Assembly: GCF_006345805.1 (NCBI RefSeq)
Contig: NC_042999.1
Coordinates: 124,930,001-124,994,000, forward strand
Direction of reading: 5' to 3'
Length of the DNA stretch: 64,000 nucleotides
Source of the DNA: Octopus sinensis
Lineage: Eukaryota
Position numbers and translations under genes: made by a program. The notes under the pieces are model-generated. The model was not told the DNA's origin. It was given only the letters and a program-made list of their open reading frames with translations, and did not search any database. Shown here one piece after another: positions 1-64,000 of this stretch (position 1 is the first letter of the stretch; each line of letters opens with the position of its first letter).

Positions 1-186
1 CCTTGCTGTGTGCCGTAAACACCCTTTTATATCCTAGTCTCATCAGACTGGACTTTTATTCATCTAGGGTCAATAAAACAAATACCTGCCATATATTGAG
101 GTCAGCTCTATTCATTATACTCTTCCTGTTGAAATCTATGACCTTGTTCTAAGATGAGAATTTTATATTTTCTATTTTGTTTTTAG

Positions 187-348
187 CTTGGCTTTTCAGG
201 TGACATTCTTTCTTTGTGACATTGCAATATATGAAGGATTCAGTAGAGCGTGGCTGTCCTATGTCCATCCGGCCATCTGGGTGATCTTGCTTATATGGCC
301 TATTGTCACTCTAGCATTCAGTGAATTGGTAAAGCATTATGAAATAAA
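187..348 (+). CDS. TMEM94: TMEM94 (KIAA0195-like membrane protein), penultimate coding exon
   Basis: ttttag acceptor and gtgagt donor. Translates LAFQVTFFLCDIAIYEGFSRAWLSYVHPAIWVILLIWPIVTLAFSELVKHYEIK and joins in phase with the next exon. Confidence 0.9.
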
Positions 349-2057
349 GTGAGTATATTTCTGATTCTTAACGATTCTAATATCTTCTTGCTTTAATACC
401 TTATTTTCTGGCATACAAGACGATGTAGCATATTGTGTAAACATGTAGTATAAACATTCAAACATCATCTTTCCAAATCCTGCTGCTTTTCACATAGAAT
501 TTTTGGTCCTCCAAAGTTGACCAACCACTTTTCTATTTTCTCTTTTGTCTGAAAATTTCGACTTGCATGCCAGAAAATACATTAACATAACTGTCTTAAT
601 TTGTCATGAAACATTTTTGCAAGTCAAATACTGATCCTTGGTTAGGACTGTGAGTTGTACTTTTTAGATTCTGTATACCCTTACTTGCTGGAGTTGATTT
701 TATTTTGTTCCTCAGAAGTGATAAAATAAGTACCTGTCATATTTTGAGGTCAATTCAATCACCAAAATATTCCCCCGCAAACTTCTGTGGTCATATTCCA
801 ACATGTATCTTGAAATCTTTTATTTATTTATTTATTATTTAACACAATTTGTAATCTATATTGCAATATATTACTAATACTTAATATTTTTGACCTTCAC
901 AGCTTAAAATCAGGAGGCAGTGAATGAGAAGAAACCTGCAAAATTTAGTTCCTCTCTTTCTCTCTTTATAATCATTGTATGATGATAATTGGTACGTGAC
1001 ATCTAGGAGTAGTATAGATAATTGGATTGACACCAGATCTATAATTTTGTGGAAAGGCACAGTTTGATTAAATCAGTCCCAGTATTTGGCTAGCATTGAT
1101 TTTATTGACTCATGCAAAATCAAAACAAAAGCTAGCCATGAAAGTATTTGTTGTTGTTTAGGCCTTGTCAGCCTTTGCCAAGCAGATCTGATACATCAAA
1201 CGTTGATCATCCCATCATTATTTTTTTATCATCAGAAAAAGTGTAACTTGGACTAAATTATCTGATATGCCCTTTTTTTAGGATAGTAAGGTGTGATTTG
1301 AAAGAGATTTGATTCTATTTCTGACACATTGGGTGATTGCATAGAAGCTCCTTTATAAGTTTGTACTGAGAAAGTAAAAGGGACCCAACTAAGTACAAGT
1401 TTTCTCTGACCCTCTACCAATTCTACCAGTTGCCAAATAATTATTTAAAAAGTTTTTTTATTTTTTTGTTCAGATTAACACAGTCCTAATTATAAATATG
1501 ATGGCATAGTTGATTGGATAGATTCCTCTATCACTGATGCTTTGCTTTTCATTCTTCCCATAAATCAGTACCAATGAGGTTTGAACTTAAAACAAAAAGC
1601 TATCACTATTCTACTGATCTACTAATTCTACTGATCTACAATAAACAATAATAGTTTCTAATTTAGACACAAAGCCAACTATTTTGAGGGACAAGAGATA
1701 AATTAAATTAACTCCAGTATAGTAATGGTAAAGTTGATTTTGGCATGATTTGAATTCAAAATGTAAAAAGCACAAGACATTTTGTCTGATAATCTAATAA
1801 TTCTGCCAATACATTGTCCTGGATTCTTATGTAAGAATAATGATACAATTCTCTCTGTTCACCTTAATTTTAGAATATAAAATTTGGTAATAATTATATT
1901 TTTGAATAACATTGAATCTTTTCTGATGTATATAAACTCAAAATATAGCTCTTTGTAAAGTATTTTTTTTTTAAATTCATGTGAATTGTCTTTAACATTT
2001 ATATTTAACAAATTCTGTATATTGTTGCTAATATGTATATTTTAATATTTATTTTAG

Positions 2058-2130
2058 ACTTAATGTGAGATATCAGAAGCGAGCTCACCTAGCATTTGAA
2101 ACTAAACTTGGAATGAATTCTCCGTTTTGA
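2058..2130 (+). CDS. TMEM94: TMEM94 last coding exon
   Basis: ttttag acceptor. Translates LNVRYQKRAHLAFETKLGMNSPF*, matching the conserved TMEM94 C-terminus (RYQKR...FETKLGMNSPF). Confidence 0.93.
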
Positions 2131-4169
2131 ACTCTTCAAATCAAACATTTGGCATGAAGAAATTTCAAATGGAGACAGTAAAGCTCTAAGTAGCTGGTTC
2201 TTGTCAAGCACTTTGATCTAATCTTGAGATGCTACAAATAACACAAAGTGCTTGCATAGGGTGCTTTTGACCGAGCACTTGATGTAATTTTGTAACACAT
2301 ATACCTGAAGTACCCGTGTAACTGGTTTTTTTCATCAGACAATCTACTCGTGTGGTGTTACAGTGAGAAAAATGTCTGTTGCTGAGTGTAGACTGCATTC
2401 CCCAGTGTACTCTCTCTGTCTCCCACCTATCCCTGGAAATCTGAATTCAAACTGAACAAGATGATCATGTCTTTCTAATTGCCTTCCTTCCCCCCACCCC
2501 CATCCCATCCATCTCTGTTGGGATGAGATGAGATGTATATTCCACCGTGACTCAATAGCAGAGATTACCCAATAAAAACTGACAGTATAACATTTCAAAC
2601 AAAATTAAAAATCACGATTATACAGATTATAACAACTTAAGTCTTGCTGGGCAGGTTTTCTGTCATTGATTTCAAAAAAAAAGTTGATGAGGCGTTTTAA
2701 CATGGGATTTTGTTTCTTCTTTGTTTTTTTTTCTAACCCCCCACCCACCCACCCACCCACCCACCTTTTAATTTTGTTAGTAAAATTTGCTTTCCCTATC
2801 CACCCACCTGGAAAGAATTAAAATTACTCCTATATTTTGATTACTGAGTAAGTTATAAGAGTTGATAGCTCACTCAAGTATTGTTTATAGTAAAACAGTT
2901 TTTTTTTCAACATTTAGTATAAAAAAAAAAACAGCATTGACAGTAAAGAAATTTCGTTTCCTAGTGATAGATTTTCATAATTATAATTTTATAATCCACA
3001 AAAGAATATTGTTTACAATTGGCAATTTGTGTATTCTTTAACCTAATGCCTACACTTCATTTTCTTTCTATTTCATATTTTTAAATTCCACTGACAAAAA
3101 TAAAAAATGAAATATATTGCTTTCAAGCAACTTTTTTCTAACAATATTCTTTCCGATAATTCAACTTCGTTTTCTCAAGGGAAGAATAAATTATGATTTC
3201 CCCTCTCAATAATTGTCTTTTTTTTTTTTCCCCCTAATAAAACTTATAATTGATATTTTTTAACACATTTGCAATATTCTTTGTAAAATATTAAAATCCA
3301 ATACTTCAACGTAGATACCACTTTGTCATAAAGTATTTTATATACAAAATTGAGGAGTTATCTATAAAATACATTGTAAAATAATAAATATAATAATAAT
3401 AATACAAGGCTTATTTTTCAATTTCTTCAGAACTTTAAATTTTAGAGTTGATTAGTCAATATTTTTTTTCTTTCTTGTATTCAAATTTCAAAATTCTTCT
3501 CCAATTTCATAATTCCCTTTTCATCCCTCAGACTTCTAATTTATAAAATGCAGTTCTCTATTTACACTTTGGTTTCCAGTAAACATAGAACATTTAATGA
3601 AATGTTGTTTACAGAGCATGTCTAATTAATTTGAAAATGAAATTCCTCTCCAACTTTGGGTAGCAAGACTTGGGTTCTATTCAGAAGTGATTTTTTATGT
3701 ACAAAAATTGATCAAAATGATTCTAAACTGTAAATAACTTACTTGGAAAAAAAAATCATGTGGTAAAGCAGATTTACTCAACTTTTGTTCTTGTTTTGTT
3801 GTCTTTTATTTTCATTTTATTTAAACTTTGTTTAATTCATTTAGTCCTGTTTTCAGAACATTTTCATCAAAATCTGTTCAATATTGTTGTATACCAAGCA
3901 TGAACAACCTTTTATGAACAGTGGTCCACATCAGGTATGGCTCATCATAAAGTGGGTCACACTTCTAAAAAATTCATAATTTTTCATGGAAGTTATCTCA
4001 ACCATTTTCGCCAAAGAATACCCTCTACAAGGATCTGCATTGCCCCCATCTCATAGTTCAATCCCTCGTCCACAAGGTCTTGTAGTTCTGCAAGCTCAGT
4101 AGTGCTAGCAGCACAAAAAAACACCCAGTCCTTGTTGGAAAGTGGCGTTATCTTTTTTCTAGAATGTAA

Positions 4170-4647
4170 GATTAATGTGACCTTCCCTTCTTGGGACACA
4201 AAACTCTACTTGTGAAGACCTGTTGAGGCAAGTGAGGATCAGAATCGAAATCGATCAATGGAAATTGCAGATGTGTTACCAGTGCCGGTGGCATGTAAGA
4301 GAACCTTCCGTTTCGTGACTGTTGCCAGCGCCGCCCCGACTGGCCTTGTGCCGGTGGCACGTAAAAAGCACCATCCGTTCGTGTCCGTTGCCAGCCTCGC
4401 CTGGCACATAAAAAAGAACCATCCATTCGTGGCCGTTTGCCAGCTCTGTCTGGCACCTGTGCGGGTGGCACGTAAAAAGCACCCACTACACTCACGGAGT
4501 GGTTGGCGTTAGGAAGGGCATCCAGCCGTAGAAACACTGCCAGATTTGACTGGGCCTGATGAAGCCTTCTGGCTTCACAGACCCCAGTAGAACCGTCCAA
4601 CCCATGCTAGCATGGAAAACGGACGCTAAACGATGATGATGATGATG
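4170..4647 (+). mobile_element. RTE-type LINE 3' UTR fragment
   Basis: Repeated GTGGCAYRTAAAAAGCACC motifs, CCATGCTAGCATGG palindrome and (GAT)n tail. Same family as 21883-23035, which is joined to RTE-like coding sequence. Confidence 0.75.
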
Positions 4648-6030
4648 AATACATGCTACAGCTGTGACATGGAATAATTAAGAGAACACTTAAATCTGTG
4701 TATTACATATCTATCAAAACTGTTTTTCATTCAAAAGGTGCACATTTAAGTCTAGCCATCAAATAATTTGATTGGTTATTTTTAAGTTGAAAGATAATGT
4801 TAACAGCCTTTGGTTTATACTGTAGAAAACCAGAAACCTGGTATTTCTCTGAAGAAAGCATCTTATATGGATGTATTCAAGTCTGGGGCTTTAGTAGAAG
4901 ACCCTTGTCCAAGATGCCACACAATGGGATTGAACCCAAAACCAAGTGGTTGGGAAATTAACTCAACACACAGCCATCCTTGTACCCAGCAAAGTTATTT
5001 ATTCAGTGGAACTTGAATTCCACCTGTAACTCAATAATAGCAAGGTTGTTAAGTGCTATTAGTCCTCGACGAAGTTTAGTGCAAGTCGGTCCAAAGTTGT
5101 CTCCCTTGTAATTCTGACTAGAATTTAATTTTTTCTTCTTCCTTCCTACTACATATGTAATAATTTCTTAGCTCATTATATGGCTAGCATAGTTTTATTG
5201 TATATAGTATTCTATCATTTCTTTCACTATTTTTTTCTGATAATTTCTACTGGTAGTACAAAACCACATTTAGGTAGAAGAAACAGTTTTATTACCTATA
5301 TTTGTCCAAATCAGTAATGGCAAAGCTAGGACATGCATATTAATAATGATGAACCACATAAGTTTTTAGTGGCAAGCAGTGGACTTTAAAAAAATCTCTG
5401 CATAAAAAAAGTTTGTCTATAATTCTTCACCAAAAACAAAATACCTGTATACAATATAGTCATGGGTCTGACCATGAAGTTAAGTTCACTAAGGAACCAC
5501 ATGATTTATATTTATTTCCCAGTGGGCAGGTGTTGTCTTCTGCCAGGTCTTTGATCTGACCAAAACTTTGGGGAGAATTTGGTCAATAGATAATATAGAT
5601 ATGTGATAGCAAATCTGTACATGTGTTACAGATATGTTATATATCTATAACACGTTTTTCTCATTTTGTTTGCCCACAGCATAAAATAAGGATGCCGTCT
5701 GTACATTGAGGTTATTTATAATCTGCTGCAAGAAAATGACTGGCTATTGGGTTGTTCATAGTTTGAAGAACTAGGGGAATATTGTTATACTTAGAAACAC
5801 ATGATGGTTGGCAACAAGTACATCTGACCATAGGAAACCTACCATAATAAATTTCATCTAATCCATACCAATGTAGAAAACTGGGTATTAAAATAATGAT
5901 ATGTGACAGACACTCCAATAACAGGGTTATTAATTTCAATATTCCAAGCTAAAATGGTTTATCACTGATCAAGATTCATTAGAGAAAAATGCTACAAACT
6001 AATGAAACTCAATAAACAGAACAGCAAAAA

Positions 6031-6036
6031 TTTATT
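6031..6036 (-). terminator. Candidate MIPEP polyadenylation signal
   Basis: AATAAA on the - strand about 100 nt after the MIPEP stop. A second one lies at 6057-6062. Confidence 0.4.
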
Positions 6037-6135
6037 AGTGGAAAAGATTTTGTATTTTATTTTGGTTTAAGACATAAAAAATATATATATATATATATAA
6101 CATCTATTGATATCTAAGAAAGGCCAAGTCCTTCC

Positions 6136-6212
6136 TTACACTTCTTCTTGTTCCAGTTCATTAATCAGTGAACTTACTAATTTGTCCATGGTGGGTTGCT
6201 CTCCTAATAAAC
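6136..6212 (-). CDS. MIPEP: MIPEP coding exon 19 (last)
   Basis: ttttcag acceptor; (G)LLGEQPTMDKLVSSLINELEQEEV*. Confidence 0.88.
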
Positions 6213-6680
6213 CTGAAAAACATTACAGGAAAACATCAGCTACGAACTAACTAGGATAATTCTTCATTATGAAAAAAAGAGAGAAAAGGTCATTTCTGAA
6301 AGGAGATGAAGTTAGAAACCAACTAGAAAAGGAACGTCCCTTTTAAACTATTTATATTATTCTACTCTGTAACATGTTTGGCTGTGGGTAATAATAGGAT
6401 TAAATAAATTTTGGATTCAGCAATAAGAGAAAAGATTGTTAATCTGAGAAATTCCAGTTCTATAAATTTCATGACTTCAATATAAGTTTTCATTTTATAA
6501 TCACTATTTCATGTAATGATATCAGACAAACTAGAAAGAAAGATCTCAGATAATAAAAGCTAAAAATGTACCTCGAATATATCAGGTTGTTTATTATATA
6601 TCAAGCAGCAGCAATCAGCTGTTGCACTTCATGGACTAAAGTGTTATTAAAGCAAAGCCTTTTTTTAATCACAGCAGTAC

Positions 6681-6902
6681 TTAACCATTTCATGTTTAAA
6701 CCAGCCATATCCAGCCAAAAATATTGTTTTATCTTCAGACTGGTCAGATATGGTCTTTCATAGCTACCTCACAATGTCATTTTAAAAATAAACACTCGCA
6801 TCATTGAAATCTCAAAGCCATGAAATAATGCATGGTTAATTTTAAATGGGTGAATACATAAGCTTTACATTTGGCAGAATAATCTGAATGCTAAGGGATT
6901 AA
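6681..6902. mobile_element. piggyBac-like MITE
   Basis: TTAA-flanked ~220 bp element with decayed CCCTTTAGCATT termini. Related copies at ~9216-9725, ~20157-20756, ~36195-36310 and ~51277-51506. Confidence 0.55.
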
Positions 6903-6983
6903 AGGATGACAACACTGTAAATACACAAATTCTAACAAAATGTAATTAAATTGTGCCTAAATTGCCAAATTCAGAAAATTTAC

Positions 6984-7057
6984 CTTCAATGAGTTCTTGT
7001 GGTGGCCTTCCCCCACCATGAGACAACAATTCCCGTCGGTAACGCTCACCCATGGTT
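6984..7057 (-). CDS. MIPEP: MIPEP coding exon 18
   Basis: AG/GT boundaries; TMGERYRRELLSHGGGRPPQELIE, matching the MIPEP GERYRRE.L.HGGG motif. Confidence 0.93.
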
Positions 7058-7541
7058 CTAAAGATGAAATTTAAAAAATGGAATAACTATTTAACGATGC
7101 CAATCTACATGACAATTTCTTTTTATAATTCTAGCCTAAAGACAAATAAATGCAAGAACATAAGATATTATCCTGAAGTATAATAATGAAATAAAATCTT
7201 AAATCATCCAGTGTTGAAATTATCATTAAAATAAATGTTTCAATACAGTATTTTCTACAAAGAATGTAGAAAGAAAAATAATATAGGAGTCAAACTATAA
7301 AGAAACATTTTCAAGTAATGTAAAGAGTCTAAGAAAACTTTTTGAGAAGTAATATTAAAATGTGAAAACAACAATTTTCTCAGAACACTATAATCCTTAC
7401 AGCCTTTCATTACAATCATTATGCAAGGTGCGATGTTTAAAGGGTCTTAAAAACAGTTCTGTCAGATTCAAGATGCATCTGCATGAGTTTAACAGAGAAG
7501 AATTATGAGTCCCCTAGTTTGAAAAGAGTTTTAAGACTTAC

Positions 7542-7663
7542 TGGCTAAAAGGATCTTCTTTAAAACATTTCTCCCAAATTCGCGAAGCAACAGCACGAGA
7601 TAACAAATAAGAATAATAACGAGCCCCATAACCAACTAAATGGACAAAACGCAACTGCCAAGC
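7542..7663 (-). CDS. MIPEP: MIPEP coding exon 17
   Basis: [40 protein letters not shown], the M3 peptidase HL.GYGA.YYSYL motif. Confidence 0.95.
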
Positions 7664-9351
7664 CTGAAATAAAAGAAAAATCAAATATAAAACATTCTAA
7701 AGATCAAAGTTGAAATAAATACACTCATTAGTCCAACCCATACCAGCATGGAAAATGTATGTTAAAGGATGATGGCAATGATGATGATTACCAATAAGAG
7801 GAATTCTTAATGAGATGCTTCCTGAATGAAAGTATTTCAGAACAGATAAAATAGTTATGTGAATTATTCTTTGTTCATCTTCAAAATAACTTGCTTCTAT
7901 TATGTACATAATGCAATTGTCATAGACCAGTGGTAAGCTACCAGCAAGTAGAGTTTGTACTTCAAGTATAATCTTTATTTGGGCTTTTCCACTTTCTCTT
8001 CACACCTGTGATTTCCTGTTATAATTGCAGCTTCAAGAAAAATGGTTACTGCCAAGCCAACTTACTCTTGACATACTGTATGAAGATGAGGTTTTTAAGT
8101 GATCATTCAACAACTTATTAAAGAGTTAATGGAGAAGCAGCAGTTCTTCATCATTACGAATGCGTGTAAGGCCCTAATACCAAACTGTCCAGCCAACAAC
8201 ACTGTCAACCACATGACCCCACAAGAAACAGTGGCCAGCATAGATGTTATCTCTTATGCTACATCTACCATGTGCCCTCATAAAACTAGACTAGTCAAGC
8301 TCAACATTATGTGTTCATTTATAGTCTACCTTCACTTATAAGGGAAGTAAATAACTTGAGATTTTTTTCTATTTTGCTGACTTATTTCCATTTAGCCTTG
8401 ATACCAAGATAAATCTATTCATACTGCACTCTTCTTAAAACTGACTGTAAGTATTTCTAATTTGCAATTAGTTAATTTGTATATGTCTCAGTCAAGTTGA
8501 AATTTAAATTTACCAACACCTTTCACTGAATCTAACCCATATTACAGACAATGGGCAATAAACAAATACTCTGTAAATATTAGAAGTCACAGTTTAAAAA
8601 TTATAATGCTGCAACAGAGGAATTTCATTACCTTTATGTCTCAACCTTAGTTGTTTGCAGTAAAAAAGTTTTGTTTCCCATACAGAGACGTAAGTTGCTA
8701 AATACAGTACTATAACTTTCCCTTAGAAAACTTGAACTGAAGTAATATGTTGTTGACAAACAGCAGCTAAATTCAGTCAAGGCACACTTATCACATTTTC
8801 TCATCTGAAAGCCTTTTATAGGCCAGCAATTAAGTTAATAAGTATATGACATGCCCTCACAGCTCTAAAGATTCAGGGTTACATGACTATAAGACAAAAT
8901 ACTGCAACTTGGTACAGATTTAAATTAAAACAAATGATCATTTTCAATATTTCTCTTTCAGTCCTACACTCATGTGTATAGAGCTCTTTTCTTCTCATTT
9001 AGCTGCCTTCTAAATAAATATATATTCCTCGAGTTCATTACAGATTAAACAAAGAATTCCTGTAGGTTGTTGCTAAGATGGCAGGTTTACAATGACTAGA
9101 CCAAGGAGAACAGCAGTGTAGTGGCGACTTATGTAAATATTCAGTCTATACGCTCACTGAATTATTACATATCAGTTTAAACATTCACACAAAATGGAAT
9201 TTACTCTTAATACATTTAACTTTTTAATATTCAAACCGTCCATATCAGGCCCAAATATTCTACCTGTTTTATGTTCACACTGACCAGATCAGGCCTCTCA
9301 CGCCTACCTTACAATGTCATTCTAAAAATATACAATCACATCAACATCCTG

Positions 9352-9628
9352 ACTTTAGGAAACATTTTTTCAGGCTGAGAGTTGCTGAAGTATGGAACAA
9401 ACTGCCAGCATCAGTTGTTAGTTGTCGGAGCACTACATCCTTCAAAACTTCCATGCTTTCTGAGATTCGCCAACACTACACCTGATTTTCTCCCCTCCAT
9501 ACACACACAAGCATGTATCTGACTCATGTATTGTTCGCTTTCCAGACATTTGTACATTACTGCATATACTCTGACAAGTTGTGGTGCACCTGAGCACTGT
9601 ATACAATAATTTCATTATTATTATTATT
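9352..9628 (+). mobile_element. CR1/L2-type LINE 3' fragment nested in a piggyBac-like MITE
   Basis: FRKHFF.LRVAE.WNKLPASVV-type ORF end and (ATT)n tail. Same family as 35215-35745. Confidence 0.7.
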
Positions 9629-10144
9629 TTAATCTGAAAGCTACAAGATAATGAATGATTAATTCAAAATAATGTGAATAAATAAGTATTACATTTGACA
9701 GTAATTTGAAGGCTAAAGGGTTTAAACTGTAATCCAGTCATGGCTGTGTGATTGAGAAGCTTACTTCCCAACCATGTGGTCTTGGGTTCAGTCCCATTGC
9801 ATGGCAACTTGGCAAGTGTCTTCTACTATTGTCTTGAGCCAACCAAAGCCTTGTGAGTGGACTTGGTAGACAGAAATTGAAAGAAGCCCATGTGTGTGTA
9901 CCCCTGTCAAGAACACCATCATACAAGCAAATTTGTTCATTTCCAGTCTTTTGCAAAAACCATCTCTCCCAGTGGGAAAATATAACCTTGCTTGGAAATA
10001 GGTAAGGGTCAGCAGCAGGAAGGGCATCCAGCTGTAGAAAATCTGCCTCAACAAATTCTGTCTGACCCATGCTAACATAGAAAAGTGGACATCAAATGAC
10101 AATGATTTTCTTAAAAACTAAAAATAAATTACATATTTACTCAC

Positions 10145-10279
10145 AGTTCCTGGAACATGAGCAATTCCATAATATTTATTCTGAAGAGCCCCCAAAATCT
10201 CAATTGTTGATGTTTCTGCTGGCAGTTTCCCATGGTATACTTGGTCAAGGATTGAGTAGAATACTTGCAGTTGAAGATC
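10145..10279 (-). CDS. MIPEP: MIPEP coding exon 16
   Basis: DLQLQVFYSILDQVYHGKLPAETSTIEILGALQNKYYGIAHVPGT; tag/gtgagt. Confidence 0.93.
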
Positions 10280-10361
10280 CTACAAAAGAAAAACTTTAAA
10301 AATTATTGTTGTACAACAACAAAGATATAATTGTTTGGCTTATATAATTTCAGTTTTATTA

Positions 10362-10392
<31 letters not shown>

Positions 10393-10440
10393 TATTATTG
10401 CAACAATATTTTTATTTGTATCTTTCAAAATAAGACTTAC

Positions 10441-10539
10441 AGAAGCTGCAAACAACTTTTTAGCAGCACAAAGATTGTGAATAATTTCCATTTTCAGTGG
10501 TTCACCTGTCTTGTAATGTCTGGCAAATGTTGATAAAAC
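10441..10539 (-). CDS. MIPEP: MIPEP coding exon 15
   Basis: VLSTFARHYKTGEPLKMEIIHNLCAAKKLFAAS; tag/gtaagt. Confidence 0.93.
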
Positions 10540-12314
10540 CTAAAAGTAATTGAAAAATACAATAATAATTTCTTAACAAAAAGCACTAATAACCCACAAC
10601 AGATACAACTAAAACAACTATATTTACTGGCTCCAGTCAAGACAGATCTTCATCATCATACTTTTACATCTGCTTATCAATGCTGGCATGGGTTAGAAGG
10701 GGCATCTCAGACCAGATCAGTTCTTATTTTGAGTTACTGTCCTGCTAAATGGGTCAAGAACCATGTCTTGTTCATATGTTCCATTTTGACATGTTTTCTA
10801 AGGTTAAATACCCTTCCTTTCACCTCAGAGTTCATTGTGTGCATAATACTGTGACAGCAGCATTACAGAGATTGCCATGTTCTCACAGAGGAGTACTCTC
10901 TAACTTATGTTGCCACAAACAATTTTATTGAGTGGCTGTGTGGTTAAGAAGCTTGCTTCCCAACCATGTGATTTGGGGTTCAGTCCCAGTGTGGCATCTT
11001 AAGCTGACTAAAGAAGTGATTGAAAACTGAAAGAAGCCATCATTATTTAACGTCCGCCTTCCATGCTGACATGGGTTGGATGGTTTGACATGGAGCTGAC
11101 TAGCAGGGAGTTTTCCAGACTACAACTGTCTGTTGTGGCATGGTTTCTACTGCTGGATGCCCTTCCTAATGCCAACCACTTAACAGGGTGTGCCAGTTGT
11201 ATATAAACGTGTGTGTGTAATTTTATATTCAGGTATACACCTTGTAGTATGCTGTTTAAAGCCTATTCCCAGTATTCGGCTACCCGAAGTTATCAACAGT
11301 ATGAAGGTATATATAACTAGATTTACTTCAGGAATTCCTTCATGTCTGTAAAGTCTATAAAACATGGGAGAAAGAAAATGGAATTCATGAGGCTTTATGA
11401 TACACTATGATTGTTTTTACACCACAAGTGTTTGAGCAGCATCATACCTACAGGGCACTGATGCATGATGGGTCAAAATAATTGTAGTGAATAATAAAGA
11501 GTCTCATGAATGCCATTTCCTTTCTCTCATATTTTGTGTGTGTGCACACATGTACTCTTGTCTAGACATCACATGATGGTTATAAATTAGCATCGTGGTC
11601 ATAGAAGTGAGGTTGTTTGTCAAGTTTTTCATGAAAAACATATCTAGCTATGGCAAAATAATATCTTGTTTCAAAACAGTTGAGTGTTGGCCACAGGAAG
11701 GGCATCCAGCCATAGAAAATCCACTCAGCAAATTCCATCTGCAACCATGAAAAATCCTCATCGTTTAACGTCCACTCTCCATACTGGCATGGGTTGGATG
11801 GTTTAACATGAAGCTGGCTAGCAGGGAGCTATCCAGACTCCAGCTGTCTGTTATGACATGATTTCTATGGCTGGATACCTGGGTGCTTTCTACATGCCAC
11901 CAGTACGGATGAATTTATGCAGCACCAGCATGGGTGCTTAAGTGGCACCGGCACCTGAAAGGACAAGTCTGTATGTGTGGAAGACAGCGATTTTACTTTT
12001 AGCTGGAAAAGTGGATGTTAAATGCTGATGAGGATGGTGACACCAGAATTAGAGACAGTGTCTTACTCCCAGAGTAAGATAAGCTCTCTAATATAACCAT
12101 CATCATCATCATCATCATCGTTTAACGTCCGTTTTCCATGCTAGCATGGGTTGGACGGTTCAACTGGGAACTAGTCACAATACTTCTATGTAAAGAAATG
12201 CATGCAAATTTCCAAAATTCACATCTCCATCAAACCCATACCACTATGAAAGAACATACAGTAAAATAATAATAAAAATATGGGGAAAAAAAAGCAGGAG
12301 AAAGAGGAACTTAC

Positions 12315-12385
12315 CCTGGGATCAGATGCGAAATATTCCATAAGTACTGATGGAACTTCAGCAAAATCCGTGGAACATCGTGTTC
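12315..12385 (-). CDS. MIPEP: MIPEP coding exon 14
   Basis: (G)[23 protein letters not shown], containing the third zinc-ligand Glu motif DFAEVPS. Confidence 0.96.
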
Positions 12386-13459
12386 CTAGAAAGGAAAACA
12401 AGGATAATAGGTAATAAGAATCTCAATCCCAATTACAATAATTCAGTTAATTAAAACAGTTGACATATCCCACTCAAAACAAAACTTACATATTCTGTCA
12501 GAAAGGAAAAGAAAAGCTTTCTGTTATTACCCTATGAAACTAGCTTGTATTCCCTTATGTTTCTTTTGCCAAACATCCAAAAGATGCATACTAATTATAT
12601 GCCCTCCCCCAACTTTCACACCCTTTGAAATATCAATAAGCTTGTTTATTTCCTAATCTTCCTAATACACACATATATACGCACACATGGATGCATCACC
12701 ATCATTGGCATTTACCATCTCTTTTCCATGTTGGATGGTTTAAGAGGATCCAACAAGCCACAGGGCTATGCTGAGCTCCTATGTCAGCATTGGCATGGTT
12801 TCTATGGTTGGATGCCCTGCCTAATGCCAACCACTTTACAGAGTGTACTCGATACTTTTTTCATGTCACCAATACTAGTAAGGTTACTAAGTAACTTACA
12901 AGTTAGAAAAAAAACAGGAATAAAAAGAAGGGAAAAAACTCTTGCTATTTAGTGGAGAGAGTATTTGTATAGGGTAGGTGGTTTTATACCAGGTGCTGAC
13001 ACATACATATATATGCACACACACACACACACACATTATTTGATTCAGTCAAACAAAACGAGATCTTACAGTAAACCCTGGACTTCATCAGACACTATAT
13101 TTTGTTTTTGAATTTTTAGCCTTTCCAAGCAAAGCAATATTTTCACGTGACCAGACATGTTTTGGAAATTGGAAATGAGTGGCACCACTTGTATTATGGT
13201 ACTGCTAATATCGAACAATGTCATGATAGGGAAGCACAAAACACACACACACACAATGACAGGCTTCTTTCAGTTTCCATCTACCAAATCCACTCACAAG
13301 TTTTGGTCAGCCAAGGGTTATAGTAGATGACACTTATCCAAGGTGCCACACAGAAGGACTGAATCCCATACCACATAGTTAGAAAGCAAGCTTCTCAACC
13401 ACACAGCTATTCCTGTACCTATATACCAGTTTAATTTGTCTACCATTATTATTGTTATT

Positions 13460-14035
13460 AAAGTGGTAAGCTAGCAGAATTGTTAGCAGGTGTAGGAGTG
13501 GCTGTGTGGTAAGCAGCTTGCTTACGAACCACATGGTTCAGGGTTTAGTCCCACTGCGCGACACCTTGGGCAAGTGTCTTCCTTGTGAGTGGATTTGGTA
13601 GACAGAAACTGAAAGAAGCCCGTCGTATATATGTATATATATGTGTTTGTGTGTCTGTGTTTGTGCCCCCCCAACATCGCTTGACAACCGATGCTGGTGT
13701 GTTTACGTCCCCGTAACTTCGGCTAAGAGACCGATAGAATAAGTACTAGGCTTACAAAGAATAAGTCCTAAAGGCGGTGCTCCAGCATGGCCACAGTCAA
13801 ATGACAAACAAATAAATAAAAGAGTAAAACAAATAAAAGAGTAAAAGAGTATGCCGGGCGAAATGCTTAGTGGTATTTCATCTGCTGCTACATTCTTAGT
13901 TCAAATTCCACTGAGGTCAACTTTGTTTTTCATCCTTTCAGGGTCAATAAATTGCCAGTGAAACACTGGTGTTGATATAACTGACTATCCCCGACTCCCA
14001 AATTTCAGGCCTTGTGCCTATAGTAGAAAAGATTA
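13460..14035 (+). mobile_element. Nin/Deu-domain SINE interrupted by a tRNA-derived SINE (13489-13850)
   Basis: The outer SINE head (...gaattgttagca) resumes at atgccgggcgaaatgc after a complete inner SINE. Confidence 0.7.
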
Positions 14036-14073
14036 TCATTACTATTGCTTTATTAAGTCTCAAAAGAACTTAC

Positions 14074-14278
14074 CAGTGACATGTTGGTATTTTGTACGGC
14101 CAAGCATTGAATGCATAGCATGACCAAATTCATGGAATAAATTCTCCATCATACCAGGACTCAAAAGAGATGGAACACTCGTTTGAGGTGGAGGGAAATT
14201 CAACTGTAGAACAACTATCGGCAGCTGGTATATCCCATCTTCTTTTAAACGACCACCTTGGATAGTGAAGTGGCAATC
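14074..14278 (-). CDS. MIPEP: MIPEP coding exon 13 (catalytic HEXXH)
   Basis: [68 protein letters not shown]. Confidence 0.97.
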
Positions 14279-15013
14279 CTAAATTAAAATAATAAAAAAC
14301 AATTATGACAGAATACGACCAGAGTGTTGAAAACATACATCTGCATAAATTGAAGGGAAATAATCAACTGATTTCTAACCTAGTCACAAGACATTCAAAT
14401 TTGGTTGGCAGTGTACAGGTACCTATACTAAACTAGAATTTATCTTATTAAGTCCGTAAGGATCAAAGACAATATCATCCTCTGGTGACTTGAACTGAGG
14501 GCCTAAAGGGAGTGACCTAAATACTGGAGGCATTTCATCTGTCTCTCTAACAATTCTGCTAATCTACTGCCCTAATATGAAGAAAATTAGGAATACTGCA
14601 ACATATTTTCCAAGTGTACATCCTCTTTTGATAGTAGAGTAAAACGAGAATTTCACTGAGAACATAATGCTACTACAGTACTGCATTATTACTATCCTGT
14701 TTGATAACTCTAAAACCCATCAAATTGGGTTCAGTTAAACCATGGGGATGTGGCTATGTAGTAAGAAGCTTGCTTTTCACCACATGGTCCCAGGTTCAGT
14801 TCTCCTGCATGGCACCTAGTGCAAGTGTCTTGTACTAGAACCTCAAGCCAACCAAAACCTTGTGAGTGGATTTGGAAGATGGAAACTGAAAGAAACTCGT
14901 CATATGTGTGTGTGTGTGTGTGTCTGTGTTTGTTTACCACCACCAGTTGACAAGCAATGATGGTGTGTTTATGTCCTCATATGTTAGTGGTTCGGCAAAA
15001 GAGAACCAATAGA

Positions 15014-15419
15014 ATATATTCTGAGGAAGGGAGTGAATCACTCCCCTCCAGCTTGGCAAGACCAGTAGACCATGGTTTCTGGGTCTTTACCCATCATCAG
15101 TACTGGATACCTGCCTGCTAGAGATAGTAGTCAAATGTCCCTACTCACAATATATAAACAGAAAAGCGGTAGACAACCATTGATCTCATAACGAGCAAAG
15201 TAGCTAGCTCTAAAATCTCTAAACGAGATATAAGTAGTAACAATACTTGATGGTAACATTTTTTTTTTCCACTATAACATGGCTGTTCTAAACAGTACTG
15301 TGTTACTACATTTTAACTCCAGGAAAACATCTTTTCCAGCTGGTAAAGATCCAGAAACCATGGTCTACAGGTTTTGCCAAGCTGGAGGGGAGCAATTCGC
15401 TCCCTTATTCACAATATAT
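15014..15419. mobile_element. MITE with ~78-bp terminal inverted repeats
   Basis: 15014-15091 and 15342-15419 are near reverse complements. AT-rich (TATA) ends; truncates the SINE to its left. Confidence 0.8.
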
Positions 15420-15839
15420 CAGACACAGGTTGTGGGTCATTAACCAACAGTGGCAAAATATATACACACACACACACATGTATAAATATATACACAGACA
15501 GAGTAAAGCCTTGATTTAATGGAATCCAAGTTAATGGATCAAATAATAATACATTTATGAATAACTTTTTTTATTTTAAATCACTAACTGCATGCATGGA
15601 GTAAATTGAAGATAAAACGTTTTGAGAGAGAGAGGACTTTTTCACAGAGCAGAATGGGTGCAAGATGTATGGAATACAAGCAAGAAAAAGGAACAATAGC
15701 AAAATACTCTTCAACCACACACACAAAAGGAAAAGGAAAAATTATATATTCCTTATAACAATTTAACAGTTTTGTATTGCACACTTGTCTATAAAGTTAC
15801 CATAGTCAACAGTAATAATTGTATACAAACAGAACCTAC

Positions 15840-15917
15840 CTGAATCGGCTTTCCAATTCTTTCATAAAAATCACAATAGATATACCCTAACACTCCTTCT
15901 GTTCCATGAACTACAGC
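15840..15917 (-). CDS. MIPEP: MIPEP coding exon 12
   Basis: [26 protein letters not shown]. Confidence 0.95.
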
Positions 15918-16448
15918 CTAGAAAAAATAATGGATTATGTATTAGAAAACATAAATGAATGGTAATAAAATAGCAAGGCTCTGAACAATTGTTTTTTTTT
16001 TTTTTTTCTAAACAGAAATAGAATATATCCCTCTAAAAAGAGAGGGACATATTGAATAATGTAGCCCTTAAAATCCAATGATCAAGAGAAAGACAGAATG
16101 GTCATGATTGAAACTCCTTTGATGATAGGTCTGCTTAGTCAGAGCTGACTTGGACTCAACAATACAGAAGTTCCGTGAAAGCAATGATAAATGAAATTTA
16201 GAGAAGGAACGAGAGAGAAGAATAATGTCATGAATTTTTCAACCTAAAATTACACTGTATAGGGGTGTTTTGTGTGTAGATCCCGGATATAACATCCGTT
16301 TCTTTCTGTAACCCTCCAGTTTCTCATAAATTACCATCCTACTTATGTTAAATACACTTGATGATTCCATAAGAATTGAGTGCAAACAGGATTGGGCACT
16401 ACCACAAAGCCCTTTCAGCATTATAAACTAGAAAATATGTAAACTTAC

Positions 16449-16602
16449 CAATTTACAGACATCATATGACCATACCTCCCCATGCTCCACTTCCACAGGC
16501 TGAAGATGGACATCATATAAACATTTGAATAAATTATTAAGTCCTTCCATACAGCATCCCAGAGAGAAGTAAGCAAAGAGTTCAGTGTTGTTTACATTAC
16601 AC
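16449..16602 (-). CDS. MIPEP: MIPEP coding exon 11
   Basis: CNVNNTELFAYFSLGCCMEGLNNLFKCLYDVHLQPVEVEHGEVWSYDVCKL (YFSLG.CMEGL and GEVW motifs). Confidence 0.95.
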
Positions 16603-17677
16603 CTGCAAAAAATACATAAATTAATCAGTTGTTTATCCTACTACACTGTCTTTTGCGGGGCAGGGGGGTGTCTTTTGCTAGCCATATGACGAATACACTA
16701 TACTACCTTAGAATTCACATACAGGTAAATAAGAAAATTACCTACTATGGCTATTCTGAATATTTCATATGAAATATTCAATCATTATTCACTAAGTCAA
16801 TATAATAAGAAAGTGACCAAGACCTTTGGTAATATACCATGCTTGAGAAGACCTGTCAAGCCAGATGAGATCGCAGTCGTGACCAGTGCCAGTGTTTCAT
16901 AACTGGTACCCATGCCAGTGGTACATAAAAAACACCCACTACTCTCCTGGAGTGGCTGGCATTAGGAAGGGCATCCAGCTGTAGAAACCATGCCAAATCA
17001 GAATGGAACCTGGTGCAGCTGCCCATCTTGCCAGTTTTCAGTCAAACTGTCCAACCCATGCCAGCAAGAAAAACAGACATATGATGATGATGATGATGAT
17101 GACACCAGCTGCCAAGCAAGTGATTTCCATATCATTAGGAGTTCTCTACACATACTTTATTAGTTTTATTATGAGGTTTTCTAAATATGTTAGAATATTT
17201 CAACTAGCTTGCTGGAGATTTTGTGAATTAATAACAATAATGTTTAATCTACCCAATCAAATATGAAATATTTAGAATTGTATCAAATTTTAAAAGATTT
17301 TTAGATTAGCTAATGTGACACTGCACCTGTCAGATAGTGTGAAAATGATTAATAGTAAACCGTTTCTAGGGCAACCAATTGTTGCATCATTGGGTATGGC
17401 ATCTCAGATGTTGTACTTTATATAAGAGAATCTTATGAAACTTTACAAAAACAAATGCAGCAATTACAAAGCATGTAACGTGCATAGACTTAGGAACAAG
17501 GAGTACAAGTGCACCTCCTAAAAGTTGCGATGGGAGCAATGAAAATGCTTTGAACATCTTGAGTTGGACCTAGGTTTGCACCCACTAAGCTAATTTTGTA
17601 CCCACACTTATGATAATGTTAATGTAATATGGAGTTTTAAGAAAAATTAGTAATTATGAGTACATTAATTACTAATA

Positions 17678-18110
17678 GGCATAGGAGTGGCTGTGTGGTA
17701 AGTAGCTTGCTTACCAACCACATGGTTCAGGGTTCAGTCCCACTGTGTGGCACCTTGGGCAAGTGTCTTCTACTATAGCCTTGGGCCAACCAAAGCCTTG
17801 TGAGTGGAATTGGGAGATGAAAACTGAAAGAAGCCCGTTGTGTGTATATATATATATATATGTGTGTGTGTGTATGTATGTATGTGTGTGTTTGTGTGTG
17901 TCCCCACCCCCACAACATCACTTGACAACCGATGCTGGTGTGTTTACGTCCCCGTAACTTAGCGGTTCGGAAAAAGAGACCGATAGAATAAGTACTAGGC
18001 TTACAAAGAATAAGTCTTGGGGTCAATTTGCTCAACTAAAAGCGGTGCTCCAGCATGGCCACAGTCAAATGACTGAAACAAGTAAAAGAGTAAAAGAGAG
18101 AGTAAAGAGT
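17678..18110 (+). mobile_element. tRNA-derived SINE, full length
   Basis: A box TGGCTGTGTGG, B box GGGTTCAGTCCC, internal (TA)/(TG) tract and (GTAAAAGA)n tail. Many partial copies elsewhere in the window. Confidence 0.85.
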
Positions 18111-18596
18111 AATAGTTAATACAAAATTCAGAAAAATACAATTTAAGTGCTCTTTTAGTGAAAAATATACAATTTACTATGACATCATCATTTAACATCT
18201 GTAGTCTATGCTGGCATGGTTTGACCAGAGCTGGCAAGCCAGAGAGCTGCACCAGACTCCAGTCTGTTTTGGCCTGGTTTTTACAGTTGGATGTCCTTCC
18301 TAATGCCAACCACTTTACAGAGTGTACTGGGTGCTTTTACATTGCACTGCATGGATGCTTTTATGCAGCACCACACGGGCACTTTTACGTTGCGCCACAC
18401 AGGCGCTTTCACATGGCACCTCAAGAGCACATTTTATGTGACAATATATACAATTAATAAGTTCAAGCATCAGCTTTGATTATCAAAACAAAACCTTTTG
18501 ATTGAAACCAAGTGAGATTCAAAGCCAGTTAAAATAATAAAATAATTATTATTAATCATCAAACGAGCAGTAAACAATTTAAACATGATATATTAC

Positions 18597-18652
18597 CTTT
18601 CTTGTCTACTAAGTGCTGTATAATAAGGTGGGTCCCAGGGTTTCACAGTACA
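18597..18652 (-). CDS. MIPEP: MIPEP coding exon 10
   Basis: CTVKPWDPPYYTALSRQE(R), with the PWD..YY motif. Confidence 0.93.
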
Positions 18653-18734
18653 CTGAAAGAGAATAGAACATTTAGGATTTCCTAAACAAGTTCAATGAAA
18701 TTATAATTACTTCCAAGTATAAAATATAACAATA

Positions 18735-19200
18735 ATAGTTTCAAATTTTGGCACAAGGCCAGCAACTTTGGAGGGATGTCAGTAGCTTACATCAACCCCA
18801 GTATCTAACTGGTACTTATTTTATCAACCCCGACAAGGATGAAAGCCAAAATCGACCTCAGTGGAATTTGAACTCAGAACGCAAAGACAGATGAAATACC
18901 ACTAAACATTTTCCCAGTGTACTGACAATACTGCTGGCATGCTGTCTTAATAATAATAATAATAATAATAATAAACAATGATGATAATGAATAATAATGG
19001 CTTCAAATTTTGGCACAAGTCCAGCAAGTTTAGAGGTGGAGGTAAGTCGATTACATCGACCCCAGTGGTGCTTATTTTATCTACCTTAAAGGGATGAAAA
19101 GCAAAGTTGACCTCAGCAGAACTTGAACTCAATACATAAAGATGGACAAAATGCCGCTAAGCATTTTGCCTGGTGTGCTAATGGTTCTACCGGCTAGCCA
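18735..19200 (-). mobile_element. Two tandem decayed Nin/Deu-domain SINEs
   Basis: GAGGTCRAYTTTGCYTTTCATCCTTT core on the - strand twice, separated by an (AAT)n tract. Confidence 0.65.
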
Positions 19201-20867
19201 ACTAAATAATAATCATCATCGTTTAATGTCTGCTTTCCATGCTGGCATGGGTTGGACAGTCTGACTGAGGGCTGGCAAGCTGAAAGGCTGCACCAGGCTC
19301 CAATCTGATCTGGCAAAGTTTCTACAGCTGGATGCCCTTCCTAATGCCAACCACTCTGAGAGTGTAGTGGGTGCTTTTTACATACCATTGGCATAAGGGC
19401 CAGTCAGGCAGTACTGGCATCAACCACGCTTGAATGGTGCTTTTTACATGCCACTGGCAACGACCATGCTCAAATGATGCTTTTTACATGCCACCAGCAT
19501 GGGACCAGTCACAAAAATAAAGATGAAGGTAAATTTTAAGAGTATAAGAATGGTACCAGTAATTATGAATGGTAATGTGTAGAGAGGATAAAAGACAAAA
19601 TGGTTGCTCATAGTGATGGTAATAAAACAGAAATATTTGCAGTGATGTTGAGACATTTCAGCTTATGACATCAACTTTTTGTAGTATATGTTAAAGTACT
19701 TCTATATAGACATTCCACCCACTCAATGTAGTAACAAAATTTCCCTCCATAAATTCCCAATTCTTTTTAAAATGGAGATTTCTATTATAAGTCCTAAATC
19801 TAAAGATAGCATGCTCAATAATCAAAATAGGAGGTCATGGCCACGACAACATCTGAATAATGAAATTTAAAACAAACCAACATACTACAATCTTATATCT
19901 ACAGTGACTCCTAAACAATGAATTGGTTCTCTCAATGTTCCAGCATCTCTTGAACGAAGTTGACTGAAGCTACTTAACAATAACAACTTTCATTCATAAG
20001 CAAAAATAAAATTATCCATTACTCTATTAAGAAAGTTATCATCATCACTCTATCAACATCAAGCTTAACCATCTTATCTTGATTAAATTCTTAAATCAAG
20101 CATTTAATACCTGAGTTAGGTAACCAAAGTCAACTGCTGCTTCAACAAAAAACACAATAACCCTTTAGCATTCAAACTGGCCAAATCAGGCCCAAATATT
20201 CTACCTGTTTTATGTTCAAACCAGCTAGTTCAGGCCTTTCACACCGACTATACAATGTCATTCTAAAAATAAATGATCTTCAAAATCTCAAATGCATGAT
20301 TAATTCAAAATTTATTTATCTAGTGATGCTGCTTAAACAGATTCTCATGACTCTCTACCACCACTCAGTTCTATTTGAATTGGGAGCTTGAGTCACAATG
20401 AATCTTTCATTAGCTGATTACACAGCCACAGACACTGCCCCTGTAGATGCATTGCAGTTCCTCTCTTGATACAGCTTGGTGATTCTGACCACTGATGTTC
20501 TAGGATTCCTCTGCACAACATCAATGTAAGATGCACTATAGACTCAGTTGAGCTCTTCCATTGCCTATTTACAACCCACCATACTGCAGACTTCACCACA
20601 TCCCTGGCAGGGTGGCTGAGTGAGTGAAACAAACCCCTAACTATGCAGGGCATGGCTGCCATTTTGTAAGATATTTTCAAAATATCCACATACCCGTATA
20701 ATGTGAATAAATAATAATTGCATTTAACAGAGAAATCTGAATGCTAAAAGGATAAAGCATGACATATTTTGCTTGATACTAGGTTGCAAACATCTCCAAT
20801 CTAGCCCACTTCATTGCATTTCCAAACACACCATCAGATATTTAATCAACCAGGGTAATATACTTAC

Positions 20868-20931
20868 TGACTGAGGATTAGAGGAGTACTGCATTTTCAA
20901 CTTTAATATAGCACTGTAATCTTCATCAGCT
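20868..20931 (-). CDS. MIPEP: MIPEP coding exon 9
   Basis: ADEDYSAILKLKMQYSSNPQS; AAG acceptor, gtaagt donor, phases fit both neighbours. Confidence 0.82.
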
Positions 20932-21689
20932 CTTGAAAAAATAATAGTAACATTAATTTAATGTCTCAAAATGTCCATTCCTACATTCAACAGATTTCTC
21001 TAAAATTAATCAGCTACTTCTCTTCCTCACTCACTCCTGATCATTCCATGATGTGATGGTCAAGCCAACAACAGAGCCCCTAGTTGGTCACATGATATGC
21101 TGAAAATAGCAGCCAAATATCTCTCAAATTACACTCTACTGTCTTAAAAAAAAGAGAGGATGTGTACATTAAATAATATTCTGGTTAGGGAAAAATAAGA
21201 TGGGATGGTCACAGATGGAATACTTTTGATTACATGGCTGTTCAATCAGGACTGATCTGAGGCTAAACAACAACAATAACATTAATAGTTATGGGATTTT
21301 TCGTGTGGGAGTGAGGTAACAGGAACATATTAACTATTCTAGTTTATAGCAAATACTATAAATTACAACTTCTGAAACACATCTCATCATAAAAATTCTA
21401 GATTCAGAATTGTTATCTGACAGAAATGGTTAGAGAGGACTGTAAATATGTCATTATTAAAGATACAAATATGTTATTTGTTTGTCAATTAAAAAAAAAA
21501 ACTCTTTCAATATCACCTTCAACATCAACAAAAGTAACAATGATTTATGATTCATTTTCTCACGTAGCATGTATTTGACACATCTGCATTATGCATAAAG
21601 CAAATTATTACATTAACTGTATGAACACTACAAAACTATTAGTGAAAATATAGAAAAATTATTATTTTAACAAACAATTAAGTACTAAC

Positions 21690-21738
21690 TTTTTCGAAAC
21701 TTCTTTGGCAAGAGTTTCCAGAAAGTTCATAACATTAA
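21690..21738 (-). CDS. MIPEP: MIPEP coding exon 8
   Basis: NVMNFLETLAKEVSK(K); cag/gttagt. Confidence 0.88.
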
Positions 21739-21882
21739 CTGAAACAGATAAGTAAAAAGCATTTCTGAATAGAATAAACAAAAAAAAATATGACTAAACA
21801 AAATCTCTAATTTACTGAACAGTGAAAACCCTATTTACAGATAATATATATACTGCCTTTAGGAAATGTTACATGACTCTAC

Positions 21883-23035
21883 ATCATCATCATCATTATC
21901 ATCGTTTAACGTCCGCTTTCCATGCTAGCATGGGTTGGACGGTTCAACTGGGGTCTGGGGAGCCCGAAGGCTGCACCAGGCCAGTCAGATCTGGCAGTGC
22001 CCTTCCTAACACCAACCACTCCGAGAGTGTAGTGGGTGATTTTATGTGCCACCGACACAGGTGCCAGACGAGGCTGGCGAACGGCCACGCTCGGATGGTG
22101 TTTTTATGTGCCACCGACACAGGTGCCAGATGAGGCTGGCAGACGGCCACGCTCGGATGGTGTTTTTATGTGCCACCGACACAGGTGCCAGACGAGGCTG
22201 GCAGACGGCCACGCTCGGATGGTGTTTTTATGTGCCACCGACACAGGTGCCAGACGAGGCTGGCAGACGGCCACGCTCGGATGGTGTTTTTATGTGCCAC
22301 CGACACAGGTGCCAGACGAGGCTGGCAGACGGCCACGCTCGGACGGTGTTTGTTACGTGCCCACAGCATGGAGGCCAGTCGATGCGGTACTGGCTACGGT
22401 CCCGTTCGGATGGTTTTCTTATGTGCCACCGGCACTGGTACCACAAGGATACAAATTCCATTGATGTTCATCTATTTTGATTTGGTTTGACTTGATTCGA
22501 TTTGACTTTGATTTGATTTGCCTCAACAGGTCTTCACAAGTGTCACAAGCAGGAAGGTATGCACAGGCGGACTGACTACGTCCCAGGTAGGGGCCACGGG
22601 TTATGGCTTCACTAGTCTTGCCGGGTCTTCTCACGCACAGCATACTTCCATAGGTCTCGGTCTCTAGTCATTTCCATGGTGAGACCTAACGTTCGAAGGT
22701 CGTGCTTCACCACCTCGTCCCAGGTTTTCCTGGGTCTACCTCTTCCACGGGTTCCCTCAACTGCTAGGGATTGGCACTTTCTCACTCACCTATCTTCATC
22801 CATTCTCGCCACATGACCATACCAGCGCAATCGTCTCTCTTGCACGCAACAACTGATGCTTCTTATGTACAACATTTCTCTTAGGGAACTAACACTCTGT
22901 CGAGTAAGTACACTGATATTACACATCCATCGGAGCATACTGGCTTCATTCCTCATGAGCTTACGCATGTCCTCAGCAGTCACGGCCCATGTTTCACTGC
23001 CATGTAGCATGGCAGTTCGAACACATGCATCATAC
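21883..23035 (-). mobile_element. 5'-truncated RTE LINE (ORF C-terminus, 3' UTR with tandem array, GAT tail)
   Basis: YDACVRTAMLHGSETWA...RRLRWYGHVARMDEDR is typical of the RTE-clade C-terminus; (GAT)n tail. Confidence 0.85.
22041..22350. repeat. 62-bp tandem repeat, 5 near-identical copies
   Basis: Unit tttatgtgccaccgacacaggtgccagacgaggctggcagacggccacgctcggatggtgtt at 62-bp spacing. Confidence 0.9.
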
Positions 23036-25054
23036 ATATTTCATTTTACTTAGTAAAAAAAAAAAAATAATGACGATGATGATGTTCTAAAGTGCCTAGC
23101 ACAAAAAATCATATGCAAATATCAAAATTTACAAAATTTATATCACCATGATAAAAACAAACTGAATCTAGTGCTGAGAAAAAATTAAAAATCAAAATGC
23201 GGGGTAACAATTCAAAAAATTCAAAAATTACACTAAAATTTCAATCCTTATAAGAACTTTTAGAAGCTGAAATTATAAAATGACAATCACTAGGATTGAT
23301 GTTTTTTGTTCCCCAGTATAAAGGAATCAACCAAAAAAAAAAAAAAGAAAGAAATTGCCAAATCAACTGTACTATTTAAAATAAAGTTCTTATGAGGGCA
23401 TTGAGAAAATCATTTATATATTTACATATAATTCAATATAGATATGATGCTCAAAAAAGCCAATAATGAAAAGCTTTCTATTAAGTTACAGTACTGTCTG
23501 GCATACAAACTAAATTTTCTAGCACAAAATTTACAGCCAAAGAGGAAAAAAAAAAGTAGATCAACTTATATGCTAAAATGATTTTAGAGGATCAAAAGCT
23601 TCATGTAAAATGTAGCATAATTTGGAAAGATAGCAACGATGTTTGAATGTTTACACTATATGTTTACAACATATATGTTGACTTGTATGCTGGAAAATAC
23701 AGTATGAACAAAAGTAGATCTGAACATTAGTATATTTCATCCTCCCACATTGTGAGTGACTGCTTTACAATAACCTGAACTAATTGTCTTCTTCCTCCAT
23801 CTCTCTGCATTTTCATACATTATAACATCAATGTTTCACTTGAAAACCACAGTTAACACTAACCTACATTCTTAACCCACTAACAGCCACTGATTGAACA
23901 GTACTTCAAAGTTTGAAAGCAATAAATGAAAGAGTTGTGAGATGACTTAGTAAGGTTATCAGTTTTCAGATTTTTAACCTCATCTGTACATTTGCACAAT
24001 ATTTCAATCTGTTTCACCTCTGATCATTATCAGGTGTTTTATTTCTGACTCTGTATAATATTCCAGATTGGATTAAGTAATTTTAATGTAGTGTAAATGT
24101 AAATACTGTAGATATTCATTTACAAGGTATAGTGAATAATCTGAAACATTACCACTTTTACAAGTAGAGTGAATTTTGCAAAATTTTCAATAAGTTTACA
24201 ACTTATTGAAACAAGTATTTCATAGCTTATTAACTTCCATTGCCCTCATGCTTTCCGAAATCCACCGAAACTACACCTGATTATATATACACTTTAGATG
24301 AGTTGTAGTGCACCTGAGCACTGTACACAATTATTATTATTATTATTATTATTAAAGTAACAAGTGAAACGTAAATGACATTGCTTTTCAACTGTGCATG
24401 TAAGAGAAATGTAAGTTTATGAAACAATTTGAATTCATAATTCTGTTGTGTAATCTAAACTAACAACTGAACTGACAATGAAAAGATCCTAGCATTAGTT
24501 TCTATGTATGAGTCTTTCCATTGTTGGTTTCAAGGCGAGTGTACCAGTTGTTTGACCAACAGAAATACCTATTCATTTTAAATTTAGCCAGTACAGATAA
24601 TTTGCCAATGGACTTGTACACATCAATCTACCTAATTTCCCTTACAAGGCTAAACATTCACTCCTAAGATAAGGAAGAAAATTTATATTATACATAACAA
24701 TGATAAATACCTCCACATACTACAGATGTATTTAGCTACTACTACTTAGTTCTAGATCCATTAAAATTTAGTAATCGAGAGGAGCAAGAATTCTGCATGA
24801 ATAAGATGACAGTTTATTACATGTAACATACCCATAATGGTGTTTAGTCTCTACAAACAGATGAACGGAGATATATAAAATTAAGAATGGCTTGTCTAAT
24901 GGCATTACAGAAAACCTTCAGCAGATATGAACTCATAATCCATAAGTTGGTAGTGCAATACTATATCCATTCAGCTATTTCATTTCTCCTTGCCTGTTTA
25001 GAACATATAAGAATAATAAGGTATACTAATAACGTTTTTTAAATGTGCTTTTAC

Positions 25055-25211
25055 CAGGATTGTCTGCTAAGGTTCCTCTTAGTGAACGGTGAGCATATGT
25101 TGGGAATCCAACGAGCTGAGCTAATGCATATCGAGCATTTAGTAATGCATCCAGCAGTTCATTTTGGTGTTTGTTGTTTTGTAAAAAGATTTTGTAAGCA
25201 GCTTCTCGGAC
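25055..25211 (-). CDS. MIPEP: MIPEP coding exon 7
   Basis: VREAAYKIFLQNNKHQNELLDALLNARYALAQLVGFPTYAHRSLRGTLADNP. Confidence 0.95.
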
Positions 25212-25559
25212 CTGTAACAAGAAAAGATTAAGATGGACATTTACTACAATTATAAACAACAATTATTTTCAATGTGACATATGTCTAAATAACATAAATG
25301 CAACAATATATAATAACTGGCTTTTACTTTTTACTTGTTTCAGCCATTGCAGTGCAGTCATGCTGCAGCATAGCTTTGAATGGCTTTAATCAAACAGATT
25401 GAACCCCAATACTTATTTTTGAAGTCTGGTATTTACTCTATCAGTTTCTTTTGTCAAGATTCCACATTGCAGAGACTTAAACCAATAATGGTTGTCAAGC
25501 ACATAGCAGGGGGTGACAAACACAGACACAAAGACACACACATACATAGATATGTTATA

Positions 25560-25881
25560 CAGATACCAAACCTCTTATCCAGCAACCTTGGGATCAGAGG
25601 TGGTCCAGATTTCTGGATTTTCAGGATTTCTGGACACAGACTAAATATATATAAAAAATATAAAATAAACAATGAAAAGTAAAGAACAAAATTGTATAAC
25701 ATATACAAATTTATACATTTCTAAAGCAGGGTCTGTTTGATCTAGCGTTGTATGATGCATAAGCCATGGACACCAAAACAAAGCGGCCACACTGCAAACT
25801 ACTACAGACCATGAAATTCAAAGCTAGCTAGTTCCAGAAATAGCCGGATTTCTGGATTCTGGATAAGGGGTTTGGTACCTG
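25560..25881. mobile_element. Tc1/mariner (pogo/Tigger-like) MITE nested in a SINE
   Basis: TIRs CAGRTACCAAACCYCTTATCCAG, TA target duplication, SINE sequence on both sides. Confidence 0.8.
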
Positions 25882-28165
25882 TATAACAAGTTTCTGCACA
25901 GCTTTCGTCTACTAAATTCACTTACAAGGTATTGGTTGGCCAGAGCTACAGTAGAAAACACTTGCCTCAAGTGCCATGCAGTAGGACTGAACCCAAAGCC
26001 ACATGGTTGCAAAGTAAGCTTTTTAACTACAATGAAAACTAATATGTGACACATTGAGTTTACAGCCTACTGCAGATACCGTTGGTGGGGGGAGGAATCA
26101 ATTACATCAACCCTAGTATTTTAAAGGTACTTATTTTATCAACCTTGAATGGATGAAAGGCAAAGTTGACGGTAACAGAATTTGAGCTCAGAATGTAAAG
26201 ATGAATGAGATGCCATTAACTCTTTAGCATAAATTTTACCTTCTCCAATTTAATATCAACCCATCTGATAAGTCTCATATACTAAAGAAAATTAGAATCT
26301 TCATAATGGCCAAGCCAGTTTTGCACCATGGTGAAGCATAGACTACACCAGTCATATGTAAAAATATCAATATTAATATGACTAGATTCTCATACACAGA
26401 TATTATCTATTAATAGTATTGTCATATATCAACAGCACAGGTTCATTATCATATCTTTATACTGTAATATTGTAATATATTGATTAAAACAATGTCATAC
26501 ATAGCCTTCATGCTGTAACACCTTCTAGTCAAGAGATGTATGGATGAGAGTGAATGAGACAATCATCATCATCATCATCGTTTTAACGTCCGTTCTCCAT
26601 GCTAGCATGGGTTGGACGGTTCGACCGGGGATCTGGGAAGCCAGAAGACTGCACCAGGCTCCAGTCTTATCTGGCAATGTTTCTACAGCTGGATGCCCTT
26701 CCTAACGCCAACCACTCTGTGAGTGTAGTAGGTGCTTTTTACGTGCCACCTGCACAGGTGCCAGGCGAGGCTGGCAACAGCCACGGTCGGATTGGTGTAT
26801 TTTATGTGCCACCAGCACGGAAGCCAGTCGAGGCGGTGCTGGCATCGGCCACGAGTCAGATAGTGCTTTTTACGTACCACCAGACCAGGGATCCTGGCTG
26901 GTTCAATTCGATTTCGCTTGCCCCAACATGTCTTCGCAAGCAAAGGGGGTTGGCATGGGTGCCTGTCGTACGGTCGGATTGGTGTATTTTACGTGCCACC
27001 GGCACGGAAGCCAGTCGAGGCGGCGCTGGCATCGGCCACGAGTCGGATAGTGCTTTTTACGTACCACCAGACCAGGGATCCTGGCTGGTTCAATTCGATT
27101 TCGATTATAAATACAAATATAATAGACCTCTATTTGAAACGCTACCAGCTTAAATGAAATATCACAGTAACATCTATTTCTTTTCAGTTAAGTTGACTGG
27201 GACAACTAAAATAACATACTTTTTGAAAAGGCACAAATTAATGCCTCTGAATGGGTTGAACTCTTAGGTCATCAATCACTAAACTGTAAGAGCATTACAA
27301 TAGTTTTTAATTTCGTATTTTAATATTGTTTTTAAAAGTAAGTGTGACTATATATTTTCATACAGTTTTGATATACTTTTAATACATGTTTATATCAATA
27401 TATTTTTAATGTATTTTTAATATATTTTGAGCATATGTATATATATCATCATCATCATTTAACGTCCACTTTCCATGCTGGCATGGGTTGGACGGTTCAA
27501 CTGGGGTCTGGGAAGCCAGAAGGCTGCACCAGGCCCAGTCTGATCTGGCAGTGTTTCTACAGCTTGATGCCCTTCCTAATGCCAACCACTCCATGAGTGT
27601 AGTGGGTGCTTTTTACGTGCCACTGGCACAGGTGCCAGACAGCCACGATCAGATGGTGCTTTTTACATGCCACCGGCACGGGGACCAGACGAAGCTGGCA
27701 TTATATATATATATATATATATATATATTTAGCACATAATCTGGTGCATATGATTTTAAAACTGAATATATTTTGACAACTTATCCTTTGTCTCTCTTTA
27801 GTATTTCTCTATTTTTCTATAACTCAGTTACAATGAGTGCTTTGATGTGACCTATATATAGAGATAATTCTGTCTCTAAAAAATATCACATGATTGCCTT
27901 CATTTGGGGATCACCAATACTTTATTATCTCCCCTTCCTCCCAGCTCTCCTGTCTAACTACCTTTGTCCAACCAGTCGCCATGATTGACCGCTAAATCCA
28001 CAAGTTTTTTTTTTTTATTCTCTCTCTGTTTATATCCTCAAGTTCCTTTTTGTTGAAGAGCGTAGGCTTGGAACGTAAAAGACTTTCTCACCTTCCCAAG
28101 CGTCAAACTAATACATCGGCATGTTGTTATACACCTGTTTTCATTTTTGTTTTTCTGTAAAATTC

Positions 28166-28168
<3 letters not shown>

Positions 28169-28257
<89 letters not shown>

Positions 28258-28270
28258 ACACACACACATA
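28169..28270. repeat. Compound microsatellite (TA)n(GA)n(CA)n
   Basis: Read directly from the sequence. Confidence 0.95.
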
Positions 28271-28282
28271 CACACATGCACG

Positions 28283-29545
28283 CATAAAGTTTGGCTGAAA
28301 AGTTCACAGGTTCACCAAAATACTCTCAAGGTTTATTTTTCACATATTTCCCCTTGCAGTTCACACATTTCTTCCATCAGTGTTGCAGTACTAAAATCCC
28401 ATTGGTGAAGAAGCTTTCATCTTGCTGATCAAAAATGACAACAACAGATATGATATCAACAGTACTGCAAAACTGCTTCCATGCCAAGTGTTTCTTTCAT
28501 GCTGAGGAACAGACGATAGACAGATGGAGCCAAATTAGTATAGGGACGGTGATCAACCATTTCAAAGCGACAATCATGCACAGCAACCATTGAGAGCAAG
28601 GGCTTAGGTGCTGGACCATTGTCCTGATGAAACAAGACAAATTTTGTCAGTTTTGCTGGGCATCTGGTCTTGATAGCCTTCTATAACTGTCTCAGCAAGT
28701 TGGCATAGTACTCTCCATTATTGGTGTGACCCTTTTGAAGATAGTCAATAAACAAAATAGCTTTTGTGTCCCAATAACCTGAGGCCATCACCTTCCCTGC
28801 AGATCAAATGACCTTGGCCTTCTTTGGGACAAGTGAGGAGGGGTGCTTCCACTGCATGGATTGTCTCTTTGTCTCTGGTTAAACTGATGAAGCCAACACT
28901 CATCGAGAGTTAAGAAACATTCGAGGAAACCAGCTGGATCTACCTCAAACAATGTCAGATTTTTTCATGTGATCAGCCTGGTGCACTTTTAACCAAGTAT
29001 CAGAAGCATTGGCACTCACTGAGCAGAAACCTTTGTCGTGACAAGTTTATTGTGCAGAATATTCTCAACTCTCTCACAGGATTTGCTAATAGCACAGGCT
29101 ATTTGATTTGTAGTCAGTCAACTGTCATCCATAACCATGTGATGAACACAATCAATGTTTTTGTCAGTGGTGGTAGTTGCAAGACATCCACACATTGGGT
29201 CATCTTCAAGACTCACCGTTCTCCTCGTAAATTCAGCTGCCCACTTTAGCACAGTTGATAAAACTGGAGTGTCATCCCCTAATGTAGCAACCATATCAGC
29301 TGAATGTCCTTGGGGACTAAATCTTTTTTCTACGGATACTTGACAACACCACAATACCAAATTTTGTCCATTTTCAAGAGAATCCGCTACTAGTTACTTT
29401 TGAAGTTTTCTTTGAACAGTCAGATGTCATTTTACTTGCATAGAACCAGTGCAACTATTAAGAAGAACTGAAATTAATGCCTGCAAGATTTCACAGCTCT
29501 AGCATCATTCTTTGTCAGTCTTTGAACATTTCAGCCCACCTTCAT
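28283..29545 (-). mobile_element. Decayed mariner transposon
   Basis: KWAAEF...SLEDDP (HTH region), LFHQDNGPAP and PY..NLAPSVYRLF motifs; imperfect TIRs (GGCTGAAAnGTTCA). Confidence 0.85.
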
Positions 29546-29809
29546 ATATCATCATCATCATCATTTAACGACCATTGTCCATGCTAGCAACACCACACAC
29601 ACACACACACAATACATTGGTTGGCTGAGGCTACTCAGCTCTACACAGTGAGATATAACTGAAAATCAAATAACTACATAGCAAACTTCAAATCCACACA
29701 GCCATGCATGAGTATATCATTAGGCCATAAATAAAAATATAATTTTTAAAAATTAAAATAAAAAATAAAAGCTGAGAGAAAGAATAGAATTGAACTAGAA
29801 ATAACTTAC

Positions 29810-29873
29810 CAAATCACTATAGTGATCAGAAAAGAGTCCTCCTACCGTCACATTGTCTCCACTTACACTAAAG
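29810..29873 (-). CDS. MIPEP: MIPEP coding exon 6
   Basis: FSVSGDNVTVGGLFSDHYSDL; tag/gtaagt. Confidence 0.88.
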
Positions 29874-30427
29874 CTATAAAATAGAAATTTTAAATGGTCA
29901 AGTAAATCATGATCAACATTTTTCTGGTATAATTACATGTAGTCTTCAGCAAGCTTAAAAATATTAATCCATGTTGTTAATAATGTAAATCTACTTGGTT
30001 TAGTTTTATTATGGTTTGTTGTGTTGTTACAATCATCTGCTAAACTAGCAGTGTTAACACCTAACAGCCAAATCTCTCTCAAATCACATTTTACCAGAAG
30101 GACACATTGGACACCGTAACAGATAATATAAAAGCTCTTAAAATTATGGGATGGTCACAGCAAGAATGCCTTTTATTATAGGTCTGCAAAATTAAGGTTG
30201 ATCACCACAAGTTCCAGTTGTTTTGTGGTGGCTAACATACATCAGTGACTCTAAGAGTTATGCCAGTAAAGCACAAGCCCCTGATAGGGCTCCTGTGTTG
30301 GACATGTCAAAGGATAGATGCCAGAGAGTTATGAACTACCTTCTTCGACACACACACACCACATATATAATCGACTTCCTCCCTGAAGAAGAAGAAGTTG
30401 GAGGAGGAGGAGGGGGAGTTGTAGTTA

Positions 30428-30464
<37 letters not shown>

Positions 30465-31280
30465 TAAATACAGCTGTGCCTACAATTACATATCTTCTTG
30501 ATATAAAGAGAATATGCTAAACAAACAACAGAAATATGTGGAGAATTTTTGATTGGGAAGTTTCGTGCAACAATTTGTATGACCTCTGGGTGATAGTGGT
30601 GGGTGTCATGAAAGTGATAATTATGAAACTGTACATTTATTTATTCTTTAGTCCAAGGAGGAAAGTAACACTACTACTGACCAATTAGACTGCTGAGACC
30701 AATAGAAGCTGTTGGGAAAATGTGGGCAGAGGGAGAATTCTAAAACTGTGCAGAATGAACTATGTGTGTGCTTGTAGATTTAATATTGTTTCTATACTTT
30801 AACCTCCAGCACACTGCATTTTCTCTAGAATTGTTTCTCCTGTTACAGCCCAGTTATTGCAAGGGAAACATGATGCACCTACAGAACTCATAGGGTGACA
30901 TGATGCACCTACAGTGTGTTAAAGGTTAATACTGTTACAATAATAGATATTAGTTTTTAATGGCACTTATATTTTTATTCATGTTAACTTTGGTCAGCTG
31001 GTTCATAAGCCTGTATATTTGTTGGTATTGTTAGAGAAATTAGTCTTTTACAGTTTTTTACTGGTTAGCTTTCCAAAAGATAAACATCTAAGAATGGAAT
31101 ATTTTAACTTGGTACACAGTGTTGCAAGTCAATTAGTTGTTTGTCAAATGAAACAACACAGTGGACGTTAACAAGCATTAATTGAACTCACAGTCTTTTG
31201 ATTATTTGTTAAGCTCTTAAGGCATTTGGGCATAAATGCTTCTTTAACATTTTTAATAAATAAAACGTGATGCTACTTAC

Positions 31281-31399
31281 CAATGTTGAAGTTTGTCTGG
31301 CAACTGACTTTTTAAAATGGAGGAAGGCTTCTGACAACCCTGAGAGAAATACGTTCCCAACATCAAAATACTTTCATTCAATTGCACAAAATGTTTTCT
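31281..31399 (-). CDS. MIPEP: MIPEP coding exon 5
   Basis: RKHFVQLNESILMLGTYFSQGCQKPSSILKSQLPDKLQH(C). Confidence 0.9.
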
Positions 31400-32186
31400 C
31401 TGAAAAGTTAAAAAAAAATTAATCAATTTACTGTCAAAAGAATATTTGAATACCAACAGAGACATTTTTTATTGCTTTATTTAGAAAAAAATAACAAAAT
31501 AATTATGAAGTGTCAAAGTTTAGTTACTGTATATATATTGTGTAATCTTTTCTTTACAGATATCAAAAAGATAACTTACCTTCATCATTATCATCATCAT
31601 CGTTGTTGTTATAATGTCTACTTTTCCATGTTTGCATGAATTACATTAAATTTGTTGAGACAGATTTTCTATGGCTGGATGCTCTTCCTATTGCCAACTC
31701 TCCCCTGTTTCTAAGCACATATTTTTCCCTAGACACTGGCATGGCTGTGTGGTAAGTGTGCTCCTCAACGACATGGTTCCAAGTTCAGTCCCACCGTATG
31801 GCACCTTTGGTGTCTTCTACTATAGCCTCAAGTCAATCAAAGCCTTATGAGTGGATTTGGTAGACGGAAACTGACAGAAGCCATTGTACACAGGTGCATG
31901 CGTGCATGTCTTTGTCTCTGAGTTTGCCAGCACCCCACCCCCACACACACTTGACAACCAGTGTTAGTATGTTTACACTCCTGTAACTTAGCAGTCTGGC
32001 AAAAGAGACCGGTAGAATAAGTACCAGGTTTAAAAAGAATAAGCACTGGGGTTGATTTGTTCAGCTAAACATTCTTCAAGGTGGTACCCCAGTATGGCCA
32101 CAGTCTAATGACTGAAAACATGTCATGTGATTATGAAGATTGTTTGCAATTAATGTGTAATTTGAAGACAAGGAGACACACACATA

Positions 32187-32222
<36 letters not shown>

Positions 32223-32559
32223 TAGCTTCTTTTCAATGTCTAACAAGCAGATTCACTGGCAAAACTTTGATCTGCCTGGAGCTATAGAAGTCATTTGCCC
32301 AATATGTTATGCAACGGGACTTGAACTTAAACCATGCAGTTGTGAAGAAAATTTCTTAACCACACAGCCAAACCTGCACATACAAACTTTCTTATTACTT
32401 AATTAGCCAAAAGATAGGATGCATCTTTTGGTTGTACTGAGAATGACCTGAGGAAATGACTGGGTATCAACATTACTGAATGATATATAATAGAGAGATG
32501 GCTAAATGGGGAGAGATATGTAATGTAAAAAGTTGGTTGGTATTAACTGAGAAAATGTC

Positions 32560-32950
32560 TCAACATAATCTCTCTCAAAACACGAGCACTGTTGAACATG
32601 TACACTTACATTGTACATCTAGCAGAGAAGAACTAACCTCATTCCTTTCTAACCTTCACATCTCCTCTGCATTCAAGGCCCATGTCTCACTACCATTGCT
32701 GTCCGTATACATGCATCATACAAATTTACTTTCACATGGAAAGAGAAACAAACAGGGGTAACAGCTCTCTGAATTTCCTCTGTCTAATTCTTATTCTAGT
32801 TATCACACTCTCTGTGCATCCTCCCCCACAACTAATTTGGTTCCCTAAGTAGCAGAAGTTATCTACTACCTCTAATGAGCCACCAGGGAATTTGAGAGAA
32901 TCAATTTCCACAGTCTCTAAAGATTTTATGTATCCTGTGCACCTGTGCAT
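32560..32950 (-). mobile_element. Decayed RTE LINE RT fragment
   Basis: SLEVVDNFCYLGNQISCGGGC..SVITRIR...KFRELLPL (RT thumb region). Confidence 0.75.
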
Positions 32951-33728
32951 CTTCCACATATGAAAACTATTTTCTCTGATAAGCTTCCTATTTATCAGAT
33001 ATATACTTAAGTGACGATAAAAGTTCAAAAGACTCAAATTAGTCATATGGCACTGTAAATTAAGACATTTATACACTTTATAGAAAGAGCTGCTTTCCAG
33101 TAGAACCTCTTCTTAACATGAGTCCCACAACCATCATCATCATCATCATTTAACGTCCACTTTCCATGCTAGCATGGGTTGGACGATTTGACTGAGGACT
33201 GGCGAACCAGACTCCAATCTGATCTGGCAAAGTTTCTACAGCTGGATGCCCTTCCTAACGCCAACCACTCCGAGAGTGTAGTGAGTGCTTTTACGTGCCA
33301 CCGGCACAAGGGCCAATCTGCTGGTACTGGCAACGGCCACACTCAAATGGTGATTTTTACATGCCACCTGCACAGGTGTCAGCTCAGCAGCACTGGCAAC
33401 GACCTCGCTCGAATGTTTTGTTCAAGTGCCAGTAAGGCAACACTGGTAACGATCACGCTCAAATGGTGCTTTTTATGTGCCACCAGCACGGTACTCAGCA
33501 GCAAGTAATGAAACACAAAGTAACTTTAGTGACAACAGCAGGGATCAATTGTTTAACAGCTTAATTACTCAAATACTACTTCCCTTCAGCTTTTCTATTC
33601 AATTTTATGTCTATCTTTAATCATAGTATTTAAGAGTGAAAAGAATAAAATCTTCATTGTAACACTCAACAATTCTTTACTTCCCATTTTTTTAAAGAAT
33701 TAGAATATAGAAAAAGAAGTCAAATTAC

Positions 33729-33876
33729 CTTCACTTCATCTAAATGAATCCCACTTTGTTCAAAATCAAACAAGAAGAGCTTTCCAACTCTCTCATCAAC
33801 ACAATCCATTGGAATAATATCACCAGTTTCCAGAACTTTCTTCAGTGCCTGGTATAGCTCCACATTAGTATTCAAA
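33729..33876 (-). CDS. MIPEP: MIPEP coding exon 4
   Basis: LNTNVELYQALKKVLETGDIIPMDCVDERVGKLFLFDFEQSGIHLDEVK (LNT..LY and DFE.SGIHL motifs). Confidence 0.95.
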
Positions 33877-34210
33877 CTGTTGGGCAAAAGAACATTCTTA
33901 TTAGGTTTAAACAGCTATCGAATATAAGATTAATTTTGTAAAACAAATCACACAAAAATTAACTTCATTTAGGATTTTTAACACATTTCTGTATTCAAAA
34001 GACATTGAAACTTCTGTTTAACTAGTTTTGACCTATCGATTGTTGCTTTTTTGTGTGTTTTTTTTTTTTATTCTTCAACAACCAAAGAATAATATACTAG
34101 GTTTAACAATTTATTCTTTCAACTCACATTACTGTCATCAATCAATAATTAAAAAAAAACAAAAAACAGTTCAATGAGATGTGAATAAAAGTAACCAACC
34201 ACCATCTTAC

Positions 34211-34299
34211 CATTCAACAAGTCCTGACAAAGCAATGCAGCAGTCTTCAGCACTTTTTGTATAGGCTTCATTTGGGTGTGCAAGTCGAATAAATTCGGA
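34211..34299 (-). CDS. MIPEP: MIPEP coding exon 3
   Basis: SEFIRLAHPNEAYTKSAEDCCIALSGLVE. Confidence 0.94.
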
Positions 34300-35214
34300 C
34301 TGAAAATAATATAAAACTCAAAATTAACATATTGTAATTGATAACTTTAATCCCAACCTATAGTCCATATTATCTACCTTATACTAAGACCAAACTATGA
34401 TAAAGTATATGTATATATAATTATTTTATGGAATTAAATTTTGTTCAAGATACTTGACTACTCAAATTCCCACAATCCCTTTATTTATACCAATATAACA
34501 ATTCTGAAAATATTTACTCTGCTTTTATATGTCAGTGATTATCAAGAGAATTATATGTGCCAGCCTCGCCTGGCCTCCGTGCCGGTGGCATGTAAAAAGC
34601 ACCATCCGAGTGTGGCCGTTTGCCAGCCTCGTCTGGCACCTGTGTCGGTGGCACATAAAAAGCACCCACTACACTCACGGAGTGGTTGGCGTTAGGAAGG
34701 GCATCCAGCTGTAGAAACACCGCCAGATATGACTGGCCTGGTGCAGCCTTCGGGCTTCCCAGACCCCAGTTGAACCGTCCAACCCATGCTAGCATGGAAA
34801 GCGGACGTTAAACGATGATTATGATGATAAAGAGTATGCTTTAGTAACGTACCAATGTGATCTACTTACATTATTTTACTATATTACTGGAATATTTCTA
34901 ACTAATCAAATAGATTAATCGAATAACTGCTTCTCTTAAATAAATGATTATTCTTTTCTTAAACATTTTAATTTCAGCAACCACACTGTAGAAGTCATTC
35001 TATCAGTTTAATAAAACACAAAAAGCTGTTAATTTCACTTTGAATTTAAATTTATTTCATGAAGGGTTGAAGTGTCTCTGTTTTTTCCCCTTTCATCACA
35101 CAACTGCAATCTGACCACTGACAAGGTTCAACTGCAAAATAGAATGATACACTAGAAAATGTAGTTCAAGATATACAAAAAGACAAGGATGGTCACAGCC
35201 AGAACACCTTTGAT

Positions 35215-35745
35215 TATAATAATGAAATTATTGTATACAGTGCTCAGGTGCACCACAACTTGTCAGTGTATATGCAGTAATGTACAAATGTCTGGAAAGT
35301 GAACAATGCATGAGTCAGATACATGCTTGTGTGTGTATGGAGGGGAGAAAATCAAGCGTAGTATTGGCGAATCTCAGAAAGCATGGAAGTTTTGAAGGAT
35401 GCAGTGCTCCAACAGCTAACAACTGATGCCGGCAGTTTGTTCCATGCTTCAGCAACTCTCAGCGTGAAAAAATGTTTCCTGAAGTCATGGGAGCTGTGCT
35501 GTTTTCTGACTTTGCAAATATGTCCACGGGTGTTAGATGGGTGGAGTTTGAAAAGGTGCTCAGAGTTATTGTTTGTAAGATGGTTGATAATTTTATGGGT
35601 GTCTGCCAAGTCAGCTGCCAGACGTCGGAGTTTCAATGTGTCCATGCCCAGGGAAGTAAGGCATTCAGGATATGGCAAATGCCTAATGGAGGGTATTCTT
35701 TTGGTTGCACGTCGCTGAACGGCATCCAGACGATTGATAAGTCTA
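35215..35745 (-). mobile_element. CR1/L2-type LINE 3' fragment
   Basis: LTSLGMDTLKLRRLAADL...TRGH...FRKHFFTLRVAEAWNKLP; ATT-rich tail. Confidence 0.8.
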
Positions 35746-36451
35746 CTTGGCTGAATCAGGTTGACTTGGGACTAAACAACAGCTACCTCATTTCAGAAAA
35801 TAAATTAACAGAAGCTATATATGGCCATGCAGTTAAGCAGAACACTTAACAAATTATACAAACTAGAGCTGTGTTCATGACCAGGTTGCAGTAATGCAGT
35901 CAAGATTTTGACACCTCATGAAGTAAATTTAAAGTGCATTTAACAGCTTTGCAGGTTATTAAATGGATAATATAGCTCTTTCATGATGTAGTTGCTTCAA
36001 TTTTAACATACAATCTCAGATCAAGTTACTTGCTTGACTTGTATAATTTTGATGCTTGTTAAATACATACAACTTTTAAGCCAGTTGAAATATAACTGGT
36101 CTTAGCCTATGGGTTTTTTTTTTTTTTGGTATTCTACTACAACCAAAGTATATGCTAGGGTCAGCAATTTATTCCTCTCAATTTACTGTCTTCCTCCTTC
36201 AGCATTTAAACCAGCCATATCTGGTCCTAATATTTCACCTGTCCTATATTGAAACCAGCCAGATCTAGCCTCTCACACCTGCCCTACAATGTCATCCTGA
36301 AAAAAGCAATCATATTAAGCCCACCTAGCTTAAAAGTTTCTATTTTTTTTACTTAAAATAGATTATTCAGAAAGTTTAATTTTTTCTGAGATATAATAAT
36401 TACAAAAAAAATCTAGTCAAATGGTTCACAAAATAAACAGTAAATACTCAC

Positions 36452-36625
36452 CATATCAGCAACACGACATAAAGAATCTGATAGACTGTCAAAAATTTCA
36501 ACCATTTTTCGTTTACGGTTTGGACTGAGTGCTTCATTGACTAATTCATTGATAGAATTTTCCACATTCTCTTTCAGAAGATAAAACCCATTGTGATTTC
36601 TTAACTCAGGAATACCAAAAAGACC
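36452..36625 (-). CDS. MIPEP: MIPEP coding exon 2
   Basis: GLFGIPELRNHNGFYLLKENVENSINELVNEALSPNRKRKMVEIFDSLSDSLCRVADM (GLFG.PEL and D.LSDSLCRVAD motifs). Confidence 0.95.
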
Positions 36626-36717
36626 CTTATGAAAAAAAAAGAAAAGATTTTTGTTTTCAGTTTTGTTGTTATTTCTATAATTAACAAGATGACAAAAACA
36701 AGCACAAGAAAAAAAGA

Positions 36718-36756
<39 letters not shown>

Positions 36757-37102
36757 CATTATGTGTTTATCTGTGTATGTGTGTGTGTGAGTGAATGAAT
36801 TAATGAATGAAGGCAGGCATTTATGCAAATATCAGTATAGTATACGTGGATGTATTCTTTTCTGAGATGGCTGTATGTGTTTGTGTACAGGTGTATGAGT
36901 TAATAGACCCACTTTTATTACAACTGACTAAAAATTCTGTTCAATCAAACATACTGAAGGCAATGAAACCAAACATGGAATAGAAGAGAGGGCAATGACA
37001 GAAAAGCCAGAATGTATGGATGAAAGAAGCAAGAGTCTGATGATAGAAACAGCAGGATTGGAGTGAGGGAGGTAGGAGTAACAGGAAAGGTCAACAGAAG
37101 TA

Positions 37103-37871
37103 CCATAAAAACCCATGTAATTTGCGCACCTGTGTAATTTATGCAGGTGATTTTAGAATAAAAATTGTTAAAAAAGCTTCTACTCATGTAAAATTCGCAC
37201 CCAAAAGTTTTCAATTTAGTTGTATTTAGTATAATTTCACTTACTTATGATTAGATTTTATTAAATTTTCATTAAATAAAAATAATTTCTGTTTAACAGG
37301 TATTACATTAAAAGCTATTAAATTACAAAGTGCTTGTGTGGTTTATAATAAACTTCATTTTACATTTCTTGCCCACAAGAGATTATGTTTGATCTTTAGC
37401 ATACTTCTGTATGTCTTCTCAAATCACAGGAAAAGTTGTTTATAATAATTACCAACAAAAAAAAAAGCTGATAAATATGCACAGATATTGCAAATTAAGT
37501 TTAATTACCAATAAATATCAACTTGGATGACACTTTACTCAACCGAGTAAAATATGTAAAATATGGCCTGGACCATGATTACCAGCATGAACGTCAGACT
37601 TCAAAAAGAAGTTATACAGAAAAAGAAATTTATACCTTCCAGCCTAAATAAAAGTCAACTTCATTATATTTAAGTCCTTATTTTTTTTGTAAAAACTTAT
37701 TCTGACATTAAATGAATCAACTTCCAGTACAAATGTTTACATTTTGTATGTTTTTTTCAACAAAAAAAATTCTAAAACATTCTGGAAATGATCAACTCAT
37801 GTAATTTACGCACCCCTAAGGTTTATTTTTATTTTTGCGAGAAAATGCGTAAATTACATGGGTTTTTATGG
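37103..37871. mobile_element. Tc1/mariner-type MITE
   Basis: TIRs CCATAAAAACCCATGTAATTTRCGCA, TA duplication and subterminal TGTAATTTRCGCACC repeats. Confidence 0.8.
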
Positions 37872-38349
37872 TAAATGGTGAGTGACACTGGAAGTAGTGT
37901 GAAAGAGAGTGATGACTGGCAGTACAGAAAGAATGAAAGTATGATGTATTGAGTACAAACCGATCCATTGCAGTCTTTTATACATAGGCCCAGGGATGGA
38001 TGAGAAAGAGTGATGAGGATAGTAGTGAAAGGAATGATGTGGGTATGAGTACAAATGATGAGCAGTATGAGTAATGGAGTGATGAGTGATGGAGAGAGAC
38101 AAGTCATATGGTTGAAAGAGGAGTGATGAAGAGAGATGAGAGAAAGGAAGATATTATAGGATCACAATATGAATAAAAAATAAACACTAGCACTTCTCAT
38201 TTCCTTTTTTTTGTTTTATAAGTTTCAGGTTGTCTGACTATTACAAAAACATGAGTGTATACGGTAGACAGAAGGACAAAAATGTTGAGAAAGTTAAATG
38301 AAATCACACACACACACACACATATATATATATTCTTAAAAAAACTTAC

Positions 38350-38556
38350 AGCATCATCCTTCCTCAAGTTAAAAGAAAGTTTCTGACGAGGTTTAGTGTT
38401 GAATGCAGCAGTTAATGAAGACTGTTGAGTCGTGTGCACAAATCTATTTGAGGAATATTCTCGAATTTGATCCTTGACAAGTTTAGACACTGGAAACAAT
38501 GTTTTGGTCTTAAGTGCATTTTTGATGCACAGCAACATAGAATGCTTAAGAGGCAT
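38350..38556 (-). CDS. MIPEP: MIPEP coding exon 1 (mitochondrial presequence)
   Basis: MPLKHSMLLCIKNALK...NRFVHTTQQSSLTAAFNTKPRQKLSFNLRKDDA, basic and with the AAFN.KP motif of MIPEP N-termini; gtaagt donor in phase 0. All 19 exons total 2142 nt = 713 aa + stop. Confidence 0.88.
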
Positions 38557-41001
38557 TATTTCTGAGATTGGTTAAGAAACCTGAAATTGGTAATTCACTT
38601 GAGACACACCATCAACTCAGTGAGAATCATTTGCCATACGTTCAAAATGGAGGCTTTTACATCGGATCTGTAAATACAAAAGGATTTTATGAAAGAATGT
38701 AAATGTGGTGGGGAGATGTAAACAGATTTACAAATTCATACCTAAATACTTATACAAGGATGTATTAACCAATTTTACATTTTTGTCTAACACACATGCA
38801 CACACAGGCTTCTATCAGTTTCTGTCTACCAAATCCACTCACAAGGCTTTGGTCAGCCTGAGGCTATAGTAGAAGACACTTGCACAAAGTGCCATGCAGT
38901 GGGACTGAACCTGGAACCATGTGGTTGGTAAGCAAGCTACTTACCACACACCCACTCCTGCGCCTGTATGTAAATATTTATTTTATTGATCCCAGACTGA
39001 TCTTTGATTTTAACATGTCACTTATATTTTGTTAAACTTTAGCTGATATTAGGTTGTTTAATGACTGCAAAAGAATTTTTCTGAACATCATGCTATAACG
39101 AGTTCTTTGGAGAATTTTTTTGAGCTGTCATTCATTCTTTTTTTTGAGTTGTTACTTAACATAAAAATTAACAACAGCAACACCAAACAAACAAAAAAAA
39201 AGATAGAAAGAGGCATGAATATATCAAATACTTTAAAATTCTTTTCCTTTGTCTTATTGCTAGTTATAGTTTTGTCATTGCTTAAGAAAGGAGAGTGTTG
39301 TAGGAAGATTTGGTTGATTTCCAATAGACTGAACAGATGTATAGAGAGATAAGATAATAAAAATTATTCAATTACTGAGTAATAAAAATAATTCTTTAAC
39401 AAAAAGGACCTTTAAAAAAAAATGAAGACAATATTGTTATAGCAATAAGAATTTTATACAAATGAAGGACATTTTTAGCCAATGCTGGACTGCAATCAGG
39501 AATAACAACACAAAAGATAATAACACCAAAGATATTTCCCATGACAAACGTTAGCCATGATACAGAATCAAATACAAAAAAAAATTCTTCCATGGATACC
39601 AAACAAACCTCTAACACTATCATGCAGTTTGATTTCATCTTTGTCATAATGTATTATTTTTAGCCAATCAGAAACCAGTATGCAAAGCCACCTTTTAGCT
39701 ACTCAAACAGAACAAAACTGCAGTCTGCTAATTCATTAGTGGTCATCAACAAGTAGCTATGGTTAGCTACCCTATTTGACATTTTTCCTCCCCTAGCTAA
39801 TCATTAACCTTGATAGAATAATTTCTACCAGTTTAAAAACATGTATGTTTACCTGGTTTTTCTCTTTATTGGTGGCTTTTTATCTGCTGACATATATTTG
39901 ACCCTACAATGCATTCCAGTGCTTTGTAAACACAAAACTAACTGCCTATTCTCACAAACATACTTATTTCAACTTTGATTAGATTGGTCCTGTACATTCA
40001 TTAAGATCTGTTACATTCCACACTGAATTATGTCCTATTTAAAACCTGTATTCTCAAATCACATGCTGTGTAATTCTTGCTGCACTAATCCCCCAACAAG
40101 TTCAGATTAGATTTATTTTTTTAATAGTATGTAGGAAATAAAAAGGAAAAAAAATCTACCATATTAAAGTGCTAACGATAGATTCTTGTGGTGTAAAAAA
40201 AAAATGTCACATTATGGGAAGAGGTGGTAAACGTATGTATGCAATTGAGAGAGAGATCCAAACAAAAGCTACTAGCATGTGCATACACACACTCATACAA
40301 ATGCTACTGGCACACTCACACAGATGGCAATTATTTGTGTGTGTGCATGTGTGAAAGAGTTGAAGTATATGCATATATGTGCATACATCATTAGTGTTCA
40401 TATGTCTGTGAGTGTAACTATGTGTACATGAAACAGTAGTATTTGATTTTCTCTCATACTATTTACCTGATGATTTAACACATGCATCTTAGAGCAAGTC
40501 ATTGCCATAAAGATTGAACATCTATCTATCACCACCATCATCGTTTAACATCCATTTTCCATGCTGGCATGGGTTGGACGGTTTGACTGAGGTCTGGAGA
40601 GCCAGTGGCTGCACCAGGCACCAATCTGATCTGGCAATGTTTCTACAGCTGGATGCCCTTCCTAACGCCAACCATTCCTAGCATTGATCACATTCGGACA
40701 GTGCTTTTTACATGCCACAGGCATGGGAGGTACTGGCAATGGCCACATTCAGATAGTGCTTTTTATGTGCCACTGGCACAGGAGCCAGTCAGGTGGACCT
40801 GGCATGGGCCACATTTGGATGGTGCTTTTTATGTGCCACTAGCACAGGAGCTAGATAGGGGGCACTGACCACAGCTACGATTTTGGTTTTACTTGACTCA
40901 ACAGGTCTTCTCAAGCATATATATATATACATATATATATATGCTTCAATATATATCCATATGTATTTACACATATACACACACATGCAATTATTCACAC
41001 A

Positions 41002-41034
<33 letters not shown>

Positions 41035-41485
41035 TACACTCACTCACACTAAAAAAATACATATTTATTAAATTTATTTCCATTTATCTATTATCAGAAA
41101 GGTTAAGTTCTTAGAGTTATGTAATGAGATTTTAATACCTAGAATTGATCAGTTAAGATCAAATAAAGAGAAAAGTTGAATGAGGGAATGGAGAGAAAAA
41201 GAATAAAATATTATATAATGAAATAAATATAGTAGAATATATGGGAGCATATACTGGGTTATTATTATACTGTAACTTAATATGTTTGTAATTATTAATT
41301 ATTAACAAAATAAATAAGTAAATTAGAGATCATTTCATTATATGTAGGAATAGCGTATAACATTATATGAAGAAAAACACAGTATTTGTATTCATGATTG
41401 ATTTTTTTGTGCTAAGATAGATTGGATTAGAACTATTTAGTAGTTAAACCAAGTGTTGATATTTAAAGATAATTTAACAAATATG

Positions 41486-41660
41486 CTTCTGTGACCTCAT
41501 CAGTGGTCCTTTGCTTTCTTCTTTATTATTTGTGTGTCTTTCCTTACTAATGATCAGCCATTATGTAGTTTGATAATAAGAAATTAATAAGAAAGAGGAA
41601 AGCAAAGGACCACAGTTGAGGTCACAGAAGTGTGACGAAAGAACTCTGGCCGAAATACGA
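41486..41660. mobile_element. 175-bp inverted-repeat insertion with hammerhead-like motif and 12-bp TSD
   Basis: TTAACAAATATG flanks both sides; arms 41486-41524 and ~41592-41630; CTGATGA/GAAA core elements. Confidence 0.65.
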
Positions 41661-41850
41661 TTAACAAATATGAATTATAATATAATTTACTTTATTTTGT
41701 AAAAATAAGAAAGAAATAAGACAATTTATTGGTATGGAGATGTTATTTATATATATTATGAAAGAAACAAAGTTGAATATAACCATTTCTTATGAAAGAA
41801 ACAAAGTTGGAATATAACCATTTATATATATTATGCAGATGTTTGAAATA

Positions 41851-42048
41851 CAGTAATCCCTTACCATATTGCAGTTCACCTATTGCACACTCAGTACATC
41901 AGGGATTTTTCTGGCTAATACATGTAAATTTATATTACAGTATCCTCAGTATATCGTAGGTTTCTGTGACTGATAGGTATTTATACTTTTTTAGATTTTA
42001 ATTATTTCTGTAGGAGGTTATGGAACATAACACCTGCAATAGTCAAGG
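41851..42048. mobile_element. Tigger/pogo-like MITE remnant
   Basis: TA-CAGTAATCCCT terminus; right end degraded. Confidence 0.45.
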
Positions 42049-45000
42049 CAAGATATTCTTTTCTACTCTAAGCACAAGGCCCGAAATTTTTAGGGAAGGG
42101 TACTTAATTTATTGACCCCAAAAGGATAAAAGTCGACCTTGGCAGATATATATATATACATACATATATATCATCCTCAAACTCAGAACCATTAAGACAT
42201 ATGAGATAATATTCTGTTTTTACCTAACTTCAATGCCAGGCAACTAGGCTGATTGATACACATTGGCAAGGTTTATAGACAAGCTAGTTTGGTCACAGCT
42301 AAAGGCCTCTCAAAATATTGGGACTTTTTTCGTTCATTACAATTTTAGTATAATTATAAATTTAGTAATTATTTAACCTAAGTAACAACGGTTATCATTA
42401 ACAAATTATTAAATAAAAATGATTATTTTCAAGTCTTACCAACTATATAATATCAAGTGCTACTTGAATAATTTTATTACTGAAACAGAGTTTGATAGAA
42501 TACAATATTGAGAGTTGAATCAGGAGATATAGAGAAAATACAAAGAAAGTCAGAGGAATGGGCAAATAGAAGAAATAAGAATTAGGTATAAATGGAGGAG
42601 AAACAAGAATGACAAGAAGTATTAACCCAGAAGAAAAGGAATGAAAACTATGTTTCTAACTTCCTTCATAAAATGAGTGTAATAGTATGTCATATTAAGA
42701 GGGTTTTTCCAACTATCTATACACTGCTAATCACTAACTAAATTTCTTGGTGAAATGAATATCATAGTATATCATGGATACAGGTCTTACCAACTATATA
42801 ATACCAAGTGCCACTTGAATAATTTTATTACTGAAACACAGAGGAATGGCCAAATAGAAGAAATAAGAATTAGGTATAAATGGAGGAGAAACAAGAATGA
42901 CAAGAAGTATTAACCCAGAAGAAAAGGAATGAAATTTATGCAAGAAATGGAGCTAGAAGATATTGTATAACAAATGATGAGCTGAAGCTAAAACAGAAAG
43001 AATGAGAATTGTTCATCAAGACAGAAGTCAAAATATAAATGATGATGATGATGATAATAATAAGCAAGAATATTTTTCACAGGACAAAATGAGAAAATAA
43101 GCAAAGAGAATAAACAAGATTTTTAGAAATTAATGAAAGGATTATGAAGAAAATGACAGGATAATATTACCAAGTGGGGAGATGTTTATGGGTGACACCA
43201 CAAAATGGCCTGTGGAATTTCCACAGGTACTGCTGGTGTACATAATCCCACAGCACATTTTATTATTCCTATGAATAGTTTTTTTGTTTTTTTTTTCTGG
43301 CAATTGGCAACCTGACAAGCCAACAACTGGTAACCCAACATTCACGCAAATCTACATTTGGCAACTTTCAAGTCTCAACCAACCGCACTTCAGATTAAAG
43401 ATGTTTTTCTGATTAAACAGATTAATTTTTTTTTTTGATAGGAGAGAGAGAAAAATATAAAATATTTGCAGTCCTTACACTATCAGCCAGTGCATTGTTT
43501 GCAAACTCAACAATCTCTTAACTTTGTTCTACAATAATTACAATGCAGCAATTGCCAGTCATGAGGAATATTGACCAACTTAACAGTGACACATAGGATG
43601 TCTCAAGGACAGAAAATACAATAAATGTGGTATTACCAACTCGCTACAGAACTCAAGAAAAAAGATACACCAAGTCAGAATTATGGCAATAATTCATAGC
43701 ATATATAAACAGACTATATACCATTTTTATATACCAGTAATTCTCCTTAATAGGATAACTTTTTTGTTCTTTAACTTGCGACTAATCATTTCAACATTTT
43801 AACTGCTGTGAACAAATATTTTTCTAGATCACCACTCTATCTCTGACTTATTCTATTGGTCCCTTTTGCTGAGCCACTAAGTTTCAGGGATGTTAATACA
43901 CCAACATCGGTTGTCAAGCGATGGTGGGAGGACAAGCACAGACACACAAATACATACACACACACATAAATATATATATGAAGGGCTTCTTTCAGTTTCT
44001 GTCTACCAAATCCACTCACAAGGGTTTGGTCAGCCCAAGGCTATGGTAGAAGACATTTACCCAAGGTGCCATGCAGCCTGCACCTATCAACACAGCTTAA
44101 ATTTTAGAAACACAGAAACAACTACATATACATCCTCATACATGTAAACTTTGAGTTGATTGATCTTATAACAATCTACCATAATTCTATGTTAAATTTT
44201 GTCCCATTTAATGAGTGGTGACAGAAGGGACAATGAATAAGATTTACAGCATTTTTGATTTTGAGAAAAAATATATTTTTTACAAATGTTCACTGCCTTA
44301 CAAAAACTATACCAGCTAAGTAAATGACCTTCTCCAATTGCATTAAAAACATTATAACTTATTCAGAACTCTATTTCAGAAAATTATCTTCATTTTCTTC
44401 AAGCATACAAAAGACAAATTTAGGTGGGGCAAAATAAGTAAGACAAAATAAGATAATCTTGCCTCTTCAATTCTCCAGAATTACATTTGAAAAAAGACCC
44501 ACATACATCAATATCCATACCAGGATATCAGAAATGCAACAAAAATTTTAAATATCTAAGTCGAATTGAAAGTAGATCATGAAAAAGTGGCACATAATAT
44601 GAAATCACCAAAACTCAACATTAAATATTTTCTATAGCTTCTTCACGATCTGCTGGTGTGGCTCTCATCCCGATATATTTACACACCATGCAGTTAAAAA
44701 GAAATTATTGAAATTAGTCAGTACTCATTATTAGACATGATTTTTTGAAAATTGAACATTATCATTAGTGTGGGGAAAAAATTGAGTTGGAATCCAACAG
44801 AAAAAAGAATATGGATAGTTAAACACCAAAAATTATCCAGATATTTTATTAGCAACCACAATTACAATTGGATCAAATTTGAGGAAAAATTTCTGGAAAA
44901 AAAAGTCCCTGTCACCTGACTTATGTTTCAAACTCACTCAACTTCAACATCAACAACTATGCCGATCAACTTTTACTCCCTAAGAAGATGCAACAGTCCA

Positions 45001-45736
45001 AAATAATGATGCAATATTTGCAATGTAATGATTTCAAACACATAGGGAAAAAATGAGAAATCAGAAATTATTCATTTTCCTCCAGCTACCAATTTTGCCC
45101 CATCACCCATTCTTCAACAATGTGCTGTATAATTACTATTGTATTATTTTATCAACATGATTGGAAACGATCTATTTGCTATTTGTATGTATGAAATAAA
45201 AAGAAAAAAAATACAAGCTTGCTTCCAAACCACATGATTCCAGATTCAGACCCACTGAGTGACACCTTGGGCAAGTGATATCTACTATAACCTAAGGCCA
45301 ACCAAAGCCTTGTGAGTGGATTTGGTAGATGGAACCTGAAGGAAACCCATCGAATATTATATATATATACATTCGAGCGAGGTCGTTGCCAGTGCCGCTG
45401 GACTGGCTCCTGTGCAGGTGGCACATAAAAAACACCATTTGAGCATAGTTGTTGCCAGTACTGCCTGACTGGCCCTTGTGTCGGTGACACATAAAAGCAC
45501 CCACTACACTCTCGGAGTGGTTGGCGTTAGGAAGGGCATCCAGCTGTAGAAACTCTGCCAGATCAGATTAGAGCTTGGCGCAGCCATCTTGTTCACCAAT
45601 CCTCAGTCAAATCGTCCAACCCATGTTAGCATGGAAGGCGGACGTTAAACGATGATGATGATATGTATGTATGTACAGCCATCTAAGAATCCATAAATCA
45701 GGAAAAACTGCATTCGTATATTTGTCAGTAGAGTGG

Positions 45737-46757
45737 GTATATTAATCGAAGTATACAGAATTTATATATCCATTCTGACCAATCTTACCAATTAATTTAG
45801 TACTAGGGGTCCATCAGAGTTTTAGGTCCAATTATGTAACCCTGCGCTCTTCAGAAATGGCAGTTATAGAATGATATATGGCGACATATTTACTTCCATA
45901 ACTGCCATCTTGGATCTTTTCGGTTTGAACAGCAGTTTTTAAAAATAATTTCTATGTAACTAAAAAATTTTAAACTTCGTATACTGGTAGAATGTGTTTA
46001 TAAAACATCTTTTTCTCTTGGCTTTCTTGAGAAAATTCTATAGGTTGTAAGATATTTGGTCTTTAATTTCTTGCATTTCGGCAATTTCAACCAATCAATG
46101 ATGTCTATTGAGGTGAAAACGATTTCTGCCGTAACATTTTATGGCGGCGTCATATGAAAATGTCCGTTTTTTATGAGAAAAAAGATACCCTGTGGCCATA
46201 AACTGAGGGGTCACTCGTAAACAGAGCTGGATAACAAAACCGTTCCCTCTTTAGTGTCCACCCATAATTATGACCCTAGTATCGATCTATTGCATTTCAA
46301 TCTGTTTTAGGGTTAGGGGTTGGGTTAGGGTTAAGGTTAGGGATGGGGGGAAGGGTATCCTTTTTTCTTCAGAAATGTAAATAAACCCAATCTGTTTCTT
46401 AAACGAGGGACATTTTCATATTTCATCGCCAGAAAATTTTACGGCAGATAATGTTTTCACCTCAATAGACGTCATTGATTGGTTGACATTACCAAAATTG
46501 AAGAAAATATCTTACAAACTACAGAATTTTCTCAAGAAAGCCAAGAGAAAAAGATGTTTTATAAACACATTCTACCAGTATACGAAGTTACATAGAAATT
46601 ATTTTAAAAAACTGTCGTTCAAACCGAAAAGATCCGCCATCTTTGAAGAGCGCAGTTACATAGTCGGGCCTGGCTTTTTTTAACCTCTAGTGCGAAACTG
46701 ATCAATTAAGATCAACCATAATGGATATATAATATTGTACACTTCGATTAATATATG
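45737..46757. mobile_element. Foldback-like element with long inverted arms and internal TTAGGG tract
   Basis: ~45737-46146 is reverse-complementary (with indels) to ~46427-46757; telomere-like repeats at 46307-46342. Confidence 0.75.
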
Positions 46758-48114
46758 TGTGTGCGTGTGTGTGTCCCACCACAGCTTGACAACAGGTGTT
46801 GGTGTTTACATCCCCGTAACTCAGCGGTTCAGCAAAAAAACTGATAGAATAAGTACAAGGTTTTAAAAAGAATAATTAATAAGTACTAGTATCGATTGGA
46901 TCCACTAAGGATTCTTCAAGGCGGCGCCCCAGCATAGCCACAGTCTAATGACTGAAACAAGTAAAAGATAAACGATAATTTATCATCGTTATTATTCCGA
47001 CGAGCATTTTTTTTTTTTTTTTCATTTCCTTATCTAATTACATGCTACTTTGACAAAGTGAAAGTGGCTCGCTAAATCAAAGTTAATTCAAATCCAAGCG
47101 AATGCAACATAAAGTCAACCCCGTCATGATTTTTAACATGAGTAAAAAACAATTAAAATTAATAAAATTCGCGCTAAAATTTCGTCATTACAATAAATAG
47201 GCAGGTTCATTTCAGTCATACAAAATGCTTTGCTGTATTTCTTCAAGGTTTTTAAGTTCTGAGTTGAAACCTCGCCGAGGTTATCTTTGCCTTTCATCTT
47301 TCTGGGGATCAATAAAATGAAGTACAATCAAATACTGAGATTCATGTATTCCCTAACACCGAATTCCTGGTTGTGTGCCTATGTAAGAAGTTATTTATCG
47401 GCGAAGTGTTGGGCATTAGTAGAACAGTTAAGAGAGTCGAACAAAATGCCTTATGATATTTAGTTACGGCCCTTACGCCCCGAGTTCAACCAGAGGCGAG
47501 ATTACTCTTGCCTTTCAGCCTTCCAGGGTCGATAAAATAAAGTATCAGTCAATAACTAAAATCGAATTAATGGATTATATACACTCCGCCAAAATGTGTG
47601 ATCGTGAGCTAATGTTAGAAATTAAAATCACAAGGATGTAAAGAACTAAAACATGTTGCTTAAAACATACACTAACTCTAAACAAGGATTATTACAGCCT
47701 CTGATCCGTCCCTGTATTCAGTAAACTACAAAATCACACATTTTCAACAATTTAGTGTACCGTTTCCGTAATTTACTTGTACAAACAAAATTATGGGAAG
47801 CTTCAATTATTTATAAACGAAAAGAATAATAAATTGTGATGGTAGAAAACATCAACACAACATTTGTTACTAATTGCGCTGCCACCGTATAGCAACAAGA
47901 AACAAAACCAGTGTATACCGTAGAATAAATAAATGTTTTAAGGAAGAATTAGTCCGTAATGTACTTGCAAAGAACAAACAGGGCGGTCTGTGAAGGTGCC
48001 TTCACCAACAGTAGTAATAACAACCGGATTCATATAAAGAAGCGTGTTACATATTCGCAAATTCACTAAAACGTTTATAGAACAGGAAAAAAAGCAAACA
48101 ATCATAACACTTAC

Positions 48115-48235
48115 CGGATATTTAATAAAAAATACACAATTTTATGTAACTTCACATAATTATTGCACTAGAATGATGGCACTTTAAAGGTTAGTGTCAA
48201 CGAACACTGTTCACTCTCCAGACAACGGTAGAAAT
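48115..48235 (-). promoter_or_regulatory. Putative non-coding first exon / promoter of MIPEP
   Basis: Strong donor CCG|GTAAGT at 48115/48114 inside the zone (~46.7-50.7 kb) where CpGs look visibly retained; start site not determinable. Confidence 0.5.
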
Positions 48236-48269
48236 ATCCCTCCATTCATCCTCTCTTTCTTCTTCTTCT

Positions 48270-48445
48270 CTCTCTCTATTTATCTATTTGTCTGTATTTC
48301 ATTCACTCACTCAGTCTCTGTTTCTCTCTCTCTATTTATCTCTTTGTCTGTATTTCATTCACTCACTCAGTCTCTGTTTCTCTCTCTCTATTTATCTATT
48401 TGTCTGTATTTCATTCACTCACTCAATCTCTGTTTCTCTCTCTCT
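48270..48445. repeat. 56-bp pyrimidine-rich tandem repeat x3
   Basis: atttcattcactcactc recurs at 48296, 48352 and 48408. Confidence 0.85.
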
Positions 48446-48944
48446 CTCACTTTCTTGCAATGCTACCATCACTTGGAAAACACGTGTTTCTCCTGTAATG
48501 TTTACACAAATTTTTCCTTTGATATTACGTTCTCGCCATAAAACCCGAGTCGAGAATTTAGTCTTTTACTAGGCCTACAAGAAATAGCAGCCACATTTCC
48601 CTCAAATCATACCCTATAATTCTACATAATGCACTGTACCTTCGAAAAATAAAATGTGGTTACGAATGTAATACTTTTTGATCATAAATCTGTTTCATGA
48701 AGACTGTCTTCCAAACTGTATTAATATTTAAATTAATTCTTAAAATATACTATAAAACCATCAGTTTAATCGATCTAAATAGTCACAGGCGCCTTCGTTG
48801 GCTCATAAAGCATTATTTTACACATGTAAACAATGTTGGAATCGCCAAAAGTTGCCTATTCCAGAATAAAGTCTTTTACGTTTATAAATTATATTATCAG
48901 GCGGTAATTAACTCGGTTTAATTTATCTCGATTGGCACTTACAA

Positions 48945-49338
48945 AAGGCGGCGAACTGGCAGAATCGTTAGCACGCCGGGCGAAATGCCTAGCGGTATTT
49001 CGTCTGCCATTCCGTTCTGAGTTCAAATTCCGCCGAAGTCGACTTTGCCTTTCAAATTTTGGGGGTCGATAAATTAAGTACCAGTTACGCACTGGGGTCG
49101 ATATAATCGACTTAATACCTTTGTCTGTCCTTGTTTGTCCCCTCTATATTTAGCCCCTTGTGGGTAATAAAGATATAGGTATTTCGCCTGTCATGCTCTG
49201 ATTTCAAATTCCGCCGAGGTCAACTTTGCCTTTCATCCTTTCGGGGTCGATAAATCAAGTACCAGTTGCGTAATGAGGCGATCTAAGCGACTGGCTCCCT
49301 TCCCCAAAATTTCGAGCCTTGCGCCAAGAGTAGAAAAA
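48945..49338 (+). mobile_element. Nin/Deu-domain SINE, well preserved, with duplicated core
   Basis: GGCGGCGARCTGGCAGAATCGTTAG head; CCGAGGTCRACTTTGCCTTTCATCCTTTCGGGGTCGATAAA core present twice. Confidence 0.75.
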
Positions 49339-50240
49339 AAATAGGCACTTAAAAGTAAAATGTCTTATAAAATGATTTTTTTTTTTTCGGCTTTCTCATC
49401 GCTTCTTTTTTGTACCAGCGGTCAAGGTCATTCAATAAATATACATTTCACAAGGTTACCATGAATCATTATTTACTTGTTTTAGGCATTGGAGTACCGC
49501 CATGCTTGAGTACTGCTTTGAAGGGTTTTAGTCGAACGAATTGACTCCAAATTTTTAATCCTGGTACATGTTCACTGAATCTCTAGCTTACGGGGAGGTA
49601 AACAAACTTACACCGGTTGTCAAGGAGATGGGCACAGACATGTATGTATGTAAACGATGGGCTTCCTTCAGTTTCCGTCTACGAAATCCATCCCCTCACA
49701 AGGCTTTGGTCGGCCCGGGGCTATAGTAGAAGATATTTATCCAGTGAGTCATGCAGTGGAACTGAACCCGGAAACATGTGGTTGGGAAACTGCTTGTCAT
49801 GAAGGTACGAGGAAAGAGGTAGGGGAAGGGGAGTAACTATAAATACTGATTTTCAAGTAACATAAAAAAATGAAAATGAAAGAAGAAAAAAACTGAAGCA
49901 AATATTTTTGTTTTGTTTTTTTTTTAATCTTTGCTCTAATATCCATATCATCTCGATGAAGAATTGCTACAGTTGTTTGAACAATGTTTTAATCATAATA
50001 GAAAATTGATTTATCACCTTCTGAACTATTGTACATGATACAAGCTACAATTGGCTGTATTCACCAAACAGGTATAAGAGAAGGAGACACATTTCGTAGG
50101 ATTGGCCGAGGGTGATGTTTACTCTCGTGCAAGTACCATTCTTATGTTGTGTAGGTAATATTTCATAAGCTCTCCAGGGAATTTTGTCACTACCAAGATT
50201 AACTAAATTCTTTTAAAGTATATTTTATATGCGCACCCGG

Positions 50241-50248
50241 TGACGTCA
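50241..50248. promoter_or_regulatory. Full CRE palindrome TGACGTCA
   Basis: Exact motif next to GCGCAC and TATATA in CpG-retaining unique sequence; function unproven. Confidence 0.3.
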
Positions 50249-50900
50249 AATATATACCTATTGAACAGTTATGTTTTATTGTAAGTCTCTGAGTTTGTAA
50301 AGACGGTCAAGGACGTGCAATCTGTACACATTCAGCAGCATGACCAATGTTTTTTCCATATAGTGATTTACGTCTTTCAGGAGAATCAGACATCATAATA
50401 GGATGTATTTTCAGGTCTTTATGAACAAAAATGGATATATTCGGCAAAATTTTAATGTTACACTTAGTCAAATTACAAATGATCGGGAAAAGTGCTGGTG
50501 ATCTTAATACAGATAAAACAAAATAAATTATTTACAAGTTAAAAATATTTTAAACATGAGTGCCAGTTCTGTTTTACCACTCGTAAATCTTGCCAGCCGA
50601 ATAAACAACCGCAGGGAATCAATAATTAATAACGTATTCACAAATACGTTTTCCTCTAGAATACTTAATTCCAGTATTTCATTTCTTTCATTTATGTTCA
50701 CTATACTGAATGAGACTCGAGGGGATTTGTAGTAAATACGCTTATGGGATAATAAATGAAACTACACAAATAAAACTAAAGAAATATTTTGTAAACATTA
50801 AGGATATTTAAAAAGATATGAGTAGTCATCAAATTTGATATACAGTATTTCGTTTTGGGATTTGGTTTGCACGATTCTTTATTTGAGTTCGTGTGTTGAA

Positions 50901-50962
<62 letters not shown>

Positions 50963-51216
50963 CATAGTTTAACGTCCGCTTTCCATGCTAGCATCGGTTG
51001 GATGATTTGACTGAGGACTGGCGAACCAGATGGCTGCACCAGGCTACAGTCTAATCTGGCAGAGTTTCTACAGCTGGATGCCCTTCCTAATGCCAACCAC
51101 TCCGAGAGTGTAGTGGGTGCTTTTACATGCCCACTACACTCTCGGAGTGGCTGGCTTTAGGGAGGACATCCAGCTGTAGAAACACTACCAGATCAGACAG
51201 GAGCCTGGTGCAGTCA

Positions 51217-51261
<45 letters not shown>

Positions 51262-51964
51262 GTATTGCAAATGCATTAAAACTCTTTAGCATTCAGATTG
51301 CTCTTTTAAATGTAATGCTTATTCATTTGCCGTGTTTTGAATTGATCATGCATTATTTCAAAGCTTTGAGATTTCGATAATATGATCATTTATTTTTAAT
51401 ATGATATGGTAGAATAGGTGTTAGAGGCCAGATTAGGCTAGTTTGAACAGAAAACAAGTAGAATATTTTGGCAAGATACAGCAGGTTTAAATACTAATGG
51501 GCTAAACATCTAGAAAAGGCTAAAAGTTCATACTATGAATTATTTTACAGTTTCATTAATAATCTTTGGTTTTATCAATGTAGTTTTATTAGATGATGGC
51601 AGTTTCTTTGAGTCTGAAGATCAAGAGGGAGAGTAGCATACCTTCAAATGGTTATGTAAACCAATTCTTGACACTGCAGGGCTTTTCTTCCTCTCTGCAC
51701 TTAGTAGCTTTAAAGTGAGAATCAGTCTATACAATCCAATCTCACGCTTTAGACTTAGAGGTCTGACCACTCTGACTCAGTAGGCTAACACAGCTGCAGT
51801 GACCAGCAAGCAGTAGGTTTTACATTGAAGTGACCTTCTCCAAGATGAATTGCCTTACAGGGCTTAAGGGCTACATCTACCCTGATGTTGCCAGAAGGAT
51901 ATCAAAGAGAACACCAGACCATCTGAGGAAATTCATAGTCTCATTTAGTTTAGTTATATGCTGC

Positions 51965-52034
51965 TGTCTGGTGGATCAAATATATTCCCAATGTGGCTAA
52001 CACCACATTGGGAATATATTTGATCCATCAGACA
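51965..52034. repeat. 32-bp near-perfect hairpin with 6-nt loop
   Basis: tgtctggtggatcaaatatattcccaatgtgg-ctaaca-ccacattgggaatatatttgatccatcagaca. Confidence 0.9.
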
Positions 52035-52677
52035 AGCAAAAAATTTAGCTTTTATCTCAATAAAATAGAGGAAGTCATTCAAACATTGAAGACTGCAGCT
52101 ATTACCCTTGTCATTTGTTAAATGTAATGTAAATAAGCTTTCACTGACACCAGCATAGAATTAGAGATAGCAACTATAATCAAATTTAAAACAAAAGACA
52201 CTCCACAAATAGATGGTATAAATTGAAAAATAGCTATGGCTACAAAGGCCTGCATGAGGAATCTTCAAAGGCTGGAAAAGACTATCTTTAGGTCCTAGGA
52301 AGGGAACTCCCTATGAAATTGAGGATTTAATTGAGGACCTTAAATCTTGAATTAAGTTTTGCAATTAAGATAATGGTAAAGCATGAAATTTTTAAAGTTG
52401 TAGTTTTTCCTTCTTTGTTCATATTTTATCATAACCACATATTTTTCAAACAGTTTTTGTGTATGATTAATGAAAATGTAAATGAATGTGATAGCTAAAA
52501 TATCTATCAGAATATGAAATGATAAACTATTTTAATGTTTTATTCCTTGTGCACTAGAATGATCAGATAAACCGAATCAGTTAACAAATGAGCTGTTCTT
52601 GTTTCTTTGTTTTTCATTTTTTTTATCTGAAAAATTTCCGATAACCCTATCAAAATCAGTTTCTTTGTCAATATATA

Positions 52678-53096
52678 CTCTCTCTCTTTTGCTCTCTTTT
52701 ACTAGTTTCAGTCATTTGACTGCAGCCATGCTGGAGCACCGCCTTTTAATCGAGCAACTCGACCCCAGGACTTATTCTTTTGTAAGCCCAGTACTTATTC
52801 TATCAGTCTCTTTTGCCGAACCGCTAAGTAACGGGGACATAAACACACCAGCATCGGTTGTCAAGCAATGCTAGGGGACAAACACAGACACACAAACACA
52901 CACACGCATATATATATATATATACATATATACAACGGGCTTCTTTCAGTTTCTGTCTACCAAATCCACTCACAAGGCTTTGGTCGGCCCGAGGCTATAG
53001 TAGAAGACACTTGCCCAAGGTGCCACGCAGTGGGACTGAACCCGGAACCATGTGGTTGGTAAACAAGCTACTTACCACACAGCCACTCCTGCGCCT
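52678..53096 (-). mobile_element. tRNA-derived SINE, full length and young
   Basis: Reverse complement of the 17678 family with CpGs intact. Confidence 0.85.
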
Positions 53097-53129
53097 ATAT
53101 TATTCAATATTCAGTATAACTAGATCAAA

Positions 53130-53255
53130 ATGTCAGGTTTCAGGTATGGTAGACCTGAAGTAGTTGGGCTTCTAAAAGATTATTCTGATGATGCTACTGT
53201 AAATGAAATTGCCAACAATATTCTCAAACAAAAATATTTAGAAATGTTTCAGTTT
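53130..53255 (+). CDS. Candidate first coding exon of an unidentified + strand gene
   Basis: tcag acceptor at 53114, AAAATG start, MSGFRYGRPEVVGLLKDYSDDATVNEIANNILKQKYLEMFQF, GTAATG donor; no homologue recognised. Confidence 0.35.
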
Positions 53256-54578
53256 GTAATGGTCGGGTTCTCATTTTCTAAAATTTGCTTTATATATTCT
53301 TGATGCATTTCTGTTGGAAAATTTTTGTTATTAAAGACAGTAGGATTTATTGTATTAACTTCCACTTTCATTTAACATTCTTCTAGTTTACTTTCAGGTA
53401 TTGTGAGGTATTTTCACAAGAAGCCAAAATTTTCAGCAAACTACTTAAGAGCATTAAAATACAGAGTTAATCCTACAATATCATTATACAAAGCATAAAA
53501 CACAGATTTTCTGACATAAGATGAAACATTAATACTCAAACCAAGCACTTTGAGTTCTTTATTCTAAGTAGCCTAAAAATATTTCTAATATCTCACAGCG
53601 ATAAAATACAAATCACATAAACAGAAAAGAAACATACACACAGTGTATGTTTTGCAATTATGTACAGTTGCTTCATAAATATACTAGGCTTACATACAAA
53701 GTTTATTGCAATATATATATAAGACAAGGAAGAAAATGGAGAAGATAATCAATTGATAAACATCAGCTAGAGTGAATATAACTCTACTCTTACAGCTGTT
53801 TCTACTTTGGGGGTCCATCATGCCAAAACTGTACAAAGACTGTACCAAAGACTGTATAAAAATTGAACAAATATATATGTCTATGTGTCTGTATGTGTGT
53901 GTGTGTGCATATGTATATATATATGTGGAGTATAAAAAAAGAGATTAGCTGGTTATTTCTCAGGGATTGCTTAAGTGATGTAGACACCTCTGATGAGAAA
54001 CCAATAGGGTTCAAAAACCAATTGAAGCTGTTCATCCCTTTTTTCAGTATATACTATTTTACTTGTTTCAGTCATTTGACTGCGGCCATGCTGGAGCACC
54101 GCTTTAAGTCGAGCAACTCGACCCTGGGACTTATTCTTTTGTAAGCCCAGTACTTATTCTATCAGTCTCTTTTGCCGAACCGCTATTATATATATAATAA
54201 CAAATTAATAAATAAAACATATGCATATATACATACATATATGTACATACCTACATCTATATGTATATATATGGGTACAGGACACCAAAACAACGTCGAA
54301 CACAATGAGAAACAAAAACATAAACACAAAACCAAGGAAATGGACATTTTTTTTAAACAACGAAAAAATAGAGTACAAGACATACAACAAGGAAAATTCC
54401 CCTTCTTCAGTCACCTCTGTTTCATCTATTCCGCGTTTCGAAGGTAAAGGCAAGACACGACTTCATTGAAACAGTCCTTCCCACAAAAGCAGATAAAATT
54501 AAATTTGCGATTTTTTTGCGGAGGGGTAAAAATGGTAACAAAAACAGGACAGTAAAGACAGTACAAAATATAAACAGC

Positions 54579-54609
<31 letters not shown>

Positions 54610-54822
54610 TACATAAAAGAAAAATTATTAGTTAGAGGTTATGCAACCGTCTAGGGGATACATGTATCCATGGCCATTACTGATGTATTACCTATGTATA
54701 GTCCTTGCTGTAAGGTTAACAGTAGTTGGTAATTTAAAGGGTAAACCATGGTTTAATATACTCAGATAAGATAAGCAAAGAAATGGAGCAACATGCAACA
54801 ATTATAAGTTGATCATTAGTAT

Positions 54823-54907
54823 AACATTTACAGCTGTTTCAGTTTGTTATTTTTGAGGTAAACTTGCGTTTATCTTGTTCCATGTAACAAACATTATCAG
54901 AATGATT
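54823..54907 (-). ncRNA. Type I hammerhead ribozyme motif (G8A variant)
   Basis: CATT-CTGATAA-[T GTTTGTTA...TAACAAAC T]-GAAA-CAGCTG-TA-AATG. Confidence 0.6.
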
Positions 54908-55131
54908 TAAACTTTACCAGAGGAATATTGACAGGAGATTGAAGGTTGACTGGAGGGAAAAGGAAAAAAGAAAAGGAAACGAAAAATAAGAAAAAAGGAA
55001 AAAAATTATAAATTGAAACAGCTGTAAATGTTATCTTAACCATAATTAAACTATGATCATTCACTACTAAAGATCAACTTCTAATTGTTACATGTTGCTC
55101 CATTTCTTTCCTTCTCTCTCTCTCTCTCTCA

Positions 55132-55165
<34 letters not shown>

Positions 55166-55169
<4 letters not shown>

Positions 55170-56809
55170 ACCTCATCTCGTCCTCCCGTCTCCCCCGCAC
55201 CGCATCCAACCTAATTGTGCGAACCCCACGTACCCCCACCATTTACTTCCTCCCCAAAATCCACAAACCCAACAACCCTGGCCGCCCCATCGTCTCCGCC
55301 TGTAACTGCCCCACGGAGCTCATCTCTAAATACCTCGACCGTGTCCTTGCCCCCCTAGTGGCATCTCTTCCCTCCCACATCCACGATACCAACCATGCTC
55401 TCCGGCTTTTCAACTCTTTCTCCTTTCCTCCCGGCTCCTCCAAAATCCTTTTTACTATGGACATCCAAAGCCTCTATACTGTTATCCCTCACCACGAAGG
55501 ACTGCAGGCCCTTCGACACTTTCTTGACCTCCGCTCTAACCCTGTACCTGACACCTCCACACTCATTCGTCTGGCCGAACTTGTCCTTACTCTGAACTGC
55601 TTCTCGTTCGCGGGCGAGTTCTACCATCAGGTCTCGGGAGTGGCCATGGGAACGCGAATGGGCCCCAACTATGCGAACCTGTTCGTTGGCTATGTTGAGG
55701 CCCAAATATTCTCTAATTTCACTGGTCCCACTCCTGAACTATATGGTCGTTATATTGACGACATTATCGGTGCCACCTCACTCTCCCGCGAACATCTAGA
55801 TTCCTTCCTCTCTTTCGTCCAATCTTTCCATCCAGCCCTCCACTTCACTTCCACTATCTCCAACACCTCTGTCTCCTTCCTCGACATTTCGATTAGCATT
55901 CTTCACTCCACTCTTACCACCTCCATTCACTACAAACACACAGACTCACACTCATACCTCAACTTCTCTTCCTCCCACCCAGAACACACCAAGCTTTCCA
56001 TCCCCTATTCCCAATTCCTCCGTCTACGTAGGCTCTGTAGTGACGACCATGACTTTGAGACTCAGTCTCAACGTATGGCTCACCACTTCACCCTACGTGG
56101 ATACCCCCTCACCACTATCCACACCGCCCTTGCCAGAGCACGGTCCGTGGACCGTGTATCTGCTCTCTCTCCCCGAACCCGCCCTGTAGTCTCCCGCCTC
56201 CCTTTTCCCCTCACTTACCACCCCACGACCCTACGTCTCCAACGCACCATTCTTCGAGCGTTCCGTCATCTCCAGTCCGACCCGTCCACTTCACACCTCT
56301 TCCCTAACCGACCCCTCCCCTCTTTCAAACGAGCCCACAACCTTCGAGACCTTTTGGTCCATAGCTCCTTCCCTGACCCTACCTCCAAACCCGGCTCGTT
56401 CCCCTGCTCCCGCCCACGTTGCCGCACTTGCCCTTACCTCTCCAACACCACCCGCCTCACTAGCACCCACCATCGACCCTATCCCATCATCCACTCCTTC
56501 ACCTGCACCTCCAGCAATATTATCTATTGCATCTCTTGCTCTCTCTGCAATTCCTTGTACATCGGACAAACGGGACGCCGCTTGGCTGACCAGTTCGCGG
56601 AACACCTTCGTGACATCCACCTTGCGAACGACACACCGGTCTCACGCCATTTCCGCTCCACCGGTCACTCCTTGCAACACCTATCTGTGTTCGGTTTGTC
56701 CTTACACAGAGGCCATCCGGATTCCCGTTTGCGCCGTGAACAGGAATTAATCTTCTCTCTTCGCTCTTATACGCCATTTGGTCTCAACTCTCCCCCCCTC
56801 CTCATCTAA
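55166..56809 (+). mobile_element. Penelope-like element ORF (RT + GIY-YIG endonuclease), 5'-truncated
   Basis: LPKIHKP..PGRPIVS, GVAMGTRMGP, RYIDD, CSRPRCRTC linker, IIYCISC...YIGQTGR and PFGLN motifs; ~548 codons without a stop. Confidence 0.93.
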
Positions 56810-57120
56810 CCCCCCTCTCCCCCCTCCTCACCTATCCTTTCTCCCCCCGACCCCTACTTCTTCAGTCCTTCATCCTTTCACCCCTACACCCCTACTCCCT
56901 TTCCCTTCTTCCCTCTTTCTCCCTCCCTCTTCCCCTTCCCTCTGCTCCCTCACTCCCTCTCTCCCCTTCTCTCTCCCCCTCTCCCTCTTTCCTCCTTCAT
57001 CCCCCTCCTCCCCTTCCTTCTCCCCCATCCTCTCCTCTTCCCCCTTCTCCTCCCCCTCTTCTCCCCCTTCTCTCCCCCTCCCCCTCTTCTCCCCCTCCCC
57101 CTCTTCTCCCCCTCCCCTCT
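56810..57120 (+). repeat. C/T-rich low-complexity tract (PLE 3' UTR-like)
   Basis: Pyrimidine-dominated (CCCT/CTT) sequence directly after the PLE stop. Confidence 0.8.
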
Positions 57121-58630
57121 TCGTAATGTCCCTAAATCTCTGTCCATTTGCAGGATCTTTAAGCTTCCAGATCCTTCTTCTCCATATTTGTCGTCTTCTG
57201 GTTGTCCTCCTAGTCCTGATCCTAAAGTCACTAACTACCAGTCTATGTTGTGGGGTACATTCTTCACCTGTGAAGGTTTTGGCATTTATAGCAGCCATCT
57301 CTCCCTTTGCCTTGTAAGGATGTAGTCAATTTGGCTGGTATGTTGGCCCGATTGGTAAGTGACTAGGTGGCTGGTAGGTTTCCTGAAGTTAGTGTTGCAA
57401 ATCATAAGATTATTTGCATCGCAGAACTCCAGCAGCCTGGTTCCCTCCTCGTTGCGGGAGCCATAGCCATAGCCTCCATGTACGCCATGGAAGCCCCCAG
57501 CATGTCGTCCAACGTGACCATTGAAGTCACCAGCCACAAAGATAAGGTCTCTGTCGTTCGTCAATGAGGTAGTCTGCAGTAGAGTGTCATAAAATCGGTC
57601 TTTCTGTCCATCGGGTAGCCCCGACTGAGGAGCATAGGCTGATATAATGGTTGCTAAACTATGATGAAGCACTAATCTAATCTTAAGTATTCTGTCACTT
57701 ACTCTGATTACCTCAATTACTTTATCTACCCATTTCTCATCGATAAGTATACCCACGCCACCAACCCCATCAGTGTTCCCTGCCCAGAAAATCTTGTACC
57801 TGCGTTCCTTGCCTGTGAGGAACCTAGCTGATCCTCCTCTCCACCTTATTTCTTGCATGCAACATATATCCACACATCTCCGTTCAAGCATCTCGACTAT
57901 CTCACCAGACCTACCTTTCAGAGTGCCAACGTTGAGGGTGCCAACCCTGAGGGTGTGGAAGGCATGGGCTCTAGAGACCCTGGGACGGTGGACAGTAGCT
58001 TCGTGTACCTGAAAAGAAAGCTCGCATTTGGCAGAATTCATGTGCAAGAAATGAAGTAGTAAAGTAGCCTTCAGTACAACCTGCATAACGCTAGCCTTTC
58101 ATATTTTGCACTGTATGAACATTACCTTACATAGGTCGAGACTAGGGGTAGGGAGGGGTAGGGATGGTGAGAGCATTTGCAGTCTTCATGGGAAGCAACC
58201 CCGGGATGGAAGAGAATAGGAACTTCCGGCATGCGTGGTGGGGGTGGGAGGGCGGGTGCACCGTAGCTGAGTAAAGAGGTTCTGTTAATCGTGAGCTAAC
58301 AAATGGGTTTGTATGAATCGGGAGACAATACTAAACGAAAAATTGAAAAATTGAAAAATTGAAAAATTGAAAAATCAGAGTGGCTATGAACCTGGAGACA
58401 AGTCTAAACGAAAAAAAAAATGTTTGAGCTAGACAGGGTAATGAGGGAATACTGAAAGAATGAGGGACAATACAATGAGATGGAAATTGAAGAATAGAGA
58501 AAGAATAAGGATAAGTGCAAGAAAGACGGTAGTCGTAGCGAGGTTGGACGATTCACTTAACTTTTAGCCATTCATGATTTGTGCGTATTCTTTAGATATT
58601 TTGAAGCGAGTGGGGTTAACGATAAATGCG
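57121..58630 (-). mobile_element. RTE LINE 5' part: 5' UTR and AP-endonuclease domain, frameshifted and 3'-truncated
   Basis: VGTLNVGTL, DICCMQEIRWRG, SAYAPQ, GDFNGHVG, SQIDYIL motifs; frameshift near 57295, then ECTPQHRLVV. Confidence 0.9.
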
Positions 58631-58636
58631 ATCGCT

Positions 58637-58674
<38 letters not shown>

Positions 58675-59345
58675 ATCATCATCATTGTTTAATTTCTGCT
58701 TTCCATGCTGGCATGGGTTACATTGTTTAAAATGAAGCTGGCAAACTGGGAGTTGTTGAGACTGCAACTGTCTGTTGTGGCATGGTTTCTATAGCTGGAT
58801 GCCCTTCCTAATGCCACCCACTTAACAGAGTATAGGTGCTTTTTACATGCTACCAGCATGGGTGCATTTATGCAGCACCAGCTCAGGTGCATTAATGCAC
58901 CACCAGTATGGGTGTGTTTATGTAGTACCAGCATGGGTGCATTTACAGAGCACCAGCACATTTGCTTTTTATGTGACACACCTGTGTGTGCGGAAGACGG
59001 CGATTTTACTTAGCTTGACATGTCTTATCAAGTACAGCGAATTGTCACATGTCCCAGTCTGCTGTCATTTTCTCAGTGATGCCCAGCGTCTGAAGATCCT
59101 TTTTTATCACTTTGTCTCATGTTTTCCTGAGTCTATCTCTTCCACTGGTACCCTCCAAAATTAGAGCTGTCCTTGGCCATATACATAACATGACCGTACC
59201 AGCACAGCCTTCTCTCTTGTACACAACATCTGATGCCTCTTATACCCAGTTTTCCTCTTAAATCATTTACACTCTGTCATGCATCCACCCTGACATTACC
59301 CATCTAGCAGAGCATGCTAGCTTCATTTCTTTCAAGCCACCTCCT
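58675..59345 (-). mobile_element. Old RTE LINE 3' fragment
   Basis: RRLCWYGHVM motif, 3' UTR motifs and (GAT)n tail. Confidence 0.7.
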
Positions 59346-59788
59346 AGATATATGTATATATATTGTATAATATTATATTATATATAGGTAGCATTATCAC
59401 CAACAACATCATTTTAACATCTTCTATTCTATGCATGTATGGGTCAGAAGGAATTTGCTGTGGCAGATTTTTCTGACTGGATGCCCTTCCTATTTCCAAC
59501 CCTCACCTGTTTGCAAGCAGATAATATTTTCCCTTAGTTAGACATATTTTTCACAGAAGACCAGAAACAAACAGCCTTGCTTGTATGATGATGATGATGA
59601 TGTTCATTTACAATTATCATGTGATGTTTACACAAGGGTACATGCACACACACACACACACTCGTATACATGCATACATATATGTATGTTTGTTTGTATG
59701 CATGTTTATATGTATGTATGTATAGCATTATGCATCTCATACTTGAAATAGATTCACCTACTTCTAAGTATGAGATACAATGTGTATG

Positions 59789-59864
<76 letters not shown>

Positions 59865-60249
59865 AAGGGTTAAATCACTAATCACTACATCAACTTAATT
59901 TCCTATAGATGCACTGTACCTTAAACAAAGACAAGATGATCACAGCTTTAATGTCATTGTTTATGGGTCCGCTGGTGTACGTTTGACCTAATTCTAAGCA
60001 ATAACAGCAACAACAACAACAACAACAGTAACCAGTTCATTGATTTGTACACTTGTATATCCAGTGTACAAATAACCAGTTCATATAAGCTAGGCTTGTT
60101 GCTTATTAATTTGTTTCTTCACTTTTTATTGTAGCTTTTTTTGCTGATATTATTTGATCTGTTGAGAAACCTGATTCTTTCAAGTCTCAACACTGTTCTA
60201 GGACATTTCCTGCACTTACTGACATGCACTCTTATATATATAATATATA

Positions 60250-61137
60250 CAGGGTGCGGTGAATAAACTGTCGGCTAAATTACGCAAAAATGAAAATAAC
60301 ACTGACATCTCATTTTAACAGATATATTTACCAAAATTACATCAACATTTCTTGAAATACTAAAGAGTAAATTTATTCAATAAAATCACCGCTGGCTTCA
60401 CCCACGGCATCCACACGACTTTGGAATCTGCTGCAACTTTTCTGGACGGTCTACTTGTATAAGTTGGTGAATGCTGCCGTAATTCTTGCCTTCAGTTCAT
60501 CTTTGGTGTTATAAGGAGTTTTGTTGGTCTCTCGCTCAACTGTGCCTCATACATAATAGTCAAGGAGGTTGCAGTCCGGGGAGTTAGGTGGCCAGATGTT
60601 AGGGGTGATGTGGTTGCAGTAATTGTCTGACAGCCATGACTGAGTTCTCCTGTTTGTGTGGCATGGTGCAGAGTCCTGTTGCCAGACATAGGTCTTCCAG
60701 CAGCCACCCTTTTGACCCAGGGCAGCACTACTGCCTCCAGGCACTTGATGTAGGCTTCCATGTTGAGTCTGAGGCCATGTGGAAAGATGAATGGAGGCAT
60801 AACGTCGCCATCACTAGTGATCACTCCAGACACCATAATGTTAGCTGGCTGTTTGATTTTTATCACTCTCAGTACATGTTTTGGGGACACAGCAAACACT
60901 CAGATTGACACCCAAACACTCTGAAATGTTTGTATTAGAGGGTTCTGGCATGAATGCCAAACTACAGCATGTCGTTTCCAAATTTCTGGCGGAGTGAATT
61001 GCATCATGGTGCTGTTTTTCTCACAGACAGTGCCCAACTAGCCCTACTATACTGTGTAGGTGACAAAATTAAAAACAAACAATGTGCATATGCAAAATTA
61101 AAAATATAAAATGATGACAATTTACTATCACACCCTG
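60250..61137 (-). mobile_element. maT (DD37D) Tc1/mariner-superfamily transposon, internally deleted
   Basis: TA-CAGGGTG termini; WQQDSAPCH...WPPNSPDCNLLDY with 37 residues between the two Asp. Confidence 0.85.
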
Positions 61138-61938
61138 TATATCATCATCATCATTTACCATCTGTTTTCCATGCTGGCATGGGTTGGACAGTTTGACAGG
61201 AGCTGGAGAGCTGCACCAGGTTCAGATTATTTGTTTTGGCATGGTTTCTATGGCTGGATGCCCTTCCTAATACCAACCACTTCACAGTTTGTACTCAATG
61301 CTTTTCATGTGACACCAGCACAGGTACTTTTAACATGGCACCAGCACTAGTGGGGATTACCAAGTAGCTTGCAAGATGAAGACCTCACAGCTGAAAGAGT
61401 GAATGGAACTGAAAGAAGCGGCTGCATGCCAGGCAAGAGGTTAGAGCATAATAGAGGAAAGAGGGATGGAGATAGTTGTCTTACTATAGAGAAGATACTT
61501 GGCTGGGAGGGGAATAAACATCTACTCTCTCACTTCACTTCTATAATACATATACATATATATATATTTACAGGAAATTAACTATATGGCCAGTCATAGA
61601 TTGAACAATAGTTTTGCATCCATAAAGCACTTAGTTCTACAGACGATTTGTTGAACTCCAGTGCCCTCAGCCATGCCCAATTAATTCAAATTAATTGGGC
61701 ATGGAAATGGCCGTAGGTTCTATAAGTTTGATATTGTTCGAAATTGAATTTGTTTCAATAATTTAATGTCTGCACATCAATTTCTGCATTTTCTTTTTCT
61801 TATACATAAATGGTAAAATACTCATATCCATCAATGTAAAGCTAACGTCTTTTAGTATCTCACTGATACACTGGATAAAACCGGGCAACTTGGATGCTGA
61901 TGTCCCTTTAAGAGGTATTTATATCCTTGAAATAATTA

Positions 61939-61987
<49 letters not shown>

Positions 61988-62298
61988 TTCCAATATATAT
62001 ATATATACATATATATATATATTGGAAATTAGTAAGGAATTTCTCAAAGTGTTTACTTGTTTGCTCACAGTTAGGTATTCAAAATAGGTTATTCAATGGT
62101 TAGTATATAAATCCAGTAATAATTCCTATATGATAAGAATTTAGAGATATACTCTGCTGGATTATTCTAAATATATTATCTTTAACCAAATAGGTTTCCT
62201 GGAGTGTTTAATATTAATTATGATAATTATAAGGATTATTACAAAGTAGCATTAGCATTACCTTTAATTAATTTTTACATATAAATACAACCTTAAAT

Positions 62299-62384
62299 AG
62301 ACCTACATATGTTTCTACTGTGTTTGTTTGTAACCGTTGGATTTGCAACCTTACTATAATACCAATGCAATTTCTTCAGGGTCT
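62299..62384 (-). ncRNA. Type I hammerhead ribozyme motif
   Basis: AGACC-CTGAAGA-(~57 nt)-GAAA-CATATG-TA-GGTCT: perfect stem I, intact core, palindromic stem III, GUA triplet. Confidence 0.7.
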
Positions 62385-62653
62385 TCACTTTAATATTCTT
62401 TGAGATTTAGCTGGTTAAATTTTATGTTGATTTTCTTTGCATTCAATGATGTGGAGTTGTACATTAATTTAAACATGAACTATCTTCAATTTCAAGTATT
62501 GACTAGATAATCACTTGTTTATTCCTTATAGTCAGTTATTTAAAAAAATTTCATTGTTTAAATATTTATGAGTCATTAATATAGAGCAAAGGTAAATTTT
62601 CTCACTTGCAAGCATCTTAAAGCTTGTTCCTGTCACAAAGAGTATTAAAGTGA

Positions 62654-62739
62654 AGACCCTGAAGAAACAGAACCAGTATTATAGTAAGGTTGCAATTGGA
62701 ATGGTTACTAACCGATGCACTAGAAACAAATGTAGATCT
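62654..62739 (+). ncRNA. Type I hammerhead ribozyme motif (inverted partner)
   Basis: AGACC-CTGAAGA-(~57 nt)-GAAA-CAAATG-TA-GATCT. Confidence 0.6.
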
Positions 62740-62798
62740 ATTTGATCCTGTAATTATATATGTATAAATTTATAAATGTGTATGTATGTATATGTATA

Positions 62799-63190
62799 CT
62801 AGCAGTATTGCCTGGCATTGCTCGGGTTTGTTTTGACCCTTTAGAATTGGAATTTTTGAAAAGTAAAAATTTTGCATTATGTAGCTTGTTATTCTCTTTA
62901 AGTGAACATTTTTCTGGTTGAAATACACCAAAAAATGGTGACCCAGCAGTCAAAAAATCGTAAAAAATAGAGATTTTCATAGAAAAAAAAGCACCTTTTT
63001 GATGTAAATAATTTTTGGTGTTAACATGGTCCAATTTGAATTTTTTTCTTCTACAGTAGGAAGAGCAAGCCTTCTTCTATCACACACTCAATTTTGGTCA
63101 ATTTGCGCCGCACGGTCTCGGAGGAGATAGTGTTAGTTGAAGGCTACCGAACCTGCCATACACAGACAACTTCAGCTTTATATATATATA
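62799..63190 (-). mobile_element. Non-autonomous Helitron
   Basis: On the - strand it begins ...ATATATAAAGCTGAAG and ends with a GC hairpin (cccgagcaatgccaggc) plus CTAG|T. Confidence 0.65.
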
Positions 63191-63192
63191 TA

Positions 63193-63426
63193 TAGGGTTG
63201 GCCAAAAGTGGCCCATCAGTAAATCAAAATTCCATAAATACTAATCTGTAATTCTGCATTGACTCAAATGGAAAAATGTGTCGTTCAAGAAGAACTTCAG
63301 TTTGAAAAATTTTCATGATGTTTCATATTTAGATGCTTTTATTAAATTCATTCAGTCGTTAAACATAAATAAATCTTGGAATTAAATGGCTTTGATTTAC
63401 TGTCAGGTGACTTTTGGCCAACCCTG
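63193..63426. mobile_element. Tc1-like MITE
   Basis: TIRs YAGGGTTGGCCAAAAGT...CAGTAAATCAAA with TA flanks. Confidence 0.8.
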
Positions 63427-64000
63427 TATACACACACACATAATAGTTATGACCATTTCTGTAAAATACAAGTAATAGTGGTATTGATTTGATAATCAGA
63501 GGCCATTTGGTTGCTAATATCAACAGTTCTGTGAATAGATCAAAAGAATCAGCAGCATACATCAACATCAATAACAAAAATCTTTCTGACTCTAACCTCT
63601 GTGATTTATAGGAACAGCTTTTCACTGAATGTGAGATTAAAAGGATATATGACTTATATGTGGGAGTGTCACTGTCACCATCAATATCACTACAGGAGGT
63701 ATCTTTACCAGTCACTGTTGTCGTTATTGTCCATCATCATCATCATCATCATCACCACCACCACAGTCATTATCTTTGTTGGCATCAGAGTCAAAACAGC
63801 TAGCAGTGGTGTTAAGAGAATCATTAACATTGTCTCTGCTGCCAACTCCACCACCCACCATACTTGACAACATGGGATATCGTCCTCATCATCATCATCA
63901 ATATTTAACATCCGTTTTCCATGTTGGCATGGGTTGGACTGCTTGGCAGGAGCTGCCAGGGCCAGAAGCCACTCCAAACTTCCTTGTCTGTTTTGGATTG

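What the first reader, a model, noticed from the sequence alone, without database searches (positions are those of the whole stretch)
41474..62757. Recurrent divergent hammerhead pairs: candidate ribozyme-processed non-autonomous elements mobilised by Penelope-like retroelements
Seen: three loci with different sequences (41486-41660, 54775-55110, 62281-62757) share one architecture. Each is an inverted repeat with a hammerhead motif (complete or partial) on the - strand at left and on the + strand at right. Stem III is short and palindromic (ACAGCTGT, ACATATGT), stem II is unusually long, and its closing pair is non-canonical at two loci. A PLE RT/GIY-YIG ORF lies in the same window. Established: Penelope-like elements carry type I hammerheads with short palindromic stem III, thought to cleave as dimers, and often have inverted terminal segments. 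Inference: several families of long-stem-II hammerhead elements exist in this genome and move in trans. I do not know whether they are already described.
Basis: partly seen in the sequence, partly recalled or inferred. Interest (0 to 1): 0.75.

Follow-up and report, generated by a model that had tools for sequence, protein, structure and literature searches.

The report
Back-to-back tails of Penelope retrotransposons
The three hammerhead pairs are the cut-off, back-to-back tail ends of three protein-coding jumping-gene families of a known kind (Penelope-like), not separate non-coding elements; two of the families carry a predicted self-cutting RNA with an unusually long arm, a form found thousands of times in this animal genome but untested for cutting.

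Summary
The three divergent hammerhead pairs are real, but only one of six arms keeps a complete, intact core (62299-62384, minus strand). Each locus belongs to a different multi-copy family, and each family leads upstream into a Penelope-like RT/GIY-YIG ORF. Loci 2 and 3 are Hydra-clade by endonuclease motifs; locus 1 is Nematis-like, with a short 6-bp stem II. Junctions differ from copy to copy, and one arm ends at a long, the other at a short fixed 3' site. These are therefore 5'-truncated, inverted insertions of autonomous families, a described Penelope architecture, not elements moving as non-autonomous units. The ORF in the window is a Neptune-like family unrelated to all three. What is new relative to the papers read is the 50-85-nt structured stem II: an exact pattern hits 8,392 places against 2 for the reversed control, and it also occurs in a young family with an open 960-aa frame. 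Cleavage is untested. This scan reported the long-stem Hydra hammerhead before on other DNA of this genome. A real retrozyme-like element (~350-nt head-to-tail unit, short stem II) lies outside the finding at 15014-15420.

The parts
41474..41485 (.). 12-bp direct repeat, left copy (likely target-site duplication of locus 1)
   Evidence: Read directly; identical to 41661-41672
41486..41570 (-). Locus 1 left arm: 3' UTR fragment of a Nematis-like PLE (family F1); first core strand CUGAUGA at 41503-41497, ends 17 nt past the core start, no GAAA
   Evidence: 82-86% to the 3' UTR of ORF-bearing copies
41586..41660 (+). Locus 1 right arm: same family; mutated core strand 41613-41619, 6-bp stem II 41621-41636, GAAA 41637-41640, predicted site UC 41645-41646; ends 51 nt past the core start
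   Evidence: 86-91%
41661..41672 (.). 12-bp direct repeat, right copy; its first bases match the family's continuation (possible priming microhomology)
54620..55002 (-). Locus 2 long arm: 3' UTR/pseudo-LTR of a Hydra-clade PLE (family F2), reaching the long 3' end next to (TA)n
54825..54904 (-). Type I hammerhead of F2 with G8A change, 53-nt stem II region, ACAGCUGU stem III
55000..55117 (+). Locus 2 short arm: 3' half of the F2 hammerhead and sequence up to the short 3' end, then (TC)n(TA)n
55166..56809 (+). 5'-truncated Neptune-like PLE ORF (RT, CX4CxxC linker, CCHH GIY-YIG); independent, very young insertion into the same microsatellite; not the parent of loci 1-3
62210..62634 (-). Locus 3 long arm: last ~18 ORF codons (62634-62580), 3' UTR and pseudo-LTR of a second Hydra-clade PLE (family F3); left boundary approximate
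62299..62384 (-). Complete type I hammerhead of F3 with intact core and 57-nt stem II region
62633..62760 (+). Locus 3 short arm: inverted copy with a decayed hammerhead (62655-62738), ending at the short 3' end in TA-rich DNA
15014..15420 (.). Outside the finding: fourth divergent pair (minus arm 15014-15347, plus arm 15342-15419) of a non-coding ~350-nt head-to-tail repeat (family F4) with an intact short hammerhead at 15062-15106 (minus); retrozyme-like

Best explanation
Each locus is one insertion of a protein-coding Penelope-like retrotransposon, reduced to two 5'-truncated copies of its hammerhead-bearing 3' end joined back to back, and was likely made by the element's own enzyme priming reverse transcription on both strands of the cut target. 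Shown: family membership, the upstream ORFs, clade motifs, variable junctions and two fixed 3' ends. Inferred: the RT/GIY-YIG protein cuts both strands in TA-rich DNA, starts one cDNA at the outer and one at the inner initiation site, both stop early, and the two are joined, leaving 3' ends pointing outwards. The hammerhead would cut the element's tandem transcript, likely only as a dimer through the palindromic stem III; the long stem II of the two Hydra families likely is folded bulk that the core tolerates. The window's copies are decayed and likely inactive, except possibly 62299-62384.
For: ORF links: a Hydra endonuclease query hits 20 of 30 F3 loci and 7 of 30 F2 loci (one place counted twice in each); locus 3 itself holds the last ORF codons; L121 runs without a break from endonuclease through ~750 nt of 3' UTR to the F2 hammerhead. 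Locus-1 sequence lies 430-575 nt behind the ORF in 9 of 9 distinct ORF-selected places (one is the query's source), and L285 and L288 hold 882-aa and 708-aa frames between two divergent copies of it; at least 150 places match that ORF at 92% or more. Geometry: 13 of 13 distinct F2 pairs and 11 of 11 F1 pairs picked by the 3' part have one long and one short arm, each with a different pair of 5' break points. Among the first 100 of 8,392 pattern hits, all 18 neighbours closer than 5 kb are divergent, 168-4187 bp apart. Published: inverted 5'-truncated copies and a one-sided tail (PMC8557442); both strands cut and extended, two internal start sites that define the tail (PMC11167929); opposite-strand pairs (PMC4209133); Hydra hammerheads with U.U at the stem II base and 3-4-bp stem III (PMC8557442 File S2).
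Against: No intact full-length F2 or F3 copy was seen (longest open frames near the F2 endonuclease 307 and 382 aa), so their own autonomy is inferred from decayed ORFs. In the palindrome-selected F1 set, 5' ends cluster at -45/-46 and -57 to -65 and several copies share nearly the same pair; 7 of 30 loci picked by the 3' part also start at -44 to -69, which could reflect a short template. Locus 1 itself is atypical: both arms stop well short of the family's ends. Within families the core is barely or not better conserved than its flanks (F2 0.943 vs 0.912, F3 0.910 vs 0.879, F1 0.928 vs 0.950). The window copies of the long motifs fold no better than shuffles (z 0.8, 0.1, -0.1). In the Anolis element hammerhead cleavage was not needed for insertion in vitro (PMC11167929). 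Pfam gave no match for the 960-aa frame and only sub-threshold RT or GIY-YIG matches for three others; clade calls rest on motifs compared by eye.
Confidence: 0.88

Rival explanations
1. The loci are non-autonomous hammerhead elements (retrozymes or SINE-like units) copied in trans by a Penelope enzyme such as the ORF in the window.
For: Most copies are short and non-coding. A subset of F1 copies starts in a narrow zone 45-65 nt before the core. Such elements exist here: F4 wraps head-to-tail in 26 of 30 loci with a ~350-nt period and has no endonuclease match in 30 of 30. Non-autonomous PLE derivatives are published (bioRxiv 10.64898/2026.07.22.740005; PMC8557442).
Against: All three families are collinear with an ORF; 5' ends form a ladder up to more than 1 kb; no same-strand neighbours under 5 kb among the first 100 long-stem hits; locus-2 sequence is absent from 11 of 11 other loci of the window ORF's family.
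Confidence: 0.08
2. The palindromes are fold-back or MITE-like units amplified as a whole by a DNA transposase, the hammerhead being a passenger.
For: The top hits to locus 1 are nearly all palindromes of similar size; insertions sit in TA repeats.
Against: That set was selected by a palindromic query. Junctions differ, arms are unequal with two alternative ends, and arm length runs up to a whole ORF.
Confidence: 0.02
3. The long-stem motifs are not ribozymes: the core sequence is a relic or serves only as a protein-binding signal.
For: No excess conservation of the core inside families; young F1 copies often carry CUGAUGC (32 of 70) and F4 mostly CCGAUGA; PLE hammerheads cleave weakly (PMC4209133).
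Against: Across unrelated families the core and palindromic stem III stay fixed while stem I changes in register (UUUC/GAAA, GCGG/CCGC, CAUU/AAUG, GACC/GGUC); 16 of 30 pattern loci have 3 or more Watson-Crick stem I pairs against 0.64 expected, and 18 of 30 spacers fold at z<=-2 (these 30 include related copies). One compensated pair in F3 stem II (U-A 9, C-G 9 of 30). This rival concerns function and is compatible with the best explanation's anatomy.
Confidence: 0.2

Closest known systems
Hydra-clade Penelope-like elements and their hammerheads, including Hydra-1_Obim (Craig et al. 2021, PMC8557442; seen: abstract, passages, File S1, File S2, search hits in Files S4/S7 and Figs S2/S7)
   Same: C-terminal GIY-YIG without CCHH, CxCX5C linker, CxxC and CxH motifs, DKT and RW[K/R] in the RT of the young relative L161, insertion in (TA)n, inverted 5'-truncated copy, type I hammerhead near the 3' end with unpaired nucleotides at the stem II base and 3-4-bp stem III.
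   Different: All Hydra hammerheads listed in File S2 have a 3-7-bp stem II with a 3-10-nt loop; F2, F3 and L161 have 53, 57 and 85 nt. The F2 tail is about 125 nt against the 30-40 bp given. These are different families from Hydra-1_Obim.
Minimal PLE hammerheads and opposite-strand pairs (Cervera and De la Pena 2014, PMC4209133; seen: text parts 1-3 of 4, not the supplement)
   Same: [quoted passage not shown] F1 fits this class directly.
   Different: Stem II there is 6-8 bp; nothing of 50-85 nt is described in the text read. F1's loop 3 is not palindromic.
Nematis-clade PLEs (alignment rows in PMC8557442 Fig. S2)
   Same: F1's ORF has a CX4CxxC finger with a short spacer before the CCHH GIY-YIG, as in the Nematis rows.
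   Different: Assigned by eye from the linker only; no tree with reference sequences.
PAc (Poseidon) of Anolis carolinensis (Frangieh et al. 2024, PMC11167929; seen: passages)
   Same: Two internal RT start sites and extension of both target strands would give the long-arm/short-arm pairs seen here.
   Different: Different clade; the two-armed product was not among the passages read, and tail lengths here are longer.
Metazoan non-LTR retrozymes (PMC7229834, passages; bioRxiv 10.64898/2026.07.22.740005, text parts 1-3 of 5, supplements closed)
   Same: Non-coding, type I hammerhead, PLE-related. F4 at 15014-15420 fits.
   Different: Loci 1-3 are not head-to-tail monomers and are collinear with ORFs.

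Membership tests
EN+ Penelope-like element (F1, F2, F3) | Single ORF with RT and C-terminal GIY-YIG upstream of the terminal repeat | tested here: met
   F1: 882-aa frame with YVDD and GIY-YIG (RVT_1 E 0.002 sub-threshold). F2, F3: endonuclease and RT C-terminus collinear (GIY-YIG E 0.003 sub-threshold); full RT not recovered for these two.
EN+ Penelope-like element (F1, F2, F3) | 5'-truncated copies with an inverted 5'-truncated partner and a tail at one end only | tested here: met
   13 of 13 F2 pairs, 11 of 11 and 18 of 23 F1 pairs; F3 pairs
Hydra clade (F2, F3, L161 family) | CxCX5C linker, no CCHH, CxxC and CxH around the conserved E and N | tested here: met
   F2 and L161 read directly; F3 shows CxxC, CxH and no CCHH, linker only in a frame-shifted majority sequence
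Hydra clade (F2, F3, L161 family) | DKT and RWK motifs in the RT | tested here: inconclusive
   Present in L161 (SDKT, RWR), whose endonuclease is 54% identical to F2's; RT N-terminus of F2 and F3 not recovered
Hydra clade (F2, F3, L161 family) | Monophyly with reference Hydra RTs | not tested
   Reference sequences were only read in the supplement and compared by eye
Type I hammerhead ribozyme | CUGANGA, GAAA, NUH with stems I-III in type I order | tested here: met
   Family majority of F2, F3, F1 and window copy 62299-62384; all 10 core positions at the family majority in 19 of 39 F2 and 12 of 30 F3 copies
Type I hammerhead ribozyme | G10.1-C11.1 closing pair of stem II | tested here: not met
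   F2 has U.U and F3 A.A next to the core; U.U is common in published Hydra motifs; 15 of 30 pattern loci and L161 do have G-C
Type I hammerhead ribozyme | Site-specific self-cleavage | not testable with these tools
   Needs in vitro assay or raw RNA reads
Non-LTR retrozyme (loci 1-3) | Non-coding head-to-tail monomers, each with a hammerhead | tested here: not met
   Families are collinear with ORFs
Non-LTR retrozyme (F4, 15014-15420) | Non-coding head-to-tail monomers, each with a hammerhead | tested here: met
   26 of 30 loci wrap, period mostly 345-357 nt; 0 of 30 match four endonuclease queries
Non-LTR retrozyme (F4, 15014-15420) | Expression as linear and circular monomer RNA | not tested
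   No RNA data laid on it

The most novel reading that the evidence does not exclude
The 50-85-nt stem II of Hydra-clade hammerheads in this genome is a selected module, not bulk: two element RNAs pair through the palindromic stem III, the long arms bind the element's own RT/endonuclease dimer, and the paired RNAs are delivered to the two ends of one target break. That would explain why insertions are back-to-back with exactly one long and one short arm, and would give PLE hammerheads a role in integration rather than only in cleavage.
Probability: 0.12. Interest if true: 0.7.

Novelty: new variant of a known kind. Interest (0 to 1): 0.3.

Why it matters
The main claim reduces to known Penelope biology. 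The useful residue is practical and testable. Thousands of hammerheads in this genome have a stem II far outside the sizes listed for Hydra elements, and Rfam misses those in the window, so ribozyme counts from standard descriptors are likely low. A young family with identical copies and an open 960-aa frame offers an unmutated long-stem ribozyme and its enzyme for testing what PLE hammerheads do, which the papers read call unclear. The strict one-long, one-short arm rule is a genomic record that fits two-strand priming shown in vitro for another clade.

Tried and rejected
Rfam scan of the window: no hammerhead family at E<=1. Link of loci 1-3 to the window ORF: rejected. First guess that F2 and F3 were Naiad: rejected, since Naiad has an N-terminal endonuclease with CCHH. 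Apparent fixed 5' end of F1: largely an effect of the palindromic query; copies picked by the 3' part extend into the ORF. Long-stem reading of locus 1 using the second GAAA: rejected, no stem I partner; the short fold is the predicted minimum. RNAalifold in the script returned no structure for F2 or F3 stem II, so covariation rests on pair counts only. RNA evidence: no RNA holder listed, and no reads were laid, so expression and cleavage ends remain open. No hammerhead was found behind the window ORF family with a short-spacer pattern in 10 of 11 loci (flanks short, not conclusive). A scrambled (type SGC) reading of F1 was considered after reading passages of PMC10085705 but not tested. Lunse et al. 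2017 on PLE hammerhead dimers is not held and may describe long stem II variants; the supplements of PMC4209133 and of the 2026 preprint were not seen and may bear on novelty. Paper searches that found no description of a 50-85-nt stem II in PLE hammerheads: (0 papers). Three script or query slips were corrected and rerun.
Full report
Observation. The three inverted repeats are at the stated places. A type I hammerhead descriptor with a palindromic stem III found 62299-62384 (minus, perfect core, 57-nt stem II region), 54825-54904 (minus, one core change, 53 nt) and an unreported short motif at 15062-15106; 20 shuffles gave no perfect-core hit and at most 2 one-mismatch hits. Only one of the six arms in the finding has a complete intact core. 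Locus 1 does not share the long stem: its family has an extra G, a 6-bp stem II, a 4-nt loop and a non-palindromic stem III. Rfam reported no hammerhead.

Setting. The window is G000:C3:124930001-124994000 in a 2.7-Gb animal genome, likely an octopus (inference from similarity to Hydra-1_Obim and from earlier notes of this scan). Each locus is a repeat family: 313, 406 and 1519 first-look candidates, 40 scored in each search.

Locus 3 (family F3). Other copies match the first 365 bases of the locus as one strand and go on upstream where the window copy turns round. The shared upstream sequence translates as a GIY-YIG endonuclease ending in CxxC and CxH motifs. A Hydra-type endonuclease query hits 20 of 30 loci, and the window copy retains the last codons, QEQALRCLQVRKFTFALY then stop.

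Locus 2 (family F2). L121 runs from an endonuclease with a CxCX5C linker and no CCHH through about 750 nt of 3' UTR to the hammerhead; 7 of 30 loci selected by the short window sequence reach the endonuclease. These are the features given for the Hydra clade (PMC8557442). File S2 of that paper shows Hydra hammerheads with unpaired nucleotides, often U.U, at the base of stem II and 3-4-bp stems III, so the non-canonical closing pair is a clade trait; but every Hydra stem II listed is 3-7 bp with a 3-10-nt loop.

Locus 1 (family F1). With a palindromic query the family looked like a short unit with a fixed start. Selecting copies by the 3' part removed most of that: 5' ends spread from -16 to beyond -1300, and several copies reach an ORF. 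That ORF has at least 150 relatives at 92% or more. Locus-1 sequence lies 430-575 nt behind it in 9 of 9 distinct places, and two places hold 882-aa and 708-aa frames between divergent copies of the same sequence, that is, the same architecture with the whole gene inside. The linker resembles the Nematis rows of Fig. S2 (by eye). The window copy is odd: both arms stop early (+17 and +51 against +160 and +210-240) and a 12-bp direct repeat flanks it.

The window ORF. 55085-56809 is an RT with a weak GIY-YIG match, close by eye to Neptune1_Ap, with many 97-99% identical copies. Its endonuclease is about 26% identical to those of F1 and F2, and F2 sequence is absent beside 11 of 11 other copies. 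It abuts locus 2 most likely because both target (TA)n.

Geometry. In 13 of 13 distinct F2 pairs one arm reaches +250 or more and the other stops by +165; in 11 of 11 F1 pairs picked by the 3' part the ends are 159-171 and 210 or more; in the palindrome-selected set 18 of 23 follow the rule, the window copy being one of five exceptions. Every F2 pair and every 3'-selected F1 pair has its own 5' break points. This matches the described inverted 5'-truncated copy and one-sided tail (PMC8557442) and the two internal start sites and two-strand extension shown for the Anolis element (PMC11167929). Opposite-strand hammerhead pairs 100-700 bp apart were noted in 2014 as probable truncated PLEs (PMC4209133).

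The long stem II. An exact pattern with a 40-70-nt spacer matches 4161 + 4231 places against 0 + 2 for the reversed control. Among the first 100 listed, all 18 neighbours within 5 kb are divergent. In the 30 fetched loci, which include related copies, 16 have three or more Watson-Crick pairs in stem I (0.64 expected) and 18 spacers fold at z<=-2; 15 close stem II with G-C. Some lead upstream to Hydra-type endonuclease (L218, L225, L229/L230); the rest were not linked either way. Majority stem II sequences of F2 and F3 fold at z -3.1 and -5.6. A young family with copies 99-100% identical and an open 960-aa frame carries an 85-nt stem II in its terminal repeat (z -4.75). Against function: within families the core is hardly better conserved than flanks, as expected for copies decaying after insertion but giving no positive support; the window copies fold no better than shuffles; cleavage and expression were not tested.

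A real non-autonomous candidate. F4 at 15014-15420 is a fourth divergent pair. Its sequence wraps head-to-tail in 26 of 30 loci with a period near 350 nt and matches no endonuclease or PLE protein tried. It fits the metazoan non-LTR retrozymes (PMC7229834; bioRxiv 10.64898/2026.07.22.740005), has a short stem II, and lies outside the finding.

Prior notes. After forming this reading I consulted earlier notes of the scan. Several report long-stem Hydra hammerheads on other DNA of this genome; they agree but are not independent evidence. One claims a non-coding long-stem family, which I did not test. Two led me to PMC11167929 and PMC10085705.

Verdict. Observation partly confirmed; interpretation partly supported. 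The loci are ordinary truncated, inverted Penelope insertions of three autonomous families. The long-stem-II hammerhead is a new variant of a known kind as far as the searches named reach, with Lunse et al. 2017 unseen. Interest 0.3.

Noticed in passing
window 15014-15420: Fourth divergent hammerhead pair; non-coding ~350-nt head-to-tail repeat with about 1000 first-look candidates; family majority core is CCGAUGA (U4 to C). Retrozyme-like.
   Followed up: partly
L161:1171-1274 and L161:1749-4628 (G000:C26:1190500-1198500): Young full-length Hydra-type element with an open 960-aa frame, long Asn-rich insertions, and an 85-nt stem II hammerhead; many copies 99-100% identical.
   Followed up: partly
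F1 copies, e.g. L177-L206: The younger F1 subfamily often has CUGAUGC in place of CUGAUGA (32 of 70 aligned copies) yet has amplified recently.
   Followed up: no
window 55166-56809: Very young Neptune-like family (copies 97-99% identical, frames up to about 1000 aa elsewhere); 3' end is C/T-rich and interrupted at about 57120 by an opposite-strand LINE with an AP endonuclease (57286-58098).
   Followed up: partly
window 45900-46680: Long inverted repeat (arms 46064-46176 and 46397-46509, extending outwards) without a hammerhead hit; looks like a non-autonomous DNA transposon.
   Followed up: no
window 51965-52034: Near-perfect 70-nt hairpin; sub-threshold miRNA-model match only.
   Followed up: no
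window, many places (e.g. 19203-19378, 21892-21982, 27445-27645): Abundant dispersed SINE-like repeat starting with (ATC)n, with internal 62-nt tandem units at 22035-22413.
   Followed up: no
L178/L179 (G000:C17:56714090-56717914): F1 partial tandem: ORF end followed by two head-to-tail 3' repeats 592 bp apart, the pseudo-LTR arrangement.
   Followed up: no
L125 (G000:C3:21685000-21693000, minus strand): Intronless 692-aa open frame that reads like a Toll-like receptor (leucine-rich repeats, membrane segment, TIR-like end; recalled resemblance) beside an F3 copy.
   Followed up: no
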